NCBI GenBank assembly: GCA_965221895.1
Contig: CBDCSX010000002.1
Span: 1,595,366 to 1,659,365 of the forward strand
Direction: 5' to 3'
Source of the DNA: Dehalococcoidia bacterium
GTDB taxonomy: Bacteria; Chloroflexota; Dehalococcoidia; Lucifugimonadales; GCA-2712585
DNA length: 64,000 nucleotides
Positions within the stretch are counted from its first letter, which is position 1. Every line of letters starts with the position of its first letter. Both the position numbers and the translations under genes were made by a program. Below, piece by piece: positions 1-64,000 of the stretch. The notes under the pieces were generated by a model. The model had not been told where the DNA came from and did not search any database. It saw only the letters and a program-made list of their open reading frames with translations.

Positions 1-19
1 GCCCAGATTATACTCGATG

Positions 20-480
20 GGGAGCGAGGGAAGGGATGGGTTCCCGCCCTCGTCTGCACGAGGGCAGGCTCTCCGCGGGAACAACGGAGGTGGAGGGGGG
101 CGGGATGACATGTGGGTGGCGCAAGGGGGATGGGTCCCCGCATCCGCGAGGACACAGGAGGGGGAGGAGTTCCCGCCTCCGTCTTCACGAGGGCAGGCTC
201 TGTGCGGGGACGACGGAGGTGGGGGCGCGGGATGACATGTGGGTGGCGGAAGGGGGATGGGTCCCCGCATCCGCGAGGACACAGGAGGGGGAGGAGTTCC
301 CGCCCTCGTCTGCACGAGGGCAGGCTCTCTGCGGGAACAACGGAGGTGGAGGGGGGCGGGATGACATGTGGGTGACGGAAGGGGGATGGGTCCCCGCATC
401 CGCGGGGACACAGGAGGGGGAGGAGTTCCCGCATCCGTCTTCACGAGGGCAGGCTATGCGCGAGGACACGGGAGGGGGAG
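20..480. repeat. Tandem minisatellite with a ~124-bp G-rich unit, ~3.7 copies (units begin near 46, 170, 296, 424). The array runs to the window edge and so may be longer.
   Basis: Direct reading: 'ttcccgccYYcgtctKcacgagggcaggctct..gcggg.ac.acggaggtgg.gg.gcgggatgacatgtgggtg.cg.aagggggatgggtccccgcatccgcg.ggacacaggagggggaggag' recurs with a few substitutions per copy. The overlapping ORFs (17..235, 36..572, 112..375, 185..469) are artefacts of the repeat. Confidence 0.8.
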
Positions 481-504
481 GCTTTCACCCCCATCCTGGC
501 CTTC

Positions 505-570
505 CCCCTCAAGGGGGGAGGGCGGTTCGCGAACCGCCCCTACAAAGAGGGGGGGCGGGCGGAAGGGGTT
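505..570. repeat. REP-like element: a 20-bp perfect palindrome GGGCGGTTCGCGAACCGCCC (524-543) flanked by G/C runs. It is copy 1 of 3 in the window.
   Basis: The same palindrome plus a 'cctacMagaGGGGGGG' tail recurs at ~38199-38232 and ~39009-39040. Confidence 0.7.
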
Positions 571-1141
571 AGCCGTTGCCTCGACGGTTTTGGGCCTCCA
601 TCCTGGCCAGAATGTCCCGGATCTCCGCCAACAGCTCGTTGGCAACGGTCGGCGTTGCAGCGAGAGCAGCGGCGGCGGGCGTCGATTCGACGACGCCCTC
701 CAGCACCAGCTGGCGCTGGCGAAGGATCTCGTCCCGGAAGGCAACGGCGTCAACCACACCTATGAGGTCTCCCTCGCTGCCGGCGTTCTGCCCCGACTGG
801 CCCGCCGTCTCGACCTTCAAGCCCCTCACTCCGCAGAAACGCATCCAGGGGTCGTCGTGCAGGCGCACGTCCGTCACACGGTTCAGAGGAATGGTGGCTT
901 CTTTTCGGAAGAAGACCCCTTTGTTTACCTGGACTGCGTTGGTGGTGAGACGGGCGGACATTCGCCTCAGGCTTTCGGGGGCGTACCAACGACAGAACAG
1001 CAGCCCAAAGGGGATCAAGGGGATGCCAACGACGCTGATTATCATGAAAAATATAACCACCCCGGTGGTGTGCTTCTTCACCATGGGGTCGAATTCGGCT
1101 TCCTGAATGGTTTCGCCTGTAACGTCCGTGAAACCAGTCAT
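569..1141 (-). CDS. Bacterial PH-domain (bPH_2 / YdbS-YdbT-like) membrane protein
   Basis: N-terminal hydrophobic segment followed by the typical 'ATIPLNRVTDVRL...DDPWMRFCGVRGLKVETAG' PH-like core. The start was moved to the ATG at 1141, which is preceded by AAGGAG. Confidence 0.6.
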   Translation of the reverse strand: MTGFTDVTGETIQEAEFDPMVKKHTTGVVIFFMIISVVGIPLIPFGLLFCRWYAPESLRRMSARLTTNAVQVNKGVFFRKEATIPLNRVTDVRLHDDPWMRFCGVRGLKVETAGQSGQNAGSEGDLIGVVDAVAFRDEILRQRQLVLEGVVESTPAAAALAATPTVANELLAEIRDILARMEAQNRRGNG

Positions 1142-1210
1142 TTGGGGACTCCTTACAGAGGTGTGGGTCCGAATCAAGACGAATGGAACAGCCCAAGTCG
1201 AGGGCCGGCG

Positions 1211-2044
1211 TTAATACATGAGAGCGCCGCCGGCCACGGGTAGCGAGACGCCAGTGAGATAGTCCGACTGGTCGGAAGCTAGGAAGGCGGCCGCGTCGGC
1301 TACGTCTGCGCCTTGGGCCACCCGGCCCAGGGGTATGGCCTTGGCCCGTTCTGCAAACATGCGGGCGCGGTACTCCTCCGCCGTCTCGCCTTCTGACGCC
1401 AAGGCCGCCGCAATCCCCGAGATTCTCTCCGTATCCACCAGCCCGGGGCAGATGGCGTTGACGTTTATGCCGTGGGGCGCAAGCTCCAGGGCCAGGGATT
1501 GGGTGAAGCCGATGAGGGCAAACTTAGAGGTGCAGTAGGCGGCGTACCGGGCTATGCCCTGCTTGCCCGCGCCTGACGAGATGACGATTATTTTTCCCCG
1601 TTGGCCAGCGCGAAGCATTTGCCGCGCCACGGCCCGAGAGCATAGGAACGTGCCTTTGACGTTGACGCGCTGCACCATGTCCCAGGCATCTTCCTCCAGC
1701 TCCACCACAGGTACACGGTCAGGACCCGCCGCCGAACCGGCGTTGTTGACCAAGATGTCTATGGGGCCTAAACGCTCGGAGGCTTCGCGTACCATGTCGT
1801 CCACTTGGCTGGCGTCGGAGACGTCGGCGATGATGCTCATTGACCGGCGGCCCAGGCTTTGAATCTCTTCTACGACGCTGTCCACGCCGCGCCATGCGAC
1901 GGCGCCACCGTGAGGGTTGGACTTTACGTCATTGACCACCACGTCGGCCCCTTCTTGGGCCAGACGAACGGCTATGGCCCGCCCGATGCCATGCTGTCCT
2001 CCTGCGCCGGTGACAAGGGCAACTTTACCTTCCAGGTTATACAT
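1211..2044 (-). CDS. SDR family NAD(P)-dependent oxidoreductase (FabG-like)
   Basis: TGAGGQHGIGRA Rossmann motif, NNAG, and catalytic Y-x3-K (YCTSK). Confidence 0.8.
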   Translation of the reverse strand: MYNLEGKVALVTGAGGQHGIGRAIAVRLAQEGADVVVNDVKSNPHGGAVAWRGVDSVVEEIQSLGRRSMSIIADVSDASQVDDMVREASERLGPIDILVNNAGSAAGPDRVPVVELEEDAWDMVQRVNVKGTFLCSRAVARQMLRAGQRGKIIVISSGAGKQGIARYAAYCTSKFALIGFTQSLALELAPHGINVNAICPGLVDTERISGIAAALASEGETAEEYRARMFAERAKAIPLGRVAQGADVADAAAFLASDQSDYLTGVSLPVAGGALMY

Positions 2045-2052
2045 TTCAGATC

Positions 2053-2451
2053 CTACCAGTGGCCATGAGTTTGACAGGCGTTCCTGAATGTTACACCTTC
2101 GGGGTATAACTCATCAAACGGGAGCAGGGCTGCGCCCGCACGATAGGGCGGTGTGGTGATTGCTCGAGCTAGGGCTGCGCCGGCTTCCTTAACGGGCGGT
2201 TCAGCACCAACCAGGAACAGTAATCCATCCATTAGCCGCTCCAGTGCCTCCACCTGCGATATTCTGCCATCTTCGAGGTCAGTCAAAACTCTCCGTACAA
2301 TTGAACAACCCTGAGCGCCGTAGTATGCGGGAGGAGGGGGAGTTGCCGTTGACGTGGGAGGCGACGTAGCCGGTTGTCCGCCGCAGGCCAAAACCGCAGC
2401 GACGAGCGCCGCTGTCACTAGAACCAGAGTCGCGCACTGCAGTTTGGGCAT
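2053..2451 (-). CDS. Small secreted lipoprotein, hypothetical. The start was taken at MPKLQC; the upstream ORF extension is probably spurious.
   Basis: Signal peptide 'MPKLQCATLVLVTAALVAAVLACGG' with a lipobox, followed by a Pro/Thr-rich stretch. Confidence 0.4.
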   Translation of the reverse strand: MPKLQCATLVLVTAALVAAVLACGGQPATSPPTSTATPPPPAYYGAQGCSIVRRVLTDLEDGRISQVEALERLMDGLLFLVGAEPPVKEAGAALARAITTPPYRAGAALLPFDELYPEGVTFRNACQTHGHW

Positions 2452-2477
2452 TGCGGTACGGCGAAGGCGGGAGGGTC

Positions 2478-3386
2478 TTACATCATCCGCTCGATGATCT
2501 TCTGGGACTGCTCCTTGGTGATGCCCAGGGGGCGGAAGCCCAACGGCCCGCCTTCTTTCAGCACCGGCTCCTGGCCGTGGAGGGTTGGGGCCTGCCTCTG
2601 GAGAAACACGCCGGTATAGATCGTGTCGCCCCACAACATTGCCTTCTCGCAGGCGGCCTTCCAATCGCTGGTGTCGTGTCCTTCGTCCTCCAGCTTCTTG
2701 ACCCGGGTCTTGAAGAAGGGGTGGGTATTGTCCTTATTAAAAGTGACGCAGGGACTAAACACGTCGATAAGGGAGAACCCCTTGTGCTGCATGCCCTGGA
2801 CGATCATCTCGGTTTGGTGGCGGATGTCTCCACTGTAGGCGCGGGCCACAAAAGTAGCACCGTTCATGATAGCCCCGGTGATGGGATTGATGGGGGGCTC
2901 GACACTGCCGAAGGGGGTACTCTTGGTCTTCATACCCTCGGTGCTGGTGGGGGAAATTTGGCCGGTGGTAAGGCCATAGATCTGGTTGTTCATCACCACC
3001 ATGGTGAGGTCCACGTTGCGGCGGGCGGTGTGAACAAAGTGGTTGCCGCCGATGCCGTAGCCGTCCCCATCGCCGGTGGTGACGACGACGTTCATTTCGT
3101 GGTTGCCCATCTTTGCCCCCGTGGCCACGGCCAGGGAACGGCCGTGGAGGGTGTGCATACCATAGGCATTGACATAACCGGGTAGGTTGGAAGAGCAGCC
3201 TATGCCGCTAATGACGAGTAGCTCGTGGGGACGTAAGCCCATTTCGGCAAAGGCCCGCTGGAGGCTGTTGAGCACTCCAAAGTCGCCACAGCCCGGACAC
3301 CAGTCGGGAGTGACTGGGCCACGAAAGTCTCTGGCAGTCAGCTTGCGGGCAGGCTTGCCTGTCGCGATATCTACTACGGTTGTCAT
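2478..3386 (-). CDS. korB: 2-oxoacid:ferredoxin oxidoreductase, beta (TPP-binding) subunit
   Basis: TPP-binding 'GDGDGYGIGGNH' region and conserved 'GCSSN' motif. It sits immediately downstream of the alpha subunit and is preceded by an AAGAGGTGA RBS. Confidence 0.85.
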   Translation of the reverse strand: MTTVVDIATGKPARKLTARDFRGPVTPDWCPGCGDFGVLNSLQRAFAEMGLRPHELLVISGIGCSSNLPGYVNAYGMHTLHGRSLAVATGAKMGNHEMNVVVTTGDGDGYGIGGNHFVHTARRNVDLTMVVMNNQIYGLTTGQISPTSTEGMKTKSTPFGSVEPPINPITGAIMNGATFVARAYSGDIRHQTEMIVQGMQHKGFSLIDVFSPCVTFNKDNTHPFFKTRVKKLEDEGHDTSDWKAACEKAMLWGDTIYTGVFLQRQAPTLHGQEPVLKEGGPLGFRPLGITKEQSQKIIERMM

Positions 3387-3398
3387 CCTATCACCTCT

Positions 3399-5180
3399 TT
3401 AGACTATTACTTCCTGATACGGCACATGAATATCGGTGGCGCCGCTGAGAATCTCCATAATGCCCTCGGTAACGTGGTGGGGCATGAAAGGCTCTCCGTC
3501 GTACTTGCGCACGTGGCCATCCACGGAGAGGCCCGTCTCACTGCGCAAGTACCGGTAGAACTGGCCGGAGTAGTTGTTCTCGACCATGATGGTCTTCTTT
3601 GATTTGGAGAAGATTTCGACAATTTCGTCGCCCATCAAGGGGACTATCCACTTGATTGGCAGGTGGTTGGCAGTGACACCCCTCTCCGCCAATTGCGGGA
3701 TGGCCTCTTTAATGACGCCGTAGGTGGAACCCCAGCCGACGATGGTCACGTCGGCGTCTTCGGGGCCTTCCAGTTCCGGGGCGGGAACCAGTTTAGACAA
3801 TAGCTGGAACTTACGCGCCCGCTTCTCCACCATCTTGCGACGCTTGTGGGGATGGGTAAACTCGTCGCTGATGAGGATTGAATCCTCGTCATGCTCGTCG
3901 GTGGCCACCACGTGGGTGTAGCCTTCCAGACCAGGGAGCGCCCGGGGCGAAACGCCAGTCTCAGTGTTGAGATAGCGCTTGTAGCCGTTGGGGGCGGCGG
4001 GTTCGGTAATGATTTCGCCACGGTCTATGACGGGCTGCATGTTAAGGGTGTCGGGGTCGAAGCTGAACCGGCCCTCGCCAATGACCAGGTCGGAAATGAC
4101 GATGCCGGGGCACTGGGCCTTGTCCACCAGGTTGAAAAGCTCCGGCATGGTGTTAAAGGCGTCAAGGGCGTCTATGGGAGCAACTATAAATCGCTCGAAG
4201 TCGCCCTGGCTGGCGCCCAAAACCTGCCATAGGTCGCCTTGTTCCGACTTTGTGGGGACGCCGGTGGACGGTCCTGCGCGCATGACGTCGATAAAGACTA
4301 CGGGAATCTCCATCATGCCGGCGCTGCCTATCGCCTCCGTCATAAGTGCGAAGCCGCCGCCGGAGGTGGCGCACATGGCGCGGCAGCCGGTGTGGGCCGC
4401 ACCGATGGTCATGTTGGCCACGCCGATTTCGTCCTCGACCTGCCGCACCATTATGCCTAACATGCGGGCGTAGGCCGCCATCCAGTGAAGAACCCCTGTT
4501 GAGGGGCTCATTGGGTACGCTGCGTAGAACTTGACGCCGGCGGCCGCGCCGCCCATTGCGACAGCGTCGTTGCCCGCCCAGACTGCCAGGGGCTTCTCGC
4601 CCACGGGGGCGGGCGGGTCGTAGGGCGCGAAGTTTTCCACCGCGTACTCATAGCCGGCCCGGGCAAACTTCACGTTTTCGTCCACCACCGCCTGGCCATG
4701 ACGCGCGAACCGCAGGTTGAGGCTGTCTTCGAGGGTCTGGAAGTCAAGCCCCAGCATGTACATGATGGAGCCCACGGCCACGGTGTTCTGGATAAGCCGG
4801 TTCCTGCTGCCGCCTGTCAGGTGGGAGATGGGCAACGCGCAAATCTGGACGCCCTCCTGGGCATCGTTCACCTTAATGCGGTCGCCGTTGAAGACGATGC
4901 TGGAGCCCGGCCCCATGAGACCCACGTGCCGGTCGGCGGTGTCCTGGTTCAGACACAGTAGAAGGTCCAGCTTGTCTCCATGAGTCAGCACTTCCTCCTC
5001 CCCCACTCGCATGGTGAGGAAGATGTGGCCGCCACGAATGATGGACTGATAGGCGTTGTAGGTGTAGAGGTGAAGGCCGCGGCGCACAAAGACCCGGGCC
5101 AGAATGTCGCCCGGGGTGGCGATGCCCTGACCGGCCTCGCCGCCAATAGCCATGGCGAAATCGAACTTCCCTGAACTCAT
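3399..5180 (-). CDS. korA: 2-oxoacid:ferredoxin oxidoreductase, alpha subunit (2-oxoglutarate/pyruvate type)
   Basis: Length and conserved OFOR alpha domains (pyruvate-flavodoxin oxidoreductase N-terminal and transketolase-like). The start was set at MSSGKFDF, preceded by a GAAGGAG RBS. Confidence 0.85.
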   Translation of the reverse strand: MSSGKFDFAMAIGGEAGQGIATPGDILARVFVRRGLHLYTYNAYQSIIRGGHIFLTMRVGEEEVLTHGDKLDLLLCLNQDTADRHVGLMGPGSSIVFNGDRIKVNDAQEGVQICALPISHLTGGSRNRLIQNTVAVGSIMYMLGLDFQTLEDSLNLRFARHGQAVVDENVKFARAGYEYAVENFAPYDPPAPVGEKPLAVWAGNDAVAMGGAAAGVKFYAAYPMSPSTGVLHWMAAYARMLGIMVRQVEDEIGVANMTIGAAHTGCRAMCATSGGGFALMTEAIGSAGMMEIPVVFIDVMRAGPSTGVPTKSEQGDLWQVLGASQGDFERFIVAPIDALDAFNTMPELFNLVDKAQCPGIVISDLVIGEGRFSFDPDTLNMQPVIDRGEIITEPAAPNGYKRYLNTETGVSPRALPGLEGYTHVVATDEHDEDSILISDEFTHPHKRRKMVEKRARKFQLLSKLVPAPELEGPEDADVTIVGWGSTYGVIKEAIPQLAERGVTANHLPIKWIVPLMGDEIVEIFSKSKKTIMVENNYSGQFYRYLRSETGLSVDGHVRKYDGEPFMPHHVTEGIMEILSGATDIHVPYQEVIV

Positions 5181-5271
5181 TAGGCTGCTCCTTCTTACTT
5201 GGTGGGCCCTACGGCCTTGCGGCGACGGAACGGCGCAAGTTGCCGGCTCATATAGGGAAGGGCCCCGATTC

Positions 5272-5287
5272 TGTTGTACATACAACA
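5272..5287. promoter_or_regulatory. Candidate operator palindrome TGTTGTA-CA-TACAACA in the korAB upstream region
   Basis: 7-bp perfect inverted arms lying ~90 bp upstream of the korA start on the minus strand. Confidence 0.25.
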
Positions 5288-5560
5288 CTTCCGTCGGCGG
5301 CGCAAATAATAGAGGCGGGCCGGATTGGCCCCCCATTGAGCCGCAGTATATCTATTGTCAACAAGGAAGTATAGCGTTACCCGTTGCCGTAGGCAACCTT
5401 GAGAGATACTATAGCTTGGGAATCGGGCATTGGGCGACGGTGGTTGCCGCCTCATCCAACCCCAACCGATACTCACATATCTTAGATTCTTGGGAACAAT
5501 CAGCAAGGCTCGGATACTAACATTACAGTTCAGAATGCGCGAAAGTGAAAATAGACTGCG

Positions 5561-5788
5561 ATGAAACGGAAACTTACCATCATCGTGGACACCGAGTTAA
5601 TTTCGATGGCCAAGCGGTATGCCCGCACACGTGGCGTCTCCCTTTCGTCGCTGGTAGAGCAGTCGCTTAGAGAGATGACGAGAGGGGAAACGCCATCCTT
5701 CTCCTCTCGTTGGCGCGGCAAGTTTCAGGCAGCCCAGTGCAAAGACGACCCACGATACGATGCGTTAGCCAAAAAATACCTCCAATGA
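5561..5788 (+). CDS. Type II antitoxin (VapB-like / DUF6364-type) whose toxin partner is only a stub
   Basis: 'KLTIIVDTELISMAKRYARTRGVSLSSLVEQSLREM' is an antitoxin-type N-terminus. ATGA overlap with the downstream PIN stub. Confidence 0.55.
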   Translation: MKRKLTIIVDTELISMAKRYARTRGVSLSSLVEQSLREMTRGETPSFSSRWRGKFQAAQCKDDPRYDALAKKYLQ

Positions 5789-5880
5789 TTCTTTTGGACA
5801 CCGACGTGCTTATAGACGTCGCCCTCAACAGGCATCCTTATTCGGAATCGGCTTCGGAGCTTCTGGACGGTATGGAGTAA
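5785..5880 (+). pseudogene. Truncated VapC (PIN-domain) toxin remnant of ~31 codons
   Basis: Translation 'MILLDTDVLIDVALNRHPYSESASELLDGME*' is a canonical VapC N-terminus ending at a TAA. The terminator and the next gene follow with no PIN-domain continuation in any frame. Confidence 0.6.
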
Positions 5881-5900
5881 GGGCTCGGCGCAGCATCTGT

Positions 5901-5938
5901 CCCAAAAAGATAGGGGCCGGTTTGAAACCGGCCCCTAT
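5901..5938 (-). terminator. Rho-independent terminator for glnII (minus strand), also usable from the plus strand
   Basis: Perfect hairpin 'ataggggccgg-tttgaaa-ccggcccctat' followed on the minus strand by TCTTTTTGGG. Confidence 0.65.
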
Positions 5939-5965
5939 TGAATGGCTCTGAATGTCTAGGCGGGA

Positions 5966-7021
5966 CTATTCGTCTCCGTTGTATCTCACGCCGCAGATGG
6001 TCTCCATGACCAAACGGGTGACGACGTAGGGGTCCATGTTGGCGTTGGGCCGCCGGTCTTCGATGTATCCCTTCTGGTCATGGTGCACCTGCCAGGGAAT
6101 GCGCACCGACGCGCCCCTGTCCGACACGCCGTATCGGAATTCCTTGTAGGAGCAGGTCTCGTGCAGCCCGGTGAGCCGCTCTTCGATGCCATAGCCGTAG
6201 TTTTCAATATGGACTTCGTGGCGGGTGCCCAGGGCCTCCGCCGCGTCGATGCAGGGCTGGTAGCTGTGGCGCATCTCCCTGGTGGAGAAATTGGTATGAG
6301 CGCCGGCGCCGTTCCAGTCGCCGCGGGCGGGCTTGGGGTAGAGAGTAGCGTTGATGCCAAAGTCCTCGGCCACCCGGTAGAGGAGCCAACGGGCGAGCCA
6401 GAGCTGGTCGGAGACCTCCACGGCGGGCAAGGGGCCAATCTGAAACTCCCACTGTCCGGGCATAACCTCGGCGTTGATGCCCTCAATCTTCAACCCGGCC
6501 TCCAGGCAAGCCTCCAGGTGAGCCTCCACTACCTCCCGGCCGTGGACCTCGTCGTCGCCCACGCCGCAGTAGTAACCACCCTGGGGCGGGGGATAGCCGG
6601 ACTCCGGGAAGCCCAGAGGTCGAATGCCCTTGAAGAAGGTATACTCCTGCTCGATGCCGAAGATCATTTCGTGTGTTCTAGTCATTTCGGCAACGGCTGC
6701 GCAGGCTGCGCGGGTGTTGCTCGCGTGGGGAGTCAGATCCGTGTTCAGTACCTCGGTCATAACCAGGATGTCTCCACGGTCCCTCTCCAGCAACGTGTCG
6801 AGCTTCTTGCGAACCGGGTCCTTTATGGAGAGAACGGGCCGTATGACGCAATCGGAGTTCGAGCCGACTGCCTGGTTGGTGCTGGAGCCGTCGAAGCCCC
6901 AGATGCCTGGCTGCTCAACTCTCATGCCAACCCTGGTCTTGGAACGGATCTTGGCGGTGGGCTTGGACCCATCTATCCATATATACTCTTCTCTTCGATA
7001 GTCTTCCCTTCTTATCAGCAT
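5966..7021 (-). CDS. glnII: Glutamine synthetase, type II (eukaryote-like GSII)
   Basis: ~350 aa with GSII hallmarks 'EQEYTFF' and 'MPGQWEFQIGP'. Confidence 0.8.
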   Translation of the reverse strand: MLIRREDYRREEYIWIDGSKPTAKIRSKTRVGMRVEQPGIWGFDGSSTNQAVGSNSDCVIRPVLSIKDPVRKKLDTLLERDRGDILVMTEVLNTDLTPHASNTRAACAAVAEMTRTHEMIFGIEQEYTFFKGIRPLGFPESGYPPPQGGYYCGVGDDEVHGREVVEAHLEACLEAGLKIEGINAEVMPGQWEFQIGPLPAVEVSDQLWLARWLLYRVAEDFGINATLYPKPARGDWNGAGAHTNFSTREMRHSYQPCIDAAEALGTRHEVHIENYGYGIEERLTGLHETCSYKEFRYGVSDRGASVRIPWQVHHDQKGYIEDRRPNANMDPYVVTRLVMETICGVRYNGDE

Positions 7022-7560
7022 ATCACCCTTCCAACTCCTTCATTGTTTATCTGCGGCTTACGCGGCGTCATAGGTACGAATCCGTGTGTGGGTATGCCGC
7101 TTCCAGGCACGGGACCCCAACCCTCGTTGCAGGTTGGCAGCAGAGGTCCCGCAACCCATTGGAAACACGCTAAAAATATAGCAGAAAGAGCGTCGCACTT
7201 CAATTTCTTTGGGCGCAGGGTCTATGATACATGGTGTCTCGGAAGGCGGACGGGTGGCAACAGGACAAGGCAGTCTATTGTGAGGGAATCGACGTTATGC
7301 CGTCGCAGCCTGCCGTTTGCAGACGGTTAGGCCTGGCACGGAACCAGCAAACGCGTCGATTGCAGCAGAGGGCCTCAAACCAGCGCGTATTACGCAACTC
7401 TTAATAGAGGCGAGGCTTATTAAGTTTTGGGCCTCAATTCTTAATAAGGGGATCAGGTTGAGCTTGCAGGCTAATGGGCCGCTTCTCATTTGCCAGCTTT
7501 GACACCTTCTGGGGCCGATGGTATATTTCCCTCCGTCCTTCGAACCGCGGCCCGCAGGAG

Positions 7561-8367
7561 TTGGCGTTGCCCCTGAATATCTTCGTACTGGCCAAGCAGG
7601 TCATCGACCCGGAGATGCCCCGTTCCGCCTTCCAGGTGGACCGGGAGAATCGCCGCGTCGTCAGCCCTTCCACCCTGCCGCCGGTGGTGAACGGCTTCGA
7701 CGAAAACGCCGTTGAAGCGGCTCTTCGCATCAAAGACTCCCAAACCGCCGTAATAACCGTCATCTCAATGGGCCAGAACTTCGCCCTGGACGTGATGAAG
7801 AAACCCCTCTCCATGGGCGCCGACAGCCTCGTACTTCTCCAAGACGACGCTTTCGCCAACACGGTGGACAGCTTCGTCGTGGCCCGTATTCTGACGGCGG
7901 CGATAAAGAAGCTCGGCCCCTTCGACCTCATCATCGCAGGACGACAGGCTTCCGACTGGGACAACGCCCAAGTTCCCCTGGCGGTGGCGGAACTGCTGAA
8001 CCTTCCCAGCGTCACCATAGGCAAGAAGGTGGAGGTGGGCGACGGTCGGGTGACTGTGGAGCGCCAGATGCCGGAGGGTACGGAGATTGTAGAGGCCCCC
8101 ATGCCCGCCCTGGTAACGGTGAGCAACGAGTTGGGCCAGCCCCGCTACCCCACCCTGAGGGGCATAATGGCTGCCACTCGCAAGCAGCCCGTTGTCTGGT
8201 CTCTCGGGGATTTGGGATTAGACGCAGGTCAGCTTTCGCCCCAGGTAGAAACGGTTGACCTGTACGTGCCTGTAACGGAAGCCGATTGCGAGTTCATAGA
8301 AGGGGAGGACGCCGCAGACGCGGGCCGGCTGCTGGCCCTCAAGCTCAGGGAGGCCAAGCTCGTCTAA
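7561..8367 (+). CDS. etfB: Electron transfer flavoprotein beta subunit. A TTG start at 7561 was chosen; the longer ORF from 7474 is not protein-like.
   Basis: 'NIFVLAKQVIDPE' N-terminus typical of EtfB/FixA, followed directly by etfA. Confidence 0.75.
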   Translation: MALPLNIFVLAKQVIDPEMPRSAFQVDRENRRVVSPSTLPPVVNGFDENAVEAALRIKDSQTAVITVISMGQNFALDVMKKPLSMGADSLVLLQDDAFANTVDSFVVARILTAAIKKLGPFDLIIAGRQASDWDNAQVPLAVAELLNLPSVTIGKKVEVGDGRVTVERQMPEGTEIVEAPMPALVTVSNELGQPRYPTLRGIMAATRKQPVVWSLGDLGLDAGQLSPQVETVDLYVPVTEADCEFIEGEDAADAGRLLALKLREAKLV

Positions 8368-8385
8368 TGGACAATCGCGAGTTGA

Positions 8386-9387
8386 ATGGTTATGTCTGAA
8401 TCTGCAGGCGTTCTGGTTCTCGCCGAAATGGATGGCGGCTCCCTTTCGTCCACGGCGGCGGAACTTCTTGCCGCGGGACGCGAGGTGTCGGAAGGGCTGG
8501 GCTTGTCCCTTTCCCTTGCCGTGTCGGGAAGCGACGTCGGGCCGGCAGCGCAGGAAGCCGCAACTCTCGGGGCGCATCGTGTTTACGCTGTGGAGGACGA
8601 GCTTCTGACCGGCTACCCCCCGGAGCTTGTCCTGGAGACGTGGTCACAGATATGCAGACAGACCAATCCTACTGTAGTCTTGATCGCCAGGACCACGGCA
8701 GGCCGGGATCTTGCGCCGCGGCTGGCGGTCCGGCTGGGCGTGGGGTTGGCCCAAGACTGCCTGGAAGTCACCGTCGACGAAGCGTCGGGGCGAATGATTG
8801 CTCACCGTCCCGTCTACGGCGGCAATGCCATGGCCGCCGTGGTGTGCAACGGAACGCCCCATATGGCGTGCATCCGTCCTAAGGCATACGAACCTTTGGA
8901 ACCGGATGATTCTCGGACGGCGGAGGTTATTCCTCTCAGCGTTTCCCTGGATGACTCTATGGCGAGGGTGAAGCTGGTGGAGCGGGTTGCGGAGGAGTCG
9001 GAGGGGGTGCAGCTGGAATCGGCCAAGATAGTCGTCGCCGGAGGGCGGGGGCTGGGGTCGCCAGCGCCCTTCAAAGACCTGGAGGTCATCGCCGGATTGC
9101 TGGGGGCTGGCGTCGGCGCGTCGCGGGCCGCGGTGGATGCGGGTTGGGTGCCTCCCTCGTGGCAGATAGGGTTGACGGGCAAGACCATTACGGCTGACCT
9201 GTACATAACGGTAGCCATCAGCGGGGCCAGCCAGCACATGGCGGGCTGCTCCGGCTCGAAGGTGATAGTAGCGGTGAACAAGGACGCGGAGGCCAACATC
9301 TTCAAGGAGGCCCGCTACGGAGTGGTGGGCGACTGGCAGAAGGTGCTGCCGAGCTTTACGGAGACGCTGCGGGAGCTTCTGGCTTAA
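8386..9387 (+). CDS. etfA: Electron transfer flavoprotein alpha subunit
   Basis: EtfA/FixB domain order and the C-terminal FAD-binding region 'ITVAISGASQHMAG'. Confidence 0.8.
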   Translation: MVMSESAGVLVLAEMDGGSLSSTAAELLAAGREVSEGLGLSLSLAVSGSDVGPAAQEAATLGAHRVYAVEDELLTGYPPELVLETWSQICRQTNPTVVLIARTTAGRDLAPRLAVRLGVGLAQDCLEVTVDEASGRMIAHRPVYGGNAMAAVVCNGTPHMACIRPKAYEPLEPDDSRTAEVIPLSVSLDDSMARVKLVERVAEESEGVQLESAKIVVAGGRGLGSPAPFKDLEVIAGLLGAGVGASRAAVDAGWVPPSWQIGLTGKTITADLYITVAISGASQHMAGCSGSKVIVAVNKDAEANIFKEARYGVVGDWQKVLPSFTETLRELLA

Positions 9388-9466
9388 ACGGGGGACGGTC
9401 GCCGCGTGGGTGGTGGTGAGGTGGCGCGTAGGTGAAAGGGCTTACCTTGTCCTAGAGAAGTTGTTG

Positions 9467-9742
9467 TTACGTCCTTGGTGCCGAAGTAGCGGCCAGTTTG
9501 CGACGAGCCTGGGCGAGATCATAGTGGGCTTGAAAGCGCATCCAGAAGTCGGCATCACTCCATCCGATGCGCTCCAATGCAAGTGCCACCGACGTCGAGA
9601 CGCCGCAACGACCATTTAGCAGGCGAGAAGCTGTGTTGCGACTAACTCCGAGGCGAGCAGCGAATTCGTTGACGCTCCAACCCATCTCCTCCACACTATC
9701 CCGAAGGCTTTCTCCGGGATGACTCGGATTATCTCGGCTCAT
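9467..9742 (-). CDS. higA: HigA-family antitoxin (XRE HTH)
   Basis: 'WSVNEFAARLGVSRNTASRLLNGR' HTH_XRE motif. ATGA overlap with the upstream higB. Confidence 0.75.
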   Translation of the reverse strand: MSRDNPSHPGESLRDSVEEMGWSVNEFAARLGVSRNTASRLLNGRCGVSTSVALALERIGWSDADFWMRFQAHYDLAQARRKLAATSAPRT

Positions 9743-10026
9743 AGTCTTACCTCCCAGTGATAATCTTCCAGGTTAATGCCCACGGCTTCACCGTGCACGA
9801 ACCGGAAGGTAATCCGCCAATTTCCACTCACTCGGACACTCCAAACATCCTTGCGATTGCCCTTTAATTGATGAAGGCGGTTGGCGGGCTGATCCATCTG
9901 GCTAGGGCGAACGGCGAAGAATAACTGGTCAAGGATTCGGCCAATTCTTCGCACATGGGCAGGATTGAGGCGGCGGGCGTCTCCTCGCTCCCAAAACCGC
10001 CGCAACCCCGAGTGCCTGAATTCCAC
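9739..10026 (-). CDS. higB: HigB toxin (RelE/ParE superfamily). The toxin-first gene order is typical of higBA.
   Basis: 'LKGNRKDVWSVRVSGNWRITFRF...EDYH' matches the HigB plasmid-killer family. Confidence 0.7.
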   Translation of the reverse strand: MEFRHSGLRRFWERGDARRLNPAHVRRIGRILDQLFFAVRPSQMDQPANRLHQLKGNRKDVWSVRVSGNWRITFRFVHGEAVGINLEDYHWEVRL

Positions 10027-10084
10027 GGACCTATAGTACCGTATGGCGGTACATGCTGCAAATTGTCAGCGGGCTGAGTGCGGT

Positions 10085-10930
10085 CTAACGAACGCCGCCG
10101 AGGACCACGTTGTCTATGAGACGAACGGAGCCTATCCACGCCGCTGTGGAGACCATGGCGCCTGCCGTGGCCGACTCCAACTCCTGCATCGAGTTGGAGT
10201 CGGCGATGCTGACGTAGTCGATACTTTGCACCAGCGGTTCGGCCTCCAAGATGGTGCGTGCACGTCGCTTCAGTTCGGCGGCGCGGGTTTCTCCGGCCAG
10301 CCATAGTTTCTCAGCCTGTCGCAAGGCGCGGTATAGCACTACGGCGGCGCGGCGCTCCGACGGGTCGAGGCGGCTGTTGCGGCTGCTGTAGGCCAACCCG
10401 TCGTCCTCCCGCACCGTTGGCGACACCACTATCTCCACGGGCAAATTGAGGTCTCTCACCATCGCCTTGACCACGGCGGCCTGCTGTCCGTCCTTCTGCC
10501 CGAAATAGGCGCGGGTGGGCGACGTGACGTTGAACAGTTTGGCTACAACCGTCGCGACGCCCTGAAAGTGCCCAGGGCGATGAGCGCCCTCCAATCGACG
10601 GGAAACCGCGCCAACCTCCACCCATGTGTCCATACACGGTGGGTACAACTCCGACGTCTCCGGGGCGAAGACTAAGTCCACCTTCTCATCCTTCAGGATG
10701 GCCAGGTCCCGGGCCAGATCCATAGGGTAGGCGCTGAGGTCTTCCTCTGGGCCGAATTGGGTGGGATTAACGAAGATGCTGACCACCACCGAGGCGTTCT
10801 CGCGCCGGGCCCTTTGCACCAGCGATAGATGTCCGGGGTGCAGGTAGCCCATGGTGGGCACAAGACCCACTGGGCGGGGTAGGCTCCTGCAGGCTTGGGC
10901 CATGTCCGAAACGGATCCGATGACGCGCAA
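10085..10930 (-). CDS. panC: Pantoate--beta-alanine ligase
   Basis: 'VPTMGYLHPGHLSLV' HIGH-class motif and length. Confidence 0.85.
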   Translation of the reverse strand: MRVIGSVSDMAQACRSLPRPVGLVPTMGYLHPGHLSLVQRARRENASVVVSIFVNPTQFGPEEDLSAYPMDLARDLAILKDEKVDLVFAPETSELYPPCMDTWVEVGAVSRRLEGAHRPGHFQGVATVVAKLFNVTSPTRAYFGQKDGQQAAVVKAMVRDLNLPVEIVVSPTVREDDGLAYSSRNSRLDPSERRAAVVLYRALRQAEKLWLAGETRAAELKRRARTILEAEPLVQSIDYVSIADSNSMQELESATAGAMVSTAAWIGSVRLIDNVVLGGVR

Positions 10931-10935
10931 CGATT

Positions 10936-11772
10936 TCAGTCTTCCAGGAGGTCTTGAAGCAGCGCCTCGTCCATGTCGAAGCTCTCCTTTGAGGTGGGAA
11001 AGACGCCGTCCCTCACCTCCTGGGCGTACCGTTCAAGGGCGGCGGCGATGGTCTCGGAAAGGTTGAGATACTGCCGGGTGTGCTTGGGGACAAAATCGTC
11101 GTAGAGGCCTAGAATGTCGTGGATGACCTGCACCTGGCCGTCGCAGTGCGGCCCGGCGCCGATGCCGATAGTCGGGATGGAGAGTTTCTGGGTGATGATG
11201 CGGGCCAAGGGCGCGGGCACAAGCTCCAGCACCAGGGAATAGGCTCCGGCTCCTTCCAATGCCCGTGCATCTTCGAGCAGCCGGACAGCCTCTCGCCTGG
11301 CCTTACCCTGAACCCGATACCCACCGAATTGGTGCACCGATTGGGGAGTGAGGCCCAGATGTCCCATGACGGGGATGCCCGCTTCGACTATTCGGCGCAC
11401 CTTCTCCACCGTGGGGCCGGCGCCCTCCAGCTTCACCGACTGCGCGCCTCCTTCCTGCACCAGCCTTCCGGCGTTCCTTACGGCATCCTCCATGCTTGTC
11501 TGGAAGCTCATGAAAGGCATATCCGTCACCACCAGCGGACGCTGCGCTCCCCTGACCACGGCCCTCGTATGCCGCACCATGTCTTCCATGGTCACCGGTA
11601 TGGTGGAGTCATAACCCAGGCAGACCATCCCCAGGCTATCGCCCACAAGGACGATAGGGAAGCCCGCCCGGTCCGCCAACCGGGCGAAGGTGTAGTCGTA
11701 AGCGGTGACTACGGGTATTCGCTGGCCCTTGGCCTTCATGAACCGTATGCGTCGGGCCGTCATTCTAGCCAT
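10936..11772 (-). CDS. panB: 3-methyl-2-oxobutanoate hydroxymethyltransferase. The start was trimmed to MARMTARR.
   Basis: 'VVTAYDYTFARLADRAGFPIVLVGDSLGMV' is the PanB signature. Confidence 0.85.
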   Translation of the reverse strand: MARMTARRIRFMKAKGQRIPVVTAYDYTFARLADRAGFPIVLVGDSLGMVCLGYDSTIPVTMEDMVRHTRAVVRGAQRPLVVTDMPFMSFQTSMEDAVRNAGRLVQEGGAQSVKLEGAGPTVEKVRRIVEAGIPVMGHLGLTPQSVHQFGGYRVQGKARREAVRLLEDARALEGAGAYSLVLELVPAPLARIITQKLSIPTIGIGAGPHCDGQVQVIHDILGLYDDFVPKHTRQYLNLSETIAAALERYAQEVRDGVFPTSKESFDMDEALLQDLLED

Positions 11773-12988
11773 GGGACCGGCCTCCATCGTTGTGCTTACG
11801 GCTAGATGCGGAAAGTTCATTCATCGGTTGAAGATCGTTGGCTTCGACAGGCGCCCACAGGCAGACAGCTTCTTCAAATTGGGTAAGCAGGCATTCTAAT
11901 TCACGCAGCTTCTTCTGGTCGAGGGCGGACGTCAGGGGGATTGATGCTCTTGTCAGTTCAATGTATAACGGAAGAACCTCGGGCGCACGGGCTTGTAAGG
12001 CCGCCAGATGTCGGCGCAGGGTGGCTACGTCTCCCCTCACTACGGGGCCGGTGATGGCCGCTTCGGGGCCGAGGGCTGCCGCGTTCTCGAGGGTGGTTCG
12101 AGCAAGAGGGATAATGGCTCGGAGAGCCGTTTCCTGGTCGACGCCCATCGCCTTCCAGAGGGCGACGGCGGAGCGGAGCAGAGCGACAAGGGCGCCGCAG
12201 CTCATGACCGCGGAGGCGTGATACAGGGGGCGGTCAGCCGGTTCAATTTCGATGGTCCGGCCACCCAGGTCTGACGCCATAGCGTCTAGAGTTTCCCGAA
12301 GCCAGCCACTTCCCTCCACGGCGAAGGTCACGCCTTCCAATCGGGCTTGTGCCACGGCAGCGGCGTCTTCGTCCGTCGGCAAGGAGGTGAATGTCTGAAG
12401 GGGATGGAAGGAGCCGCAAAGAGCGCCCGCAGTTGCGGCAGGGCTGAGAAGCTCCGACGTGCCCGCGCCGCTGCAGTGCGCCACACCCCGGCCTGCAGGC
12501 CAGTTTAGGGACGATGCCACCTGAGTGATTACGTCGTCAGGGACCGTCAAGAAGACGATGCGGCAGCGGTCCACTATCGCTTGGGGTTCAGTCTCCGCGC
12601 TGCATCCGGGAATCAGGCGGGCGAGACGAAGGGCCGAAGCGTAGGAGCGGCTGGCCACAGCCCCGACATTCCAACCAGCCGCGGATAGGGCCAGTGCCAA
12701 GGTAGTCCCCAGGGCGCCGGCGCCAATGAAACCGACAGCGGGGCGGTCATCCGAGCGACGCGTCAACGGGGTAGCGGCAGCTTCTTCGGGCGCAGCTTTG
12801 CTTACGGTTGCGCGGAAAGGCGTGGGATACGTGTGGGATTTCCCGTTGGCATCAGGGCGGACGGCAGGTTCGGCATCCGCAGACGAAGCAAACGGAGCGA
12901 TAGTTATAGAAGGGGAAAGTATTTCCAGCGTTGCCGTCTCGGTCCTCATGGGATCCCAGCGGCCTCCTGAACTCGTCGGAAGGCTCAC
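11765..12988 (-). CDS. Rossmann-fold/DUF2520 family oxidoreductase, a putative PanG-type ketopantoate reductase. The N-terminal ~90 residues of the ORF are probably not translated.
   Basis: 'VGFIGAGALGTTL' dinucleotide fold and a C-terminal DUF2520-like 'AITGPVVRGD' region. It overlaps the panB start by 8 bp, which is an operon-type arrangement. Confidence 0.55.
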   Translation of the reverse strand: MSLPTSSGGRWDPMRTETATLEILSPSITIAPFASSADAEPAVRPDANGKSHTYPTPFRATVSKAAPEEAAATPLTRRSDDRPAVGFIGAGALGTTLALALSAAGWNVGAVASRSYASALRLARLIPGCSAETEPQAIVDRCRIVFLTVPDDVITQVASSLNWPAGRGVAHCSGAGTSELLSPAATAGALCGSFHPLQTFTSLPTDEDAAAVAQARLEGVTFAVEGSGWLRETLDAMASDLGGRTIEIEPADRPLYHASAVMSCGALVALLRSAVALWKAMGVDQETALRAIIPLARTTLENAAALGPEAAITGPVVRGDVATLRRHLAALQARAPEVLPLYIELTRASIPLTSALDQKKLRELECLLTQFEEAVCLWAPVEANDLQPMNELSASSRKHNDGGRSHG

Positions 12989-13139
12989 CCCCCGAACGGG
13001 TGGATGGCGCGGTTATGATACCACCGCGGCGGTAAGCCTTCAACGTGGGGGTTCTCGACGGGGGCGACGAGGCCTTGGCCCAAATTGCGCTCCGAACGAG
13101 TACAGTTTCTTACTAATGTGTGAGCAATACAATAGGCTA

Positions 13140-13240
13140 TTTGTGTCACACGGCGGGGTTGCAGTTCTGAACTCCTATTTCGGGAGTGGGCCTCCGTGCC
13201 CTTTGAGTTCAGAACCGGATATGGCTGCTGTGTGACAACG
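13140..13240. promoter_or_regulatory. Nested inverted repeats upstream of the protease lipoprotein gene
   Basis: Outer arms 'tgtgtcacac'/'gtgtgacaac' and inner arms 'gttctgaactc'/'gagttcagaac' form a long imperfect hairpin. Confidence 0.25.
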
Positions 13241-13272
13241 TCGCCCAATCCCACAACAAGGGGGTTCCTGCT

Positions 13273-14822
13273 TTGTTACGGCTCGCTGGCGTACTATTTA
13301 TAGTAACCCTTTGTACCGTAGCCTGCATCACCGTAAACGCACCACCCCAAACCACGCAACCCACTCCGATGTATACACTAATGCCGACACCTGCGCTGGC
13401 AACCGCACCCACTGCCAGGACAACCCCCACTCCGACGGCTACGTCCACACCAACAGCGGCACCCACTGCGAGACCGACACCCTCACCGTCTGCTATCGCA
13501 CCATCGACGCCAACTCTCATTCCCGCACCTGCACTTGTTCACAACGTGGAAGATCTAGTGGCTCGGGTGAAACCGGCCGTCGTCAGGTTGAGCCAGGGAA
13601 GAAGCACGGGTTCGGCGTGTTCTATGAAATTGAAGGTATTCAACAAACACCGTATATTCTCACTAACTATCACGTGGTAGACGGGGCTACACAGGTTGAT
13701 GTGCTTTTGGAGAGTGGACAGACCTACATCGGAGAAGCAATCTGGACGGATTCACAGAGGGACTTGGCTATAGTGGACGTTACTTGCTGCTTGGTCCCCA
13801 CCGCGCGTCCACTAAGTATACCCTTGGCTGTTGATGCGCCGCGGGATGGAGCGGAGGTCATTGCCATGGGTTTTCCACTAGGATTCTATAGTGTTAGGAC
13901 TACGAGGGGCATTGTGGCTTCTAGTTGGTACGATACACAGTCCGATAGCTGGTGGATTCAATCCGATGCTGCTACCAATCCAGGCAACAGTGGAGGGCCT
14001 CTACTTAATGTAGACGGGGAAATTGTGGGCATCAGTACATCCAGGGAAGAAAGCAGCGCGTCGGGTCGGCCCGTGGAAGGAATCAACTACGCGGTCTCAA
14101 CCGTTACCATTCAAGAGGTTATTCCAAGCCACTCAGAGCTAAACGCAAAGCCCTCATCGGTTCCGACTCCAGTAGCGCGCGCAACTCCAAGGCCAACCCC
14201 TGCGCCTACACCAAAGCCAACAGAAACTCCAACTCCGGCACCAACAATAATTCCCACTCCAAGTCCAACGGCAATTCCTACCCCTGAAACACCTCCTCAT
14301 TCCTGTAGCTTGGCAGGAATAACACCGGCTTACACGATGCTGGACAATTATTCATACTTCGTTTCCGCTCACTTCATGGATATCAACCCGGCGGTGAAGC
14401 CGACACTTCTTAATTTGTTCCCGGAAGTAGCGGGGGCGTACATTGTTGAATTCATCGATGATCCCTTGAAATACGCTTCCTTCCGCGACTTTCTCCAACG
14501 GGTTAATTTTGTAACTGCCGCGGAGGCCAATCTTGAGGATGGCCTCCAAGCAATGCAGGATCGAGGCTTGTTGCCCAGCGCAGACGAGTCGCTGCAGGAA
14601 TACAATCAACGACTAGCCTTGGACCCATGTGCACTTGCCCGGATCTCCATTTTCCGGGACGATGACATTATGACAATACTTGCTGTTGGCGTTGCCAGGG
14701 AAGTTAGTACGGGCGTCGCGCAACGTTACGCGGTGGACGGTATGATAGATAGCATCAACGCTTACAGATGGGAAGATCCAACCACGCCGCTAATATACTT
14801 CGTTCTGCGATATATCGAGTAG
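13273..14822 (+). pseudogene. Lipoprotein S1-family (trypsin-like) serine protease with a Pro/Thr linker and a C-terminal domain, interrupted by a 1-nt frameshift near 13612
   Basis: Frame 1 gives the signal peptide with lipobox, a PT linker and 'VKPAVVRLSQGRSTGS'. Frame 0 continues 'GVFYEIEG..TNYHVVDG...NPGNSGGPL'. Adding one G at 'ggttcg(g)gcg' restores 'GSGVFYEIEG', which aligns with the paralog at 59753-62330. Confidence 0.6.
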
Positions 14823-14870
14823 TTGAAGAATCCCTGAGATTCTGCGGATTATCGCCATCGAGAAAGTCAG

Positions 14871-15332
14871 TTGTGGATCATACGGGCCAATGTCGCAAAA
14901 ATCGGTGAGAGATTAGGAATAGTAGAGATGAACACAGGAGAATTCGAATCTAGAGACAGACTGAAGTATGTAGATGCAATGTGGGATGAGACTCCACCAG
15001 CTTCGCCATCCGCTATTAGGCTATACGTGGACTGTGTAGCAGAGGCTGTTTCAAAATACGATAGAGTTTCGCCCGAAACCCGAACTATAGAGTTGTTCCT
15101 TAAGGCTTTTGCAAGATGTCTAGAATCTAGAACCGCGTCTCTTGGAAAAGTTCTGGATAGAAGAGATGTGGAAGATTGTAACCATTTGATTCGTGCAACC
15201 GGGGCTATGGTATTGGTTTACCGGCATAGAGATTTTTATGAGGCTGGAAGTCCGTTTCTAGATTGTGCGTTACCTAAACTGATGCCGGGAAAGGGTCCAT
15301 GCCCATATCATCAGCCAAAGAACCAAGAATAA
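14871..15332 (+). CDS. Hypothetical protein in a lower-GC islet
   Basis: Open reading frame with no recognisable motifs. Confidence 0.35.
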   Translation: MWIIRANVAKIGERLGIVEMNTGEFESRDRLKYVDAMWDETPPASPSAIRLYVDCVAEAVSKYDRVSPETRTIELFLKAFARCLESRTASLGKVLDRRDVEDCNHLIRATGAMVLVYRHRDFYEAGSPFLDCALPKLMPGKGPCPYHQPKNQE

Positions 15333-15502
15333 GCGTGTATCTAACAACGTGATTGTCCCCCTCGTTTGACCACCCATCCCCCTTGCCCTATTCTGGCCTT
15401 GAATGCTGCCCGGATTAATAACCCCACGGAGCAGGCCGTGGAGGTGTTCCTGGTGGGCACCCAAATTCTTGGGAGCGGCGGGAGACTGCCCACTTCATGT
15501 TC

Positions 15503-15531
15503 TTGACAGTGGTTTGATAGCTTCCTATAAT
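15503..15531 (+). promoter_or_regulatory. Near-consensus sigma70-type promoter TTGACA-17 nt-TATAAT upstream of the DUF1800/DUF1501 pair
   Basis: Read directly: ttgaca(15503-15508), a 17-nt spacer, then tataat(15526-15531), ~85 bp upstream of the start at 15616. Confidence 0.55.
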
Positions 15532-15615
15532 TGCGTCACCTCTATTTGACCTCGGCGAAAGCTGCGGGCTGTTAGGGGCGCATGTAGTTTGTAGATTATA
15601 GAAAGGAGTGGCTTA

Positions 15616-17031
15616 ATGGCAAATAAGGACATCGCATTGATGGCCCACCTGATGCGCCGCGCCGGTTTCGGAGCCACCTACGACGAGCTTGAAGCAAGAG
15701 CCGCCAAGGGCTACGAAGCCACCGTGGAAGAGCTGGTGGACCCCGACGCCCACGGTGTGTCGGAGTACGACGAGTTGACTTTGGCTCGGTACTTCCCAGA
15801 CATGGAAGTTCCTTCCGCTCCCGCCATGGGCACCGCCAACTTCATGTACCACCTGTACACAACCCCTCGTCCCCTGGTGGAAAAGATGACCCTCTTCTGG
15901 CACATGGTCTTCGCCACCGGCAACTCCAAGGTGGACAACCCACCGGAGATGCTCCAGCAGATTGAGATGTTCCGCCAGCACGGAATGGGGGACTACAAGG
16001 AACTGCTGGTTCGCGTTTCCAAAGACCCCTCCATGATATTCTGGCTGGACAACAACGAGAACCACAAGCGCGCCCCCAACGAGAACTGGGGCCGCGAGCT
16101 CTTGGAGCTTTTCTCCATGGGGCAGGGCAACTATTCCGAAGACGACGTCAAGATGGCTGCCCGGGCCTTCACCGGCTGGACCATCCTTCCCAAGATTCCG
16201 CGCACTCCCTATCAGCGCCACCACTGGAAATTCATCTACAAGGCGGAGGACCACGACCATAGTGAAAAGACCTTCCTGGGCCACACCGGCCGCTTCAACG
16301 GGGAGGACATCATAGACCTCATCGTGCAGCAGCCGGCCACCGCCAATTTCATGGCCCGTCATCTGTACAACTTCTTCGTCGCCGACGAAGTCCAGGTACC
16401 CAGCTGGCTCGACGTGCCCCCCAAGGACCCCGAGGCCGTTCAAGCCATCGCAAAAACTTTTATCGATTCCGACTACGACATTAGGACTACCCTGCGCTTC
16501 ATCTTCAAGTCCGACTTCTTCAAGGACGAGAGCGTATGGTTCGCCAAGGTGAAGAACCCCGCCGAGGTGGTAGCAGGCACGATTCGCCTGGTCGGAGACT
16601 TTCAGGAACCCCGCCCCGGAGTGCTTAACATCGGACTAGAAGGCACCTACCAGGGGCAGGACCTGATCAATCCCCCCAGCGTCGAGGGCTGGCATACGGG
16701 TCAGGAGTGGATAGACACCGGCTCCCTGGTTCGCCGCGTCAACTTCGTCGCCGACAGCTTCAGCAACACTGACATGCCCGGCGTCAAGTTCATCATCAAC
16801 CGGCTGGGCGCCAGCGATACCCTCACCCCCGAGGAGCTCGTGGACGGCTGCCTGGAACTCTTGGGCGCCGTTCAGATAAACGACGAGACCCGCGAACAGC
16901 TCCTCACCCACGTCCGGGCCGACGGCGACATTAGCCGCGGCTCCACGGAGGAAGAGACCAGGACTTTCGGCAAGAGAGTAACGGAAGTACTGCAACTAAT
17001 AGCCGCAACCAGGGAGTACCAGTTCGGCTAG
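15616..17031 (+). CDS. DUF1800 family protein
   Basis: N-terminal 'HLMRRAGFGATYDEL' and overall DUF1800 length, paired with DUF1501 downstream. Confidence 0.75.
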   Translation: MANKDIALMAHLMRRAGFGATYDELEARAAKGYEATVEELVDPDAHGVSEYDELTLARYFPDMEVPSAPAMGTANFMYHLYTTPRPLVEKMTLFWHMVFATGNSKVDNPPEMLQQIEMFRQHGMGDYKELLVRVSKDPSMIFWLDNNENHKRAPNENWGRELLELFSMGQGNYSEDDVKMAARAFTGWTILPKIPRTPYQRHHWKFIYKAEDHDHSEKTFLGHTGRFNGEDIIDLIVQQPATANFMARHLYNFFVADEVQVPSWLDVPPKDPEAVQAIAKTFIDSDYDIRTTLRFIFKSDFFKDESVWFAKVKNPAEVVAGTIRLVGDFQEPRPGVLNIGLEGTYQGQDLINPPSVEGWHTGQEWIDTGSLVRRVNFVADSFSNTDMPGVKFIINRLGASDTLTPEELVDGCLELLGAVQINDETREQLLTHVRADGDISRGSTEEETRTFGKRVTEVLQLIAATREYQFG

Positions 17032-17083
17032 GCGATTGGAAAGCTTAAGATGAACCTTAACCCCAATGAAAGGAGCAAACGTC

Positions 17084-18208
17084 ATGGCTAAAGATCCAGT
17101 CTTGGTAATTTTTCAGCTAACCGGAGGTAACGATTACCTCAACACCATTGTCCCCCGACAGGAACCCCTTTACAGGGACTACCGTAAGATGGTGGTCATC
17201 CCGGAGGGTGACGAGATACCCATCGACGACAACTATGGCTTCCACCCGGAGATGGCCCCGATAAAGCAGTTCTGGGATGAGGGCAAGATGGCTCTCATTC
17301 ACGGAATCGGATACGACAACTCCCCCAGGTCCCACTTCCGCTCAATGGACATCTGGCACACCTGCGAGCCGGACAAGGTAGGCACTGAGGGTTGGGTGGG
17401 TCGCTCCATCCAAGCCGTAGACCCCAACAAGGAGAACGTCCTCACGGGCGTGAACTTTGGCCAGGGTCTTCCGCGGGCCATGGCCCTTCCCGGCGTACCC
17501 GTAGCGTCCGTTTCCGACATCGAGAACTACGGCGTGCTCACGGGCATCACGGACCAGGACCAGCGCATGCGCGCCCTGGACCGCTTCCAGCGGATCTACT
17601 CGCCCGCTATCGGCCGCGGCCCCGTCATGGACTATCTGGGACAGACGGGTCTGGACGCCCTCAAGGGCGCCGACATTCTGAAGACCGCGCCGGAACAGTA
17701 CAGTTCCTCCGTGGAATACGCCGCGACCCCCATCGCTCAGAAGCTCCGTGGCATCTCCATGGTGCACCAGGCAAACCTGGGGACCCGTTTCTTCTACACC
17801 CAGCACGCCAGCTTCGACACCCACGCCAGCCAGATGCCCGGCCACCATCAGCTCTGGAAGGACTGCTCCGCGGCAATCTCGGACTTCTTCGCCGACCTGC
17901 GCGAGCACGACGCCGCTGACAACGTTGTTCTCATCATGTTCAGCGAGTTCGGTCGCCGCGTCCGAGACAACGGCTCCGGCACCGACCACGGCGCCGGCGG
18001 AGTCGCCTTCGCAATCGGCGATCCCGTCGTGGGCGGTCACTTCTCCGAGTACCCCTCGATGAACGAGGCGGACCTACAGGAGGGCGACCTGGCCCCCAAC
18101 TACGACTTCCGTGGCTTCTACTCCAGCCTGCTGGAACAGTACATGGGTCTTGACCCGACGGAAATCGTCGGCGGCACCTTCGAGCAGCTCGACTTTATCG
18201 CAAAGTAA
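17084..18208 (+). CDS. DUF1501 family protein (sulfatase-like fold)
   Basis: 'VLVIFQLTGGNDYLNTIVP' is a DUF1501 N-terminus. The ATG at 17084 has an AAAGGAG RBS. Confidence 0.75.
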   Translation: MAKDPVLVIFQLTGGNDYLNTIVPRQEPLYRDYRKMVVIPEGDEIPIDDNYGFHPEMAPIKQFWDEGKMALIHGIGYDNSPRSHFRSMDIWHTCEPDKVGTEGWVGRSIQAVDPNKENVLTGVNFGQGLPRAMALPGVPVASVSDIENYGVLTGITDQDQRMRALDRFQRIYSPAIGRGPVMDYLGQTGLDALKGADILKTAPEQYSSSVEYAATPIAQKLRGISMVHQANLGTRFFYTQHASFDTHASQMPGHHQLWKDCSAAISDFFADLREHDAADNVVLIMFSEFGRRVRDNGSGTDHGAGGVAFAIGDPVVGGHFSEYPSMNEADLQEGDLAPNYDFRGFYSSLLEQYMGLDPTEIVGGTFEQLDFIAK

Positions 18209-18252
18209 GCTCTCTTTGCCAAGGGACCCCTTAGGTATCCGGTAACAAACGA

Positions 18253-18300
18253 CGGGCCACCCCGCCATGGGGTGGCCCGTCGCCATTTTTCATGAAATCC
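18253..18300 (+). terminator. Rho-independent terminator
   Basis: 13-bp perfect stem 'gacgggccacccc'/'ggggtggcccgtc' followed by a T-run 'ccatttttcatg'. Confidence 0.7.
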
Positions 18301-18316
18301 ACTTGAGGGAGCAAAC

Positions 18317-19321
18317 ATGCCAATAACGCAAATAGCCACCGGCCGGGCCTTCAGCTACATGGACAACATCGGTCAAATCGGCACCTCCGGCCCCAGCCTC
18401 CGCCATCCCGTGGGGCTAGCTCGCGGCGCCAACGACGTTCTATACGTGGCCAACTGGGGCACGGAATCCCAAGGCGGCGCCAGAATCACCAAGTGCGTCA
18501 TGTCAACCCAGGAGTGGCTGGCGGACATCGGACAGCACGGCTCCGGGGACGGGGAGTTCATCTGGCCCGGGGGTCTCGTCGCAGACTCTGACGAGAACCT
18601 TTATCTAACGGACCAGGCGGACAGCAAGGTTGTCATCTTCGACAAGGAGGGCGGGTTCATCGCCAAGTGGGGGGAGGAAGGCTCCGGGGAGGGCCAGATG
18701 TTTAGGCCCAGCGGCATAGCCTTAGGCTCCCAGGGGAACCTGCTCATCTCCGATACTCGCAACCACCGCATCCAGAAGTTCACCAAGGACGGACAGTTCC
18801 TGGGGTCCTTCGGCTCATACGGCTCCGGCGAGGGCGAGTTCGACCTGCCCTGGGGTCTGGACGTGGACGCCGACGACAACGTCTACGTTGCCGATTGGGG
18901 CAACAACCGTGTCCAGAAGCTCTCGGCGTCAGGGGAGCACCTTCAGACGTTCGGCGAATCCAGCGACCAGGTGCAGCTAAACCACCCCAGCGACGTTTCC
19001 GTGGACAAGGACGGGGACGTGTTCGTAGCCGATTGGGCCAACAACCGGGCGATAGTCTACCAGCCCGACGGCACGTTCCTGGTCACGCTGATTGGGGACG
19101 CCACCAACCTTTCCGAGTGGGCCAAGTCGAAGGTCGCTGCCAACCCGGACCTGGCCAAGGCCAGAATGCGGGCCGACCTTGAGCCAGAATGGCGCCTCTG
19201 GCATCCCGCCGCCATTCTGGTGGACGACGACTACAACATCCTCATCGCCGAGGCCCAACACATGAGGGTGCAGATCTATCAGAAGGACCCCGACTATTTT
19301 GAAGCACAGTTTACGCTGTAG
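18317..19321 (+). CDS. NHL-repeat beta-propeller protein
   Basis: Repeated 'xxGxGxGEGxFxxPxGIAxDxxGNxYVADxxNNRVQKF' blocks. Confidence 0.75.
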   Translation: MPITQIATGRAFSYMDNIGQIGTSGPSLRHPVGLARGANDVLYVANWGTESQGGARITKCVMSTQEWLADIGQHGSGDGEFIWPGGLVADSDENLYLTDQADSKVVIFDKEGGFIAKWGEEGSGEGQMFRPSGIALGSQGNLLISDTRNHRIQKFTKDGQFLGSFGSYGSGEGEFDLPWGLDVDADDNVYVADWGNNRVQKLSASGEHLQTFGESSDQVQLNHPSDVSVDKDGDVFVADWANNRAIVYQPDGTFLVTLIGDATNLSEWAKSKVAANPDLAKARMRADLEPEWRLWHPAAILVDDDYNILIAEAQHMRVQIYQKDPDYFEAQFTL

Positions 19322-19344
19322 GCGAACACAAACTGCAAGAAACG

Positions 19345-19385
19345 AAGAAGGGGCGGTCGGGTGGGCCGCCCCTTCTTTGCTTTAG
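19345..19385. terminator. Bidirectional terminator hairpin between the NHL gene (+) and fic (-)
   Basis: 'gggcggtcgggtgggccgccc' stem-loop followed by CTTCTTTGCTTT. Confidence 0.55.
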
Positions 19386-19425
19386 CTTCTCAAGAATCAG
19401 ATCGGGGTGCCATGTCATCCTCCGC

Positions 19426-20637
19426 TTACGATATCTGATACTTGCCAATGGCGTTGAAATCTATCTGTACCCAAGCCTCTGCCCGCTTTTCAAAGACAAC
19501 CTTGATGAATCCCAATTCTCCCAATCTATTGAGTTCTCTTATGATGGTTCGGACAGTCACTTCTCGATAGGCGGCTCTCACGAAGGCAGATTCCAACGCC
19601 TCGTGTAGAGCGACTTTACGGGACGGACTCTCATCAAACGGGTCTTCCGGCTCCGTCTCATCCAAGAGAAATTGCAACAGTTGAACTTCCCTATCGTTCA
19701 ACAAACGACGTCGAGGGCTGACCTTTCTGTTGTGACTGGCCACCAGCATTTGCCTATACATTACCCTGTTTAGCTTGGTCTTGACGAAGTTGTTTATGCC
19801 CATAAGTTCTTCCAAGAACCCCTCTACACCAAACTGTATGAAGGCAGTCACGTTCATCTTGGGCGCCGTACGTCTGGCCTCATTCAGGCGAACCCTATAC
19901 CTGTCCGCGTTCCTGTAAAAGAAGTTGGACAACCCATAGAATCCGTGCACGTTGTACCCGTGTTGGAACAGTATTCCGGCCTCCAGTAGCCTGGAAACCC
20001 TGCCGTTGCCGTCACCAAAAGGATGAATGGTCACTAAGAAAAAGTGCGCCAGCAGGGCTTGAATAACCGGCATCTCAGATGGCAATCTTCCGGAGTTCAG
20101 GAAGGACACGAATTCTTCCATCATCCGGGGCAAGTCGTTGTGAGACGCGCCCCAATGAATCCCGCCGAGATCCGGTGCACCCACCCTAACGGGATTATTC
20201 CGCAGCGCGCCGGGCACGTTATCTTTCTCGTCCGAACCCTGGGTAAGCAGCCTATGCATCGTCAGGATGTCGCCCATGCTCACTGGCGACGAACCCGGGG
20301 CGAACCGGTCTTTGACCCAGTCCTGCCCTCTGGCAGCATTGGCTATCTGCGTTATCTCGCGTGACTTATCCGTTGGCGACACGGCCGCCTCCCGTTCGAT
20401 CCGCTCTATTTGCACCTGAACTTCGGTCTCCGACAGAGGGTTGCCTTCAATGGCCGTCGTCCCATGGACGGCCCGCACCTTATTCAACCTGTCCAGTTGC
20501 TTAACCCATTCTGGGGCTAGGACCAAGTGGCTCGCCGACTGTCTATGGGCCTCAATGCTAATCACCGTATTGAATAATGCGCTGCCCTCCAAGTAGTAAT
20601 CAAAGCCAAACCGTTCCCAGAAATTCTTCGAGTCCAA
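19426..20637 (-). CDS. Fic/DOC family protein (AMPylation-type) with a C-terminal winged-helix-like extension
   Basis: Fic motif 'HPFGDGNGRVSRLL'. The locus is lower in GC. Confidence 0.8.
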   Translation of the reverse strand: MDSKNFWERFGFDYYLEGSALFNTVISIEAHRQSASHLVLAPEWVKQLDRLNKVRAVHGTTAIEGNPLSETEVQVQIERIEREAAVSPTDKSREITQIANAARGQDWVKDRFAPGSSPVSMGDILTMHRLLTQGSDEKDNVPGALRNNPVRVGAPDLGGIHWGASHNDLPRMMEEFVSFLNSGRLPSEMPVIQALLAHFFLVTIHPFGDGNGRVSRLLEAGILFQHGYNVHGFYGLSNFFYRNADRYRVRLNEARRTAPKMNVTAFIQFGVEGFLEELMGINNFVKTKLNRVMYRQMLVASHNRKVSPRRRLLNDREVQLLQFLLDETEPEDPFDESPSRKVALHEALESAFVRAAYREVTVRTIIRELNRLGELGFIKVVFEKRAEAWVQIDFNAIGKYQIS

Positions 20638-20649
20638 AGTACCACCCCC

Positions 20650-20812
20650 CCATTTGACAGCTTATTTGACACGCTATTTGGCACTGGACAAAGTGTCTTT
20701 CATAGCTGATTCATAGCTAAACCATACCATAATTCGGCATCACTAGTTATTTGACGTCACGTTATTTGACAGATTATTTGGCACGCTATTTGACACGTAT
20801 TCTTAGGCACAC
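20650..20812. promoter_or_regulatory. Iteron-like array of 8 copies of TATTTGRCAC at ~11-13-bp spacing, in clusters of 3 and 5, between the divergent fic and aminotransferase genes
   Basis: Read directly: atttgacagc / ttatttgacacgc / tatttggcactgg ... ttatttgacgtcacg / ttatttgacagat / tatttggcacgc / tatttgacacg / tattcttaggcacac. Confidence 0.5.
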
Positions 20813-20955
20813 TTTCATGCCCCCAATCGTAAGCGTAACTTTAGACGGCTTTCTTGACGCGCTCGATTTCGTCCCTCAAAAATCCCCACTGGTTGACAAG
20901 CACGTTGGCTACACCTTTATAATGCCGTTATCCTACGGATTCTGGAGGATTCATT

Positions 20956-21870
20956 ATGGCCGAAGAGATTATTGCCTATTTTAATGGTGAGTGGATTCCA
21001 AAAAGCGAATGCAAGATAAGCATGGACAACAGGGGCTTCCGCCTCGGTGACGCCGTCTTCGAGGTGGACCGCACCTATGGCGGCAAGTTCTTCAACATGG
21101 ACGATCACATGGACCGCCTCTTCCGCTCCCTCAAGTACACCCGCATCGACCCCGGCATCTCCCGGGATGAGATGAAGCAGATTACCAGCGAAGCCGTGGA
21201 GCGCAACTGGCACCTGGTGCCTGAGGGCAGTGACATGAACGTGCGGCAGATGATCACCCGCGGCGAGGGATCCAGCGTCAACGACGGCTCCCCCGCAACG
21301 GTGTTCGTCACCGCCTACCCCATGGGCTTCGACCGCTACGCCCATATCTACGATGAAGGCGCCCACGTGGTCTTCGCCCGCACCCGCTCATACCATCCCG
21401 ACTCCCTTGACCCCAAGGTCAAGCACGTCAGCCGAATGAACTTCGTTCTGGCGGAGTTGGAAGCGTCCGACGTGGACCCGGATTCGTGGCCCGTCCTCCT
21501 CGACCTGGACGGCAACATCTCCGAGGGCACCGGCTTCAACTTCTGGATTGTCACCGACGGCAAGCTCCGCACCGCCGGAGACCGCACCCTTCTTCAGGGA
21601 GTCTCCCGAAAGACCCTCCTGAGTCTGGCCGACGAGTTGGACATACCCGTCGAACTGGATGACATCCAGCTTTACGACGCCTACACGGCCGACGAAGCTT
21701 TCGTTTCCGGCACCAGCCACTGCCTGCTCCCTGTCTCCAAGCTCGACAACCGGCCCATTGACGGGGACGTGCCCGGACCGGTGGTCTCGCGGCTATTGGC
21801 CGCCTGGAGCGAACGGGTAAGCGTGGACCTCGTCGGCCAAGCCCAGGCCCAGGCCGGCATCTCCAGCTAG
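20956..21870 (+). CDS. Class IV (branched-chain / D-amino-acid) aminotransferase family protein
   Basis: Length and class IV fold motifs ('FEVDRTYGGKFF', 'EGTGFNFW'). Confidence 0.65.
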   Translation: MAEEIIAYFNGEWIPKSECKISMDNRGFRLGDAVFEVDRTYGGKFFNMDDHMDRLFRSLKYTRIDPGISRDEMKQITSEAVERNWHLVPEGSDMNVRQMITRGEGSSVNDGSPATVFVTAYPMGFDRYAHIYDEGAHVVFARTRSYHPDSLDPKVKHVSRMNFVLAELEASDVDPDSWPVLLDLDGNISEGTGFNFWIVTDGKLRTAGDRTLLQGVSRKTLLSLADELDIPVELDDIQLYDAYTADEAFVSGTSHCLLPVSKLDNRPIDGDVPGPVVSRLLAAWSERVSVDLVGQAQAQAGISS

Positions 21871-21963
21871 ACGGATCCAGGCTCCCAAGACGACATACAC
21901 GTCCGGGCCGAAAACTTCGGCCCGGACGTTCGAAATCCGAATTAAGATTACGGAGGACTTTTT

Positions 21964-22890
21964 ATGCGTAAAATGACCCTAGGCAGGACCAACTACCAGG
22001 TAACCCAGCTGGGCTACGGCGCCTTAGAGGTGCGCGGCACGAGCCAGGATGACGACCGGGGCCGGATGCCCAACGAGGATCGGGCAGACCAGATCCTCAA
22101 CGCCGTGCTGGACTCCGGCATCAACTTCATCGACACCGCCTGGTGCTACGGCCGGAGCGAAGAGATGATGGGTAAGTACATTAACAAGCGTCGCGACGAA
22201 TACGTCCTTGCCGCCAAGACGGGCCATGGACGTTGCAGCGCCGACAACTTCGCCAGCTACAACCGCAAGGACATGCTGGAATGCCTGGAGGAGAGCCTTC
22301 GCAACCTGGGCACCGACCACCTGGACATTGTACAGCTGCACAACCCGACGGCGGAGGACGTGGAGGAGAACGGCTCCATCGAGACACTACAGGAGATAAA
22401 GGCCCGCGGCCTGACCAAGTTCATCGGCGTATCCAGCGTACTTCCCCACCTGGAGAAACACCTGGCCACGGGGGTCTACGACGTGTTCCAGATTCCCTAC
22501 TCGGCGCTGGAGCCGGACCACCACGACATTATCACGAAGATTGCCGAGGCGGGCGGCGGCACCATCATACGTGGCGGAGTCGCCAAGGGCGAACCCGGGG
22601 CCGGCGCGGGCGCCGACGGCCGAGTTCACAGCAGTGGCGGCAAGCGATGGGACGCCTTCGAGGAGGCGAACCTGGATGAACTGCGCGAGGATGGGGAGTC
22701 CCGTACCGCTTTTCTGCTCAGATTCACCATGTCACACCCGCACGCCCACACCATCATTGTCGGCACACAGAACCCGGCGCACCTGAGCGAGAACGTGGCG
22801 GTGGCCGCCCGGGGTCCCCTCGCCGATGACGTGTACGCAGAGGCGAAGAAGCGGTTAGCGACCATAGGGTTGGTGCACGGCAGCCAGTAG
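21964..22890 (+). CDS. Aldo/keto reductase
   Basis: 'LGYGALEVRG', 'IDTAWCYG' and 'LQEIKARGLTKFIGVS' AKR signatures. Confidence 0.8.
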   Translation: MRKMTLGRTNYQVTQLGYGALEVRGTSQDDDRGRMPNEDRADQILNAVLDSGINFIDTAWCYGRSEEMMGKYINKRRDEYVLAAKTGHGRCSADNFASYNRKDMLECLEESLRNLGTDHLDIVQLHNPTAEDVEENGSIETLQEIKARGLTKFIGVSSVLPHLEKHLATGVYDVFQIPYSALEPDHHDIITKIAEAGGGTIIRGGVAKGEPGAGAGADGRVHSSGGKRWDAFEEANLDELREDGESRTAFLLRFTMSHPHAHTIIVGTQNPAHLSENVAVAARGPLADDVYAEAKKRLATIGLVHGSQ

Positions 22891-22976
22891 CCAGAGGTTG
22901 CCATAGGAACACAACGAATCCGCTGGGGGCGACATGTGAACCATCTCCTCTCCTTACACCGCAAACGCAATAATTC

Positions 22977-23456
22977 ATGAGGAGGCCACAGAGCATCGAA
23001 AACCCAGAGGATGCGCCTAATGAATCCATCTGGAGCGCCCTCGCGGAAACCAAACATTGGTACCTCGGATTCTTCACACTCCTAGCGACTTCTGGAGAGA
23101 TCATCGTAATTGCTGGAGAAATTGGACAACACCAAGGTATAATGGAAACGTGGCGCGCCGTCATGGGCCCTTCCGCCGACGTAATGGCCACCTCTGCCGG
23201 CGCAGCCTACGCCCTAACAGAAATCGGGAGAAACTCAGTGGTTATAGCCAAGTCCTTGGAAAAGTGGCTCGAAGACCGGCGCAAGAGACGACTTGAAGCC
23301 GCCCGCGAAGTCGCCCGCAAAGAGGGGCTCCAGGAGGGACGCCAAGAGGGTCGGGTGGAAGAGCGCGAGTTTTGGCTAGAATGGTTGGCCCGGCGCGAAG
23401 AAGCTGAAGCCCGCGGCAAAACTTTCAACGAACCGCCCCCCAATGGCAAACTCTAG
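22977..23456 (+). CDS. Hypothetical protein with a charged coiled-coil C-terminus
   Basis: ORF only. Confidence 0.3.
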   Translation: MRRPQSIENPEDAPNESIWSALAETKHWYLGFFTLLATSGEIIVIAGEIGQHQGIMETWRAVMGPSADVMATSAGAAYALTEIGRNSVVIAKSLEKWLEDRRKRRLEAAREVARKEGLQEGRQEGRVEEREFWLEWLARREEAEARGKTFNEPPPNGKL

Positions 23457-23524
23457 CCTCCCCTTAGGGGCGATTAGCGAAACACCCCTACCAGAGTGAC
23501 GTAGTTTGTGTTTCGGCCAGTGGT

Positions 23525-24091
23525 TCAGGCCCGGGGCGTTAGCTCCGAGACTTCCACTCCCGTAAGGACTGCAACCACCGGGTCGGCCAACTGGCCGGCC
23601 CGTTCCTTTATCCCGTCCCGGTCCAGCGTTCCCACCGGGTGGTGGGTGTAGACCACCGGAAAGTTGGGCGCGCCCCATGTCTCCGCCATGCCGGTAGCCG
23701 TAACCTCAAACCGGTCGGTGCAAATTACCGCTGCGGGGATGCCTGCCTTCTCCACGTGAATTCCGTCGTGCACACTGCACGCGCTGCAGGACCCTCAATC
23801 ACCCACCGCGACAATTGCTCCGTCGCATTCCTTGGCCATCCGCTCCACAATCTGCGGGTCTGCCGGTTTCGAGGCGGAGGGCTTGCGATGGTACATCACC
23901 ACTGAAGTCTCGAACCGGTCTTCCAGAATGGACGCCAGGTCCTCCAGAAGCTCCTTGGCGTTTGTCTTGCTGTCGTCAATGAGGCCAATCCGCTTGCCCC
24001 TAATATCCAGAAGCCTTGGCGCAAAGCTGAAGCTTGCCACCAGGGGTTGCGTCGTGGGATCCACCAGTTCATAGCCGCCGTTCTTCGTCAT
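23525..24091 (-). CDS. UGSC-family selenoprotein. It forms a single gene with an in-frame UGA (Sec) at 23795-23797; the ORF track split it into ORFs of 98 and 82 aa.
   Basis: Minus-strand read across the junction: '...AIVAVGD-TGA-GSCSACSVHDGIHVEK...' gives the U-G-S-C motif. A hairpin 'cctgcagcgcgtgcagtg' begins 3 nt after the UGA and is SECIS-like. Confidence 0.7.
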
Positions 24092-24191
24092 AACACGCTC
24101 CTTCTGCCGCTGTTAGATATAAATGGGCGAGACCATCGGGGCGGTCTTCGCTGAATATGTTCTTGAATAGACTCTCCTGTGCTTTAGGGCA

Positions 24192-25265
24192 TCAGCCGGA
24201 GGGCCACTGCACCCTGCGGGTCACCGATTCCGAGGAGACCCTAGGCCCCCAGCTTGGAATCACCGCCATGTGGGAGGACTCCGCGCCGCCCGCGAACACA
24301 ACCATTATATCTTCCGGCGAGAGAATAAGCTTCAGATACTTCTGCTCGTCGTCGGCAGTTATGTTTCCTTCCAGCATACCGCCGCGCTTCAGGTCGGCCA
24401 ACGACCGTTTTAGCCTTGGGTGCAAGTAGCGCCGGATGTCGTCCTTCGTCCAATCCTCCCAAACGTCGCTTGTGCCGGCAAACACCACTACCACCTCCCC
24501 TTGGCGCACCACGGTGGAGGTGTCGCCAACGGAACCGGCGGAGGCCATGGACGTGCCCAGGCTGGAGATAACGTCGGCGGCGGAGTAGAGCATCGTCTCC
24601 GGGCGGTTGCTGGCCCGCACCTGACGCGGCCCCTCGCAGGCGAAGACCGTGACGGCGCTGTCCTCCCGGTCGAAGCCCCGCTCCACATGAAGCGGCGTCC
24701 AAGAGGTTCCCGCCTCGTTCTCGGCGATGCAGTAGCTGAACTTACCCGGATGCCCCAGGATTGTGCGGTCGAAAAGGCCCGGTATTGCGGCACAGGTGTT
24801 CATCAGGATGAGCCGGACGGCCCGCCCGATGGTGGAGTTGGCGCGATTGCCGGGGCCAAACAGGTTGTTGCGGCTGTTGATGCCCAGGGCAGGGACTACC
24901 GGGCCGTTGAGAATAACGAGAATGGCGGCCCCGCCGAGGCTGGACGACGGGCCGATGAGGTTGAACGCCGGGTCCAGTATTGCCTCCGCCGTCGCGAGCA
25001 CCACCGGGAAGTATTCCGGCTTGCAGCCCGCCATCACCGCGTTGGCGGCCACCTTCCCTACGGTAACCTCTCGACGACGCTCCGGCAGGCCGCCAATGAC
25101 CTCATCCGGCGGTCGGTTGCCAACGGACAGGAACTCATTCACCCGCTGCAGCGTGGGCGGCACTACGGGTAGGCCATCCGTCCAGCCCAAGGCGTAACAC
25201 TGCTCGACGGCCTCTACAGGGTCGTTCCATTGAGACTGTACCAGGGAACCCAAACCGGAGGTCAT
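24192..25265 (-). CDS. Hypothetical protein of unidentified family, adjacent to the selenoprotein
   Basis: 357-aa ORF, Gly/Ser-rich, with no motif I can name with confidence. Confidence 0.4.
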   Translation of the reverse strand: MTSGLGSLVQSQWNDPVEAVEQCYALGWTDGLPVVPPTLQRVNEFLSVGNRPPDEVIGGLPERRREVTVGKVAANAVMAGCKPEYFPVVLATAEAILDPAFNLIGPSSSLGGAAILVILNGPVVPALGINSRNNLFGPGNRANSTIGRAVRLILMNTCAAIPGLFDRTILGHPGKFSYCIAENEAGTSWTPLHVERGFDREDSAVTVFACEGPRQVRASNRPETMLYSAADVISSLGTSMASAGSVGDTSTVVRQGEVVVVFAGTSDVWEDWTKDDIRRYLHPRLKRSLADLKRGGMLEGNITADDEQKYLKLILSPEDIMVVFAGGAESSHMAVIPSWGPRVSSESVTRRVQWPSG

Positions 25266-25296
25266 TTTTCTTTCCCTTTCGAAGCGTCCAAATTTC

Positions 25297-25704
25297 TCAT
25301 TGTCCTACGGTGGAAGCGCCGGCGGAGGAGATCTCCTCGTCCTCTTCGCCCGACCCGCCGGCGGTCCCGACGGCCCCGACGAGAACGCCACCCTTAAAGA
25401 CGGGCATGGCCCCCTGTTGGGGCATGAAGCGACCATGGTGCATCTGCTGCAGCCCGTGAGCCACAGGGCGGGCAGCGCGCTCCAGCAGCTCGCCGCTGGG
25501 CACGCCCTCGTAGGCGACGGTAGACACGGCCTTGCCCCGGCTGCTCTCGGTCCACCACCAGATAGCACCGTCCATCCTTGCGGCGGCCACCAGGTCGCCA
25601 CGGGCGTCCACGACGGAGACGGCAACGACGAGGTTGAGGCTGCGGGCCTTGTCGAAAGCCGCTTCCAGGATGTTCATTCCATCTTGCAGGGTGATGCCGG
25701 ACAT
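25297..25704 (-). CDS. GlcG/HbpS-family heme-binding protein (DUF336)
   Basis: 'VVAVSVVDARGDLVAAARMDGA...GAVGTAGGSGEEDEEI' DUF336 pattern. Confidence 0.7.
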   Translation of the reverse strand: MSGITLQDGMNILEAAFDKARSLNLVVAVSVVDARGDLVAAARMDGAIWWWTESSRGKAVSTVAYEGVPSGELLERAARPVAHGLQQMHHGRFMPQQGAMPVFKGGVLVGAVGTAGGSGEEDEEISSAGASTVGQ

Positions 25705-25777
25705 ACTTTGTCTCCGTCGCTAGGGTTTGGGGTCAGAATAGCGTAAGGGGGACAGAGTGGTCAAACGGGGGGGGCTA

Positions 25778-27835
25778 TCAATAGACCGGGACAGTGTACT
25801 CGTGGTAGCGCACGGGGCCGAAGTGGGCCTGGTTGACCTCGTATCCCTCAACGAAGCCCGGGTTGTAGACTGCTTTCTCAAATACCCACAAAAGGGGAAT
25901 GCTCAGGAACTCATCATGCCAAAAATCGCCGAGTTCTTGAATTAATTTTTTCCGCTCCATAGGATCGGCCACGGTGTCAAAATGTTCCTTCCACTCGGTG
26001 ATGAAGGGCAATTCGTAGTATGGCCTGATGCTTTTCCGCCACAGGAATCCCATGCCCGCTGAGGGCAACTGCGGCGACCAACGAACCAAAAAAATGGTTC
26101 CGTTCAACGCGCGATTCATCAGCCCCTCCTGAACAAGTGAGTGCTCAGTAACCGTCAGGAAAGCGTTTATGCCGATCTCTTGCCACATTTCAGCAATCGC
26201 AAGCGTAACTTCGGGAATTTCCGGTGTCCCTCTCAGGTTCGATGAAGCAAAAAGGTCCAGACTGAAGCCATCAGGATAGCCGGCTTCAAGCAATAGTTCC
26301 CGGGCTTTTTCCGGATCGTAAGGATAGGGCCAGCCGCCATCTGCACCAGTCTTGCCATCGGGCCCAGGAATGGGCGCCCATTCATCTTTGAAGGAATCCC
26401 GCCACTCGGCCATGTGGGAGACGGCGCTGGGTATTGCGTCTCCACCAAAGAACGTGTCATTGATGTAGTTCCGGTCGATAGAGTAATTGAGCGCCTGTCT
26501 AACTAACTTGTTCCGGGTGGGTGCATTCTCACTATAGTTGGGTGTAGGTGTGCCATCCAGTGCCTCGGGCAGGTACCAGGGAATGACCCCCCATAGGTGG
26601 AAGCCAGGCAGAGTGCTTTTGGCAATCTCCAAGCCATATTCTTCAGTCCGATCGAACACTTCCCTTGGAAGCTGGCTAATGTGGGACTCTCCGGTTATTG
26701 TCATAGCCAGGACTAATGCAGGCTCTTGGATCCAAAGGAACTGAAGCTCGCGGAAGTCCGGTTCCTTCCGGTAGTGCCCCACGTTCCTTTCCAGCAGGAA
26801 GTGCTCGTTGCGGATGTACTCCACGAAGCTAAATGCCCCTGTTCCAATAGGGTGGTTGGTGTAACCATCCTCGCCGCCTACGTCGTCCCAGTAGTCTTTA
26901 CTGATGAGCCCGAAGGTCCAGTCCTCTGAAAGGTAAATGTGGGCGTCCGGATGGACGAAGTCCAAATTCCAGGTAACGGCGTTACCTTCAAGCACAATAT
27001 CTTCACCACTTTCGAGCCATGGCCTCCACGTGCCGGTGTTATTGGCCCGATCTGATTCTATTCCAGCCTGCAAGAGCCATGTCCACCGAACATCTTCTGG
27101 TGAGACCACGTACTCGCTTGACTTACCCTTCATGTAGTAGGGAATGTTCTCTTTGAGGTGGAAAGTCCACTTCCTGGCATCATCACTGACGGACCAAGCC
27201 TCTGCGAGGTGGGTATTTTCTACCGCTCCGGTCTTACGATTCACGCCCACCAGATAGTCATAGAGATTGTGGAGAGGCCCGCTGGAACTCTGGAATGTCA
27301 TGTAAGGGAGTCTCACTTGATGGGTAGGCGGCGGCATCGCTATCTTCAGCCTGGGGTCCAAGGGGATAAGCTGGGTTGTAGGGGAGGTTGGCGTAGGGAT
27401 GGGCGTGGCAGTCGGCGGCGCTGCTTCTGAGGGCGTAGGCATCGGACTGGCTGCGGGCGTAGCACTTGGGGTTTCTGTGGGGACGGGTGTTGGTAGCGAT
27501 GTCGGCCTCGCTGTAAGGATTGGCGTGGGAACTTGTCTCTCATTAGGCACCGATGTGGCGATAGGCGTTGGTGAAGGAGTCGGCCGCGTTGTCGGTGTGA
27601 CTGTAGGTACCGGCCTCGCCATAGGGACAGGAGTGGGAATAGATCCAGACGTTTGTGGCAAATCGTCTTCTGTCCCACACCCAGTGGCAACCAACATCAC
27701 TGCTAATACTACACCGAGAGAAAAGGCCAACCTGGTGACGTGGGACGATTGCTCACGAATGAATATGACTAGCTCAATTAAGAACACCAACTTATAATTA
27801 GAAGTTGGCGAAATTCTGAAGGGATTCATAGGCAT
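25778..27835 (-). CDS. ABC transporter substrate-binding protein, family 5 (peptide/oligopeptide type), a lipoprotein with a Pro/Thr linker. The start is uncertain; the ORF runs to 27946.
   Basis: Lipobox 'LVATGC', PT-rich linker, and SBP_bac_5-type body. Confidence 0.7.
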   Translation of the reverse strand: MPMNPFRISPTSNYKLVFLIELVIFIREQSSHVTRLAFSLGVVLAVMLVATGCGTEDDLPQTSGSIPTPVPMARPVPTVTPTTRPTPSPTPIATSVPNERQVPTPILTARPTSLPTPVPTETPSATPAASPMPTPSEAAPPTATPIPTPTSPTTQLIPLDPRLKIAMPPPTHQVRLPYMTFQSSSGPLHNLYDYLVGVNRKTGAVENTHLAEAWSVSDDARKWTFHLKENIPYYMKGKSSEYVVSPEDVRWTWLLQAGIESDRANNTGTWRPWLESGEDIVLEGNAVTWNLDFVHPDAHIYLSEDWTFGLISKDYWDDVGGEDGYTNHPIGTGAFSFVEYIRNEHFLLERNVGHYRKEPDFRELQFLWIQEPALVLAMTITGESHISQLPREVFDRTEEYGLEIAKSTLPGFHLWGVIPWYLPEALDGTPTPNYSENAPTRNKLVRQALNYSIDRNYINDTFFGGDAIPSAVSHMAEWRDSFKDEWAPIPGPDGKTGADGGWPYPYDPEKARELLLEAGYPDGFSLDLFASSNLRGTPEIPEVTLAIAEMWQEIGINAFLTVTEHSLVQEGLMNRALNGTIFLVRWSPQLPSAGMGFLWRKSIRPYYELPFITEWKEHFDTVADPMERKKLIQELGDFWHDEFLSIPLLWVFEKAVYNPGFVEGYEVNQAHFGPVRYHEYTVPVY

Positions 27836-27973
27836 TGCCTGTAGGGGAACGGAATTTCTTGTCGACGTAGTATACAATACGCACATCAGAATGCAACTCG
27901 GTACGAAGTCAAGGGACGACAAACCCCGGCAAGCATTACTCACCATTTATAACCACCGCAAGGAGATTCTCCT

Positions 27974-29554
27974 ATGGCAGATGTTATTATTCGAAACGGT
28001 AGAATTATTGATGGGGCGGGGAACCCCTGGTATCACGGCGACGTGGCAGTCTCGGGCGGGGTAATATCAGCCGTTGGGGAGGTAATGGAGTCCGCGCCGA
28101 CGATCATCGACGCTCAGGGTCTCTGCGTCTGTCCTGGCTTCATCGACATGCACTCCCACCCGGACCTTACGCTCTTCTACAAGGACGTGGAGGACTACAA
28201 GCTGCGGCAGGGGGTCACCACGGAGGTCGGCGGCAACTGCGGGTTCACCGCCGCGCCCCTCAGCGACGCCACCGCCGACGACCTTCAGAGTTATACCGCC
28301 TTCATCACGCCTCCCAGTGGGGTAACGTGGGACTGGCGCACCTTCAGCGAATACCTGAATGCGGTGGAAGAGTCCCGCCCCGCCACCAACCTGGCGCCCC
28401 TGGTCGGCCAGGGAACTGTTCGAATCGCGGTTATGGGCTTCGACGAGCGCGCGCCAACGCCCGACGAGCTTCGAGAGATGCAAGCTCTTGTCCAAGAGGC
28501 CATGGAAGCCGGCTCTTTCGGCATCTCAACCGGCCTCATCTACGTCCCGGGGGCCTACGCCGCAACGGAAGAGATTGCCGCTATGGCCCGGGTCGCATCC
28601 CAGTTCGGCGGCTTCTACGCCACTCACATGCGAAACGAGGGCGACGACCTGATGAAGTCCATCGAAGAGACCCTGACCATCGGACGAGAGGCGAACCTGC
28701 CCGTCCAGATATCCCACCACAAGGCCACGGGAAGCGCCAATCACGGCAAGGTTTCCCAGTCTCTGGAACTTATCGGAGAGGCCCGGCGGCAGGGCATGGA
28801 CGTCACCGTGGACCAGTACCCCTACGCCGCCGGCAGCACCACCCTGCAGGCCGTGCTGCCCCCGTGGGCCCAGGAAGGGGGCGTTGACCGGGTGGTAGCC
28901 CGACTTCAAGACCCCGAAACCCGGGCTGTCGTAGAGGAGGAGCTACTCAACGAAAAGGGAGAGACTCGCATCGGCGGCGCACTGGAGAACATCCTAATAA
29001 CCACGGTGAAGTCGGACGCCAACCGCCGGTTCGCCGGCCTTACCATCGGAGAAATCAGCGACCTTCGTAACAGCTCGCCGGTGGATGCCGTCCTTGACCT
29101 GCTGGTGGAGGAACGCTGCGCCGCAGGCATGGTGGTCTTCTCCATGGACGAGGCCGACGTGCGGACGGTGATGGCCAGCCCCCACACCATGATCGGCTCT
29201 GACGGGCTGTTCCAGCTGGGCAACCCCCATCCACGGATCTACGGCACCTATCCCCGCATCCTGGGCCGATATGTTCGGGAGGATGGACTGCTCACCCTGG
29301 AGGAGGCGGTGCGAAAGATGACGTCCTTCCCCGCCCAGCGGCTCGGCCTGCACAACAAGGGGGTGCTGCGTCCGGGGGCCGACGCGGACATCGTGGTCTT
29401 TGACCCCGATACTGTTATCGATCGGGGAACCTTCCGGGACCCCAACCAGTATCCCGTGGGCATCGAATACGTGCTCGTCAACGGATGCGTCAGCGTTTCC
29501 GAGGGGCGGTTTACGGGCGAAACAGCGGGGCAGGTTTTGCGCAAGGGACGGTAG
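27974..29554 (+). CDS. N-acyl-D-amino-acid deacylase (D-aminoacylase), amidohydrolase superfamily
   Basis: 'IIRNGRIIDGAGNPWYHGDVAV..GFIDMHSHPD' and the overall D-aminoacylase architecture. Confidence 0.8.
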   Translation: MADVIIRNGRIIDGAGNPWYHGDVAVSGGVISAVGEVMESAPTIIDAQGLCVCPGFIDMHSHPDLTLFYKDVEDYKLRQGVTTEVGGNCGFTAAPLSDATADDLQSYTAFITPPSGVTWDWRTFSEYLNAVEESRPATNLAPLVGQGTVRIAVMGFDERAPTPDELREMQALVQEAMEAGSFGISTGLIYVPGAYAATEEIAAMARVASQFGGFYATHMRNEGDDLMKSIEETLTIGREANLPVQISHHKATGSANHGKVSQSLELIGEARRQGMDVTVDQYPYAAGSTTLQAVLPPWAQEGGVDRVVARLQDPETRAVVEEELLNEKGETRIGGALENILITTVKSDANRRFAGLTIGEISDLRNSSPVDAVLDLLVEERCAAGMVVFSMDEADVRTVMASPHTMIGSDGLFQLGNPHPRIYGTYPRILGRYVREDGLLTLEEAVRKMTSFPAQRLGLHNKGVLRPGADADIVVFDPDTVIDRGTFRDPNQYPVGIEYVLVNGCVSVSEGRFTGETAGQVLRKGR

Positions 29555-29707
29555 CACCGCCGCGAACTCTCCCTCTCAATTGGCGGACATTTTCATCAAT
29601 ACGACTGCACGCAAACCTTTATAGTTGCGGTATATTGTCATATATTGACATGATTCAACATTTACCGCATCATGGCTTGAAAATCTCTTGCACCGTAGGA
29701 AGCAGTC

Positions 29708-30199
29708 TTGGAAGTCAACGACACACCATCGGCGCTGATGTCCCTGCCACAACTGGCCCGATACCTGGCCATGAAGGAGCGCACCATCTATGACTGGGCC
29801 CAATCAGGCAAAATCCCTGCGTTCAAGCTAGGCGCCACTTGGCGGTTCCGTCGGTCAGAGATAGACGCGTGGCTGGAGACTCAGCGGGTAGGAGTCGACG
29901 TCGCCTCTCTCCGCGCACCCCTGGTACCGCCGGTGCAACCCCCGTTGACGGCGTGGGAAGTTCGCCGGCAGAAGGAGGAAGCTCACCGGCAGCTAGTTGA
30001 GGCCTGCCGAAAGGAAATTGAGATGGTCATCCGCGACGAGAGCCGAAGCGTGTTTGTTATTGACCAATTTACCTACCAGTTCGGGGCCGACGTGGTAAGG
30101 GAAGTGGTGGAACAGCTTCGAAAGGAGAAGCTAATCACTGTTTCAGAGCACCGGGGACGAGACGGAGAGAAAGTCAAAGTTATTGGAAGGAGGAACTGA
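29708..30199 (+). CDS. Excisionase-family (AlpA/Xis-like HTH_17) DNA-binding protein with a C-terminal extension
   Basis: 'LPQLARYLAMKERTIYDWAQSGKIPAFKLGATWRFRRSEIDAWLE'. An AT-rich region containing the palindrome TGTCATATATTGACA lies upstream at 29625-29655. Confidence 0.65.
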   Translation: MEVNDTPSALMSLPQLARYLAMKERTIYDWAQSGKIPAFKLGATWRFRRSEIDAWLETQRVGVDVASLRAPLVPPVQPPLTAWEVRRQKEEAHRQLVEACRKEIEMVIRDESRSVFVIDQFTYQFGADVVREVVEQLRKEKLITVSEHRGRDGEKVKVIGRRN

Positions 30200-30200
30200 A

Positions 30201-30722
30201 GTGACATTTCTGGGATTAGGTAAGCCAAGGAAGCTCGAAGATCTCAAGATTGACGACCTCCGAAAGGAGCGAGCGCAGCAGGAGATAAAGCAGGATATTC
30301 TCTTGACGGCCTTGCGGCGGGCCCAAAAGGAGTACGACCGCCTGTTGGAGGTGGCGTCGGAGCCGGGGATAAACGATGCGGCAAGGAACGTGGCGGCCTA
30401 CCGGATGAGCCACGCCTCCAAGCGAAGGGGCAGGGCCGAGGCCGACCTGTGCCGGGTTATAACTCGAATGACTGTGCTGGATTCTGCCATCGACAACATC
30501 AGTATGAAGATGGACCTGCAGAAGCGCGGCGTTTGGAAACAGATCAACGACCTTGATAAGGAAACCTTGGTTGAGCAATTGGATGCCTTCGTCGTTAGGA
30601 CAAAAGCGGCAGACGACAAGTTAGAAGCCATGACTGAGGTGAACGTTGTCTTCCACCGTGGACCTGAATTCGACCGGGCCAGAGCCGCTATCGAGGAAGC
30701 GGCCAGCGAGAAGATCGACTAG
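30201..30722 (+). CDS. Coiled-coil hypothetical protein, with a GTG start 7 nt after GGAGG and 1 nt after the upstream stop
   Basis: Charged heptad-like sequence. Tight translational coupling to the genes on either side. Confidence 0.5.
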   Translation: MTFLGLGKPRKLEDLKIDDLRKERAQQEIKQDILLTALRRAQKEYDRLLEVASEPGINDAARNVAAYRMSHASKRRGRAEADLCRVITRMTVLDSAIDNISMKMDLQKRGVWKQINDLDKETLVEQLDAFVVRTKAADDKLEAMTEVNVVFHRGPEFDRARAAIEEAASEKID

Positions 30723-30742
30723 CTCGGAAGCGCGGACATCTC

Positions 30743-33259
30743 TTGAGACAGGAAGAACATGACACTTTAATCCTGCGTCCGGGCCGGCCCACTGGCGGGC
30801 TATTCGGCAAGTCGCTGACCGTCGGTCCCTACCAGGTTGGCATTGTCGTCCGGGACGGCGAACTGCAGCCTCCCTTCTCGGAAGGCACTAGAAGGCTGCC
30901 GAGAGGCCACGCGATGGAGACCTACGTGGCCTCAACAGCACCGTTCAATCTGGTCTTCTGGCTTGCCGACCCGGGCGATCCGGAAAGACCGGCGCAAGGA
31001 CTCTCGCTGGATCAGCCCGCACTCACCGCCGACGGACTGCCCGTCACAGGCCGTATGGAACTCACGCTATCCGTCACATCCGAGTATGCCGCCCGGCTGC
31101 TGCGACTGAGGAGAATGGGCCAACGCGAGATCAGGGCGAGCGACGTCTCCAACGCCATCAGGGGCGAACTGGTTGCCAAGGTGCTGGCTCTGGAACTGCA
31201 TCGCTACACGTCCGACGAGTTGCGGGGCAACCGAGCCCCTCTCCAAGACATACACGGCTCCATCAATACGGAGCTAGCCTCGACTATCTCGGGCTATGGC
31301 CTCCGTCTGGACAATTTCAACGTCAGCTGGGGCCTTACGCTCCAAGAACGGGAACATATCAAAGAGGCTCGGCACAGGAGCGCCATACGGGACATCGAGC
31401 GAGAGGGGGAGTTGGAGCAGGCCAGGTTGAGAGGGGAACCGGCAAGGAACGCCGAAACCATCGAACAAGCGCCGCCTCCGCGCAGCGAGACATCTGATGA
31501 ACCATCAACAGATGCAGATTCGAAGGATGGCGGACAGGGCTTCGGAGGGCCATCAGAGCCAGGCAACCAAGGAGTGCAACCGAGGGGAGCATGGGATCCC
31601 AAGTGGGTACTTGCGGTGGCCGTGGTGGCAATAGTCGGACTCGCTGGCGCATTGTTATATTTCACTAGCTTGGACTCATCCGGCGCTTCTCCGGAGGAGT
31701 CCTCCGTGACAACCGCGGAACCCATGCCGATACCGCTCCAAGACCACAACTGTCCCGACTTTGAAACGCAGTCGGAAGCCCAAGACTATTATGAGCGTGC
31801 GGGAGGTCCCGATTTAGACCCGCACCGACTTGATGACGACGGCGACGGCATCGCCTGCGAAGGATTTTTTTCAGATAGATTGCCCACAGACTCGCCGCCA
31901 TCTTCAACCAGGTCCGACACCCCGACTCCTGCGCCCACTGCCGCTTCAACGGCCACACCGCCAGTTGCATCGCAGCCAATAATCATCAATGTGTCCATAC
32001 CTTCGCCAATGCAGACACCAACCGCTGTGCCGTCGCCTACGGTCACACTCAATCCAACGACTGTGCCAACCGCCGTGCCGACACCAGCGGTTACACCCAA
32101 TCCAACGGCTGCACCAACCCCCGTATCGATACCCACACCCAAGTCGTCAGAACGTACAAGGGGCGATTTGTCGTGCTTTGTACCAGAATGCTCTCGGCGC
32201 TCAGATCCGCTCAAAGACTCTTTCGACAACTTTTTGGTAGAAGCCACGTTTGTCAACCCAACTAGCACGGACGAATTCAAGTATGGCTTCACCATCGACG
32301 GCACGTTCAATAATAACGTCTCCGAGCAGATTGAGATCAGGATAACCAACGACCGGACTTGGAGGGCGTTCATCCGAAAGGTCTACCATGAATCCGCACC
32401 GGTCAACATAGACCGACGACAAATCGAAATTGACGGCGGGGAGATACCCTATCCAATCGTGAACACCAGCGCTGGAGGTTCCAACAAACTAGAGGCAACT
32501 ATTGTTGGAGACGAAGGGTGCCTTTATGTAAATTCTATTCTTATTTCCTGCTTCGACATCTCAGGCCGCTCCCTGACGAGGGGGATACTCGTATCTTCTG
32601 AGAAAGGAGATGTCCGGTATAACGGCTTTAGAGCAAGGGAAGCGATGGCAGGAACTGAGGGGCCGCTTGCGACCCCAAGTCCCACGCCCACGCCCGCATC
32701 AATACCAACTCCCATGTCGGCAGAACGTGCCAGGGGTGACTTGTCCTGCTCAGTGTCAGAATGTGCGCAACGCTCAGATCCACTCGGCATCTCGTTCGCC
32801 AACTTTTTGGTTGAGGCCACGTTCTTCAATCCGACCAGTATGGAATCATTCAAGTATGGCTTCACAATCAAAGGTGCGTCCCAGGATGACATCATTGAAA
32901 GGATTGAGATCAGGGTCGCCAACGACCGAACCTGGAGAGCGTACATCCAAAAGTCCTCCCATGAGTCCTTTCCCGTCAATTTAGATCATCGGCAAATAGA
33001 AATTAGCGGCGGGGAGATACCCGTTCCATTCGTCGACACTAACGTCGGAGGCTCCAATCGGCTCGAGGCAACCGTTCTTGGTGACGAAGGGTGCCTCTAC
33101 GTCAATGGCATTTTCATTTCCTGCTTCGACCTGTCCAACCGCGCCTTTACGAGGGACATAGCCGTATCTTCTATGCAAGGTGACGTCCTGTATACCGGCT
33201 TCAGAGCAAGGGAAGCGCTGGCAGGAACTGAGTGGCCGCTTTCCACGCCCCCTCCATAG
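30743..33259 (+). CDS. Multidomain membrane protein: N-terminal SPFH/band-7-like domain, TM helix (~aa 287-306), Excalibur Ca-binding domain, Pro/Thr linker, and 2 tandem copies of an uncharacterised ~150-aa domain
   Basis: Excalibur 'CPDFETQSEAQDYYERAGGPDLDPHRLDDDGDGIACE'. SPFH-like 'ETYVASTAPFNLVFWLADP...SNAIRGELVAKV'. Repeated domain 'LVEATF(V/F)NPTS..FKYGFTI...GCLYVN.I.ISCFD(I/L)S' at aa ~535-690 and ~715-835. Confidence 0.6.
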   Translation: MRQEEHDTLILRPGRPTGGLFGKSLTVGPYQVGIVVRDGELQPPFSEGTRRLPRGHAMETYVASTAPFNLVFWLADPGDPERPAQGLSLDQPALTADGLPVTGRMELTLSVTSEYAARLLRLRRMGQREIRASDVSNAIRGELVAKVLALELHRYTSDELRGNRAPLQDIHGSINTELASTISGYGLRLDNFNVSWGLTLQEREHIKEARHRSAIRDIEREGELEQARLRGEPARNAETIEQAPPPRSETSDEPSTDADSKDGGQGFGGPSEPGNQGVQPRGAWDPKWVLAVAVVAIVGLAGALLYFTSLDSSGASPEESSVTTAEPMPIPLQDHNCPDFETQSEAQDYYERAGGPDLDPHRLDDDGDGIACEGFFSDRLPTDSPPSSTRSDTPTPAPTAASTATPPVASQPIIINVSIPSPMQTPTAVPSPTVTLNPTTVPTAVPTPAVTPNPTAAPTPVSIPTPKSSERTRGDLSCFVPECSRRSDPLKDSFDNFLVEATFVNPTSTDEFKYGFTIDGTFNNNVSEQIEIRITNDRTWRAFIRKVYHESAPVNIDRRQIEIDGGEIPYPIVNTSAGGSNKLEATIVGDEGCLYVNSILISCFDISGRSLTRGILVSSEKGDVRYNGFRAREAMAGTEGPLATPSPTPTPASIPTPMSAERARGDLSCSVSECAQRSDPLGISFANFLVEATFFNPTSMESFKYGFTIKGASQDDIIERIEIRVANDRTWRAYIQKSSHESFPVNLDHRQIEISGGEIPVPFVDTNVGGSNRLEATVLGDEGCLYVNGIFISCFDLSNRAFTRDIAVSSMQGDVLYTGFRAREALAGTEWPLSTPPP

Positions 33260-33270
33260 CCCAATCTCTA

Positions 33271-33370
33271 GACCCCAACCAGTATCCTGTAGGCATTGAG
33301 TACGTGCGATCAACGGATGCTTCAGCGTGTCGGAGGGCGGTTTGCGGGGGAGACGGCGGGTGGGGGGGAA
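33271..33370 (+). pseudogene. Orphan, frameshifted ~95-bp copy of the D-aminoacylase 3' end (corresponding to 29436-29530)
   Basis: 'gaccccaaccagtatcctgtaggcattgagtacgtgcg-atcaacggatgc...' is ~80% identical to the gene end. The differences are mostly synonymous, plus a 1-nt deletion. Confidence 0.7.
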
Positions 33371-33448
33371 CAAGGCAAAGCAACGCCCCGGCAGGCAACT
33401 TAGCCGCCAACTTTGATTCCACCCGATCCTTCGGTGTATGATAGGTGT

Positions 33449-33652
33449 ATGGTACGCACCAACGTAGATATCGACGATCGGGCGTGCGCCGAGGTGATGC
33501 GGCGATATCAGCTATCCACCAAGCGCGAGGCGGTCAATTTTGCCCTCCGCACCCTGGCTGCGGAGTCCCTATCCTTAGCTGAGGCCCGCAACCTCCGCGG
33601 CATCGGCTGGGAGGGCGACCTGGACGTAATGCGGTCTTCATCCTCGCCGTGA
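33449..33652 (+). CDS. vapB: VapB-family antitoxin
   Basis: 'MVRTNVDIDDRACAEVMRRYQLSTKREAVNFALRTLAAE' with a 4-bp overlap onto the PIN gene. Confidence 0.75.
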   Translation: MVRTNVDIDDRACAEVMRRYQLSTKREAVNFALRTLAAESLSLAEARNLRGIGWEGDLDVMRSSSSP

Positions 33653-34044
33653 TTCTGGTCGACTCCTCAGCCTGGATAGAGTTTCTTCGAGACACGGGAT
33701 CTACGGTCTGCGAGGCGGTGGACCGGTTGCTAGGACAGGAGGTGGCCGTCTGCGACGTCATTAGCATGGAGATCCTCGCCGGCGCTCGTGACGAATCGCA
33801 CTTGGCAAGCCTACGACGCCTGCTAGCCAGGGCCGCCATGATCCGTACGAGGCCAACGGACTATGAAGACGCTGCTGCGCTCTATCGTCGCTGCCGCCGG
33901 GGAGGAGAGACCGTTCGCAAGCTGGTCGACTGTCTCATCGCCTCGGTAGCCATACGCGCTGGTGTGGCCGTTCTGCACCAGGATGCTGATTTCGACACCC
34001 TAGCCCGTCATACGAAACTGCAAGTGCACCAATCCAATCCTTAA
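33649..34044 (+). CDS. vapC: VapC PIN-domain toxin
   Basis: 'MILVDSSAWIEFLRDTGS...CDVISMEILAGAR...DCLIASVAIRAGVAVLHQDADF' PIN acidic residues. Confidence 0.8.
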   Translation: MILVDSSAWIEFLRDTGSTVCEAVDRLLGQEVAVCDVISMEILAGARDESHLASLRRLLARAAMIRTRPTDYEDAAALYRRCRRGGETVRKLVDCLIASVAIRAGVAVLHQDADFDTLARHTKLQVHQSNP

Positions 34045-34134
34045 AGGCTTCTTACCCCTGATTGACAGCCTCCGTCAATTCTGATGCAATAGGGGCGGTA
34101 TCCATACTTTCAAATTAGGAAAGGAGGCGCCGCT

Positions 34135-35148
34135 ATGACAAACACTTTCGTATACGTTGGACTCGGCACGGAAGGAGGCGACGAAGGCCACGGCCTCTAC
34201 CGCCGCTCACTCGACGGCGACTCTTGGGAGCTTAAGGTTGACGGACTTCCTCCCGACCCTGAGATCCGCGTCATCGCCATCGCGCCCAACGACCCCGCAG
34301 TCATCTACGCCGGCGCGCAGGACGGCCTCTACCGCAGCAGCGATCGCGGAGACTCCTGGGAGAAGATGACCCTGCCGGGCGAACTCGTGCCCGTCTGGTC
34401 CGTTGCCTTCCATCCTCACAACCCCCGCGTCGTCTACGCCGGCGGCGAAGAAACCAAGCTCTACGTATCCGAAGACGGCGGCGAAAGCTGGGAGCTAATG
34501 CCCATCAGCGCCACCTTCCCATCGGTTACTACCACCCCTCGCCAGATGCCGAAGCGGGTCCTTGGCATTTCCCTAGACCCGGACCATCCGTCCGACATGT
34601 ACGCCGCCATCGAGGTGGGCGGGCTACTCAAGAGCACCGACGGCGGAGCCACCTGGGAGAGCGTCAGCGAAGGACATTACCAGAACGACGACCCCGTGGA
34701 CATGCACAGCGTGTTGGTCAGCAGCCACCGGCCCCGCCACATCTCCACCATCTCCCGCATCGGCCTCTCCAGAAGCACCGACGGCGGCGACCACTGGTCC
34801 CCCGGCAGAATTCAGATGCTCAGTCAGCGGGGCACCTACTGTCGGGTGATTCGGGAAGACCCCCAGGACCCCGACACCCTCTACGTGGGCGCTGGACCGG
34901 AGTTCAGAGGAACCCCAGGCGCGCTGTTTCGCAGTCGGGACGGGGGCGACAGTTGGAACCAAGTAGACATGGGCCTCACGCTGAATTCCACCCTCTTCGG
35001 ATTCGCCATCAACGCTGCCGACCCGAGCCAGATGTACGGGGCCACCCGTAACGGACAGGTAGTGGGCACTCGCGACGGAGGGCAAACGTGGGAAGACCAC
35101 TCGCTGCCCCAGGGAGTCAGCGAAGTCAACGCCCTGGCTATCGGCTAG
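34135..35148 (+). CDS. BNR/Asp-box repeat beta-propeller protein (sialidase-like / Ycf48-like fold), cytoplasmic
   Basis: Six S-x-D-x-G-x-(S/T)-W repeats (SSDRGDSWEK, SEDGGESWEL, STDGGATWES, STDGGDHWSP, SRDGGDSWNQ, TRDGGQTWED). Confidence 0.7.
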   Translation: MTNTFVYVGLGTEGGDEGHGLYRRSLDGDSWELKVDGLPPDPEIRVIAIAPNDPAVIYAGAQDGLYRSSDRGDSWEKMTLPGELVPVWSVAFHPHNPRVVYAGGEETKLYVSEDGGESWELMPISATFPSVTTTPRQMPKRVLGISLDPDHPSDMYAAIEVGGLLKSTDGGATWESVSEGHYQNDDPVDMHSVLVSSHRPRHISTISRIGLSRSTDGGDHWSPGRIQMLSQRGTYCRVIREDPQDPDTLYVGAGPEFRGTPGALFRSRDGGDSWNQVDMGLTLNSTLFGFAINAADPSQMYGATRNGQVVGTRDGGQTWEDHSLPQGVSEVNALAIG

Positions 35149-35300
35149 AATTGGGCTGCCTAGTGTCGAAAGCCACCACCCTACCTATAGCATCAGACAC
35201 CAACATCGCAGAGGCGGGATCGCACTACGCCGCCTACTGCGCTTGGGCCAATTAGCGGCCGGGAATTCCCGCCAAAACTTAATCTGTTAGGAGAATCAGA

Positions 35301-36542
35301 ATGTCCATCCCCGCCACAACGGTTATCAAAGCCAAGGCAGTCATCGACGGCACAAGCGACAAGCCACTGGAGCACGCCGCCGTCATCGTCGAGGGAGACA
35401 CCATCAAAGAGGTGGTCCAGGGAGATTTTTCAGGTCTGCCCAGTGGTCCGCACGTACGAACCCTTGATTACCCGGAGGGATACCTGCTGCCGGGGATGGT
35501 GGACGCCCACACCCACCTGATCTTCGGGGAATTCGGCTCCTCTTACGAGGAGGTAATGGAAAACGACTCCGACCAGATACTGCTGCTGAGGGCCGCCAGG
35601 AACGCCCTAACCCATCTCCACGCCGGCGTGACGACCATGCGGGAGAACGGGGCCCGCAACCGCGTGACCTTCGACCTACGGGAGGGGGCACGCCGAGGGT
35701 ACACCACCACCCCCCGCCTCTACCTCTGCGGACGACCCGTTACCCTCACAGGGGGGCATTTCTACTGGTGCAACCAGGAGGCCGACGGTGAAGACGGGGT
35801 GCGCGCCGCCGTGAGAGAGCTTGTCAAGGACGGCGCGGACCACATCAAGATCATGGCATCCGGCGGAGGCACGGCTATAACCGACAACCGCAGGACTTCC
35901 TACAGTGTCGAAGAGCTGCGGGCCATAGTCGACGAAGCCCATAACTTCGGCAAGCTCACAACCGCCCACTGCCTGGCCACTGAGAGTCTGACAAACGCCC
36001 TGGAAGCGGGGGTAGACATGATCGAGCACGCCGGATTCATCGAGCCAGACGGCTCCTTCAAGTTCGACCAACACATCGCCGAGCGCATCGCCGAACAGGG
36101 TGTATACGTCAGCCCGACGGTGCAGACGGGGTACCGCCAGCGGGAGTCGCTGGTGGCCAAGGAGTTGGAGCGCCCGCTGACCGCGGAGGAACAGGGCCGG
36201 TTGGACGGCCTCAAGGCCAAGTGCGAAAGCCAGATGGAGTTTCTGGGGCGGATGTGGACGGAATGCGGCATCAGCATCATCTCCGGCACCGACGCCATTC
36301 AAATCTTCGGCGACTACTGCCTGGGGCTAGAGCTTATGGCCGAATCCGGCATGAGCAACATGGACGTCATCCGCGCTTCTACCAGCGTGGCGGCCAAGTC
36401 CATCGGCGCAGGAGACATCTTCGGCAGCTTGACGCCGGGCATGGGCGCAGACATGGTCGTGGTAGACAAGGACCCGGTGGAGGACATTCGCGCCCTTCGC
36501 TCCATGACCATGGTCATGCGGGCCGGAGAGCAGATAGTCTAG
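35301..36542 (+). CDS. Amidohydrolase family metal-dependent hydrolase
   Basis: 'GYLLPGMVDAHTHL' metal-binding HxH motif and overall amidohydrolase_1 layout. Confidence 0.75.
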   Translation: MSIPATTVIKAKAVIDGTSDKPLEHAAVIVEGDTIKEVVQGDFSGLPSGPHVRTLDYPEGYLLPGMVDAHTHLIFGEFGSSYEEVMENDSDQILLLRAARNALTHLHAGVTTMRENGARNRVTFDLREGARRGYTTTPRLYLCGRPVTLTGGHFYWCNQEADGEDGVRAAVRELVKDGADHIKIMASGGGTAITDNRRTSYSVEELRAIVDEAHNFGKLTTAHCLATESLTNALEAGVDMIEHAGFIEPDGSFKFDQHIAERIAEQGVYVSPTVQTGYRQRESLVAKELERPLTAEEQGRLDGLKAKCESQMEFLGRMWTECGISIISGTDAIQIFGDYCLGLELMAESGMSNMDVIRASTSVAAKSIGAGDIFGSLTPGMGADMVVVDKDPVEDIRALRSMTMVMRAGEQIV

Positions 36543-36573
36543 CCCCACACCCTACAGGCGGAATAAACCACTC

Positions 36574-36607
36574 CAGTAAGGGCAGGTCTAAAACCTGCCC
36601 TTACTGG
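36574..36607. terminator. Bidirectional terminator hairpin between the amidohydrolase gene (+) and the MFS gene (-)
   Basis: 14-bp perfect stem 'ccagtaagggcagg'/'cctgcccttactgg' with a tctaaaa loop. Confidence 0.55.
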
Positions 36608-36618
36608 ACCTGCCCTTG

Positions 36619-37836
36619 CTATTGCTTTCGCCTTCGGGATAATTGGGATCGGGGGCCTGTCTCCGGCACCATCAGCCCCACCACCAGCAGGCCCCAGGAA
36701 AGCACCGCCCACAGCATGAAGCCGGGGACGAACGACCCCAGCCAGTCCGTCATGAACCCTACCGACATGGGGCCTACGATGGCAATCCCGCTGGCCACGG
36801 CGAACATCGTCGCCCATGCCACCGCCACCTGTCCTTCCGACAAGCCCTTCATCTCCATAGGAATTGTCATCAACACGGGCAGATAGATAAAGCTGGCGAC
36901 GCCCAATGCAACAATCGCGACGTATATGACCGCTTCGTTCTGGAAGAGGAAGCAACCCATCCCCGCCAGGCCCACCACTGCGCCTGGAATCACCAGGAAG
37001 GGCTTTCGCACCCCCAATCGCGCACTAAGAAACCCGCCCGTCAGCGACGCCACGACTCCCACTATAGAAATCAGGCCCACTACCGAGCCCGCCTTCGTGA
37101 GCGACATTCCAAAGACCTCGTTGTAGTAGGTGGGAAGCCAGGTTGTCAACGCCAGATTCTGGGCGAATGCCGCGCCGTCGGCCAGCCCCAGCAGCAGTAT
37201 CGTCTTGGAGCGAACAGACCTCGCCATTTCGCGGATGGACACCCTTCGCATCTTCCCTTCTGCGGCGGGCGGCGGCACCCTGCCAAAGGCCACCCAAACC
37301 GCCCCAACCACCAGCATCGCCGCCCCGAAAACCATAAGCGTCGACTGCCATCCAATGGCCGAAGACAACGGCCCGGAGGCGAAGGTACCTATGCCAATGC
37401 CCAGGATGAAGAAGGTCATGTGCAGGCTGTTCATCAGCGGCAGCTCCCTCGCGCTGAACCAGCGCATGAGGATGGGCGCCGTAGCCGGCATGATTAGCAC
37501 GAAGGCCAGAGCGTGCACCAGTCGCAGCGAAAGCAGGACTAAGAAGTGGTCCGCCAGGAAAGTTAGGCCCATGGCGGCGGCAACCACGCATCCGATAGCG
37601 AATACGAGCTTCAGGGGCGCCTTGGCGACCAAAATGCCCCCGGGTATGACGAACAAGGCTTGCGTTATCAGCACGCCGGACATGAGGAAGCTGGCGGCCC
37701 CACGGCTAACCTGGTACTCATCGATGATGAGGGGCATGATGGGGGTTACGACGGAGAAGTTGGCGGAATAGAAAAGATTAAAAAGCAGGATTATCCCTGC
37801 TATGACGAATCGATATCGGCTCTTCTTTGGGTCCAA
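36619..37836 (-). CDS. MFS transporter
   Basis: 12-TM hydrophobicity pattern. The other five ORFs on this interval are antisense or frame artefacts. Confidence 0.7.
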   Translation of the reverse strand: MDPKKSRYRFVIAGIILLFNLFYSANFSVVTPIMPLIIDEYQVSRGAASFLMSGVLITQALFVIPGGILVAKAPLKLVFAIGCVVAAAMGLTFLADHFLVLLSLRLVHALAFVLIMPATAPILMRWFSARELPLMNSLHMTFFILGIGIGTFASGPLSSAIGWQSTLMVFGAAMLVVGAVWVAFGRVPPPAAEGKMRRVSIREMARSVRSKTILLLGLADGAAFAQNLALTTWLPTYYNEVFGMSLTKAGSVVGLISIVGVVASLTGGFLSARLGVRKPFLVIPGAVVGLAGMGCFLFQNEAVIYVAIVALGVASFIYLPVLMTIPMEMKGLSEGQVAVAWATMFAVASGIAIVGPMSVGFMTDWLGSFVPGFMLWAVLSWGLLVVGLMVPETGPRSQLSRRRKQ

Positions 37837-37960
37837 CTTATTTCCAATGGAGGCGCACCCTTCGTGCTTTCTGCCGTAGGGGGAGACTATCTTAGACGGG
37901 TTGGGTGGAGTTTGTCATTCCGAAGGGGCACCGGAAGGAGAAGGGGAGGGCGGGTTTCAA

Positions 37961-38131
37961 GAGCCTGTTTCAGAAGTAGCAACCAAGTCATTGAGCTCGT
38001 TCGTTCACAACGGCATAAGGCGGAAACAGCATATCTACTAGTCGTATATCGCAGCATTTGTGGATATGGTTACGCCTGTCGTCACGCCCTTTTGCCGCGG
38101 ACAGACGCGCGGGAACTTTTGAAACAGGCTC
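37961..38131. mobile_element. MITE copy 3 (171 bp) with 17-22-bp terminal inverted repeats GAGCCTGTTTCAGAAGT / ACTTTTGAAACAGGCTC
   Basis: TIRs read directly. There is no ORF, and the element belongs to the same family as the copies at 50956-51125 and 51534-51705. Confidence 0.65.
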
Positions 38132-38135
38132 TTCA

Positions 38136-38240
38136 AACCAGCGCCTACGGGTGGGGGTCTTGCCATCGGATAAACCGTCTACGCAATAGGCGGGAAAAGG
38201 GCGGTTCGCGAACCACGCCTACCAGATGGGGGGCAATATC
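38136..38240. repeat. Left ~105-bp direct repeat flanking brnTA; contains the REP-like palindrome
   Basis: ~88% identical to 38942-39050. Confidence 0.7.
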
Positions 38241-38320
38241 ATCGTGCGTATCCGGACAAACATTGACTTTTGGTATGTCCTGTAACTACAACTTTGTAAT
38301 ATGGTGAAGGGCGACTGTAT

Positions 38321-38611
38321 TTGCGTTGGACTTGGAACCAGGCCGAGGATCGGGGGAATCTTGGAGCACACGGCCTCGACTTCAATGCAGCAGCGCTTGT
38401 GTTTGACGATCCTATGTCTGCGACGCGGGAAGACCCATATCCACATGAGCAAAGGTGGCGAACAATGGGCGTGTTAGGAAATCAAGTCTTAATGGTAGTC
38501 CACACATGGCCCGCCTTTGACGAAGAGACTGGCGAAGCTATCGGCCGCATCATCTCCGCACGCAAGGCGACGAGTTATGAAAGGATGGCTTATGAAGAAG
38601 GACTTGACTGA
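38321..38611 (+). CDS. brnT: BrnT toxin (RelE-like ribonuclease, DUF497)
   Basis: 'FDDPMSATREDPYPHEQRWRTMGVLGNQVLMVVHTW....RIISARKATSYERMAYEE'. Confidence 0.75.
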   Translation: MRWTWNQAEDRGNLGAHGLDFNAAALVFDDPMSATREDPYPHEQRWRTMGVLGNQVLMVVHTWPAFDEETGEAIGRIISARKATSYERMAYEEGLD

Positions 38612-38882
38612 GTTGCCGTCAGACGTTCAAGCGCAGTTACGGGACTTAGAAGCTCTGCCGGACGACCAGATTGATACAACCGACGCCCCAGAGATTCTCG
38701 ACTGGACCGATGCCAGGCGCGGGGTGTTCTACCGGCCTATAAAGCAACAGATTACGCTAAGGCTCGATGCAGACGTCATAGCCTGGTTCAAGGCCCATGC
38801 TCGTAACGGTCGTGGGTATCAAACAAACATCAATGGAGCGCTTCGCGCGCACGTACAGCGGTCGGCTCGTTCGGTAAGGTAA
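38592..38882 (+). CDS. brnA: BrnA antitoxin. The start was moved to the ATG at 38592, which follows an AAGGA RBS and overlaps the brnT end.
   Basis: C-terminal 'ITLRLDADVIAWFKAHARNGRGYQTNINGALRAHV' BrnA/CopG-like region. Confidence 0.7.
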   Translation: MKKDLTELPSDVQAQLRDLEALPDDQIDTTDAPEILDWTDARRGVFYRPIKQQITLRLDADVIAWFKAHARNGRGYQTNINGALRAHVQRSARSVR

Positions 38883-38941
38883 TCTTGACCGTCGTGTCGA
38901 GCCACCGGTCGCCATGGAACTTGCGGAGATGGCGGGTTTGA

Positions 38942-39050
38942 AACCAGCCCCCTACGGGTGGGGGTCTTGCCATCGGATAAACCGCCTACGCAATAGACGG
39001 GGAAAGGGCGGTTCGCGAACCGCCCCTACCAGAGGGGGGGGTAATATCGT
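38942..39050. repeat. Right ~105-bp direct repeat flanking brnTA, preceded by a degenerate MITE-TIR-like 'gggtttgaaaccagcc'
   Basis: Alignment to 38136-38240. The palindrome GGGCGGTTCGCGAACCGCCC is perfect here. Confidence 0.7.
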
Positions 39051-39163
39051 CCGATTCTCCGTGAGCGGTCTTGTCTAGTCTGGACACCAACCCCAAAAGA
39101 CTGTAGTTTTTTATGGGCGCTTCTAAACATCGGCGCGCCAGTCCCAACCTCCAAGGAGCTAAG

Positions 39164-41767
39164 ATGACCCAGTCCTCTCCCTACCGACTGCCCCCCAACG
39201 TCCGGCCTACGGCCTACAGGCTGACGCTGACGCCGGACCTGGAAAACTTCACCTTCACCGGCCAGGTGTCCATAGATCTGCAGGTTTCCGAATCCACGGG
39301 ACGAATCCTGCTCAACGCCGCCGAGCTTGAAATAACCTCCGCTAGCATCACGGACGCATACGGCGGGCCCATGCCCGCGTCCGGGATTCTCCTAGACGAA
39401 AAGCGGGAGCGGGCCTACCTGACGTTTCCCAGGGAGATCGCTACGGGCAGGGCAACCCTGTCGATGGAATTTTCCGGCATCCTCAACGACCAGCTAAGGG
39501 GCTTCTATCGGTGCCGTTACACGGACGCAGACGGGGCCGACCGCAACATGGCCGCCACGCAGTTCGAGGCCACTGACGCCCGCCGAGCCTTCCCCTGCTG
39601 GGACGAGCCTGCCGCCAAGGCCACCTTCGAGCTTACCCTCCGCATCCCGTCGGAGCTAACGGCAGTATCGAACACCATGCCCGAGGCGGAGACGCCCGCC
39701 AAGGAGGGCACGAAAGAAATCCTTTTCGCCCCAACGCCAAAGATGTCTACATACCTGCTGGCCTTCATCGTTGGAGACCTTGCCGCCGTGGAAGAACGCG
39801 CGGCCAACGGCACCCTCGTGCGCATCTGGGCCACCCGCGGCAAGGAGGAGCAGGGCCGCTTCGCCCTCGAAACCGCCGTAGACCTACTGACCTATCTGGA
39901 CTTCTACTTCGGCATTCCCTACCCCCTAGAGAAGCTGGACCACCTCGCCCTGCCGGACTTTGCCGCCGGCGCAATGGAGAACTGGGGGGCTATTACGTAC
40001 CGGGAGATCGCCCTCCTCTTCGATCCGGCTAACTCCGCCGCCAACACCCGCCAGCGCATTGCCGAAATCGTTGCCCACGAGATGGCCCACATGTGGTTCG
40101 GCGACCTGGTTACTATGGAGTGGTGGGACGACCTCTGGCTCAACGAGAGCTTCGCCTCCTGGATGGGCAACAAGGCCGTGGACCACATCCGCCCGGAATG
40201 GGACATGTGGACGCAGTTCGTCTACCAGGACACCAACGGCGGATTGAGCCTTGACGGTTTGAAGAACTCTCATCCCATCGAGATGCAGGTTGCAAATCCG
40301 GCTGAGATTGGCGAGCTTTTCGACGCGATCAGCTACAACAAGGGCGGTGCAGTGCTCCGGATGCTGGAGGATTTTCTGGGCGAGGAGACTTTCCGCCAGG
40401 GCATTCACCACTACCTCAAGAGCCATCAGTACGGCAACGCCCGCACGGAAGACCTGTGGGCCAGCCTGGAGTCTGTTTCCGGCAAGCCCATCACGGCCAT
40501 CATGAACACCTGGGTCAAGCAGGCCGGCTATCCCGTCGTGACGGTGGAGGAATCCACCGACGCCTACATCGGAGGCCCTGTCCTATCGCTCACGCAAAGC
40601 CGCTTCCTCTACGACCGTCTGATGAGTCCGGAGGACGAAGACGCCTCCCTATGGCAGGCGCCCGTAAGCATCCAACAGGCCGGCGTGCACTCCAAGGTCG
40701 CCGCCCTCATGGTGGGCAGCACTCTGAATGTGCCCCTTGATTCAGCCGACGACGCAGGCTGGGTCAAGGTCAACGCCGGCCAAACGGGCTTCTACCGCGT
40801 CAACTACGACGCCGACCAGTGGAAGCGTCTGGGAGAAGCCGTCGGCTCCATGGAACTGCCGGCCACTGACCGGCTTGGCCTACAGAACGACGCCTACGCC
40901 CTGATGCGCGCCGGCTCTCTATCCCCCGCCACCTTCCTTGCCTTGGCGGAAAACTACCGCGGCGAGACCCACGTTTCCGTGTGGAGCGACCTGGCCTCCA
41001 ACCTCGGCTCCTTCGACAACCTCATTGGCAGCCAGCCCTACTACGACCGGTTCCGGCCCTTCGCCCAAGATATTTTTAGAAAGGCCGCCCAACGGATAGG
41101 CTGGGAGCCTCAGCCCGACGAAGGACACCTGGACACGCTGCTGCGGACCACCATGCTGGGGCAGCTGGGCACATACGGCGACGAAGCGACGATTCAGGAA
41201 GCGCGGGCCCGCTTCGACCGTTTCCTGGAGCGGCCCGAATCGCTGTCCCCCGACCTGCGGGGAATGGTCATCGCACTGACGGCCCAGGCGGGCGACGGGG
41301 ACACCTTCGACACCCTCCTCCAGTTGGAGGATGCGGCGGACCTACAGGAAGAGAAGATGCGCCTACTGCGCGCCCTTACTCGTTTCCAGCGGGGAGACCT
41401 GCTCCAGAAGACCCTGGAGCTAACCCTCAGCCCAAGAGTACGAACCCAGGACAGCGTGTCGCTGGTTATCGGCGTGGCCGTTAACCGAATTGGCGGGGAC
41501 ATGGCCTGGGAGTTCATCAAGAACAACTGGGACGAGTTCAACCGACGTTACGGCGCGGGCGGATTCGCCATCATGCACCTCGTCAGTATCATCGGGCGGT
41601 TCACCACCCTGGAGCACGCCGACGACGTGGAGGCGTTCTTCGCCGAGCATCCGGCGCCGGGAGCACAGAGGACCATCCAACAGGCCCTGGAGCGCATCCG
41701 AATCAACGCCCGGTGGCTGGAGGTTCGGGGAGCGGAGGCCGGTGAATGGCTGAGCGCGCGGAGTTAA
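39164..41767 (+). CDS. pepN: Aminopeptidase N (M1 family)
   Basis: 'GAMENWG' and 'HEMAHMWFGD' (HExxH-18-E). The start was set at MTQSSPY with an AGGAG RBS. Confidence 0.9.
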   Translation: MTQSSPYRLPPNVRPTAYRLTLTPDLENFTFTGQVSIDLQVSESTGRILLNAAELEITSASITDAYGGPMPASGILLDEKRERAYLTFPREIATGRATLSMEFSGILNDQLRGFYRCRYTDADGADRNMAATQFEATDARRAFPCWDEPAAKATFELTLRIPSELTAVSNTMPEAETPAKEGTKEILFAPTPKMSTYLLAFIVGDLAAVEERAANGTLVRIWATRGKEEQGRFALETAVDLLTYLDFYFGIPYPLEKLDHLALPDFAAGAMENWGAITYREIALLFDPANSAANTRQRIAEIVAHEMAHMWFGDLVTMEWWDDLWLNESFASWMGNKAVDHIRPEWDMWTQFVYQDTNGGLSLDGLKNSHPIEMQVANPAEIGELFDAISYNKGGAVLRMLEDFLGEETFRQGIHHYLKSHQYGNARTEDLWASLESVSGKPITAIMNTWVKQAGYPVVTVEESTDAYIGGPVLSLTQSRFLYDRLMSPEDEDASLWQAPVSIQQAGVHSKVAALMVGSTLNVPLDSADDAGWVKVNAGQTGFYRVNYDADQWKRLGEAVGSMELPATDRLGLQNDAYALMRAGSLSPATFLALAENYRGETHVSVWSDLASNLGSFDNLIGSQPYYDRFRPFAQDIFRKAAQRIGWEPQPDEGHLDTLLRTTMLGQLGTYGDEATIQEARARFDRFLERPESLSPDLRGMVIALTAQAGDGDTFDTLLQLEDAADLQEEKMRLLRALTRFQRGDLLQKTLELTLSPRVRTQDSVSLVIGVAVNRIGGDMAWEFIKNNWDEFNRRYGAGGFAIMHLVSIIGRFTTLEHADDVEAFFAEHPAPGAQRTIQQALERIRINARWLEVRGAEAGEWLSARS

Positions 41768-41879
41768 TTTTGACTGCGCTGAGGAGCATATTGCCACCAG
41801 TTCGCGCAGAGTGGCGGAATTGCCAACCATCCGGGGCTAGGCGGAACATCGACCTCCGCGGCGGGCCGTCCCTAGGACG

Positions 41880-42944
41880 TTGAACCGGGCGAATTTTCCT
41901 GCCTTGGCTCAGACCTTGCTTTCCCGCCCACAGCTTTTCGCGTCGGCCGCCCTGCTGGGCCTGCTTTTACTAACGTCAACGCCCCTGGCCTGCCACCGAG
42001 CCGACCCGTCGGAAGACCCGGGAAGCCTCGTCATCTACGCTGCGCGTGAGGAGCAGCTGGTCGGCCCCGTGGTGGAAAGATTTCGGGAGGAGACGGGAGT
42101 GCGGGTAAAGGTGAAGTACGGCGGCACGGCGCAGGTGGCGGCCACTCTCCTAGAAGAGGGCGACGCCAGCCCCGCCGACCTGTTCTGGACGCGCGATCCC
42201 GGAGGGCTGGGCGCCCTTTCCGGCAAGCTCAAGTCTCTGCCGTCGGACATTCTGGACTTAGTGCCCGACAGGGCCCGCTCTTCCGAAGGCCAATGGGTGG
42301 GCATCACTGCACGGGTGCGGGCGCTGGTCTACAATCCTGAGCGCGTTGACCCCCAGGAGCTTCCCCGCTCCCTTCGCGATCTGACGGAGGCACGCTGGAA
42401 GGATAGGGTGGGGTGGTCGCCTACAAGCGGGCCCACCCAGACCATGATCACCTTCATGCGCTACGCCTGGGGAGAGGAGGAGACCCGGCGCTGGCTTGCA
42501 GCCCTGGAGGAGAACGGGGCGGTCAAGTACGGCGGCCACACGTCGGTGGTGGCGGCAGTGCACCGGGGCGAGGTAGACGTGGGGTTGGTCAACCACTACT
42601 ACGTCCACCGGTTCAGGGAGGAGCACGGCCAGGACGCCGCCGTTGAGAATCACCACCTGCCGGAAAAGGGGCCGGGCAACCTGGCCATGATATCCGGCGC
42701 GGGCGTCCTGCGAACGGTGAAAAACGAGGCCAACGCCCACGCCTTCCTGCGGTATCTACTTTCGGCCCACGCTCAGGCTTACTTCACCCATCAGACCTTC
42801 GAGTATCCAATGGTAGAGGCTGTGCCCATCCACCCCGACCTCACACCTCTGGCCGAAATCAACACCCCCGAGGCAAACATGGACGACTTGGCTGACTTGC
42901 AGGCGACGCTGGGGCTGCTGCGGGAGTTGGGGGTTGTGCCGTAG
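41880..42944 (+). CDS. Fe(3+) ABC transporter substrate-binding protein (FbpA/AfuA-like)
   Basis: Signal peptide and SBP_bac_1/11-type 'VIYAAREEQLVGPVVERFREETGVRVKV'. Confidence 0.65.
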   Translation: MNRANFPALAQTLLSRPQLFASAALLGLLLLTSTPLACHRADPSEDPGSLVIYAAREEQLVGPVVERFREETGVRVKVKYGGTAQVAATLLEEGDASPADLFWTRDPGGLGALSGKLKSLPSDILDLVPDRARSSEGQWVGITARVRALVYNPERVDPQELPRSLRDLTEARWKDRVGWSPTSGPTQTMITFMRYAWGEEETRRWLAALEENGAVKYGGHTSVVAAVHRGEVDVGLVNHYYVHRFREEHGQDAAVENHHLPEKGPGNLAMISGAGVLRTVKNEANAHAFLRYLLSAHAQAYFTHQTFEYPMVEAVPIHPDLTPLAEINTPEANMDDLADLQATLGLLRELGVVP

Positions 42945-43069
42945 GGGGGCGTACTGAATAGGGGAGAGTAGAGAGGGGAGTTCCTTCAGGCCTCGGACGC
43001 GATGTGTCAATGCCAAAGCCACAGACGGGTGAAAATCGCCGCGTTCGGCCCTTCGGCCTTAGAGTGTCG

Positions 43070-43282
43070 CTACCCTATCAATTGCAGAATGACGTTTAGG
43101 CCAGCCAAAACCAATCCAACGACGCTGATGGTAGATACCACCAACACCTTTAACGCTTTAATGTCCCCACGAACTTCGGCCAAGTCTGCTTTCGTTGCGT
43201 AGTGCTGACGATATTCGTCTCGCAACGACGACAGTTCTTCCCTAAGCTCACTTCGGGTAATGGGCTGTTCCGCCATTGCCAT
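43070..43282 (-). CDS. Small coiled-coil protein with a C-terminal TM helix (XhlA/DUF1640-like), downstream of the AbiTii-like gene
   Basis: 'SELREELSSLRDEYRQHYATKADLAEVRGDIKALKVLVVSTISVVGLVLAGLNVILQLIG'. The start was trimmed to MAMAEQ. Confidence 0.45.
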   Translation of the reverse strand: MAMAEQPITRSELREELSSLRDEYRQHYATKADLAEVRGDIKALKVLVVSTISVVGLVLAGLNVILQLIG

Positions 43283-43436
43283 TGCTATCCTCCGATACTC
43301 TCTGTACCAGAGCCTAACAAAACCGATGTGCGACGGCAAGCAGCGGTTGGCACCGGTGTTCTCTCAATTCCTCGGTTGAGTGGGCTGAGTCTCGAGTACT
43401 CCACATACTATTCGCCATGCGGGACCGTTTATGCTA

Positions 43437-44339
43437 TCACCCTCCGTAATAGCTCCTAATTCCATCTATTAACACCTTTGGAGCCGTTGCGAGGCTGATC
43501 TTCCATGCTCCAGATGCCGCCTTTTCTATCATTTTCCCTACCCAAGCCTGAACTTTCGGTCCAAATTGACCTTGAGAAGGATCCTGCTCAGTAGCAACTA
43601 TTCTTTTGAGTTCACTCAGGTCATTCTCATCGACCTTATGGCCAGCCAAGTGATTTACAAGCGATGCAATGTCACCCTTGCGAATGGGATTAGCTTGTTG
43701 TTGTACGTTTTCTCCGCTGGCTACGATGTTGTGGTCGCCATGGATATTGATGTTGAAAAGGTTCCTCACCGTCTCTTGCTTCACTTCGCCACTCTTCAGG
43801 TTTTCCGACGTGACATTGTTCTCCTGCAGGCCAAGTATGAAATCTAACAGCTTGTTCTTCACCTTATCCAGAATTCCAGCGATGTGTGAGGGGAGAATCG
43901 GCTGGTGTGCATTTACTAAAATCATGCCATCTGTCATTTGTGTTGCATCTCTAGCCAACATCACGAATTCTACAGGCCATTCCCTCTTATATTTCCCGTC
44001 CCCCTGGTTTAGCATAGCTTCAAGCTCTCCCACACCCTGGGAAAGGACCAATTTCTCAGCGAATTCCTTTACCGGGCTAGGTAGACTTTGCGTAGGAAGT
44101 GGTACCTTCCTTGCCATCGTCTGGAAGGAGCCACTGAAAGTGCCAAGATTGAGAGGGCGAGAACCTCTGTAGTTAGGCACTTTTTTCAAATCTGGGTAGC
44201 CATTGAGTTCAGAGTCAACCCATTCCCGAAATTCAGGTAACCCCAAATCGTTGGCGAGTATCTTCGCCTTCCTTAGGGTATTCGAGACACTCGCTGATTC
44301 ATCAATCAAGTCAGAGCGAATATTGTCGATTAGAGCCAT
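43437..44339 (-). CDS. AbiTii-like abortive-infection domain protein; the islet is lower in GC
   Basis: N-terminal 'LIDNIRSDLIDESASVSNTLRKAKILANDLGLPEFREWVDSELNGY' resembles the AbiTii N-terminal domain. Confidence 0.5.
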   Translation of the reverse strand: MALIDNIRSDLIDESASVSNTLRKAKILANDLGLPEFREWVDSELNGYPDLKKVPNYRGSRPLNLGTFSGSFQTMARKVPLPTQSLPSPVKEFAEKLVLSQGVGELEAMLNQGDGKYKREWPVEFVMLARDATQMTDGMILVNAHQPILPSHIAGILDKVKNKLLDFILGLQENNVTSENLKSGEVKQETVRNLFNINIHGDHNIVASGENVQQQANPIRKGDIASLVNHLAGHKVDENDLSELKRIVATEQDPSQGQFGPKVQAWVGKMIEKAASGAWKISLATAPKVLIDGIRSYYGG

Positions 44340-44526
44340 TTCTTTCCCAACCTACCTACGTTACTACTGTTCTTAATTTACCATAGTCCCCTATTCCAAT
44401 TGCCGCTTGGTGTGGCCTGTGCTACATTGCAACGTAAGCGCGACGAGATTCTTCGCTTCACTCAGAATGACATAAGTCGCGCTCGGAATGACAGTTGTCA
44501 CGCCATCCCAGCCCAAGGAGTTGAAG

Positions 44527-46278
44527 ATGACTAACGCTTACTCGGTTAAGTTTGAGCCGCATATCCCCCTGACCCTCGGAGACGGGACCATGTCCTACGT
44601 GGACGTGTTCCGGCCCGACGCTCCCGGTCGTTTTCCCGCCCTTCTCCAGCGCACGCCCTACGACAAGGGAGGGCCCGGCAGCCGCTCCGGACCCGTCGAC
44701 GCCATTCGGGGGGCCATGAACGGCTACGCCGTCGTCATCCAGGACGTTCGCGGTCGGCATAGTTCGGACGGCGAGTTCTACACCTTCGTCAACGAATCCG
44801 ACGACGGATATCACTCCGTGGAGTGGGTAGCGTCCCAGCCCTGGTGCAACGGCAAGGTGGGCATGTACGGCGTGTCCTACGTGGGCGCAACCCAGTGGCT
44901 CGCGGCCAAGGCAAAGCCCCCATCTCTGACGGCCATCGTCCCCGGCGTCACCGCCTCCGATTACCACGAAGGTTGGGCCTGGCAGGGCGGCGCCTTTGAG
45001 CTTGGCTTCAACCTTTCCTGGGCCGTCGGCCCCCTGACCGCCGCCAACTGGGGCAACCTCTCCAAACGTCTGGGCCTCCCCCAGCAGCAGCTGAACGACG
45101 TCATTCACGCCAAGGACAATCTGACCGACGGATTCCTGCACATGCCCTTGGAGGAAGTGCCTGACCTGAAGGGCGGCCTGGCTCCCTACTACTACGACTG
45201 GCTGGCCCATCCGGAGTTCGACGACTACTGGAAGAGCGTCTGCATCGCCGAGTCCCACTCCGACATCGACGTGCCCGCGCTCAACTGGGGCGGGTGGTAC
45301 GACGTGTTCCTCGGCGGCACAATCGACAACTACGTGGGGATGCGCCGACGAGGGGCGACGGAGGCCGCCCGCAAGGGTCAGCGCCTGCTCATCGGACCGT
45401 GGATTCACGGCAACTCGCCCGTTGACGTTTCGGGCCAGTTCCACTTCGGCACCCGCGCATCTTCTGCAGTCCTCGACCTGCCCGGGATCATCCTCCGCTA
45501 CTACGACCACTGGCTCAAGGGAGAGGACAACGGAGTGGCTGACGAAAAGCCGGTGCGCATCTTCGTCATGGGAGAAAACAGGTGGCGGATGGAGGATTCG
45601 TGGCCCCTGGAGCGGGCGGTGACCACCAACTTCTACCTGCATAGCGGCGGGAGGGCTAACACCCTGAACGGCGACGGGTCGCTGAGCGTGGACGCGCCGG
45701 GCAACGAGCCGCCGGACGTGTACGCCTACAACCCCCTGGACCCGGCCCCGACTCGAGGCGGCGGCCTGTGCTGCGACCCCGCATTCATGATGTCGGGCGC
45801 CTACGACCAGCGGCCTATCGAGGCTCGCCCCGACGTTCTGGTGTACAGCACGCCGGAACTTGAACGAGACACGGAAGTCACCGGCCCCGTGACGGTCACT
45901 CTGTACGCCGCCAGCTCCGCCGTGGACACGGACTTCACCGGCAAGCTGGTGGACGTTGAGCCCTGCGGCTGCGCCCGAAATCTAACCGACGGCATCATAC
46001 GCGCCAGATATCGTAAGCCGCGACAGCCTGCGAGCCTCATCCAACCCGGTGAAGTCTACGAGTACGCCATCGACGTCTGGGCCACCAGCAACGTGTTCAA
46101 GAAGGGACACCGGATTCGGTTGGAGATTTCCAGCAGCAACTTCCCCCGGTTCGACCGGAACGCCAACACCGGCGGGGACATAGGCGCGGGGACGCGGCTG
46201 GTTCCGGCTTTGCAGACAGTGTTCCACGACGGGGAGTATCCGTCGCACGTGAGCCTGCCGCTGGTGCCGAGGGGGTGA
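44527..46278 (+). CDS. CocE/NonD family hydrolase (S15 X-Pro dipeptidyl-peptidase fold)
   Basis: 'ALLQRTPYDKG', 'GVSYVGATQW' (GxSxxG), and a C-terminal beta-sandwich domain. Confidence 0.8.
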   Translation: MTNAYSVKFEPHIPLTLGDGTMSYVDVFRPDAPGRFPALLQRTPYDKGGPGSRSGPVDAIRGAMNGYAVVIQDVRGRHSSDGEFYTFVNESDDGYHSVEWVASQPWCNGKVGMYGVSYVGATQWLAAKAKPPSLTAIVPGVTASDYHEGWAWQGGAFELGFNLSWAVGPLTAANWGNLSKRLGLPQQQLNDVIHAKDNLTDGFLHMPLEEVPDLKGGLAPYYYDWLAHPEFDDYWKSVCIAESHSDIDVPALNWGGWYDVFLGGTIDNYVGMRRRGATEAARKGQRLLIGPWIHGNSPVDVSGQFHFGTRASSAVLDLPGIILRYYDHWLKGEDNGVADEKPVRIFVMGENRWRMEDSWPLERAVTTNFYLHSGGRANTLNGDGSLSVDAPGNEPPDVYAYNPLDPAPTRGGGLCCDPAFMMSGAYDQRPIEARPDVLVYSTPELERDTEVTGPVTVTLYAASSAVDTDFTGKLVDVEPCGCARNLTDGIIRARYRKPRQPASLIQPGEVYEYAIDVWATSNVFKKGHRIRLEISSSNFPRFDRNANTGGDIGAGTRLVPALQTVFHDGEYPSHVSLPLVPRG

Positions 46279-46319
46279 TTGCCCGACCTCTCGTTTAACT
46301 TGCCTTCAGGCCAACATTT

Positions 46320-47576
46320 GTGCGAAACTACCGAGCTATGAGCAGCGACTTCATAAAGCGGAAATCTCTCGTATTTGTCCTCGCGGCGGTGGTGGTGGGG
46401 CTTGTGGCTTTTGTGGGGGCGTGCGTGCTTGTGTATGAAACCGGGTGGTTGAGCAACGAGGAATACGACTGGAGGGAGGAAGTGACAGGCTCGCGCCCTT
46501 TTGTTCCCCCTCAGTGGTCTTCTGACGGCACGAAGATGATAATAGATTGGTGGGAGATCCCCTACCTAGTTGACACTGGTCCTGACCCACCAATGCTCAA
46601 GCGAATAGTCGCAGGAAATTACCAGGAACGCTTCTATCCCCGCATTTCTCCAGACGGATTGCGGATAGTCTTCTCAACGGAGCGACACGCGAGTTACGGA
46701 CTTATGAGGGAGATTGGAGTCTCCAACCTTGACGGGTCTGAATATCGACGACTAACCAGAAATAGATATTTTCAATCAGCCCCGGCGTGGTCTCCCGACG
46801 GCTCCCACATCGCCTTGTTCTCCAAACCTCAAAGTGACGAGGAAACCTACTACAGATTTCAAAGCTTATATGTGATTTCAGCCAGAGGCTCCAGCCCACA
46901 GAAACTTGTTGAGTGGGTTCGGGCTTTCGGCCCTCCTGTCTGGTCTCCCGATGGCCGCAAGATTGCATTATTGAGCCGCCCAAGAGCAACATCGGGTGAC
47001 GGCATTATCTACGTTATCGACCGAGACGGATCTAACGCGATCAAAATTCCTGGGGCTTCCAGCCAACCAGCCTGGTCTCCCGACGGAAGCTCTATAGCTT
47101 TTCTGCGTGGAGAAAAACGCGAATCCCTACATGTCGTCAACCCGGACGGTTCCGGGTTGCGGAAGCTAGTCGATTTGGACCCCGACACTTTACTAAGACG
47201 GAACTGGTATCCGGAACTTTATTTGTCTTGGTCTCCGGACGGTTCGGAGATCTTACTGCGGGACTACCCTTTCATTTTGGTCAAAGCCGATGGTACGGAT
47301 TACCCTGAGGGAGAATCACCATACGCCGTATTTGCCGATTCGCAAGATTGGCGCAGAGCCTACGCCTCCTGGTCTCCGGACGGCTCAAGAATTGCCATCA
47401 CTGTAGAGCGAATGGGTGAATTCGGGCCCATTGCTGGCGATGCCGTTCTCCTCACCATGGCGCGAGACGGGTCAGACAAGCGGGTGCTGGTAAGGCACGG
47501 CCATGAATACAGACCCTATGCCGTTCCCAATGAGCCGTGGGAGGGAGAAGGGGAATGGGTGTGGCATTCTCCGTAG
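46320..47576 (+). CDS. TolB-like (PD40/WD40-like beta-propeller) lipoprotein, paralog 1
   Basis: Lipobox 'AFVGAC' and repeated 'WSPDGS.IAF' blocks. Ends '...VPNEPWEGEGEWVWHSP'. Confidence 0.7.
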   Translation: MRNYRAMSSDFIKRKSLVFVLAAVVVGLVAFVGACVLVYETGWLSNEEYDWREEVTGSRPFVPPQWSSDGTKMIIDWWEIPYLVDTGPDPPMLKRIVAGNYQERFYPRISPDGLRIVFSTERHASYGLMREIGVSNLDGSEYRRLTRNRYFQSAPAWSPDGSHIALFSKPQSDEETYYRFQSLYVISARGSSPQKLVEWVRAFGPPVWSPDGRKIALLSRPRATSGDGIIYVIDRDGSNAIKIPGASSQPAWSPDGSSIAFLRGEKRESLHVVNPDGSGLRKLVDLDPDTLLRRNWYPELYLSWSPDGSEILLRDYPFILVKADGTDYPEGESPYAVFADSQDWRRAYASWSPDGSRIAITVERMGEFGPIAGDAVLLTMARDGSDKRVLVRHGHEYRPYAVPNEPWEGEGEWVWHSP

Positions 47577-47585
47577 GGGGGAATC

Positions 47586-47709
47586 AGCCCCGGTTCGACC
47601 GAAACGCCAACACGGGAGGGGGGACGCGGCTGGTTCTCGCGCTGCAGACCGTGTTCCACGACGCGGAATACCCCTCCCACGTAAGCCTTCCCCTGGTGCC
47701 TAGGGACTA
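47586..47709 (+). pseudogene. Orphan copy of the cocE 3' end (corresponding to 46143-46278), with an in-frame 12-nt deletion and a TAA stop in the homologous position
   Basis: Would encode 'PRFDRNANTGGGTRLVLALQTVFHDAEYPSHVSLPLVPRD*', compared with cocE 'PRFDRNANTGGDIGAGTRLVPALQTVFHDGEYPSHVSLPLVPRG*'. Most of the nucleotide differences are synonymous. Confidence 0.75.
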
Positions 47710-47798
47710 ACTGAATACATACATCCGCAAGTCATCGGCTTTTGACTTGCCGTTTCGCAACGCTTGTGCGAAACTAACCATCGATAGGCGGTGGTTTC

Positions 47799-49016
47799 GT
47801 GCAACGGAAATACATTGTAGTCGTCCTGGCGTCGGTTATGGTGGGGCTTGCGGCTTTTGTGGGAGCGTGCGCGCTTGTTTATGAAACCGGGTGGTTGAGC
47901 AGTGACGATGATGTAGGATACCCTGTTGGATCTCCTCCCCTCCTGCCTCCCATATGGTCTCCTGACGGCACAAAGATAGTATTGGACTGGTGGTCAGGGT
48001 CGTACCTGGTTGAAGCAAGATACGATGGCGTAGAACTCACTAGAATCTACGTGGAAAATGAATGGGAGAGGATTTATCCCCATATCTCCCCAGACGGCTC
48101 ACGGATAGCCTTCTCAACAGGGCGGAACTCGTTTGATGTATATGACTCTGATATTCGGCTTACCGACTTAGACGGGGGCAATTATCGATATCTGACCAGA
48201 AGCAGGGGTAATCAATTTGGTCAAAGGTGGGCACCCGACGGCTCAAGAATCGCCTTTATCTCATGTCTTCGCGTTCGCAAAGATGCGGTCGAGAGGACCT
48301 GTAGCCTATACAGCATAGCTGCCAACGGTTCCGGGCCCCGCAAGCTTGTTGACTCGGTGCAAGCTACCGGGGGCATCGCCTGGTCTCCTGATGGAAGGAC
48401 GATCGCATTCTTCGGCCATGAACGGGACCAGTTAGGCGAATGGCCGAAGGCCCATTTCATATACATCGTAGACGGCGATGGTTCAAATTTGGCCAGGCTT
48501 GCAGAAGCTTCTAGTCTACCGACCTGGTCCCCTGACGGAAGCTCTATTGCTTTTCTGCAGGGAGACACCAGAGACGCATTGTTCGTCGTCGAGCCGGACG
48601 GCACCGGGTTGCGGAAAATTGCCGTTCTAGATTCCATACCAGAACGGTCTTGGTTCCCAAGAACATACTTGTCGTGGTCTCCAAATGGTTCGGAGATTCT
48701 GCTGCAGGATTATCCCTTCATCTTGGTCAAGGCGGATGGCACGGAATACCCGGAGGGGAAAGCGCCTTATGCGGTTTTTGTCGACTCAGAAGATTGGGAA
48801 CATGCCTACGCGTCCTGGGCTCCGGACGGTTCAAGGATTGCCATCACTGTCCAGCAGGCCGGCGGAAACGACCCAGATGACAGAGAAGCCTTTCTCCTCA
48901 CCATGGCGCGAGACGGGTCAGACAAGCGTGCTATGGTAAGGATCGACGAACGTGTCTATGCCGTGCCCAATGAGCCGTGGGAGGGAGGGGGCGAGTGGGT
49001 GTGGCATTCGCCGTAG
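47799..49016 (+). CDS. TolB-like (PD40) lipoprotein, paralog 2
   Basis: ~60-65% identical to paralog 1, with N- and C-termini nearly identical. Confidence 0.7.
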   Translation: MQRKYIVVVLASVMVGLAAFVGACALVYETGWLSSDDDVGYPVGSPPLLPPIWSPDGTKIVLDWWSGSYLVEARYDGVELTRIYVENEWERIYPHISPDGSRIAFSTGRNSFDVYDSDIRLTDLDGGNYRYLTRSRGNQFGQRWAPDGSRIAFISCLRVRKDAVERTCSLYSIAANGSGPRKLVDSVQATGGIAWSPDGRTIAFFGHERDQLGEWPKAHFIYIVDGDGSNLARLAEASSLPTWSPDGSSIAFLQGDTRDALFVVEPDGTGLRKIAVLDSIPERSWFPRTYLSWSPNGSEILLQDYPFILVKADGTEYPEGKAPYAVFVDSEDWEHAYASWAPDGSRIAITVQQAGGNDPDDREAFLLTMARDGSDKRAMVRIDERVYAVPNEPWEGGGEWVWHSP

Positions 49017-49020
49017 GGGG

Positions 49021-49105
49021 AATCAACCACGCTTCGAGGTGAACGCCGACATGGGCGGGAACATGGGCGGGGAGACGCGGCTGGTACGAACGCTTGCAGT
49101 CCTGG
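49021..49105 (+). pseudogene. A second, more diverged orphan fragment of a cocE-like 3' end
   Basis: 'cgcttcgaggtgaacgccgacatgggcgggaacatgggcggggagacgcggctggtacgaacgcttgcag' is ~75% identical to cocE 46148-46225 and retains the 12 nt that the 47586-47709 copy lacks. Confidence 0.55.
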
Positions 49106-49123
49106 GGATAAACGCCTCAGACT

Positions 49124-49540
49124 ATGGTAGGCTCAGAATCAGGGACAAGTGATTTGGGATTCTTCACAGTTCGTAAAATTTGGCCGGCGTTACTCTTCTT
49201 GCCTACTGGAGTCGGGATCGCACTCGCCTTCACCTTACTGCAATCCATCGATACATGGCTTCAAATTCTGGTTGCGGCGATAACAATGGGGACTTCTTTT
49301 CTTGCTGGGGTGTTCTCAACGGGTCTGGGGATTGCGTTACTTCTGCCTGTTGTTGTGCTGGCTAGTCTTTTGGTGGCTTTCAGACTTTTCGGGGCGCCGT
49401 CTACTGACGTTGAACCTATAGGTTTCGCGATTCTACTTTCTCTCATCTATGGAGGTGTGGCGTACTTTGCCTTCGGGGCGGGATGGATAGTGCGCGGGTT
49501 GCTTGTCGGATTCCACGAGGGAAATAACCGGCAACGTTAG
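49124..49540 (+). CDS. Small polytopic membrane protein, hypothetical; lower GC; true start uncertain
   Basis: 3-4 predicted TM helices. Confidence 0.4.
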   Translation: MVGSESGTSDLGFFTVRKIWPALLFLPTGVGIALAFTLLQSIDTWLQILVAAITMGTSFLAGVFSTGLGIALLLPVVVLASLLVAFRLFGAPSTDVEPIGFAILLSLIYGGVAYFAFGAGWIVRGLLVGFHEGNNRQR

Positions 49541-49630
49541 AGCGGCAAACTCCCTCGTTTGACTTGCCGTTCTGCCGATGGTAGCGTTCAAACATAGGGG
49601 TACTCGCCCCATCCACTTTCCTAACGGAGG

Positions 49631-50089
49631 TTGTGCCAGGTGTACACCAAGAAAATCCTCGGCCTGGAAGAGAGCCAGGCCGCCATTGCCGCCATGATTG
49701 CCGAGTTCCAGAAGAATCCGGAGAACCCGCCCGCTGCTTTTGCAGTGGTGGACGAAGTGGGGCATCTGCTGGCGTACGCCCGCACCGACGGTTCCCGCCC
49801 CATCATCTCCCGGAACGCCATCAAGAAAGCGTACACCGCCGCCCTGCGGGGCATGACCACCGAGACCTTCTTCGAGGAGATGAACCATCGGGGTTGGCGT
49901 GTAGGCGACATGGGAGACCCTATGCTTATCGCCGTTCCCGGCGGCGTGCCGGTCATTGACCCGTCGGACGGCGCGGTCCTGGGTGGCGTGGGCGTCGCCG
50001 GCCTTCCCCCAGGCCCCGGCGACGACGACATTGCCGAGGTGGGCGTCAAGGCTACGGGCTTTTCGCCAATCCCCATTAAGCCCGGCTAA
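49631..50089 (+). CDS. GlcG/HbpS-family heme-binding protein (DUF336), second copy
   Basis: 'AFAVVDEVGHLLAYARTDG...GGVGVAGLPPGPGDDDIA'. Confidence 0.65.
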   Translation: MCQVYTKKILGLEESQAAIAAMIAEFQKNPENPPAAFAVVDEVGHLLAYARTDGSRPIISRNAIKKAYTAALRGMTTETFFEEMNHRGWRVGDMGDPMLIAVPGGVPVIDPSDGAVLGGVGVAGLPPGPGDDDIAEVGVKATGFSPIPIKPG

Positions 50090-50189
50090 TTCCGTTGCTC
50101 GCCGAGGCTCTTTCCTTCACCCCAAGGCAAGGGCGTGGGAATCCGACAGTTAACCTCATCCCGTATAGATTATAAAGAGGTGAGCGGCC

Positions 50190-50927
50190 ATGCTGGAATT
50201 CTTCGGGCATCTTGAAAGACTCGCCTCGGACCTCTACCCGTGGCGGTGGCTCATCATGGCCATCGTCCTGCTGGTGGTCGCCGCCGTACTCCACTACGCC
50301 TACAAGCGGGGCTGGCACACCTACGCCTGGGAGCGGAGGGTGCGCTTCGGAATCATCGGCGCACCCGTGCTGGCCCTGCTGCTGTTCATCGCGTGGGACC
50401 TGGGTTCGCCCCTGTTCATCAACAAGACCGTCGAGGAGGAATTCCCCTTCGCCTTCTCCGCCCAACCGCCCGCAGAGGTGACGATGGAGGAAGTGGAGAT
50501 GGCAATGGAGGTTATGGCGAAGGTGGACTCGCCCGCAATGGAGGCGATGCCTGAGGCGATGATGATGCCCGCAGCCCCGGAAAGGCTCAAGTCGGGAATG
50601 TTCAGCGACCGGGACAGGATACACAAGGGCAGCGGCGAGGCGATAATCTATCGGGCTGAAGACGGCTCCCACCTGCTGCGGCTGGAGAACCTGAACGTCA
50701 CCAACGGGCCGGACCTGCACGTTTTCCTTTCCCCGCATACCGACCCAAGTGACCGGGACGACGTGATGTCTCCTGGATACTTCAGTCTGGGGCCGCTGAA
50801 GGGCAACCAGGGCAACCAGAACTACCCAATCCCATCGGACCAGGACGCGGCGGCGGTGGGGAGCGTCATCATATACTGCAGGCCTTTCCACGTGATATTT
50901 ACAATCGCGCCTCTGACGGAGGGATAG
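50190..50927 (+). CDS. Membrane-anchored DM13 domain protein
   Basis: 'NGPDLHVFL...LGPLKGNQGNQNYPIP...VIIYCRPFHVIF' is a DM13 signature. Two N-terminal TM helices. Confidence 0.65.
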   Translation: MLEFFGHLERLASDLYPWRWLIMAIVLLVVAAVLHYAYKRGWHTYAWERRVRFGIIGAPVLALLLFIAWDLGSPLFINKTVEEEFPFAFSAQPPAEVTMEEVEMAMEVMAKVDSPAMEAMPEAMMMPAAPERLKSGMFSDRDRIHKGSGEAIIYRAEDGSHLLRLENLNVTNGPDLHVFLSPHTDPSDRDDVMSPGYFSLGPLKGNQGNQNYPIPSDQDAAAVGSVIIYCRPFHVIFTIAPLTEG

Positions 50928-50955
50928 GGCGTCACCAACACGCGGGCGGGTCGGG

Positions 50956-51125
50956 GAGCCTGTTTCAGAAGTCGGATCTCTCCGTGAATTGGACCTTCTG
51001 GATTCCGGCTTTCGCCGGAATGACGGATCTTGGGGCCATATTCCATGTTCCCCGTCGGGGAGTCGTAGAAAATCGTCTTAACATGCTTAGCATATATCAT
51101 GGGTGAGGACTTATGAAACAGGCTC
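50956..51125. mobile_element. MITE copy 1 (170 bp)
   Basis: TIRs GAGCCTGTTTCAGAAGT...ACTTATGAAACAGGCTC. The first ~85 bp are identical to copy 2. Confidence 0.65.
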
Positions 51126-51169
51126 CACGGCCCGTCCCTATCAGAACGGGGGGTGGGGCGCCGGTTGGG

Positions 51170-51310
51170 GGGATGGGTTTCATTGTTGTTGTAGAGATGA
51201 TTCGTTTTGGGGTGACTCGTTTTGCTGTGTGGTGGAAACGAGTGGTGTTTTCCTTCGTAATTGGGGACTCGTTATTTGCTGTGGTGAAAACGAATGGGGC
51301 TTTAACCGTA
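51170..51310. repeat. Cluster of short G-flanked hairpins with GACTCGTTT / AAACGAGT stems, lying between the two MITE copies
   Basis: Examples: 'gactcgttttgctgtgtggtggaaacgagtgg' and 'ggggactcgttatttgctgtggtgaaaacgaatgg'. The same motif family occurs at 59455-59650. Confidence 0.5.
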
Positions 51311-51533
51311 CTTTAACCGTAGACGTAGCAACGCTGGATGGCCATGAGCCTGGCAGGGGCATGGACAGCGCGGAGGAGGAGTTCAGTGGAGCCTTCGATG
51401 ACGTTATGATTTCGTCTATATGTTTCATGGAAGGAAGGGTAAAGGGGAGTGCGGGTTAGTGGCAAGGAGGAGTTGTCACTATTGGGAGGAATGAGGCGGG
51501 TTGGGATGATTTGGGTGAGAGGGCTGGTTTAAA

Positions 51534-51705
51534 GAGCCTGTTTCAGAAGTCGGATCTCTCCGTGAATTGGACCTTCTGGATTCCGGCCTTCGCCGGAATG
51601 ACGGGATTAGAGGCCATATTACCAAATATAGAATTAGAATCAGCGTCGATAATTGTCTTGCCACGCTTAACATAAACCATAGGTTAGGACTTCTGAAACG
51701 GTCTC
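51534..51705. mobile_element. MITE copy 2 (172 bp)
   Basis: TIRs GAGCCTGTTTCAGAAGT...ACTTCTGAAACGGTCTC. Confidence 0.65.
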
Positions 51706-51774
51706 CAAGGGTCGCCCCTACGGGGGACGGGAAGTTCTGACACCTTCCTGCTAGTATGAGACAATGGCCCGGCC

Positions 51775-53073
51775 ATGCTCATCCGTCCTTTTCTGAACAT
51801 ATACCAACGCTTCAGCGGCTCCTTCTATGGCTGGAAGTTGGTGGGCCTCAGCTTCTTCATGCTCACCCTATCCTCCCTGGTATCCTTCCAGGGGGTGGGG
51901 ACTTTCGTCGTGGCCCTGGAGCGGCAATTCGGTTGGAGTCGCACTGTCCTTTCCGGGGCCTTCGCCCTAACGCGCGTTCAGGGAGCAGCCCTTGGACCCA
52001 TCGAAGGGGTGCTCATCGACAAGTTCGGCCCCCGCCGGATGGTCATGGCGGGATTCATCGTCATGGGGATCGGGTTCGTTCTTTTTTCACTTGTGGGAAA
52101 CGCCTGGCAGTTCTACATTGCCTTCGTTGTCATCAGCCTGGGCGCGGGGCTTGGGGGATGGCTGGCCATGATTGCCGCCGTCACCAACTGGTTCATCAAG
52201 CACCGCGCGATGGCCCTCTCCCTTGGCATGTCGGGCACCCACGTGGCCGGACTGCTGGTGCCTCTGCTGGCGCTCGGAATCGAGGGCTATGGCTTCGAGA
52301 AGGTGGCGCTTGGGATCGGCGTTGTCCTGCTGGTCATAGCCATTCCCGCCGGGCGGCTGGTCAAGAACTATCCGGAAGAGTACGGACTGGTCCCCGACGG
52401 CGAGCCCGCGCCGCAGGAGTCCGAAGACCCGTCCAAGCCCAGTGCCCCGTCGGACCCTGAACCGGCTTTCACCGTGAAGGAGGCGCTACAGACCCGCGCC
52501 TTCTGGTTCATCGCCTTCGCCCACATCGCCTCGGCGGTGCCCATTGTCACTTTGTCCATCCACCTGGTGCCCAAACTGACAGACATCGGCCTGTCTCTGA
52601 GCATGGCGGGCGTAGTGGTGGCTCTATATACAATAGTGGCGCTGCCCTTCCAGTTCCTCTCGGGCTACCTGGGCGACAAGCTGCCCAAGCCGCCACTCAT
52701 CTTCCTATTCCTCACGCTGCAGGCCATCGCGCTGCTGGTCATTGCCCAAACAAACAGTATCGCCGGAGCGTTACTTTTCGCCGTGCTGTTCGGCATCGCC
52801 TTCGGCGGGCGGATGCCGCTGCTCTTCTCCATAAGGGGGGAATACTTCGGCCGCAAGTCCTTCGCGACGATTATGGGGATGTCACAACTGCCGTCGAACT
52901 TACTGATGATAGGCGCGCCGCTGTTTGCGGGGATCATGTTCGACGCGACGGGTTCTTATTTCATACCCTTCACATTCTTCGCCGGGTTCACTTTCGTGGG
53001 GGCGTTTCTGATTCTGTTTGCGAAGAAGCCGATACCCAAAGAGCCGCAGCCGAAACCCTGGGAAACGGGCTAG
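51775..53073 (+). CDS. MFS transporter (OFA/Nar-like MFS_1)
   Basis: 12-TM pattern with a central loop. ORF 51756..52460 is a frame artefact. Confidence 0.7.
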   Translation: MLIRPFLNIYQRFSGSFYGWKLVGLSFFMLTLSSLVSFQGVGTFVVALERQFGWSRTVLSGAFALTRVQGAALGPIEGVLIDKFGPRRMVMAGFIVMGIGFVLFSLVGNAWQFYIAFVVISLGAGLGGWLAMIAAVTNWFIKHRAMALSLGMSGTHVAGLLVPLLALGIEGYGFEKVALGIGVVLLVIAIPAGRLVKNYPEEYGLVPDGEPAPQESEDPSKPSAPSDPEPAFTVKEALQTRAFWFIAFAHIASAVPIVTLSIHLVPKLTDIGLSLSMAGVVVALYTIVALPFQFLSGYLGDKLPKPPLIFLFLTLQAIALLVIAQTNSIAGALLFAVLFGIAFGGRMPLLFSIRGEYFGRKSFATIMGMSQLPSNLLMIGAPLFAGIMFDATGSYFIPFTFFAGFTFVGAFLILFAKKPIPKEPQPKPWETG

Positions 53074-53888
53074 GTGCCGATGCGCGGGCCGGCGGTGCAG
53101 GCCTCTCGGAGGGTCTCCAACACCGACAGGATGGCCAGGTAGCTGGTGCGGGGATTACGGTCGTGGGGTCGGTTCTCCAGGGTGAACCGCATGACGCCAA
53201 AGCTGCCGCGAGCGTAGATCTGGTGCACGTTGCCGGGGGATTCCGGGTCTGCCACCACCTTCACGCGGGTTTTCTCCGGCCCAAGGCCTGCCAAGCTAAG
53301 GGTGGCCCCGACGTTGACGTTGGCGGGAAAGAGCTTGATGGCCTCCAGGGCCGAACCATCGAATATCACCTGCGCTTCCGTTATCTCTTTGGACTCCCAC
53401 TCCTTGAAGCCGGGAGCGCCCATGAGACCTCGCGGAGGCTTCGTGGTGGTCAGGACTACTTCTTCCAGAAGGCCCCGCGTTGCGCGAATGGCGTCGATGC
53501 CCCCCAGGGCGCCGGTGGGGATAATGAAGCGAAGGCCCTGCTTTTCGGCGAGGTCGGCAAGCCTCTGGAAGAGGGCCGTATCCGTGAGGGCGCCGGAGCT
53601 GACGACCATCAGGTCCTTGCCGGCGGAGAGCACCTTCTCCGCGTGGGCTTTTACGGCGCTGGGAGAGGCACACTCGACCACCATCTCCATCCCTGGGGCC
53701 GCCAGGAATTCATCCATGTCGGTGAAGGCGGGAATCGCGCCGCCCAACTGCTGGGCCAACTCATTGGCAATGGCGGCGTCCATGTCAAAGAGGGCGGCTA
53801 TCTCAGCGCTCCCCACGCGCCCACCGGAAACCTCGGTGGCTATCTCCGTGCCGATGGCCCCGCAGCCAATCAAACCAATCTTCGTCAC
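53070..53888 (-). CDS. nadX: L-aspartate dehydrogenase
   Basis: 'KIGLIGCGAIG' and the DUF108 aspartate-dehydrogenase C-domain; ~270 aa. Confidence 0.7.
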   Translation of the reverse strand: MTKIGLIGCGAIGTEIATEVSGGRVGSAEIAALFDMDAAIANELAQQLGGAIPAFTDMDEFLAAPGMEMVVECASPSAVKAHAEKVLSAGKDLMVVSSGALTDTALFQRLADLAEKQGLRFIIPTGALGGIDAIRATRGLLEEVVLTTTKPPRGLMGAPGFKEWESKEITEAQVIFDGSALEAIKLFPANVNVGATLSLAGLGPEKTRVKVVADPESPGNVHQIYARGSFGVMRFTLENRPHDRNPRTSYLAILSVLETLREACTAGPRIGT

Positions 53889-54020
53889 TTCACCCTCGCT
53901 ATCGGTAGTCTGAACTCTGCGATTTTCGTACTGACGGCCATCACCGCAGCCCCCTTGGGCAAGAAACCGCGAACCTCTGGGATTATAGGAGCGGCCCTCT
54001 CAAGCGGTCAAGCAGCGCAG

Positions 54021-54314
54021 CTATAGGGACACGATGACCTCAACATCGTAGTCTATCACCTCCACCTCAGCCCTTTGACGGACGATGAAGTCCACCACGG
54101 ATTGCAGGGTCTTGTCGGCGTGGGGAGCGCGATTGCTAACGCAACAGACGCCGATGGTCAACTTCTGCCACAAGTCGTTGTCGTCCACCTCGGCGATGGC
54201 CACGTTGAACTTATTGGAGACCAGGGCAATAAGGGAGCGGGATATCCGGCGCTTGGCCTTCAGGCTCTGTGCCCCGTGAAGCCGCAGGGATAGACGGCAA
54301 ACGCCCACGTTCAT
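54021..54314 (-). CDS. DUF503 family protein
   Basis: ~97 aa with a 'LHGAQSLKAKRRI...FNVAIAEVDDND' pattern. Confidence 0.55.
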   Translation of the reverse strand: MNVGVCRLSLRLHGAQSLKAKRRISRSLIALVSNKFNVAIAEVDDNDLWQKLTIGVCCVSNRAPHADKTLQSVVDFIVRQRAEVEVIDYDVEVIVSL

Positions 54315-54504
54315 GACCGAAGTCTCCAGTGGGATATGGAGGGAGTATCGAAGCCATCAGCGGCGTTTAGGTGGCCCGCGAACATGCGCAACATGAAGGG
54401 CAGTATAGTCGGCGGCTTCAGGGGCCACAAGCCAGACCCGATTCGTTCGTCGGCGTTGTGCCAGGGGCCGACTTGCAATAGACTCTGAAGCCGGAGGAGC
54501 AACT

Positions 54505-55485
54505 TTGGACGTTCTATTCGACCGCGGCATATACCTGCCGAGTCTTGACCTGTGGCTGGATTCCAAGAGGAAGCAGCCTATCGGCTACATTTCCCACGCC
54601 CACGCCGACCACACCGCCGCCCATAAGAGGCCCATACTCACGCCCGCCACGGCGATTCTCCTCCGCAAGCTGGTGCGCCGCTCCGAGCCACACACGCTGG
54701 AGTACGGAGAAGTGTACGACGCACCCCATTATTCGCTAACCCTCTATCCCTCGGGACACTGCCTCGGTTCGGCGCTGGCGCTGGTGCAATGCAAAGCGAC
54801 GGGCGAGCGCGTCCTCTACACCGGCGATTTCCGGGCAAAGCCGAATCCCACCGCCGAACCCCTGGCCACGGTGCCTTGCGACGTGCTCATAATGGAGTCC
54901 ACCTACGGCAGAGAAGACTACGTGTTTCCGCCCCAGGAAGAAGTTCTGGAGCGGCTTTTTCGAAGCATGTCTCAATGGCTGGAGGCTGGAGGCGTGCCCG
55001 TGGTGCTCGCCTATCGGATGGGCAAGACGCAGGAATTGCTGCATCATCTGCTGGCCCGCGGCTTTCGGGCAGCCCTGGAGGAAGCAGCCTACGAGGTGAC
55101 CCGCAGCTACGAGGAAGCGGGTGTGCGGTTTCCAAAAGACTATCGCGCCTTTGACGGCACAGTCCGGGACGGCGAGGTACTGATCTTCCCGTCGGGACGT
55201 CGAACTAAGACGACGCTGTCGGGCGTCAGAAACAAGCGGTACTTCGGAATGTCCGGCTGGGCGTTGAACGGACACAGGGAGCACTGGCTGGGCGCGGACG
55301 AGTCGTTTCCCTTCAGCGACCACGCCGATTATACGGAGCTGCTGGCATACGTAAAGGCCGTGGGCGCCCGGCAGGTCTACACCGTCTACGGCTTCCCGGA
55401 CCTGGCCCAACATCTCAGGACCATGGGGTACGAGGCAACGCACTTGGAGAAGGCGACGTCCAGCGTGCAGTTGAAGTTTGCCTGA
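54505..55485 (+). CDS. MBL-fold/beta-CASP-like metallo-hydrolase, resembling the ligase-associated DNA-damage-response exonuclease family. No ligase or helicase gene is adjacent.
   Basis: 'YISHAHADHTAAH', 'GHCLGSA' and 'GDF' metallo-beta-lactamase motifs. Confidence 0.5.
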   Translation: MDVLFDRGIYLPSLDLWLDSKRKQPIGYISHAHADHTAAHKRPILTPATAILLRKLVRRSEPHTLEYGEVYDAPHYSLTLYPSGHCLGSALALVQCKATGERVLYTGDFRAKPNPTAEPLATVPCDVLIMESTYGREDYVFPPQEEVLERLFRSMSQWLEAGGVPVVLAYRMGKTQELLHHLLARGFRAALEEAAYEVTRSYEEAGVRFPKDYRAFDGTVRDGEVLIFPSGRRTKTTLSGVRNKRYFGMSGWALNGHREHWLGADESFPFSDHADYTELLAYVKAVGARQVYTVYGFPDLAQHLRTMGYEATHLEKATSSVQLKFA

Positions 55486-55532
55486 CGCGGCGGGGTGTCG
55501 TCGGAAACTACTGGATATAAGGAGGAAAAGAA

Positions 55533-55850
55533 ATGATACGGCTAACTGTTCTCTACCCAAACCTCAAGGGTTCCCACTTTGACTGGGACTACTACATCAA
55601 CGTTCATACGCCCCTGGCGCAGAAGCGCTTCGGCAAGACGGTCCTCAAGTGGGAGGTAGACCGGGGTGTGGAGGGGGAAGAGTCGGGGCAGCCAGCGCCC
55701 TACCAGGTTGCGGCCTTCATTACCTTAACTTCACTGGAAGACTTCCGGAGAATCTCGAAGGAGCACGGCAAGGAGTTGAAGGGAGACTTTCCCAACTACA
55801 CGAACGTCTACCCCCAATTCCTAATCAGCGAAATCTCCTTCAGCGAGTAG
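55533..55850 (+). CDS. EthD-domain protein (TIGR02118 family)
   Basis: 'MIRLTVLYPNLKGSHFDWDYYINVHTPL' N-terminus. Confidence 0.65.
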   Translation: MIRLTVLYPNLKGSHFDWDYYINVHTPLAQKRFGKTVLKWEVDRGVEGEESGQPAPYQVAAFITLTSLEDFRRISKEHGKELKGDFPNYTNVYPQFLISEISFSE

Positions 55851-55876
55851 ACGGTCGTCGGTTTGGCGTATTCCCG

Positions 55877-57394
55877 TCACCTAGAGATGTTGGGCGTCTT
55901 CGCGGAATCCGGCTGCTGGGGGGAGAGACTGAAGTCTCGGGGAAGGAACACCGCCGCGGCCACGCCCAGAACCAAAACCACCACCACCACCAGTCCGGCA
56001 TGGGATAGGGCCACGGCGAAGGCCTCCGCCTGGGCGACGTTGCCCACCGCCGGGCCGAAGGTCTGCACAGCGTCATAGTCCGTCGTCAGGTCCCTCTCGG
56101 CCAACCCTACCCTCAGCGAAGTGAGAAACACCGACGACACTAGCGCTATGCCCAGGGTGGCCGAAACGTTCTGGGTCATGTAGACGATGCCCGAAGCCAC
56201 GCCGGCCTTGTTCACCCCCAGCGAGTTGACCAGAACGGTGGTGGTAGTCACGAAGGCGGCGGCTCCGCCCACGCTGGCCAGCAGTAGGCTTATCAGCAGG
56301 GATCCATAGGTGGAAGACGCGTCGAAAGTCAGCCAGACCAGGGCGGCGGCGCAGGCAATGAGCATGCCCGCTATCATGGGCCATCGCGGTCCGAAGTTGT
56401 CTACAATCTTCCCCCAAACCAGTGTGGCCACCACGATGGCCCCGCCGGCGGGCAGAAACAGCAAGCCGGCTTCCAGTGCGTCCTTGTGCAGGAAGTCTTG
56501 CAAATAGATGGTGCTCATGAATATCACCGGCACGAAGGCGAAACCGATGGCGAATCGCACCAGAATCCCAACGCTGAAGGCCCGGTTGCGGAAGAACCTC
56601 GGGTCTACGATGGGATACTCTAGGCGGGCCTCCGTAAACGCCAGAGTCACGATAGAGACAGCTGCTCCGGCGAACAGCAGCAGCGTCATCGACGACGCCC
56701 AACCATTTTCGTTGCCGCTCACAATGGCCAGAGCCAGCGTTAGCACTGAAACGGCGATGAGGACCACGCCCAAGTAGTCGATGCGCCGGTCTATGGACTC
56801 GTCCCGCGACTCCTTCACGGTCAGAAGGATAATGACCACGGCCGCCAATACCACCGGTATGTTCAGCAGGAAGATTGCACGCCACTCCAGGAGCGAGGTA
56901 AAGGCTCCGCCGATGAGCGGCCCGGCGATAAACCCCAGGGCTCCGATGCTTCCCCAAAGGCCGATGGCCGTGCCCATGTTCCTGTTCTGGTAGGCCGCCG
57001 TCAAGACCGAAAGGGAGGCGGGCATCATCATTGCGCTTCCCAATGCCTGGATCACCCGGGCCGTCAGCAGCGTTTCGATGTCCACGGAGAAGAACCCCAC
57101 CAGCGAGCCGACGGCGAAGAGGACCGCCCCGGCAACAAGGAACCGCTTGCGCCCGAAGATGTCCCCCAGCTTGCCCCCTACGATGACCAGCACGGCAAAG
57201 GTGAGGGTGTAGGCCTTGATGACCCAGCCCCTCTCCACCAGGGTGACCTCGAAGTCTCGCTGAATGGAAGGCAGGGCCAGGTTGATGACGGTAACGTCGA
57301 GCGCCACCAGAAAGGCGGTAAGACAGGTGGCCAGCAGGATGAGGCGGCGCTTCAGGTCGTCAGACACTTCAAAGGAGGCAAAAGAGGCAATCAA
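55877..57394 (-). CDS. MFS transporter, DHA2 (EmrB/QacA) 14-TMS type. The start is uncertain: the ORF extends to 57511 but the N-terminal ~40 residues are Arg-rich and not protein-like.
   Basis: 'DDLKRRLILLATCLTAFLVALDVTVINLALPSI' DHA2 motif and 14 hydrophobic segments. Confidence 0.7.
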   Translation of the reverse strand: MIASFASFEVSDDLKRRLILLATCLTAFLVALDVTVINLALPSIQRDFEVTLVERGWVIKAYTLTFAVLVIVGGKLGDIFGRKRFLVAGAVLFAVGSLVGFFSVDIETLLTARVIQALGSAMMMPASLSVLTAAYQNRNMGTAIGLWGSIGALGFIAGPLIGGAFTSLLEWRAIFLLNIPVVLAAVVIILLTVKESRDESIDRRIDYLGVVLIAVSVLTLALAIVSGNENGWASSMTLLLFAGAAVSIVTLAFTEARLEYPIVDPRFFRNRAFSVGILVRFAIGFAFVPVIFMSTIYLQDFLHKDALEAGLLFLPAGGAIVVATLVWGKIVDNFGPRWPMIAGMLIACAAALVWLTFDASSTYGSLLISLLLASVGGAAAFVTTTTVLVNSLGVNKAGVASGIVYMTQNVSATLGIALVSSVFLTSLRVGLAERDLTTDYDAVQTFGPAVGNVAQAEAFAVALSHAGLVVVVVLVLGVAAAVFLPRDFSLSPQQPDSAKTPNISR

Positions 57395-57422
57395 TCTCCC
57401 TGGCGGGTGATGCCGATTCGGC

Positions 57423-58766
57423 CTAAGCCCTCTCTCCTTCCGTAACAGGCACCGCGACAATGGGCGGCGGCGCGGCCTCCTGCGGTAAGCCGGGCCGGCC
57501 CTTCTTCTCACGAATAGTCAGAATGAGGATGGTGGCAATCACCAGCAGAACCAGGTTAGACCAGATCGCAAGATCGTAGGTCCCCCGAGCGTCGAATAAA
57601 TAGCCGCCCAAGGCGGCACCCATGCCGGACCCGAGTGGCATGACCGCGAACATGGTCCCATAGATTGTCCCCAAATGCTTCAAGCCAAACTTGTCGGAGG
57701 CAAAGGCGGCGGTGAGGGCTACCACTGCGTTCCAGGACAGCCCCACCAGGATGATGCCTGTCAGGAGAGTCCCCAGCCCCATAGCGGGTATACCGAGGAA
57801 GGAAATCCCCATGGAAAGAAGCACCAGCACGAAGCCGACACAACGCAGGGCGTAGGAGAAGCTGAGGAATGACCTGCGACCATGCCTATCGGAGAGATGT
57901 CCCAGCACGAGAGCGCCCAGGATGGCGCATCCGCCGATGAGGCTGAAGCTGCCGGCGGCTATCAACCGGCTGTACCCGAGGTCGGTGATGTAGGCCACGA
58001 AGTGAGCGTTCACGAAGCTCATGGTGTAGCCTCATACGAAGTAGCCGAAGGTTAGCTTCCAGAAGAAGGGCGTCTTGAACGCTTCGACAAAGGTAGAATC
58101 CCGAAAGGCCAGGGCAGGGCTGCCACTCTGTCCGTCGGCGCTAACGATGGTTGGAGGCGCGCCTTCGGGCTTCAGGCCCACGTCTTCGGGGCGATTCTTT
58201 ATGAACAGCAAGCCTATCGGGAAAATGACCAGCAGCAACAGGATGCCAAGGAATTGGTAGGCTTGCTGCCAGCTGAACCACTCCACGAATACGGACGACA
58301 CGGGCACTAGCACCATGCCGCCGATGGCGCCGCCGCCGTTGATGAGTCCCAAAGTCAGCCCGCGTCGCTGGAAGAACCAGGAGCTGACAATCTTGGTCAG
58401 AGTCGGCCCCGCCGCCAGGGTGAGGCCGATGCTCATGACGGCAAATATGGCAAAGAGGTGTACCAGGGTCTGGATGTAGGGCAGAAGCAGCAGCATGACG
58501 CCGACTATGGCGATGCCGATGAGGGCCACGGCCTTGGGGCTGTATCTATCGGCTAAATACCCACCCAAGGGCCGCAGCAGGCCGGAAAGCATGAAGGTTG
58601 TGCCGAAGGCGGTGGCGAGGACGGCGCGGCTCCAGCCGAACTCCTCCGTCATGGGCTTGAGGAAGACGCCGAAGGAGAAGTGGCTGCCCGACGCGCCGAA
58701 GACGATGAAGGCGCAGGCAAAGGTAACTATCCAGCCGTAGTAGAGGTTTCCCCGGTTCAACAGCAT
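57423..58766 (-). pseudogene. MFS transporter (OFA-like) interrupted by a single in-frame TGA at 58032-58034. It is either a pseudogene or a recoded site.
   Basis: Minus-strand read '...KLTFGYFV-TGA-GYT-MSFVNAHFVAYITD...'. The halves of 244 aa and 199 aa are each ~6 TM, together making one 12-TM transporter. Confidence 0.6.
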
Positions 58767-58907
58767 GACAAGGCTATCTTAAGACAGTAGCGGCGGGGAT
58801 GACAACGCCTTTAACTACGCAAGGCGTGGAAAGGTGGGGGCCAGAGTGCGCCGGTTGGGTGGGGATGGTAGAATGATTGGGAAACATATGACGCAAGGAC
58901 GTGAAAG

Positions 58908-59297
58908 ATGGGTGCAACGCATGTAACCGTAGCAATCCGCAACCCTGCCGAACGGGACCGGGTGTGGGAAGGCGAATTCCTGGTTGATACAGGCGCTACA
59001 GATTGCCTGGTTCCCCGCGCGGCCTTGAAATCTATTGGCCTGCAACCGCGAGGCAAGCGCACATACGAACTGGCCGACGGCAGCGAAATCCAATTCGACG
59101 TCGCCGTTGCCGAAGTGGAGTTCATGGGCGATTTCGTCGGCTCCACGATCTTATTTGGGGATGACGACGCCGAGCCGCTGTTGGGCGTGACCGCGCTGGA
59201 ATCGATGGGCGTCGAGGTGGACCCGCTCAACCAGACGCTGAAGCGGCTGCCGGCCGTCCGGCTCAAAGGCTTCCGTCACCGCCACGCCACGTCCTAG
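58908..59297 (+). CDS. Retropepsin-like (clan AA) aspartyl protease
   Basis: 'FLVDTGATDCLVP' DTG catalytic motif; ~129 aa. Confidence 0.65.
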   Translation: MGATHVTVAIRNPAERDRVWEGEFLVDTGATDCLVPRAALKSIGLQPRGKRTYELADGSEIQFDVAVAEVEFMGDFVGSTILFGDDDAEPLLGVTALESMGVEVDPLNQTLKRLPAVRLKGFRHRHATS

Positions 59298-59454
59298 CGC
59301 ATCACCATCCCCCCGTAAACCATCCCCCGAAGGCGGCAAACCCCCTCAGCTTTTCCCTAAGGGGGCGGGCTGGGAGCTGCAAGTCATCCTGTGCCCACCG
59401 ACCCTAGGGCGCCCAGCTTCGGCGAGATTCTTCGCTACGCTCAGGATGGCATTC

Positions 59455-59650
59455 GGGTAACGGGGGGTTGTTTGTGGGAAACGAGTGGGTTTTCGGGGTA
59501 CTCGTTTCCGGGGTTTTAGCTTTGGGGAGGACTCGTTTGTGATAACGAGTATAGGGCTGTTTTGGGGTGTCTCAGGCGTGGATCTGATTGATTTTAGGGG
59601 GAGGACTCGTTTTATTTTTTCTGGGGGAAACGAGTCGGGGGTTGAGGCAA
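59455..59650. repeat. Second locus of GACTCGTTT/AAACGAGTC hairpin repeats (at least 3 hairpins)
   Basis: 'gggaaacgagtgggttttcggggtactcgtttccgg', 'ggaggactcgtttgtgataacgagtatagg' and 'ggaggactcgttttattttttctgggggaaacgagtcgg'. Confidence 0.5.
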
Positions 59651-59752
59651 GGCGGGGGTAGGGTCGAAGGGCAGGTTGGCGGCAGCAGGGCGAATGTATG
59701 TTCATCGGGGGGATGGTAACACGAAGTGGGGCGTTTGGGGAATGGGTAGATG

Positions 59753-62330
59753 TCAGGGCGCCCAGACGGTGAAATTCCGGAAGTCTACGTCGCGGTTGCT
59801 GGTGCTGTAGAAGCCGGCGATGGCGGAAATACCGCCGGCTTCAAGGTTGAAGTCGAGAATCAAGGTAGCCTCAAGAGTCCCGTTGACAAAGAACCAGCCT
59901 GTATCTCCCATAGAAATGAGCAACAGTTGGTTTTGGCTTCCCGGGCCGTCACGCCAGTTTGAGAGGCGACCCGAACTCAATCCGGTATACTCATCGTCCC
60001 CAACGCTACGTGTGTGGTGCTCCCATTGACCACTATTGTGAACTGATATTGCTTCAAGATGGCCGGAGAAAGGCCTACGGAAGATAAACCCGTAGTCCCA
60101 TTTTCCTGATTGAGGATTGATAAACTCAACCTCTGTCACAAAATCGCGGGAGTGCAAACCACTTCTGTGGGTTCCGACGATCCCTTCGCCGTATTCAATA
60201 GTTTCGCTTGTTGGGCCGTACCGACGGCTCAGGTCGTAGCCCCGGAAGTTCTCGTATTTGGTCGAGGCTCCCGCTTTTTCGCTGCCGGCGTAGGCACCTG
60301 TCATGATTGCCACGTCTCCACTGACCGTCACGTCACTCAGATCAAAGGAGGCGATGAAGGTTTGGTTAACGAAGAGCCATCCCTCTTCTTCTAACGCCAC
60401 CACCATTATCTGATTCTGCTGCCCTCCCCGTAACTTCAAGTTGGAAACAACACCGGCGGCCACCTGATTGTACGGAGCGTCATTACCGGACTGCACAGAC
60501 CATCTCCCTCTACTGCTGATAATCACCTGCAAGAAGGAGGGATCATCTTCGAAAAGGTCGTATCTCAGGAAGAAGCCGTAGCTCCAGGGGTGTTCGGAAG
60601 CGTCGTACGGATTGGTGAAGGTGGCCTCCACCATTAGGTCGTCAAGGGAGACATCGGCGTATTCGGTCTGGATGAAATTGTCCTCGGGGTTGTGTTGCAG
60701 ATCCCCATCGAGCGGGCCGAAGTCGTAATCGGCACTGGGGGTTGGGGTGAATCCAGGCGTGGGAGTTGGGCGAGGTGTTGGCGTTGGGGTGGGTGAAGGC
60801 CGGGCGGTCTTGAGGGTGTGCAGTTGTTCCTGGATGGTGGGGGCGGCGATGGCGAAGCCGACGTTATCTACCGGCCGTCCGCTTTGAGTTTCTTCCTGGC
60901 GGAAGGTGTTGATGCCTAGAATCTGGCCGGTTTCGGAAAGCATCGGGCCGCCGCTGTTACCCGGATTGATGGCCGCATCCGTCTGGATAACGAGGCTCTG
61001 ATGACTTTCGTCGTAGCGAATGGCGGAAACGATGCCCTTGGTGACCGTTGCCTCCCCTGGAAGCCCTAGAGGATAGCCCATGGCAAAGACATCATCACCC
61101 GGATTGAGTTCGGAAACGTTTCCAAAGGAGAGGGCCCGGAAGTCGCCGCAGCAGACACGGAGGACGGCCAAGTCCCGGACCGCATCCGTGCCGAGAATTT
61201 CGGCGCTGTAGGTAGAGGAGTCGTTAACCTCCACCTGGGTATCGCTTTCGTCCTCGATGACATGAGTAGTTGGTGAGAACGAGGGCTGCATCGTCGTCGA
61301 CCTCAAAAATCACGCCGGAACCGGAGCCTTTGTCGGTGCGAATTCTGACGACTGAAGGGCGCACGTCCTCAATCATGGCGCTGATGGTCGGCGTTGGTTC
61401 GGGCGTGGGGGTCGGCGCAGGAGTGGGGACGGGCGTCGGGGTGGGAGTTGGCGTTGGCTCAGGGGTGGGAATTGGGGTTGGTACAGGCGTGGGCTGAGGT
61501 GTTGGTACAGGCGTAGGCTCCGGAGTGGGCGCTGGCGTTGGGGTGGGAATGGGCGTTGGGGTTGCCGTTGGAGCCATGGTCGGCGTGAGCGTGGGAGTGG
61601 GGATTGGGGTGGGAATGGGAGTAGGGATGGCCGTGGGAGCCACGGTCGGCGTGGGCGTGGGGATTGGCGTGGGTTCAGCCGTGGGCGTGGGGGTGAGGAG
61701 GGCGACGACAATGGGAGGCTCGGTGACGCCGGGGTAGTCGAGGCTCAGATACCGACGTTCGTCGGAAGTTGAGCCGGGGGCGACGTAAATCAGGACAAGG
61801 TCGTCCTCGTCTACCGGCACTTGGAAGCAGACCTTGCCTTCGAGTTGGCTACCTTTTGGAATTTCGCCTTCAAGCCGGTCGGGTATGGAACCGCAGGAGT
61901 GTATTACCGGGTTGTAGTCGCTGCGGCTGCTGCCCACCAGATGAAAGTGGGTATGGCTGACGTTGACGGTGTCGGCGCCGGTTAGGTTAAAGATGCGAAG
62001 AGCAACCATGTAGTACCGATAGCCGGGGGGAGGCGAGGGATTGTCGGGGAAGTTTTGGAGGAGAAATGGTTGCGCGTCTTGCATGACGCCGACGACCTGC
62101 ACTTGCAGCCCGTTGGAGCCAACGAGTACGTCTCCGGCAGGGTAGGGGTTGTCGAGGGTGAAGCCTGGTGGGGCGGGGGTAACGATTGGAGTTGGGGCAG
62201 GCGTAGGTTCAGGCGTGGGAGTTGCGATTGGAGGCGGCGCGGGGGTTGGGGTGCTTCCGCCGCCGCAGGCGACTGCGACGAGGGCGGCGAGCAGCAGGCA
62301 GGGAAGGAATAGAATTTTCAATAGGCGCAT
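59753..62330 (-). pseudogene. Lipoprotein S1-family serine protease paralog: DUF4352-like N-domain, PT linker, protease domain, PT linker, and 2 copies of the domain shared with the 838-aa protein. It is interrupted by a frameshift (1 extra nt) near 61270.
   Basis: ORF 61224..62330 ends '...[19 protein letters not shown]|SCHRGRK'. ORF 59753..61306 continues '|HVIEDESD...GNSGGPM'. Removing one nt at 'aactac(t)catgtc' restores TNYHVI. Confidence 0.6.
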
Positions 62331-62470
62331 GGGTGTATTTCAGATAGGGGTTGGTATTGTATCAAAAGAGTTGGTCTGAGGGAGGGAGGCGTCGAGATGA
62401 TGGATCCCGGAGAATGAAGTTACGGAAGGCTACCTTGCGGTTACGATGGGCAATTGCAGCATCACATCTC

Positions 62471-63193
62471 TCATGACATCAACATCTGCCGAAAACAACG
62501 ATTAACCATTTGGTCGCACGAAGGACATTCTATTATGCATTCGGCAATCATTTCTGGTCCACTCACCAGCAAATTCAATCCTTTCCCTAACAAGCACGCA
62601 TCGCGTTTAGCTATCCACGCTTCGTATTCGCTCCTGCATTTTAGGTTTCCACACTTCACATTGGCCTTGAGCGTTGCGCTTCTGAACTTGTTGGCAACTC
62701 TGTAGAACTCACTTGAGCCAGAAACTCGCGCAGCAGATGCAACTAGGCCCTCGTACTGTTCCCAACCTAGTTCTGAAGTGAAGTCAAAGAGAAAGAGTAC
62801 ATTCAACATAGGAACAGATACTTCTATCCCCTGCCTGATGTCTTGAATGGCCATTACATACTTCAGGTTGCTAGGGTCGTTTCCCAACCCAGCGAAGATT
62901 CCAACCTCGAAGCCAATCCACGCCTGCGTCCAGTATTTTCCTGATACTTCGTCGCCCAAGAGGACAAAGAGCATCTCACTTTCAGCTATCTTGTCCGCCA
63001 GGACCTTGGCTGGAGGAGCCTTTATACGGTGCTCAGGGCTGAGTTCGTATAGGAAGGGTGCAACACCAGCCTTGCAACAGGCACACTTTAGTTTCTTGGC
63101 TATCTCTTTGTCATTCGCTGAATGTGAAACAAATGCCTGCTTCATGTGTTGGCCATTACAAACTCTACATTCGAAGCCTTGAGACTGTGACAC
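62471..63193 (-). CDS. TIR-like domain protein with N- and C-terminal Cys-rich (zinc-ribbon-like) segments, in a lower-GC islet
   Basis: 'KQAFVSHSANDKEIAKKL...APFLYE...EMLFVLLGDEVSGKYWTQAWIGFEVG' fits a TIR/TIR-like (DUF1863) pattern. C-x2-C pairs at both ends. Confidence 0.4.
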   Translation of the reverse strand: MSQSQGFECRVCNGQHMKQAFVSHSANDKEIAKKLKCACCKAGVAPFLYELSPEHRIKAPPAKVLADKIAESEMLFVLLGDEVSGKYWTQAWIGFEVGIFAGLGNDPSNLKYVMAIQDIRQGIEVSVPMLNVLFLFDFTSELGWEQYEGLVASAARVSGSSEFYRVANKFRSATLKANVKCGNLKCRSEYEAWIAKRDACLLGKGLNLLVSGPEMIAECIIECPSCDQMVNRCFRQMLMS

Positions 63194-63263
63194 TATTCAT
63201 CCTCCTCTGGGTACCCATTGAGGCGCTGGTTTAGTATTTCAAAGGGCGACATCCGAATAGCGC

Positions 63264-63974
63264 CTAAGGCACAATTTCACATATGAATTCGATTGCATCT
63301 TCGACTCTTGTCTTAATTGCAATTAGTTGAGGTAGCGAGAATCTTCCCGCTGGGCCATGCGCACCAGAGTTAAGGTCTTTGAACAAGACAGACAGATTCT
63401 TGATGTTTGCCTCGGTAAAATCCTCAAGGGCTTCATTGCCTAGTCCGCGGCGATCCAAACAATAATGTATTTTGGCACGTCGAGTAGGCATACCACGCTC
63501 AGTAACTTGACAGTCTGGAAACCATGACAACACCTCGCCGTCGGGAGCTCCGCAATTGAGAATATCCGCGAGGATTTCCCTTGAGCTTGTACAAAAATGC
63601 CGGGCAGCATCCGGGTTATGAGGGTTCAGAGCAAATAGGGCACCGGACCAGCGATCCTGTATGTCTACAGGATAACCCTTTAGCGATTCCGTTAACTTCG
63701 TACTAGTAAGTTCTTCATCTCCCAACTGTACTTGGCTGTTGTATCCAAGCAACGTGTTGAGCACATTCGCGCTGTTGGCAGTGTCTCGTTCAGCGAGGTC
63801 TGAGAGAAATGGATTCGCATTACTATGGTCTAGTCGTTCATACGCAGAGTTGAGAGCAATAACAGACAAATGCGACGAGGTATAGCTGATGGGGATTGTT
63901 CGAGAAGAAAGACTCTTTAGGGCGGATCGTAGTCGGGATCTGTTGGCCCTGACGCGTGCATTGTGTGCCCGCAC
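63264..63974 (-). CDS. Hypothetical protein upstream of the TIR-like gene on the same strand. It may extend beyond the window edge.
   Basis: ORF only; lower GC. Confidence 0.3.
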   Translation of the reverse strand: MRAHNARVRANRSRLRSALKSLSSRTIPISYTSSHLSVIALNSAYERLDHSNANPFLSDLAERDTANSANVLNTLLGYNSQVQLGDEELTSTKLTESLKGYPVDIQDRWSGALFALNPHNPDAARHFCTSSREILADILNCGAPDGEVLSWFPDCQVTERGMPTRRAKIHYCLDRRGLGNEALEDFTEANIKNLSVLFKDLNSGAHGPAGRFSLPQLIAIKTRVEDAIEFICEIVP

Positions 63975-64000
63975 TTTGCGGTTAAGTACGTCAATGGCCC

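Follow-up and report, generated by a model that had tools for sequence, protein, structure and literature searches.

SPFH proteins are established microdomain scaffolds (PMC8581546), and one of them, YdjI/SamI, recruits PspA (PMC8581546; bioRxiv 10.64898/2026.02.06.704340). In Bacillus subtilis SamI/YdjI is described as a cytosolic SPFH protein (bioRxiv 10.64898/2026.02.06.704340). Couplings between PspA and Band-7 proteins have several independent origins, and a role in connecting extracellular sensing with membrane dynamics has been proposed for them (PMC11237479). A link between SPFH and ESCRT proteins has also been reported, as have wH proteins encoded beside PspA (PMC10936438).

The three-gene operon described here, from a Dehalococcoidia bacterium, most resembles known membrane-stress modules and has never been studied. 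It lies on the plus strand of the window, that is, the whole analysed stretch of 64,000 nt. Gene 1 (29708..30199) encodes a 163-aa putative DNA-binding protein with an N-terminal HTH_17 domain of the excisionase/MerR type (Pfam, E 4e-17; TIGR01764, 50.5 bits vs a cutoff of 28.8), followed by a conserved C-terminal domain of ~100 aa that matches no family. Gene 2 (30201..30722) encodes a 173-aa helical-hairpin protein and has a GTG start with a GGAGG Shine-Dalgarno sequence 8 nt upstream. Gene 3 (30743..33259), the main subject of this study, has a TTG start and encodes an 838-aa bitopic membrane protein. The intergenic gaps are 1 nt and 20 nt, and no terminator is present between the genes. 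Gene 3 is the last gene of the operon, preceded by the HTH_17 regulator and the hairpin protein. A consensus scan found a promoter-like site (29645..29673, plus strand; TTGACA, 17 nt, CATCAT) in the 154-nt gap upstream of gene 1; it is a pattern match only, with 10 of 12 consensus positions. That the HTH protein acts as a genuine excisionase was considered and rejected, since no integrase gene is adjacent in the window or at most other loci and the conserved C-terminal domain travels with the operon. The window neighbourhood is devoted to peptide catabolism (SBP_bac_5, two amidohydrolases and an M1 aminopeptidase), and a VapBC pair is located directly downstream of gene 3.

Similarly to the B. 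subtilis PspA-YdjGHI (SamGHI) system, the operon places a cytoplasmic SPFH domain without an N-terminal TM helix beside a small helical protein, and both systems are tied to the membrane and linked to a transcription factor. Two members of the SPFH family to which gene 3 belongs match Band_7_1, which we take to be the YdjI-type SPFH family. In contrast to PspA-YdjGHI, no similarity of the partner protein to PspA can be detected in the sequence, homologues of YdjG and YdjH are absent, the regulator is an HTH_17 protein, and the SPFH protein itself crosses the membrane by a TM helix located C-terminal to the SPFH domain and bears lectin, propeller or SBP domains on the outer side.

The divergent SPFH/Band_7 domain of gene 3 covers aa 26-228 (30818..31426). 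In a Pfam search with the full protein, Band_7 (PF01145) matched aa 26-227 with E 1.3e-7 and 32.3 bits vs a gathering score of 23.6; for aa 1-240 alone the score was 36.3 bits, and model positions 2-173 of 176 were covered. Independent Band_7 matches were found in 13 of the 19 SPFH-family members, and the Band_7_1 matches are those in two of the 19. NCBIfam gave no match to the 838-aa protein. The SPFH-family profile retrieved no SPFH chain from the PDB sequences, its sole match being a low-complexity TBP, and no signal was obtained when the family was compared by hhalign to QmcA and HflC, a weak test with single, approximate sequences as targets.

A single strong hydrophobic segment is present in the protein, at ~aa 287-308 (31601..31666), with a 19-residue Kyte-Doolittle maximum of 2.65 at aa 289. 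It is flanked by Arg/Lys on the N-terminal side and by Asp/Glu on the C-terminal side, which points to an N-in, C-out orientation and hence to a cytoplasmic SPFH domain; judging from these features, the protein is predicted to be a single-pass membrane protein of this topology. No hydrophobic segment was found upstream of aa 287, so the protein lacks an N-terminal anchor. The SPFH domain is followed by a helix-prone stretch of ~30 aa (aa ~200-232) and then by an acidic Gly/Pro-rich linker of low complexity that leads to the TM helix (aa 229-286, 31427..31600; recognised by reading the sequence) and is poorly conserved in the SPFH-family alignment. Because the helix is this short, a cage of the usual SPFH kind, whose wall is a long coiled coil, may not be formed. 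The protein is similar to canonical SPFH proteins (stomatin, HflK/C, flotillin/FloT, QmcA) in its above-threshold Band_7 match, its membrane association and the helix behind the domain. In canonical members, however, an N-terminal TM helix or hairpin is combined with a long C-terminal coiled coil that builds the cage, whereas here the anchor follows the domain, the helix is ~30 aa long, the linker is disordered, the extracellular part is large, and no NfeD partner is present.

The extracellular part starts with an Excalibur Ca-binding motif (aa 335-373, 31745..31861; PF05901, 24.7 bits vs a gathering score of 22), located past the TM helix on its acidic side. The motif sequence DDDGDGIACE fits the pattern DxDxDGxxCE, and the motif is absent from the homologues P0016 and P0024. 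A Pro/Thr-rich stalk of ~90 aa (aa 378-468, 31874..32146; assigned by reading the sequence) precedes two lectin-fold domains, R1 (aa 470-640, 32150..32662) and R2 (aa 661-830, 32723..33232). An earlier note on this sequence had proposed the order SPFH, TM helix, Excalibur, Pro/Thr linker and two repeats, with a cytoplasmic SPFH domain and a near-textbook Excalibur motif. The Pfam matches to Band_7 and Excalibur, the hydropathy profile and the repeat alignment bear out this architecture; the SPFH assignment holds in the profile searches, the charge of the TM flanks agrees with the cytoplasmic placement, and the motif fits its pattern as described. The two repeats are longer than the ~150 aa proposed there, being 69% identical over 171 aa without gaps (E 1e-90; ~75% identity at the DNA level) with a repeat period of 191 aa. 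The nearest alleles of R2 are of the P0009 and P0006 types (93% and 88%), and the close homologues all carry a single copy, including that at locus L002, which is 94% identical.

The repeat can be assigned to the Concanavalin-A-like lectin/glucanase beta-sandwiches (CBM66-, galectin- or LamG-like) at the level of fold. The sandwich, a jelly roll of two sheets with 12-14 strands, can be superposed on known members of this superfamily (CBM66, galectins, LamG/Laminin_G_3, DUF1080), with an identity to any solved member of only 8-15%, too low for the transfer of binding sites. The domain had been considered unassignable; this remains correct for named families, as no Pfam or NCBIfam model reaches its threshold, and is superseded as far as the fold is concerned. 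Weak Pfam matches to Laminin_G_3 (5 of 39 family members, best E 8e-4) and to 3keto-disac_hyd (2 of 39) occur elsewhere in the family and were not detected in the copies from the window. The lectin profile gave a single marginal match among PDB sequences, to the S-layer-domain protein 4qvs (E 0.016). A sub-threshold match to Shr-like_HID (E 0.01) was dismissed as a chance one. A clear match to a characterised housekeeping family, which would have spoken against the original reading of the repeat, was not found, and the assignment made here does not amount to one, as it is at fold level and to a superfamily of binding domains.

The lectin-fold domain is a separate large family that has no Pfam model. 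A word-based search with the repeat yielded just four matches, and the family emerged only from an exhaustive profile search; it comprises 1458 representatives at E<=1e-3, i.e. at least 1458 clusters at 50% identity, the majority with two tandem copies. The usual settings of the domain are tandem pairs on secreted S1 proteases and the outer part of receptors composed of a Hanks kinase, a TM helix and lectin copies. Trypsin_2 is present in 37 and Pkinase in 11 of 66 sampled members, and a motif scan found the Hanks-kinase motif in 17 of the best 147 representatives listed; in 16 of these 17 the kinase is separated from the lectin copies by a TM segment. Gene 3 shares with the PknB-PASTA receptor kinases a cytoplasmic N-terminal domain, one TM helix and repeated extracellular binding domains, and in the 17 kinase-motif representatives the lectin family fills this same extracellular slot of receptor Ser/Thr kinases. 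In contrast to PknB-PASTA proteins, the cytoplasmic part of gene 3 is an SPFH scaffold, with no kinase and no evident signalling output. The two lectin-family members for which a source name was available are both from Chloroflexota.

A second protein with the domain is encoded in the window on the minus strand. It is an S1 lipoprotein protease of the HtrA/Trypsin_2 type (59753..62330; Trypsin_2, E 1.5e-23; DUF4352, E 2.3e-10), consisting of a signal sequence with a lipobox-like Cys, DUF4352, a PT linker, the protease domain, another PT linker and two lectin-fold domains (59756..60724; D1 at 60221-60724 and D2 at 59756-60220). The sharing of the repeat by this protease and gene 3 had been noticed from the sequence and is substantiated by BLASTP, in which R1 matches both C-terminal domains of the ORF 59753-61306 at 25-26% identity (E 8e-9 and 2e-5), and by the family HMM, which finds four domains in the window at 1e-41 to 1e-56 and nothing else (i-E 1.7e-56 for D1 and 6.9e-48 for D2). 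The extent of the gene had to be revised, since a +1 frameshift near 61270 splits the frame. The sequence at this point is 'aac tac t cat gtc', and the shift immediately precedes a His codon at which the alignment consensus has TNxHV; we read this residue as the catalytic His. Four Cys residues (SCFxPEC and EGCLYVN..ISCFD) are conserved in the SPFH-type lectin copies and missing from the protease-type ones.

The partner encoded by gene 2 was earlier described as a coiled-coil protein of 179 aa. The gene is indeed present, and its product is 173 aa long when read from the GTG at 30201, the position at which its homologues start. In an AF2 model of moderate overall confidence (pLDDT 75) the helices 23-58 and 65-114 form a hairpin (pLDDT 86-96) accompanied by three shorter helices. 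The N-terminal half is basic (calculated pI 9.6, aa 1-108) and the C-terminal third acidic (pI 4.8, aa 109-173). The modelled helix order and this split are reminiscent of ESCRT-III proteins, which is suggestive rather than specific. The N-terminal motif of the family is MxxLGxGK, and the conserved N-terminus MGILGFGK resembles MGIFSRF and MGLFGK by eye only. No Pfam model matched any of 25 family members at E<=10, the protein itself has no match in Pfam, NCBIfam or PDB sequences, and the PDB profile search was empty. Similarity to ESCRT-III, PspA or Vipp1 proteins (PspA_IM30, Snf7) was not detected at the sequence level, and hhalign comparison of the family to PspA, Snf7 and CHMP4B gave probabilities below 3%, a weak test with single, approximate sequences as targets. 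The genomic contexts typical of PspA, namely a Band-7 partner and a HisKA_3/NarL two-component system, were both found for the hairpin family. They show an analogy to PspA at the level of context and not homology.

The module is conserved well beyond the window. The gene order HTH_17, hairpin, SPFH is kept in 14 of 14 distinct Dehalococcoidia-type loci that are long enough to judge (L001/3, L002, L005, L006, L009, L015 and L016-L023), those with unrelated flanks included, and the suggestion that the three genes form a module is thereby upheld. The same order is seen in the marine loci L025, L028 and L030. The operons contain one to three SPFH paralogues, whose C-termini differ between loci and consist of lectin domains, a PQQ propeller, ankyrin repeats or, in a fusion at L006, SBP_bac_5. 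The C-termini of the SPFH paralogues are interchangeable binding modules. In many members the C-terminus is cytoplasmic (ankyrin, DUF4268, Zn-ribbon-like) or absent, and the operon partners are unchanged. Synteny of the module with amidohydrolase, BNR and MFS genes is conserved between the window and its closest relatives, and other loci adjoin the trp operon, aconitase or TGT. The organisms are uncultured, and functional statements on the module rest on its context.

In a second marine clade, the hairpin-family gene is the first of a different operon, which further encodes two 6TM proteins, a coiled-coil protein, a HisKA_3 kinase and a NarL/GerE regulator and is conserved in 9 of 9 contigs long enough to judge. 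The HisKA_3/NarL class of two-component systems controls LiaH, a PspA homologue. The second-clade operon is similar to LiaIH-LiaFSR in having polytopic membrane proteins, the kinase and the regulator, and a single SPFH-family member carries an N-terminal LiaF-TM domain. It differs from LiaIH-LiaFSR by the lack of any sequence match to LiaH/PspA and by the presence of two 6TM proteins and an additional coiled-coil protein, and it is absent from the window.

By analogy with the PspA-Band-7 systems, such as B. subtilis PspA-YdjGHI/SamGHI, and with the Lia-type systems, we tentatively suggest that the operon may be a module for membrane/envelope maintenance or signalling, in which the SPFH scaffold is coupled through the TM helix to a ligand on the outer side. 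We speculate that the SPFH domains oligomerise into a scaffold beneath the membrane and that the TM helix and the stalk, steadied at its base by Ca2+, could couple this scaffold physically to an envelope or extracellular glycan ligand of the lectin pair. The scaffold could recruit or organise the hairpin protein, which would act as a membrane-binding polymer of the ESCRT-III/PspA type, and the HTH protein would control the operon. The lectin pair on the protease and on the kinases might target or sense the same envelope component. The stress- or envelope-related role proposed in the earlier note thus gains contextual support from the PspA-Band-7 and Lia-type parallels, and the defence role proposed alongside it receives no direct support from PADLOC or from viral contigs.

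The outer domains can also be explained by surface display. SPFH rings would then cluster TM-anchored binding domains (lectin, SBP_bac_5, propeller) into patches for the capture of nutrients or particles, alongside secreted proteases bearing the lectin pair, with the hairpin and HTH proteins being accessory or regulatory and having no PspA-like role. The extracellular C-termini are all ligand-binding modules, the solute-binding fusion at L006 among them, and the peptide-catabolic surroundings in the window, the lectin pair on S1 proteases and the scaffold function known for SPFH proteins (PMC8581546) are consistent with this model. However, operon partners are retained by the many members whose C-termini are cytoplasmic or missing, and neither the strict conservation of the hairpin and HTH genes nor the HisKA_3/NarL context of the hairpin family would be explained. 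We regard this model as unlikely.

An anti-phage or conflict system seems quite unlikely, too. In such a system the variable outer or repeat domains (lectin, propeller, ankyrin) would sense infection, the SPFH and hairpin proteins would alter the membrane, leading to abortive infection or exclusion, and HEPN RNases would be extra effectors in some variants. The C-terminal domains are variable and mosaic-looking, with R1 and R2 matching different alleles, and R2 is nearer to P0009 (93%) than the N-terminal regions are (86%). At other loci ThsB_TIR, AAA_15/AAA_21, SduA_C (Shedu), a type I/IIG restriction-modification gene, HicB, PIN/RHH, HigB, SocA_Panacea, Fic and a serine recombinase are encoded at a distance of up to 7 kb from the module. 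Toxin-antitoxin or defence-type Pfam families occur within this distance at each of L016-L020, L022 and L023, in a raw count without matched background; toxin-antitoxin genes may, however, be frequent in these genomes. HEPN_Swt1 genes lie between the SPFH paralogues of L018 and L019, 19-100 nt from their neighbours, and in the window the VapBC pair adjoins gene 3. Such defence-like surroundings in other genomes are suggestive, but in the window and its closest relatives the synteny is with metabolic genes, and other loci adjoin the trp operon, aconitase and TGT. The HTH domain scores 70.9 bits vs the cutoff of 80 for MADS MAD1, but in PADLOC it gives only a weak generic mad1 match (E 2e-7, 29 bits), and PADLOC-DB v2 contains no model matching the SPFH or the hairpin protein. 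The core module has no recognisable effector enzyme. Scans of IMG/VR viral contigs for relatives of the hairpin and SPFH families were empty, and a phage-borne origin was dropped for this reason. We know of no defence system built on an SPFH scaffold, and the module, if it were one, would be the first such system known to us.

A further alternative affects only the number of lectin copies: an assembly chimera of two strain alleles in place of a true tandem duplication would fit the single-copy state of all close homologues and the match of each unit to a different allele type, but it is very improbable, as the units are only ~75% identical in DNA, are in frame with their own linkers in an ORF open throughout, tandem pairs prevail in the lectin family at large, and a haplotype switch would replace an allele and not duplicate it.

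Returning to the membrane or envelope module, a more specific form of this reading is possible, though doubtful. Dehalococcoidia, marine lineages included, may possess a highly diverged and hitherto unrecognised family of ESCRT-III/PspA-like membrane-remodelling proteins whose SPFH partner is wired through the membrane to exchangeable outer ligand-binding domains, and the same lectin pair may serve as a recognition module on proteases and kinases of Chloroflexota, a phylum whose cell envelope is poorly studied. If so, a single polypeptide would provide an outside-in link from envelope contact to a membrane-repair or remodelling polymer, and the operon would represent another independent coupling of SPFH and ESCRT-III-like proteins, one in which the SPFH scaffold itself binds on the outside. 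The lectin-fold family, with its members on secreted proteases and receptor kinases, would deserve curation and work on the recognition of envelopes or glycans, and the hairpin family, known from two conserved operon contexts, would be a concrete candidate, open to testing, for a diverged ESCRT-III-like protein of bacteria.

The third gene of the operon (30743-33259, + strand, TTG start) encodes an 838-aa protein with an N-terminal SPFH domain. The Pfam Band_7 model matches aa 26-227 (E 1.3e-7, 32.3 bits against a gathering score of 23.6), and aa 1-240 in isolation reach 36.3 bits, so the SPFH assignment made in the earlier note held in profile search. The single standout hydrophobic segment, at approximately aa 287-308, is flanked by R and K on its N-terminal side and by D and E on its C-terminal side, and no signal peptide was found in the protein. 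Because of these features an N-in, C-out topology with a cytoplasmic SPFH domain is predicted, as the earlier note had proposed. The Excalibur motif, previously described as near-textbook, covers aa 335-373 (24.7 bits against a gathering score of 22), and its core DDDGDGIACE matches the pattern DxDxDGxxCE. The expected Pro/Thr stalk (approximately aa 378-468) and two repeats, R1 (aa 470-640) and R2 (aa 661-830), follow; the repeats align without gaps at 69% amino acid identity (E 1e-90) and about 75% DNA identity.

The S1 protease thought to share this repeat does carry two copies of the R1-type domain at the C-terminus of ORF 59753-61306 (25-26% identity, E 8e-9 and 2e-5). A family HMM matches R1, R2 and both protease copies (1e-41 to 1e-56) and finds no further copy in the window. 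The protease gene (59753-62330, - strand) consists of two overlapping ORFs separated by a +1 frameshift (window 61255-61290), which reads 'acc aac tac t cat gtc', that is, TNY followed by HVIED. The shift lies directly before the TNxHV-motif codon of the family consensus, whose His we read as catalytic, and reflects either a pseudogene or a sequencing error. The window edge (62471-63974, - strand) holds a 236-aa protein that matches pP_pnuc_1, a predicted pPIWI-associating nuclease (E 8e-36), and an adjoining 240-aa Cys-rich protein that has no Pfam match and contains an 'FVSHSANDKE' stretch, TIR-like by eye. This pair may belong to a prokaryotic Argonaute/pPIWI defence locus extending past the window.

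The first gene (29708-30199, + strand) encodes an HTH_17 protein that continues into a conserved C-terminal extension, about 100 aa long. The second (+ strand), with a GTG start at 30201 and a GGAGG 8 nt upstream, encodes a 173-aa helical hairpin protein of the same length as its homologues. The gaps from the stop of gene 1 to the start of gene 2 and from gene 2 to the start of gene 3 are 1 and 20 nt, a putative promoter-like site precedes gene 1, and no terminator-like site is found between the operon genes. The suggested three-gene module with coiled-coil and Xis-like HTH genes is recurrent: the order HTH - hairpin - SPFH is present in every examined Dehalococcoidia-type locus with a hairpin gene (14 distinct loci: L001/3, L002, L005, L006, L009, L015 and L016-L023) and in marine metagenome contigs L025, L028 and L030. 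It is kept despite differing flanks, with one to three SPFH paralogues per module, and solitary SPFH paralogues occur elsewhere in the same genomes. Both the architecture of the 838-aa protein and the existence of the operon stand on much firmer ground than the functional reading discussed below.

Conserved metabolic genes flank the module in the window and its closest relatives, encoding SBP_bac_5, two amidohydrolases, a BNR protein and MFS transporters. Directly after the SPFH gene, before the conserved BNR gene, comes a VapB antitoxin gene paired with a PIN-domain (VapC) gene (33413-34044, + strand). Locus L002 has both genes, and L001 and L003 retain only a VapB-like remnant. Toxin-antitoxin genes seem to insert at the site downstream of the module; in L017, a UPF0175 gene lies within the module itself.

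A word-based search with the N-terminal 380 aa of the 838-aa protein yielded 63 relatives, and a genome scan located the SPFH family in Dehalococcoidia metagenome-assembled genomes, the nearest match being OZ253467.1 (94% identity across the first 240 aa). Close relatives, including an intact ORF in L002, have the architecture SPFH - TM - (Excalibur) - stalk - lectin with one lectin copy. R1 is of the allele type of homologue P0005 (81%), and R2 is of the types of P0006 (88%) and P0009 (93%); the respective N-terminal regions are 98%, 95% and 86% identical. Going by these identities, the extracellular domain is diverging faster than the SPFH part and looks to have been exchanged between lineages, and two lectin allele types are combined in the window protein. 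What distant relatives share is limited to the SPFH module (about 230 aa), and their otherwise different C-termini include ankyrin repeats, DUF4268, Zn-ribbon-like tails, PQQ-type propellers and SBP_bac_5. Every one of these is a binding module, with no enzyme among them. One SPFH relative has an N-terminal LiaF-TM domain. In L006 (5920-9201), a 1093-aa SPFH-family protein is fused to the extracellular solute-binding domain SBP_bac_5 (E 2.7e-47); in the window, a TM-anchored SBP_bac_5 protein that has a PT-rich linker is encoded separately (25778-27946, - strand), two genes upstream of the module.

The earlier note could not assign the repeat to a named family. No Pfam, NCBIfam or PADLOC model matched the window copies, but the fold is assignable as a Concanavalin-A-like lectin/CBM beta-sandwich. 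A word-based search with the repeat found just four relatives; an exhaustive profile search, run against 1.84 billion cluster representatives, recovered 1458 of them at E<=1e-3 (845 at E<=1e-10), and the domain thus represents a sizeable family without a Pfam model. Two C-terminal tandem copies are the commonest arrangement (115 of 174 among listed matches), the maximum being six. Among 66 sampled members with N-terminal extensions, a Trypsin_2 protease is present in 37 and a Hanks-type kinase in 11; others have collagen, TPR, RCC1 or caspase domains. A motif scan detected a Hanks-kinase motif in 17 of the 147 best-listed representatives, and in 16 of these a TM segment separates the kinase from two to four lectin copies; in these proteins the domain is the extracellular portion of a receptor kinase. 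The source name is known for two family members, both Chloroflexota. Copies from SPFH proteins constitute a subfamily marked by four conserved Cys (SCFxPEC and EGCLYVN..ISCFD). Judging by where these lie in the model, they may form two disulfides, as would suit an extracytoplasmic location. In the lipoprotein-like protein P0003, collagen triple-helix repeats (GPQGPxGDRGDV) are linked to one lectin-fold domain of this subfamily, so a collagen-like stalk also serves to display it.

The hairpin protein has no sequence match in Pfam, NCBIfam or the PDB. Its AF2 model (pLDDT 75 overall, 86-96 over the hairpin) contains a long helical hairpin (23-58 and 65-114) and then three shorter helices; the first 108 aa form a basic part with a pI of 9.6, the last 65 aa an acidic one with a pI of 4.8. 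The conserved N-terminus MGILGFGK resembles those of PspA and CHMP by eye only. Genomic context provides a second line of evidence. A marine clade of the family (about 42% identical; contigs L031-L044 and L047) heads a conserved six-gene operon, exemplified by L041 2611-7704. Besides the hairpin protein, its genes specify a pair of 6TM paralogues, a coiled-coil protein of 293-355 aa, a HisKA_3 kinase with a TM domain that is itself a paralogue of the 6TM proteins, and a response regulator of NarL/GerE type. The arrangement is present in 9/9 contigs long enough to judge. HisKA_3 with NarL/GerE is the two-component class that controls the PspA homologue LiaH in the Bacillus subtilis Lia system, and the marine operon is an uncharacterised Lia-like system. 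In L001, a HisKA_3-type kinase and a GerE response regulator (15168-17064, - strand) about 6 kb downstream of the module are 31-38% identical to the marine counterparts; the window has no counterpart of them at E<=1e-8.

A further parallel comes from the literature: the B. subtilis SPFH protein YdjI/SamI, called cytosolic, recruits PspA (PMC8581546; bioRxiv 10.64898/2026.02.06.704340); PspA-Band-7 couplings have originated repeatedly (PMC11237479), and an SPFH-ESCRT link has been noted in archaea (PMC10936438). As the most likely mechanism we tentatively propose, at somewhat less than even chances, a PspA-like function. SPFH domains would form a scaffold beneath the membrane; the TM helix and stalk, with the Ca-binding Excalibur motif at its base, would tie each subunit to the envelope or extracellular glycan ligand of its lectin pair. 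The scaffold could organise the hairpin protein as a PspA-like membrane-binding polymer, with the operon regulated by the HTH protein. On the S1 protease and kinases, the lectin pair may direct the protein to the same envelope component or detect it.

A scaffold that does no more than cluster binding proteins at the surface would accord with the fusions to SBP and lectin domains and with the peptide-catabolism genes nearby, but is unlikely, leaving unexplained both the conserved partner proteins and the members with cytoplasmic C-termini. The earlier note had suggested a stress, envelope or defence role. The operon-context parallels back its membrane/envelope part; a defence or conflict role we consider unlikely. 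It could draw on neighbours in other genomes (ThsB_TIR, SduA_C, AAA_15/21, restriction-modification genes and many toxin-antitoxin pairs), on the VapBC pair of the window, on the mosaic extracellular domains and on HEPN_Swt1 genes, which lie with short gaps between two SPFH paralogues in two divergent genomes (L018 10078-11704, L019 8798-9604). However, there is no PADLOC match and no relative in viral contigs, the module has no effector enzyme, and metabolic genes lie in conserved synteny with the window locus. An assembly chimera as the source of the R1-R2 arrangement is very improbable because of the DNA divergence of the repeats and the intact reading frame.

No paper was found on any of the three operon proteins. 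An SPFH scaffold with a small helical partner is of a known kind; the new features here are an SPFH domain N-terminal to the TM segment and its fusion to exchangeable extracellular binding domains, in addition to a previously unrecognised partner family and the lectin-fold family. Though not surprising in principle, the finding supplies a testable candidate for an ESCRT-III-like system that has diverged, along with a new surface module in Chloroflexota.

What the first reader, a model, noticed from the sequence alone, without database searches (positions are those of the whole stretch)
38136..39050. brnTA toxin-antitoxin pair framed by ~105-bp direct repeats that carry a REP-like perfect palindrome
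The repeats 38136-38240 and 38942-39050 are ~88% identical, and each contains GGGCGGTTCGCGAACCGC(C/A)C followed by a G-run. The same palindrome plus tail occurs at 524-570 next to the minisatellite. The left repeat directly follows a complete MITE, and the right repeat follows a degenerate MITE-end ('gggtttgaaaccagcc'). The brnTA pair therefore appears to have been inserted between, or carried by, two copies of a composite MITE+REP unit. This is a possible mechanism for TA mobility in this genome.
Basis: seen in the sequence. Interest (0 to 1): 0.55.

Follow-up and report, generated by a model that had tools for sequence, protein, structure and literature searches.

The report
REP-cluster duplicate flanking a resident brnTA
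A brnT/brnA toxin-antitoxin pair in a Dehalococcoidia genome is bracketed by two copies of a ~124-nt cluster of ordinary GTAG-type REP hairpins, but related genomes show a vertically inherited, decaying locus, not a vehicle that moves the toxin genes.

Summary
brnT (38321-38611) and brnA (38592-38882) lie between two direct repeats that are 89% identical. The unit is longer than reported, about 124 nt: R2 is 38928-39051, and R1 is 37946-37960 plus 38137-38243.

R1 does not follow a MITE. It is split by one. A 171-bp MITE (37961-38131) with a 5-bp TTCAA duplication sits in the loop of R1's first hairpin. Seven related genomes have the uninterrupted site. The supposed degenerate MITE end beside R2 is that intact hairpin.

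Each unit holds two GTAG/CTAC-tagged REP palindromes, which I call REP-A and REP3, plus a middle hairpin, all in one orientation. REP-A and REP3 each occur elsewhere. REP3 is in at least 120 metagenome contigs. The composite is locus-specific. Its core matched one of 185,579 reference genomes, at this same locus, and nothing in JGI metagenomes or IMG/VR.

Eight genus-level relatives carry R1-brnTA-R2 in vertical descent, with signs of gene conversion between the copies and repeated brnT decay. A sister-clade genome has brnTA at the same site without repeats, and another lineage has brnTA elsewhere without them. No excised or single-repeat state was seen.

Verdict: a locally duplicated REP cluster around a resident toxin-antitoxin pair. 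Mobilisation by the repeats is not supported.

The parts
36619..37836 (-). MFS transporter gene, the left neighbour, transcribed away from brnT
   Evidence: PF07690, E = 5.6e-39. Syntenic in L011, L012, L016, L017 and L138-L140.
37946..37960 (+). R1, left fragment (GAGGGCGGGTTTCAA): the left arm of the REP-A hairpin, including the left TSD copy TTCAA at 37956-37960
   Evidence: Homologous to R2 38928-38942 (D5). Contiguous with the rest of R1 in L011, L012, L138-L140, L015 and L016.
37961..38131 (.). 171-bp MITE inserted in the REP-A loop of R1. The 17-nt TIR is GAGCCTGTTTCAGAAGT (16/17 complementary).
   Evidence: BLAST of L011 joins window 37960 to 38132 with a 5-nt overlap, which is the TSD. 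Empty sites in 7 related genomes. TIRs shown.
38132..38243 (+). R1, right fragment. It holds the right TSD copy (38132-38136), the right arm of REP-A plus CTAC, the middle hairpin hp2 (38175-38193), a degenerate REP3 (38199-38218) plus CTAC (38219-22), and the CAGA and G-run tail.
   Evidence: nhmmer score 115.6.
38255..38320 (+). Conserved brnT upstream region with a TTGACT motif at 38263-38268. It is part of the brnTA unit shared with relatives.
   Evidence: Homology with L014 starts at 38255 and with L001-L010 at 38278. No consensus promoter was called.
38321..38611 (+). brnT toxin gene (96 aa, TTG start)
   Evidence: PF04365 BrnT_toxin, E = 6.5e-19, full profile.
38592..38882 (+). brnA antitoxin gene (96 aa), overlapping brnT by 20 nt
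   Evidence: PF14384, E = 1.3e-14. The exact protein belongs to a 173-member 90%-identity cluster.
38928..39051 (+). R2, an intact 124-nt unit. It holds REP-A (38931-38949) plus CCCTAC, hp2 (38982-39000), a perfect REP3 (39006-39025) plus CTAC (39026-29), and the CAGA and G-run tail.
   Evidence: nhmmer score 127.1.
39164..41767 (+). M1 aminopeptidase (PepN-like) gene, the right neighbour
   Evidence: PF01433, PF11838 and PF17900. The exact protein is on a 2,851,146-bp contig.
520..555 (+). Solitary REP3 plus CTAC and an AAAGA G-run tail at an unrelated locus
   Evidence: D12.
5912..5941 (.). Solitary REP-A variant (TAGGGGCCGGTTTGAAACCGGCCCCTAT)
36575..36608 (.). Solitary REP-A variant (GTAAGGGCAGGTCTAAAACCTGCCCTTAC) between the convergent amidohydrolase and MFS genes
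50956..51125 (.). Second MITE copy (170 bp), at the apex of a palindrome that ends in CCCTAT, CAGA and a G-run
51534..51705 (.). Third MITE copy (172 bp), 79% identical to the second. Its right flank ends in GGGTCGCCCCTAC.

Best explanation
R1 and R2 are two paralogous copies of a non-coding cluster of GTAG-type REP hairpins. Each copy reads: REP-A plus CTAC, a linker, a small middle hairpin, then REP3 plus CTAC, CAGA and a G-run, all in one orientation.

The cluster was duplicated locally in the MFS-pepN intergenic region of a genus-level Dehalococcoidia lineage. It now brackets a resident brnT-brnA operon that has its own upstream region. The arrangement has been inherited vertically ever since.

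The two copies are 807 bp apart and occasionally exchange sequence by gene conversion, which keeps them 75-90% alike. The toxin-antitoxin pair between them decays like an ordinary chromosomal toxin-antitoxin locus.

The repeats do not move brnTA. They are passive or structural REP DNA, and they also attract insertions. In the window's lineage a 171-bp MITE landed in the loop of R1's first hairpin.

Shown here: the anatomy, the dispersal of the two REP modules, the locus-specificity of the composite, vertical inheritance, the MITE insertion, and the decay of brnT.

Inferred: how the duplication arose (reiteration of a REP cluster together with flanking DNA, or template switching seeded on the REP hairpins) and any RNA-level role of the hairpins (stabilising 3' ends or insulating transcription units).
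For: 1. GTAG/CTAC-tagged GC-rich palindromes are visible in the sequence. REP3 is present in at least 120 JGI metagenome contigs with unrelated flanks. REP-A is also at window 5915 and 36579, in relatives and in unrelated contigs, with compensatory stem variants.
2. An nhmmer profile of 12 R copies finds full-length matches only at R1 and R2 positions in 0.93 Mb of held sequence. The 21-mer core matches 1 of 185,579 species genomes, twice, 806 bp apart, at the orthologous locus. A degenerate core pattern gives 0 hits in JGI metagenomes and IMG/VR.
3. L011, L012, L138, L139 and L140 have R1-brnTA-R2. L016 has both copies in diverged form. L015 has R1 only. R1 copies cluster with R1 copies across genomes and R2 with R2. 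brnTA nucleotide identity tracks pepN identity: 95 vs 96, 88 vs 93, 82 vs 86, 78 vs 82.
4. Polymorphisms shared between the paralogs point to gene conversion: TCTTGCC versus TCTCAAC occurs in both the R1 and R2 sets, and the right-hand end of R1-R2 similarity varies between genomes.
5. L014, in the sister clade on the PepN tree, has brnTA between the same landmarks without R. L001-L010 have brnTA at 80-82% nucleotide identity to the window, in defence islands and without R or REPs.
6. brnT decays: a TGG-to-TAG stop in L139 and L140, a deletion in L015 and L016, and a 1-kb insertion in brnA in L012.
7. Published precedent: REP clusters are reiterated with flanking DNA (PMC3733652); IS elements target REPs (PMC3184786, PMC1525189); the chromosomal ccdO157 toxin-antitoxin system decays in a REP-containing variable intergenic region (PMC3184786).
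Against: - The duplication event itself was not reconstructed. No genome with a single R between MFS and pepN was found, so the order of events (brnTA first or R first) rests on one sister-clade genome (L014).
- Orthology of the L014 brnTA is only weakly supported. Clade A brnTA is closer to the L001 group (82-86%) than to L014 (77-80%). On gain/loss counts, two independent gains are as cheap as one gain plus losses.
- REP copy number in the source genome could not be measured, because only 64 kb is available.
- No RAYT was found among 58 window ORFs.
- The REPs in R are head-to-tail, an arrangement reported as rare for REP dimers (PMC3733652).
- Covariation within the R copies is modest: 3 pairs changed on both sides and 88% of cells paired.
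- No terminator-like site was predicted in R, so the proposed RNA role is unproven.
Confidence: 0.62

Rival explanations
1. Campbell-type cassette. A circular molecule carrying one R copy plus brnTA integrated into a resident R between MFS and pepN, by homologous or site-specific recombination. That produced R1-brnTA-R2, and the same repeats could excise the cassette again. Under this reading R acts as a portable attachment site for toxin-antitoxin mobility.
For: - Direct repeats of about 124 nt bracket a compact 684-bp segment that contains a self-sufficient toxin-antitoxin operon.
- brnTA is evidently mobile over evolutionary time: copies at 80-82% nucleotide identity to the window sit in unrelated contexts.
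- The MFS-pepN spacer varies among relatives.
- Gain/loss counting does not exclude an independent gain in clade A.
Against: - R occurs nowhere else: not in 185,579 reference genomes, JGI metagenomes, IMG/VR or 0.93 Mb of held loci.
- No brnTA copy outside this locus is associated with R.
- No single-R or empty state was seen in eight clade A genomes, or in L017 and L013.
- The paralogs have diverged deeply in L016 (48%), so the event, if it happened, was ancient and single.
- No integrase or RAYT is nearby.
Confidence: 0.12
2. Two independent insertions of a mobile composite REP element. A RAYT-mobilised, REPIN-like unit of about 124 nt hopped locally into both intergenic spacers next to a brnTA that was already there.
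For: - The REP modules carry the GTAG/CTAC tag that RAYTs recognise (PMC3333891).
- L014 shows brnTA at the site without R, which fits a later arrival of R.
- REP-A-to-REP3 head-to-tail pairs recur in unrelated contigs (L132, L035).
Against: - Only two copies exist, both at one locus.
- R lacks the REPIN architecture of two inverted REPs forming a long hairpin.
- No target duplication or consistent target sequence is seen at the R1 and R2 boundaries.
- No RAYT is in the window.
Confidence: 0.14
3. R is a selected cis-acting element, such as a structured RNA, a protein-binding site or an insulator. Both brnTA and pepN need one upstream, so it is maintained in two copies by selection, not by shared history.
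For: - Both copies lie in the same orientation just upstream of the next gene's conserved upstream region.
- The stretches TCGGATAAA and CTAYGCAAT and the REP3 stem are nearly invariant across 12 copies.
- 88% of stem cells pair, against 29-52% when the partners are slid.
Against: - There is no Rfam match, even at E <= 5.
- Folding z-scores are weak: -1.7 and -2.4 for R2, about 0 for R1.
- The hairpins accumulate mismatches. The REP-A stem is mismatched in 6 of 12 copies, and R2 is largely degenerate in L016.
- L015 lost R2 and L014 has neither copy, yet pepN and its upstream block are intact.
- The MITE splits R1 in the window.
Confidence: 0.1

Closest known systems
GTAG-type REP elements and REP clusters (Di Nocera et al. 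2013, PMC3733652; Ton-Hoang et al. 2012, PMC3333891; Nunvar et al. 2010, PMC2817692)
   Same: GC-rich palindromes of 8-10 bp with short loops, abutted by the unpaired tetranucleotide GTAG (CTAC on the other strand). They are extragenic and dispersed, with stem variants that keep complementarity. Different families sit together in clusters, and clusters are reiterated with flanking DNA. The family is reported in Chloroflexi.
   Different: In R the hairpins are head-to-tail, not in the alternating orientation of BIMEs or REPINs. The 124-nt composite exists in only two copies, at one locus. No RAYT was found in the 64-kb window. Genome-wide copy number is unknown.
ccdO157 toxin-antitoxin locus in the E. 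coli folA-apaH intergenic region (Mine et al. 2009, as summarised in PMC3184786)
   Same: A chromosomal type II toxin-antitoxin pair sits in a highly variable intergenic spacer between housekeeping genes. The spacer contains REP sequence in many strains, and the toxin-antitoxin genes are defective or absent in some lineages.
   Different: I know of no long direct repeats reported around ccdO157. The toxin-antitoxin family and the phylum also differ.
REP-targeting insertion sequences: IS1397/ISKpn1, IS621, ISPpu9 (PMC3184786, PMC1525189, PMC8450116)
   Same: The 171-bp MITE sits in the apical loop of a REP hairpin, with an empty site in relatives. All three window copies lie at the apex of GTAG-tagged palindromes.
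   Different: It is a non-autonomous element with no transposase and a 5-bp TSD. The autonomous partner and its IS family are unknown. A TSD is visible for only one of the three copies.
Integron gene cassettes with attC sites (toxin-antitoxin cassettes in chromosomal integrons)
   Same: Structured repeats of about 60-140 nt bracket a compact toxin-antitoxin module.
   Different: There are no RYYYAAC/GTTRRRY core sites and no overall imperfect-palindrome attC fold. There is no integrase and no array, only two copies. brnTA has its own upstream region.
BrnT/BrnA type II toxin-antitoxin system (Pfam PF04365/PF14384)
   Same: Toxin-first bicistron, overlapping genes, and both Pfam domains at full length.
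   Different: Nothing unusual in the genes themselves. TTG start for brnT.

Membership tests
GTAG-type REP (for REP3 and REP-A) | Unpaired GTAG (CTAC on the complement) directly abutting the foot of the stem | tested here: met
   REP3: GGGCGGTTCGCGAACCGCCC|CTAC at 39006-39029 and 520-543. It is mostly symmetric GTAGG...CCTAC in metagenome copies. REP-A: GGCGGGTTTGAAACCAGCC|CCCTAC.
GTAG-type REP (for REP3 and REP-A) | Short GC-rich palindrome (stem 5-13 bp, short loop) with stem variants that keep complementarity | tested here: met
   Perfect 10+10 palindrome. Variants: GGACGGTTCGGGAACCGTC (L016), GGGCGGCTCGCGAGCCGCCC (L017), GGACGGGTTTGAAACCCGTCC (L016), GAGCGGGTTTGAAACCCGCTC (L015) and GGCAGG..CCTGCC. 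88% of cells paired.
GTAG-type REP (for REP3 and REP-A) | Many dispersed extragenic copies within a genome | tested here: inconclusive
   In 64 kb there is one REP3 and there are two REP-A copies outside R. At least 120 metagenome contigs carry REP3. The whole source genome is not available.
GTAG-type REP (for REP3 and REP-A) | A cognate RAYT (Y1 transposase) in the genome | not testable with these tools
   None among 58 window ORFs scanned with Pfam, and none with a rough tblastn probe.
BIME / REPIN (for the R unit) | Two REPs in inverted orientation separated by a linker and able to form a long hairpin | tested here: not met
   All CTAC tags in R are on the + strand, so the hairpins are head-to-tail. 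No long hairpin appears in the folds.
MITE (for the R unit) | Terminal inverted repeats and a target-site duplication; multiple dispersed copies | tested here: not met
   No TIR and no TSD at the R boundaries. Two copies, at one locus only.
MITE (for 37961-38131) | TIRs, a TSD, no coding capacity, several copies, and an empty site in relatives | tested here: met
   17-nt TIR, 16/17 complementary. TTCAA TSD. 170-172 bp. Three copies. Empty sites in 7 genomes.
Integron attC | R''/R' core sites (RYYYAAC ... GTTRRRY) flanking an imperfect palindrome; an array; an integrase nearby | tested here: not met
   No such core sites in the R sequence. Two copies only. No integrase among the window ORFs.
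Composite or cassette mobile unit R-brnTA-R | The same unit at non-orthologous sites, or presence/absence polymorphism with a single-repeat scar | tested here: not met
   R is only at the orthologous locus. No single-R state was seen in the eight clade A relatives or in L013, L014 and L017. The sample is limited.
BrnTA type II toxin-antitoxin | BrnT_toxin and BrnA_antitoxin domains in adjacent genes with the toxin first | tested here: met
   PF04365 at 68.5 bits and PF14384 at 54.7 bits, both above their cut-offs. 20-nt overlap.

The most novel reading that the evidence does not exclude
R1-brnTA-R2 is, or once was, a REP-bounded cassette. A composite of GTAG-type REP hairpins serves as a portable recombination site, through RecA or a RAYT-like Y1 enzyme, that lets a toxin-antitoxin operon integrate into and excise from REP-bearing intergenic spacers. 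Gene conversion keeps the two ends matched.
Probability: 0.07. Interest if true: 0.6.

Novelty: new member of a known kind. Interest (0 to 1): 0.27.

Why it matters
If the repeats did mobilise brnTA, this would be a new route for toxin-antitoxin spread through the commonest class of bacterial intergenic repeats. The evidence points the other way. This is an example, in a poorly studied phylum, of REP clusters duplicating locally, exchanging sequence and attracting MITE insertions around a decaying chromosomal toxin-antitoxin pair.

Its practical value is threefold:
- It warns against reading repeat-cargo-repeat patterns as mobility.
- It documents REP-loop targeting by a MITE in Dehalococcoidia.
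- It flags two REP sequences that are unusually widespread across metagenomes.

Tried and rejected
- tRNA/tmRNA and Rfam, at gathering thresholds on the whole window and at E <= 5 on 37850-39170, found nothing. So R is not a tRNA-derived attachment site or a known RNA family.
- Promoter and terminator scans found no site inside R1 or R2.
- DNA folds of both strands of R1 and R2 give only modest z-scores.
- The look-up of encoding contigs for the window's own PepN and MFS proteins found nothing, so the source chromosome outside the window could not be read.
- The degenerate R-core pattern gave 0 hits in JGI metagenomes and IMG/VR.
- Pfam on 58 window ORFs found no transposase, integrase or Y1 enzyme.
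- The other toxin-antitoxin loci in the window (higBA, PIN) have no flanking repeats.
- The integron attC reading was rejected because the core sites are absent.
- The reading of the MITE as part of the repeat unit was rejected because relatives have empty sites.
Full report
**Observation**

The region holds a BrnT toxin gene (38321-38611; PF04365, E = 6.5e-19) and an overlapping BrnA antitoxin gene (38592-38882; PF14384, E = 1.3e-14). To the left is a divergently transcribed MFS transporter gene (36619-37836, minus strand). To the right is an M1 aminopeptidase gene (39164-41767).

Two direct repeats flank the pair. A 90-nt core is 93% identical (38144-38233 vs 38951-39040). A 34-mer is identical in both copies, with none expected in shuffles. 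The palindrome GGGCGGTTCGCGAACCGCCC is perfect at 39006 and at 520, and has two mismatches at 38199.

**Corrected anatomy**

The sequence left of the 'MITE' (37946-37960, GAGGGCGGGTTTCAA) is homologous to the start of the right repeat (38928-38942, GATGGCGGGTTTGAA) (D5). With the MITE and one TSD copy removed, R1 aligns to R2 (38928-39051) over 124 columns at 89.5%.

A scan of 185,579 species-representative genomes for a 21-mer from the repeat core found one genome, Dehalococcoidia MAG OZ253467.1 (L011). It has two hits 806 bp apart. L011 is collinear with the window at 92-94% identity. It joins window 37960 directly to 38132 with a 5-nt overlap. The site there reads GGGTTTCAAACACG, where the window has GGGTTTCAA-[171 bp]-TTCAAACCAG.

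So 37961-38131 is a MITE. Its 17-nt TIR is GAGCCTGTTTCAGAAGT (16/17 complementary) and its TSD is TTCAA. It inserted into the loop of the first hairpin of R1. The same empty site is seen in L012, L138, L139, L140, L015 and L016.

**What the unit is made of**

On the + strand each unit contains three elements, all in one orientation:
- REP-A: GGCGGGTTT-S-AAACCNGCC followed by CCCTAC.
- hp2: a small middle hairpin, CCGYCTA-CGCAA-TAGRCGG.
- REP3: GGGCGGTTCGCGAACCGCCC followed by CTAC, CAGA and a G-run.

On the minus strand REP-A and REP3 read GTAG plus a palindrome. That is the signature of GTAG-type REPs, a superfamily that includes Chloroflexi (PMC3733652; PMC3333891).

Both REP modules occur independently elsewhere:
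- REP3 is at window 520. These are mostly the symmetric form GTAGGGGCGGTTCGCGAACCGCCCCTAC, with unrelated flanks and 37-72% GC.
- REP-A variants are at window 5915 and 36579, at other sites in relatives, and in unrelated contigs. Their stems vary but stay complementary (GGCAGG..CCTGCC, GGCTGG..CCAGCC, GGCCGG..CCGGCC).
- REP-A-to-REP3 head-to-tail pairs recur in the unrelated contigs L132 and L035.

Across 12 R copies, 88% of stem cells pair, against 29-52% when the partners are slid. Only 3 pairs change on both sides, and several stems carry mismatches. The hairpins are real but are not under strong purifying selection in every copy.

There is no Rfam match, even at E <= 5, no tRNA, and no promoter- or terminator-like site inside R.

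**Is the composite widespread?**

No. The 21-mer core matches only the orthologous locus of one reference genome. A degenerate pattern that fits every full-length R copy then in hand gives 0 hits in JGI metagenomes and in IMG/VR. An nhmmer profile of 12 copies finds full-length matches only at R1 and R2 positions in 0.93 Mb of held sequence. Everything else matches only the REP-A or REP3 segment.

The flanking arrangement is not a copy-number accident.

**Comparative history**

A graded series of PepN orthologues gave the locus in other genomes.

Clade A (PepN at least 87% identical to the window's):

| Locus | State of the locus |
|---|---|
| window, L011, L138, L139, L140 | R1-brnTA-R2 |
| L012 | Same, plus a 1-kb TIR-bounded element carrying an RNase_T-domain ORF inserted in brnA |
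| L016 | R1, a deletion of brnT, a brnA remnant, and a degenerate R2 whose REP3 is still perfect |
| L015 | R1 and a truncated brnA. A creatininase gene replaces the rest, including R2 |

L139 and L140 also have an in-frame TGG-to-TAG stop in brnT.

R1 copies cluster with R1 copies across genomes, and R2 with R2. brnTA nucleotide identity tracks pepN identity. The duplication therefore predates the clade, and the locus is inherited vertically.

Polymorphisms shared between the paralogs indicate gene conversion between the two copies. TCTTGCC versus TCTCAAC occurs in both the R1 and R2 sets. The right-hand end of R1-R2 similarity also differs between genomes.

In the sister clade on the PepN tree:
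- L014 has brnTA between the same landmarks, CTTAGACGGG..GTTTGTCATT on the left and CTGGACAC..AAAAGACTGTAG on the right, but with no R on either side. An IS5-like transposase fragment lies upstream.
- L017 has MFS-pepN with a different REP cluster and no brnTA.
- L013 is rearranged.

A separate set of genomes (L001-L010) carries brnTA at 80-82% nucleotide identity to the window. There it sits at the edge of variable defence islands, with no R and no REPs. Homology to the window is limited to 38278-38881.

**Interpretation**

The best-supported reading is a locally duplicated REP cluster that brackets a resident, decaying brnTA. The copies are kept partly alike by gene conversion, and in this genome a MITE later hit one of them.

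What is shown:
- the anatomy of the unit;
- the dispersal of the two REP modules;
- the locus-specificity of the composite;
- vertical inheritance;
- the MITE insertion;
- the decay of brnT.

What is inferred:
- how the duplication arose. REP clusters are known to be reiterated with flanking DNA (PMC3733652);
- the order of events. 'brnTA first' rests mainly on L014;
- any RNA-level role of the hairpins.

The weak points:
- No single-R ancestor was found.
- Clade A brnTA is slightly closer to the L001 group (82-86%) than to L014 (77-80%), so an independent acquisition in clade A cannot be excluded.
- The source genome outside the window could not be read.

The rivals are Campbell-type cassette integration, two hops of a mobile composite, and a selected cis-element. 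Together they keep about a third of the probability.

**Known parallels**

- GTAG-type REPs and REP clusters (PMC3733652, PMC3333891, PMC2817692). R fails the BIME and REPIN definition because its hairpins are head-to-tail.
- IS elements that target REPs, such as IS1397, IS621 and ISPpu9 (PMC3184786, PMC1525189, PMC8450116). These are the precedent for the MITE. All three window copies of the MITE (37961-38131, 50956-51125, 51534-51705) sit at the apex of GTAG-tagged palindromes.
- The ccdO157 toxin-antitoxin locus in the variable, REP-containing folA-apaH spacer of E. coli (PMC3184786).

**Other checks**

No RAYT, transposase or integrase was found among 58 window ORFs. The other toxin-antitoxin loci in the window (higBA at 9467-10026 and PIN at 33649-34044) have no flanking repeats.

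**Verdict**

The MITE+REP composite and mobilisation of brnTA by the repeats are not supported. This is a new member of a known kind, of modest interest.

Noticed in passing
These contigs have 37-72% GC and unrelated flanks. That is unusually widespread for a REP, since REP families are normally lineage-specific. REP-A pairs with it head-to-tail in the unrelated contigs L132 (1766-1852) and L035 (about 590-655).
   Followed up: partly
window 37961-38131, 50956-51125, 51534-51705: A MITE family of 170-172 bp with the 17-nt TIR GAGCCTGTTTCAGAAGT. Each copy sits at the apex of a GTAG/CTAC-tagged palindrome. Only the first shows a clear TSD (TTCAA). Copies 2 and 3 are 79% identical, and copy 1 shares only the TIRs with them. 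The TIR was found in none of the other 140 held loci. No autonomous partner is in the window.
   Followed up: partly
L012 about 2576-3572: A roughly 1-kb element bounded by a perfect 14-bp TIR (GATTATCTACTTGA) with an approximately 8-bp target duplication. It carries only a 297-aa RNase_T/DEDDh exonuclease ORF and no transposase, and it is inserted inside brnA of a related genome.
   Followed up: partly
L014 about 2560-2975 (minus strand): An IS5-like transposase fragment lies directly upstream of the repeat-free brnTA copy. I recognised its N-terminal part by eye and did not scan it.
   Followed up: no
window 9467-10026, 33649-34044, 19426-20637, 43437-44339, 63264-63974: Other toxin-antitoxin and defence genes are scattered among housekeeping genes: a HigB-like toxin with an HTH antitoxin, a PIN-domain protein, Fic, AbiTii, and a pPIWI-associated nuclease at the window edge. 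The two toxin-antitoxin loci checked have no flanking direct repeats.
   Followed up: partly
window 33-482: A minisatellite of about 127-129-bp units (three copies, 74-92% identical). It is made of G-rich REP-like modules and lies immediately upstream of the solitary REP3 at 520.
   Followed up: no
L074 5623-6225: A 200-aa RAYT-like ORF with the HUH motif MPNHLHGII, in a metagenome contig that also carries REP3. Neighbouring ORFs repeatedly translate a different GTAG REP as ATRRVAPT, which suggests a REPtron.
   Followed up: no
L139 and L140 (brnT), L015 and L016: brnT is repeatedly inactivated in relatives, by a TGG-to-TAG stop in L139 and L140 and by a deletion from the upstream region to the brnA start in L015 and L016. 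brnA persists longer. Between the window and L011, BrnT is 85% identical in amino acids although brnTA as a whole is 95% identical in nucleotides.
   Followed up: partly
window 46144-49085: Tandem paralogous PD40/beta-propeller genes, seen as repeat spacings of about 1446 bp at 70-91% identity. This is a local gene duplication.
   Followed up: no
window 60754-62249: G-rich imperfect repeats with 12/18-nt periodicity, seen as 11 matches to a 40-nt reference copy. They overlap the minus-strand ORFs 59753-61306 (trypsin-like peptidase domain) and 61373-61711, and may encode a low-complexity linker.
   Followed up: no

Follow-up and report, generated by a model that had tools for sequence, protein, structure and literature searches.

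Does a short GC-poor islet in the chromosome of a Dehalococcoidia bacterium hold a two-gene phage-defence module, or a single defence gene with an independent neighbour? The initial annotation of the window (the whole 64-kb stretch of DNA analysed here) had proposed the former, pairing an AbiTii-like protein with a small membrane protein likened to XhlA and DUF1640. AbiT ranks among the classic Abi systems of lactococci; it was reportedly described by Bouchard et al. in 2002 as the combination of AbiTi and AbiTii in L. lactis, and phage mutations that escape it fall in the major capsid protein and in early phage genes. To our knowledge, its mechanism is still not established after more than 20 years.

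Gene calls and base composition of the islet

The features of the islet and its left border are as follows (coordinates are those of the window; the evidence is given in brackets):

43070..43282, minus strand: small gene, encoding a 70-residue, tail-anchored, predicted helical membrane protein (66 homologs, TM segment, model)
43289..43339, minus strand: promoter-like element of the small gene, TTGCCG-17 nt-TAGGCT, with a GGAGG Shine-Dalgarno (SD) sequence (sequence reading, conservation)
43340..44395, minus strand: AbiTii cassette of about 1055 bp, a presence/absence segment (blastn of slots)
43437..44339, minus strand: AbiTii gene, encoding a two-part soluble protein without a TM segment (ORF, Pfam and PADLOC matches, homologs, AF2)
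43440..43784, minus strand: C-terminal module, residues 186-300 (phrog_16090, cluster survey, no known family)
43695..43754, minus strand: G/N-rich motif NINIHGDHNIVASGENVQQQ, residues 196-215 (invariant residues, comparison of C-modules)
43773..44333, minus strand: AbiTii domain, residues 3-189 (PF18864, invariant E36/E44, AF2, mosaic blocks)
44396..44430, minus strand: left-edge element GCAATGTAGCACAG...CAAGCGGCAATTGG, conserved and lying in the region upstream of cocE (kept in L013, L014 and L001)
44447..44502, minus strand: dispersed repeat GTCATTCTGAGYGAAGCGAAGAATC and an adjoining half-copy, between cocE and the cassette (repeat search)

The AbiTii gene starts with ATG in the ORF list and encodes 300 residues; a spacer of 154 nt separates it from the small gene on the same strand. 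In that list the small gene runs from 43070 to 43339 with a TTG start, giving the 89 residues of the initial annotation. We re-called its product as 70 residues (MAMAEQ...), because its 66 homologs measure 58-84 residues, with 70 frequent, and because a GGAGG SD sequence at 43289-43293 precedes an ATG at 43282. The gene and its C-terminal TM segment were correctly recognized, but not its length.

The low GC content noted at the outset is borne out: GC across 43000-44400 is 0.455-0.53, as compared with 0.62-0.67 in the flanks, and the islet, at 0.483, ranks in the bottom 1% among all 1270-bp windows taken across the 64-kb stretch, which is itself compositionally mosaic and has further low-GC patches. 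GC3 is 0.498 for the AbiTii gene and 0.563 for the small gene, against 0.80 for the aminopeptidase N and Fe-SBP genes and 0.84 for cocE. At each Chloroflexota locus the AbiTii gene lies 8-17 GC points under its flanks; the deficit of the small-gene family is mild (5-10 points) and present even at loci without variable neighbours.

The 300-residue protein is a member of the AbiTii-domain family

The motif on which the AbiTii assignment had been based, LRKAKILANDLGLPEFREWVDSELNGY, is found at residues 22-48. Pfam PF18864 matches residues 3-189, over profile positions 2-182 of 189, with E=1.7e-37 and 129.9 bits (cutoff, 27.6), and the PADLOC AbiTii model (PDLC02334) matches with E=3.7e-37, both far beyond chance. 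The protein is therefore a true member of the family, as had been suggested. An exact-protein look-up gave no record, and its 235 homologs are about 300 residues long; all those listed carry the AbiTii domain and match over the full length. E36 and E44 are invariant among 37 sequences, and in the AF2 model of the whole protein (pLDDT 82) the domain is predicted at a pLDDT of about 90 to combine helices with strands at 65-69, 75-80, 118-120 and 140-147; the invariant glutamates and the predicted alpha+beta fold fit the published definition of the domain (PMC3710099). The protein is soluble by prediction, with no TM segment (maximum KD19, 1.12).

AbiTii alleles are recombination mosaics, in which residues 48-160, approximately, are swapped as a block. 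Thus, P0002 shares 96-100% identity with the window protein over all but residues 48-160; within that block the identity drops to 54-60%, and the sequence equals that of P0009. In L001, the AbiTii gene is 73% identical against a backbone identity of 94% and has an in-frame TAG; the small gene of that contig is intact. Block mosaicism, high divergence relative to the backbone, the stop codon in L001 and the low GC content are signatures of gene flux and of an arms race.

The C-terminal part is a portable module

Residues 186-300 form a module, undescribed so far, of about 115 residues, in which a G/N-rich motif is followed by a predicted four-helix bundle. The motif (residues 196-215) has a 7-residue xNxVxxG periodicity, and its residues G201, N204, G209 and Q214 are invariant; in the AF2 monomer model, residues 203-216 have a pLDDT below 50. 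The same motif class is common to all C-module proteins, one of which gave a weak match to a beta-roll (LbR_Ice_bind), and the bundle ends with the pattern ...W[IV]GKM..KA..G.WK......YYG. The module was found in 1087 representative clusters, at the C-terminus in all of them, and is fused to AbiTii in 83 of 150. Its other carriers are a STAND/AAA NTPase (P0280), proteins with unrelated N-terminal domains and short, possibly stand-alone proteins; for one of the latter, P0239, encoded on a 1.5-kb contig, the homology search returned only itself.

No Pfam, PADLOC or PDB family covers residues 186-300, and no relatives emerged from PDB sequence-profile searches, whether with the C-module or with the family as a whole; phrog_16090, a PHROG of unknown function, matches the module at 4e-6. 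Since a set of 30 diverse C-modules gave no match to HEPN or to any other Pfam family, the module is not a recognizable RNase. In residues 186-300 no His is invariant or nearly so, and the Rx4-6H motif is missing; as conserved catalytic-type residues are absent from the module, it is most likely non-enzymatic. By analogy with other AbiTii proteins, in which effector domains hold this place, the module would have an output role. More speculatively, and on balance we doubt it, prokaryotic immune proteins could have in this module a novel, portable output domain, which self-assembles on infection into a toxic or membrane-active oligomer; the xNxVxxG motif may stack in a beta-roll or amyloid-like manner. 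If so, a single output domain would be common to AbiTii sensors, to one STAND NTPase or more and to a number of unrelated N-terminal domains, besides seemingly occurring by itself.

The small protein is a possible remote relative of CCDC90-like/DUF1640 proteins

The C-terminal helix of the small protein is strongly hydrophobic (Kyte-Doolittle 2.35, residues 47-65), and the protein is all-helical in its model (helices 10-27 and 31-69; pLDDT 83); it terminates in the TM helix (...NVILQLIG), with no charged tail. The motif EQPITRSELREEL...HYATKADLAEVRGDI and the TM segment are conserved across its 66 homologs. The profile of the CCDC90-like/DUF1640 family, PF07798, is matched by 10 of 48 relatives at E<=0.01 (best E=1.1e-6), and precomputed PF07798 matches are on record for P0155 and P0158; the window protein itself has no Pfam match at E<=1. 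For the window protein, the proposed likeness to the CCDC90-like/DUF1640 family is supported remotely and by transitivity, through these relatives. For bacterial DUF1640 proteins we know of no function. None of the 48 family members matches XhlA (PF10779), and no variant of the slot contains an endolysin, so there is no lysis context; the description of the product as XhlA- or holin-like is not supported. What the window protein shares with CCDC90-like/DUF1640 and XhlA proteins is an N-terminal charged helix and a single C-terminal TM helix.

Neither the small gene nor the other ORFs of the neighbourhood have a PADLOC match. The small protein belongs to a multi-copy family, with paralogs located amid ordinary metabolic genes, and the gene occurs without AbiTii in L013-L016 and L021-L029. 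A promoter-like TTGCCA-18 nt-TAAACT/TAAGCT followed by GGAGG is kept in both L013 and L014, irrespective of the upstream sequence; the case for this promoter is one of conservation, since a generic promoter/terminator consensus scan returned no match. Because the spacer between the two genes contains no terminator or terminator-like hairpin, co-transcription by read-through could occur. Rfam gave no match in 42800-44700, and the intergenic folds are no better than those of shuffled sequences. By these comparisons, the small gene is an independent neighbour of AbiTii rather than its partner, and is probably transcribed separately, from a candidate promoter of its own. A weaker lead is that small tail-anchored proteins with EQPITRSELREEL...HYATKADL may recur at two or more unrelated loci, each time bordering a variable defence slot.

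The islet occupies a defence hotspot

In related genomes the slot is bordered by cocE and by the SBP/aminopeptidase N genes, which are 75-97% identical, and its edges, as mapped by blastn, are fixed. The AbiTii and small genes are present together in the window, L001, L017, L018, L019, L031 and L032, and with a truncated small gene in L030; every one of these co-occurrences represents the same orthologous cocE/Fe-SBP slot in close relatives. AbiTii occurs unaccompanied by the small gene in L010 and L020, and the reverse is true of L013; in L014 and L015 the small gene goes with AIPR, and L016, a short contig, shows the small gene alone next to the SBP gene. In L030, an opposite-strand methyltransferase/DUF6997 cassette splits AbiTii from the truncated small gene. 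Further variants of the cargo include AbiTii with an N6_N4 methyltransferase/DUF6997 cassette (which stands beside the small gene or in its place), a SAM methyltransferase, BrnT/BrnA and a nearly empty slot. In blastn comparisons, positions 132-1187 of the window's slot give way to 70 bp in L013, and L014 has in their place 1919 bp that encode AIPR and a 69-residue protein. Many of the metagenomic contigs compared are of low coverage (3-4x) and have frameshifts; in L019, a 3x contig, what looked like four unknown genes on the upstream side of AbiTii turned out to be frameshifted pieces of cocE and were dropped.

The left-edge element is 82-90% identical in L013 and L014, both devoid of AbiTii, and is also kept in L001; L010 retains just its first 15 nt or so. 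The dispersed repeat has a second copy at 59426-59450 and is also found upstream of the AbiTii orthologs of L001 and L010. The window has no tRNAs, the flanks have no significant repeats and the slot has no integrase or mobility gene; the islet thus lacks the marks of a classical genomic island or integrative element (integrase, tRNA target, direct repeats). It is instead a defence hotspot, with conserved core flanks and alternative, defence-enriched cargo. As relatives carry defence-type genes in this variable slot, it is plausible that the islet serves in defence and that genes have moved in and out of the slot in the past. Of the horizontally acquired two-gene module that had been envisaged, the setting in a variable defence slot stands and the two-gene unit does not (see below).

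AbiTii is a single-gene unit in other contexts

Nine orthologs of the AbiTii gene lie elsewhere (L002-L009 and L011); the small gene is absent from eight of the nine loci and no neighbour is common to them, L008 being uninformative in this respect as it stops at a contig edge. AbiTii loci of unrelated contexts have no common ORF besides the AbiTii gene itself. RefSeq homologs come from E. coli (WP_115800947.1 and WP_045341327.1) and from plasmids of Klebsiella, Aeromonas, Vibrio and Ralstonia; those from plasmids and E. coli have the same full-length architecture, unrelated neighbours and, in all examined, no small gene. Homologs are frequent on conjugative or mobilizable plasmids, beside partition or replication genes; the neighbours are a type II R-M system and a GIY-YIG protein in E. 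coli, and an AAA ATPase and helicase pair on an IncFII plasmid. DUF6650 was considered as a family-wide partner and discarded, because the equivalent position in Shewanella is occupied by an unrelated gene. Relatives of either protein were absent from 50,697 phage records, IMG/VR viral contigs and BFVD, and the literature on the AbiTii plus C-module family contained nothing beyond the definition of the domain. AbiTii is, then, a single-gene unit.

Alternative explanations for the locus

As a two-gene module, AbiTii would be a sensor and the small protein a tail-anchored, membrane-disrupting effector, the two genes being possibly co-transcribed. They do share a strand, the 154-nt spacer shows no terminator-like hairpin, the GC content of each falls below that of the flanks, the pair is found in at least seven related contigs, and lactococcal AbiT is itself a two-gene system. 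However, co-occurrence is confined to one orthologous slot, and the pairing fails once synteny is discounted: equally related genomes show all four combinations of presence and absence, the L030 genes are separated by another cassette that accompanies a truncated small gene, and the small gene is missing at eight of nine orthologs in other contexts and at all plasmid and E. coli homologs examined. Moreover, the small gene holds its own promoter-like element and SD sequence where AbiTii is absent, is intact in L001 despite the stop codon in AbiTii, has no PADLOC match and owes its GC deficit of 5-10 points to a property of its family. The distribution already largely refutes the two-gene module, which we regard as improbable. 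Even more so, to the point of being barely credible, is the view that a degraded prophage or the remnant of a lysis cassette makes up the islet, with an XhlA-like hemolysin or holin as the small protein. The small protein has the shape of XhlA (N-terminal helix and C-terminal TM segment) and the C-module matches phrog_16090, but no member of the family matches XhlA, no endolysin or other phage gene occupies the slot in any genome, relatives are missing from the phage records, IMG/VR and BFVD, the protein ends with its TM helix and has no charged tail, and its paralogs reside among ordinary metabolic genes.

A single gene could also serve a non-immune function, as a selfish or addiction element or as a protein with a regulatory or scaffold role in mobile DNA; low GC content and patchy distribution would then reflect mobility rather than defence. 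The subfamily has no known phenotype, its literature is restricted to the domain definition, the C-module has no catalytic signatures, and homologs are carried by conjugative or mobilizable plasmids near partition and replication genes. Against this, the company of the gene is of the defence type (AIPR, methyltransferase/DUF6997 and BrnT/BrnA in the slot; R-M, GIY-YIG, and AAA ATPase with helicase elsewhere), the putative sensor region shows the block mosaicism typical of immune genes, and the single characterized member of the domain family is an Abi protein; we consider a non-immune function unlikely, although less so than a two-gene module. The reading we favour, and hold to be reasonably probable, is that the islet encodes a single-polypeptide AbiTii-type abortive-infection defence protein on a GC-poor cassette of about 1 kb in a hotspot, and that the small gene is not required. 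The N-terminal AbiTii domain would recognize a phage component or a cue of infection, and the signal would release or oligomerize the C-terminal module, with its short, beta-prone motif and its helix bundle; the latter, in the place taken by HEPN RNases in other AbiTii proteins, would provide the output, likely by oligomerization, target binding or membrane perturbation, and halt the infected cell or the phage. Judged from sequence, the AbiTii plus C-module subfamily is a candidate for defence activity.

Comparison with known AbiTii systems

The AbiT system of L. lactis needs two proteins, of which AbiTi (127 residues) is a predicted endoribonuclease and AbiTii (213 residues) has essentially no C-terminal extension (PMC13064643). 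The window protein shares with it the AbiTii domain, matched significantly by the profile over the whole of its roughly 185 residues, and a GC-poor, horizontally distributed gene found among other defence genes. It differs in having a conserved 115-residue C-module, in being encoded by a chromosomal gene of a Chloroflexota host, and in the absence of an AbiTi-like or otherwise conserved partner, as compared by description; the sole adjoining small gene codes for the 70-residue TM protein, which is dispensable by its distribution. The sole experimentally characterized AbiTii member, that of L. lactis, depends on AbiTi, which has no counterpart here. Outside Lactococcus, the commonest form of AbiTii is probably the one-gene protein. 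Closer in layout are the AbiTii-HEPN fusions of the c2405 and Ymh families (Anantharaman et al., 2013; PMC3710099), which likewise join an N-terminal AbiTii domain to a C-terminal helical output domain in one polypeptide; unlike them, the C-module described here has no conserved His, Rx4-6H motif or HEPN match, and places a G/N-rich, heptad-like motif before a four-helix bundle.

The RefSeq AbiTii proteins and the window protein are 25-30% identical across 96-100% of the length, C-module included; the former too are encoded by single genes, set among changing neighbours in defence islands or in the accessory regions of plasmids. Their sequences are very distant, however, their hosts belong to another phylum, and the enterobacterial copies carry a convergent DUF6650-like gene for which the islet has no equivalent. 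The C-module is thus widespread, with more than 1000 representative clusters ranging from Chloroflexota to plasmids of Klebsiella and E. coli and including a STAND NTPase. The case also cautions annotators that GC-poor, same-strand neighbours in a hotspot need not form one system. Since homologs exist in E. coli and Klebsiella, the family is directly testable, and both a function for a widespread "hypothetical protein" and an account of signalling by AbiTii sensors could follow from such homologs.

Two ORFs in a GC-poor islet

The islet next to cocE carries two ORFs, both on the minus strand:

43437-44339, minus strand: AbiTii gene, 300 aa, ATG start
43070-43282, minus strand: small gene, 70 aa, delimited by homolog lengths and the SD sequence

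The ORF pair and the GC dip of the initial annotation were both confirmed. GC is 0.455-0.53 over 43000-44400 against 0.62-0.67 in both flanks, and the islet value, 0.483, falls in the lowest 1% of all same-size windows of the 64-kb window, which has several other low-GC patches and is a composition mosaic overall. GC3 is 0.498 for the AbiTii gene and 0.563 for the small gene, and 0.80-0.84 for aminopeptidase N, Fe-SBP and cocE. The small gene had initially been read as 89 aa with a TTG start at 43339; this length is to be corrected to 70 aa, because its homologs (n=66) are 58-84 aa long, many of them 70 aa, and start MAMAEQPITR..., and because GGAGG lies 6 nt 5' of the ATG at 43282.

The AbiTii domain of the 300-aa protein

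Residues 3-189 match Pfam PF18864 (AbiTii) with 129.9 bits (E=1.7e-37; cutoff 27.6) and the protein matches the PADLOC AbiTii model at 3.7e-37; NCBIfam has no model for it. These profiles make it a genuine AbiTii-domain protein, as first proposed. In an AlphaFold model (pLDDT 82), residues 1-200 form a confident alpha+beta domain, and E36 and E44 are invariant among 37 aligned family members. Anantharaman et al. defined the domain, which in many bacteria is found with C-terminal HEPN RNase domains fused to it (PMC3710099); the HEPN motif of these proteins is absent from the window protein, which is therefore not an AbiTii-HEPN fusion. The prototype, AbiT of L. lactis, stops phage DNA replication, is escaped by mutations in the major capsid protein and early genes, and requires AbiTi, now a predicted endoribonuclease (PMC13064643). 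The window gene shares the domain family but has no partner, and thus is not AbiT in the lactococcal sense. The subfamily is large and already designated 'AbiTii domain-containing protein' in RefSeq; a literature search on AbiTii found no characterisation of it. The main gains of the present analysis are that it refutes the two-gene model, defines a hotspot and delineates a C-terminal module (residues 186-300; C-module).

A variable slot and the two-gene model

The window comes from a Dehalococcoidia bacterium. In the closest reference genome, OZ250180.1 (locus L001), cocE and aminopeptidase N are 94% identical to those of the window. The backbone of cocE and Fe-SBP/aminopeptidase N is conserved in the clade, and the content between them is variable.

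Contents of the slot between cocE and Fe-SBP/aminopeptidase N in the window and in comparison loci (L numbers) from other genomes
Window, L017, L018, L019, L031, L032: AbiTii and small gene
L001: AbiTii with in-frame TAG, and intact small gene
L010: AbiTii only
L020: AbiTii and opposite-strand N6_N4 methyltransferase/DUF6997, without small gene
L030: AbiTii and a truncated small gene, separated by an insertion of the N6_N4 methyltransferase/DUF6997 cassette seen in L020
L013: small gene only, and SAM methyltransferase
L014/L015: AIPR (Abi-type protein), 69-aa gene and small gene
L016 (short contig): only small gene and SBP visible

The edges of the exchanged cassette are fixed, with a 35-nt element (44396-44430) on one side and the small-gene promoter region on the other; between these edges the window has 1055 bp, L013 has 70 bp and L014 has 1919 bp. 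In L014, a direct repeat of about 75-95 nt of the SBP-gene 3' end (4826-4920 and 5266-5340) brackets the small gene and looks like an insertion or unequal-recombination footprint. Just past aminopeptidase N, some related genomes have a BrnT/BrnA toxin-antitoxin pair (L013, 9917-10222; L031, 5589-6084), which is absent from the equivalent place in the window.

The initial annotation took the two genes for a candidate phage-defence module. They do stand together in several slots, but each also occurs alone there, and AbiTii orthologs elsewhere (L002-L009, L011; 45-61% identity) lack the small gene, none being found in these loci, of which L008 ends at a contig edge and is uninformative. These neighbourhoods have no neighbour in common; besides one marginal match of 24% identity, matches between the loci come down to shadow ORFs within the AbiTii gene itself. 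Nor is the composition of the small gene evidence of co-acquisition, since its GC is 5-10 points lower everywhere, stable contexts included; the AbiTii gene lies 8-17 points under its flanks in 12/12 Chloroflexota loci examined. By gene content and synteny, the two-gene module is largely refuted.

The complete two-part architecture of AbiTii domain and C-module is found on 204 plasmid records (85 at >=80% coverage), from Klebsiella, Aeromonas, Vibrio, Ralstonia, E. coli and others, and in 10/5426 complete E. coli genomes, with differing neighbours and annotated as 'hypothetical' or 'AbiTii domain-containing protein'. E. coli copies from two settings, an IncFII plasmid and a chromosomal island that also holds type II R-M, GIY-YIG and IS3, each have a convergent 158-aa DUF6650-like gene on their 3' side (L033, 5023-5499; L036, 8023-8499); the IncFII copy has an AAA ATPase and helicase pair upstream.

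The small membrane protein

By its model (pLDDT 83), which has helices at 10-27 and 31-69, and by the strong hydrophobicity of its final ~25 residues (KD 2.35), the small protein is a tail-anchored helical membrane protein. An N-terminal signature, EQPITRSELREEL...HYATKADLAEVRGDI, is very conserved across the family. The window protein matches no Pfam family; PF07798 (CCDC90-like, formerly DUF1640) is matched by 10/48 relatives (best E=1.1e-6), so that the label 'DUF1640-like' is remotely right, and XhlA by 0/48, which leaves the XhlA/holin label without basis. A promoter-like element (TTGCC[A/G], 17-18 nt, TA[A/G][A/G]CT) and GGAGG are kept before the small gene whatever lies upstream. Its paralogs in L026-L029 are surrounded by metabolic genes; another, P0174 (L021-L025), edges a further variable slot, flanked by NIPSNAP and panB, which is empty or contains an unknown 325-aa gene or a TIR (CAP12-PCTIR) and RNase H cassette. 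Upstream, a PIN-containing pair is found in some of L021-L025, and variable defence cargo adjoins 2/3 small-protein family loci examined.

Mosaic and decayed AbiTii alleles

Between L001 and the window, AbiTii is 73% identical and the backbone 94%, AbiTii thus diverging much faster. Outside residues 48-160, the homolog P0002 is 96-100% identical to the window protein (residues 1-47 and 161-300); inside them identity drops to 54-60%, and this block is 100% identical to that of P0009. P0001 has the converse pattern at its N-terminus. On these alignments, AbiTii alleles are block mosaics, and intragenic recombination exchanging the beta-rich middle of the domain is consistent with a recognition surface that diversifies. 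Some copies look decayed: a TAG in frame near codon 84 (L001, 6001-6903), a split by a ~235-bp insertion (L011, 6001-7153) and a truncation after residue ~249 (L007, 6001-6744).

A portable C-terminal module

No Pfam, PADLOC or NCBIfam model covers residues 186-300, whose sole match is phrog_16090, of unknown function. The first element of the C-module is a highly conserved motif, NINIHGDHNIVASGENVQQQ, with a 7-residue periodicity (xNxVxxG) and invariant G201, N204, G209 and Q214; residues 203-216 are predicted to be disordered in the monomer model (pLDDT<50), and one C-module member weakly matches a beta-roll repeat family. The second is a four-helix bundle (residues 224-298) ending ...FGPKVQAWVGKMIEKAASGAWK...YYGG. 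Searched alone against 1.84 billion representative proteins, the C-module matched 1087 clusters (289 at E<=1e-10), at the C-terminal end in all matches listed. Among the best 150 of the 1087 clusters, it follows a full AbiTii domain in 83 (about 300 aa), an N-truncated one in 29 (mostly fragments) and unrelated N-termini in 16, including P0280, a 676-aa STAND/AAA NTPase, and the unknown domains of P0199, P0312 and P0326; the other 22 are short proteins, partly fragments, of which P0239, P0266, P0302 and P0324 (109-127 aa) appear to be true stand-alone C-modules. These architectures indicate that the C-module is portable, and its constant C-terminal place behind varied sensor/NTPase domains would be typical of conflict-system effector or adaptor domains.

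AbiTii family membership, single-gene distribution, hotspot location, the portable C-module and mosaic alleles are what the analysis shows. With moderate confidence, we read the gene as a candidate single-gene defence system of AbiTii type, located in a defence hotspot; this reading retains from the initial annotation the AbiTii domain, the low GC and the defence context, and discards the two-gene module and the holin. The protein would be of the abortive-infection type, its AbiTii domain sensing a phage cue and its C-module providing the output. Non-enzymatic action is favoured because the output domain has no catalytic signature; more speculatively, the G/N-rich motif might drive oligomerisation, whereupon the helical bundle could bind a target or perturb the membrane.

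Other features of the window

Further low-GC patches and repeats were noted:

19426-20637, minus strand: 403-aa Fic/DOC protein in a low-GC patch (PADLOC SoFic single-gene defence model, E=4.9e-44; Pfam Fic, 1.3e-14)
46320-49104, plus strand: two tandem PD40/Tricorn-like paralogs (46320-47576 and 47799-49016; GC3 0.57)
62471-63974, minus strand: low-GC window end (GC 0.486)
63264-63974: predicted pPIWI/Argonaute-associated nuclease (Pfam pP_pnuc_1, 7.8e-36; PADLOC Aga_Nuclease, 7e-8)
44447-44502 and 59426-59450: dispersed repeat GTCATTCTGAGYGAAGCGAAGAATC

The predicted nuclease adjoins a 240-aa protein whose TIR-like (ThsB) match is weak (4e-5), and the genes of 62471-63974 may be a short pAgo-type system running off the window. 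Behind each PD40/Tricorn-like paralog, the last ~45 cocE codons are repeated (47582-47704, 84% aa identity; 49021-49104, 50%), which suggests insertion/duplication events that copied the cocE 3' end. The dispersed repeat, translated as 'VILSEAKNL', makes gene calls such as P0008 spuriously long at the N-terminus, and also lies upstream of AbiTii in L001 and L010.
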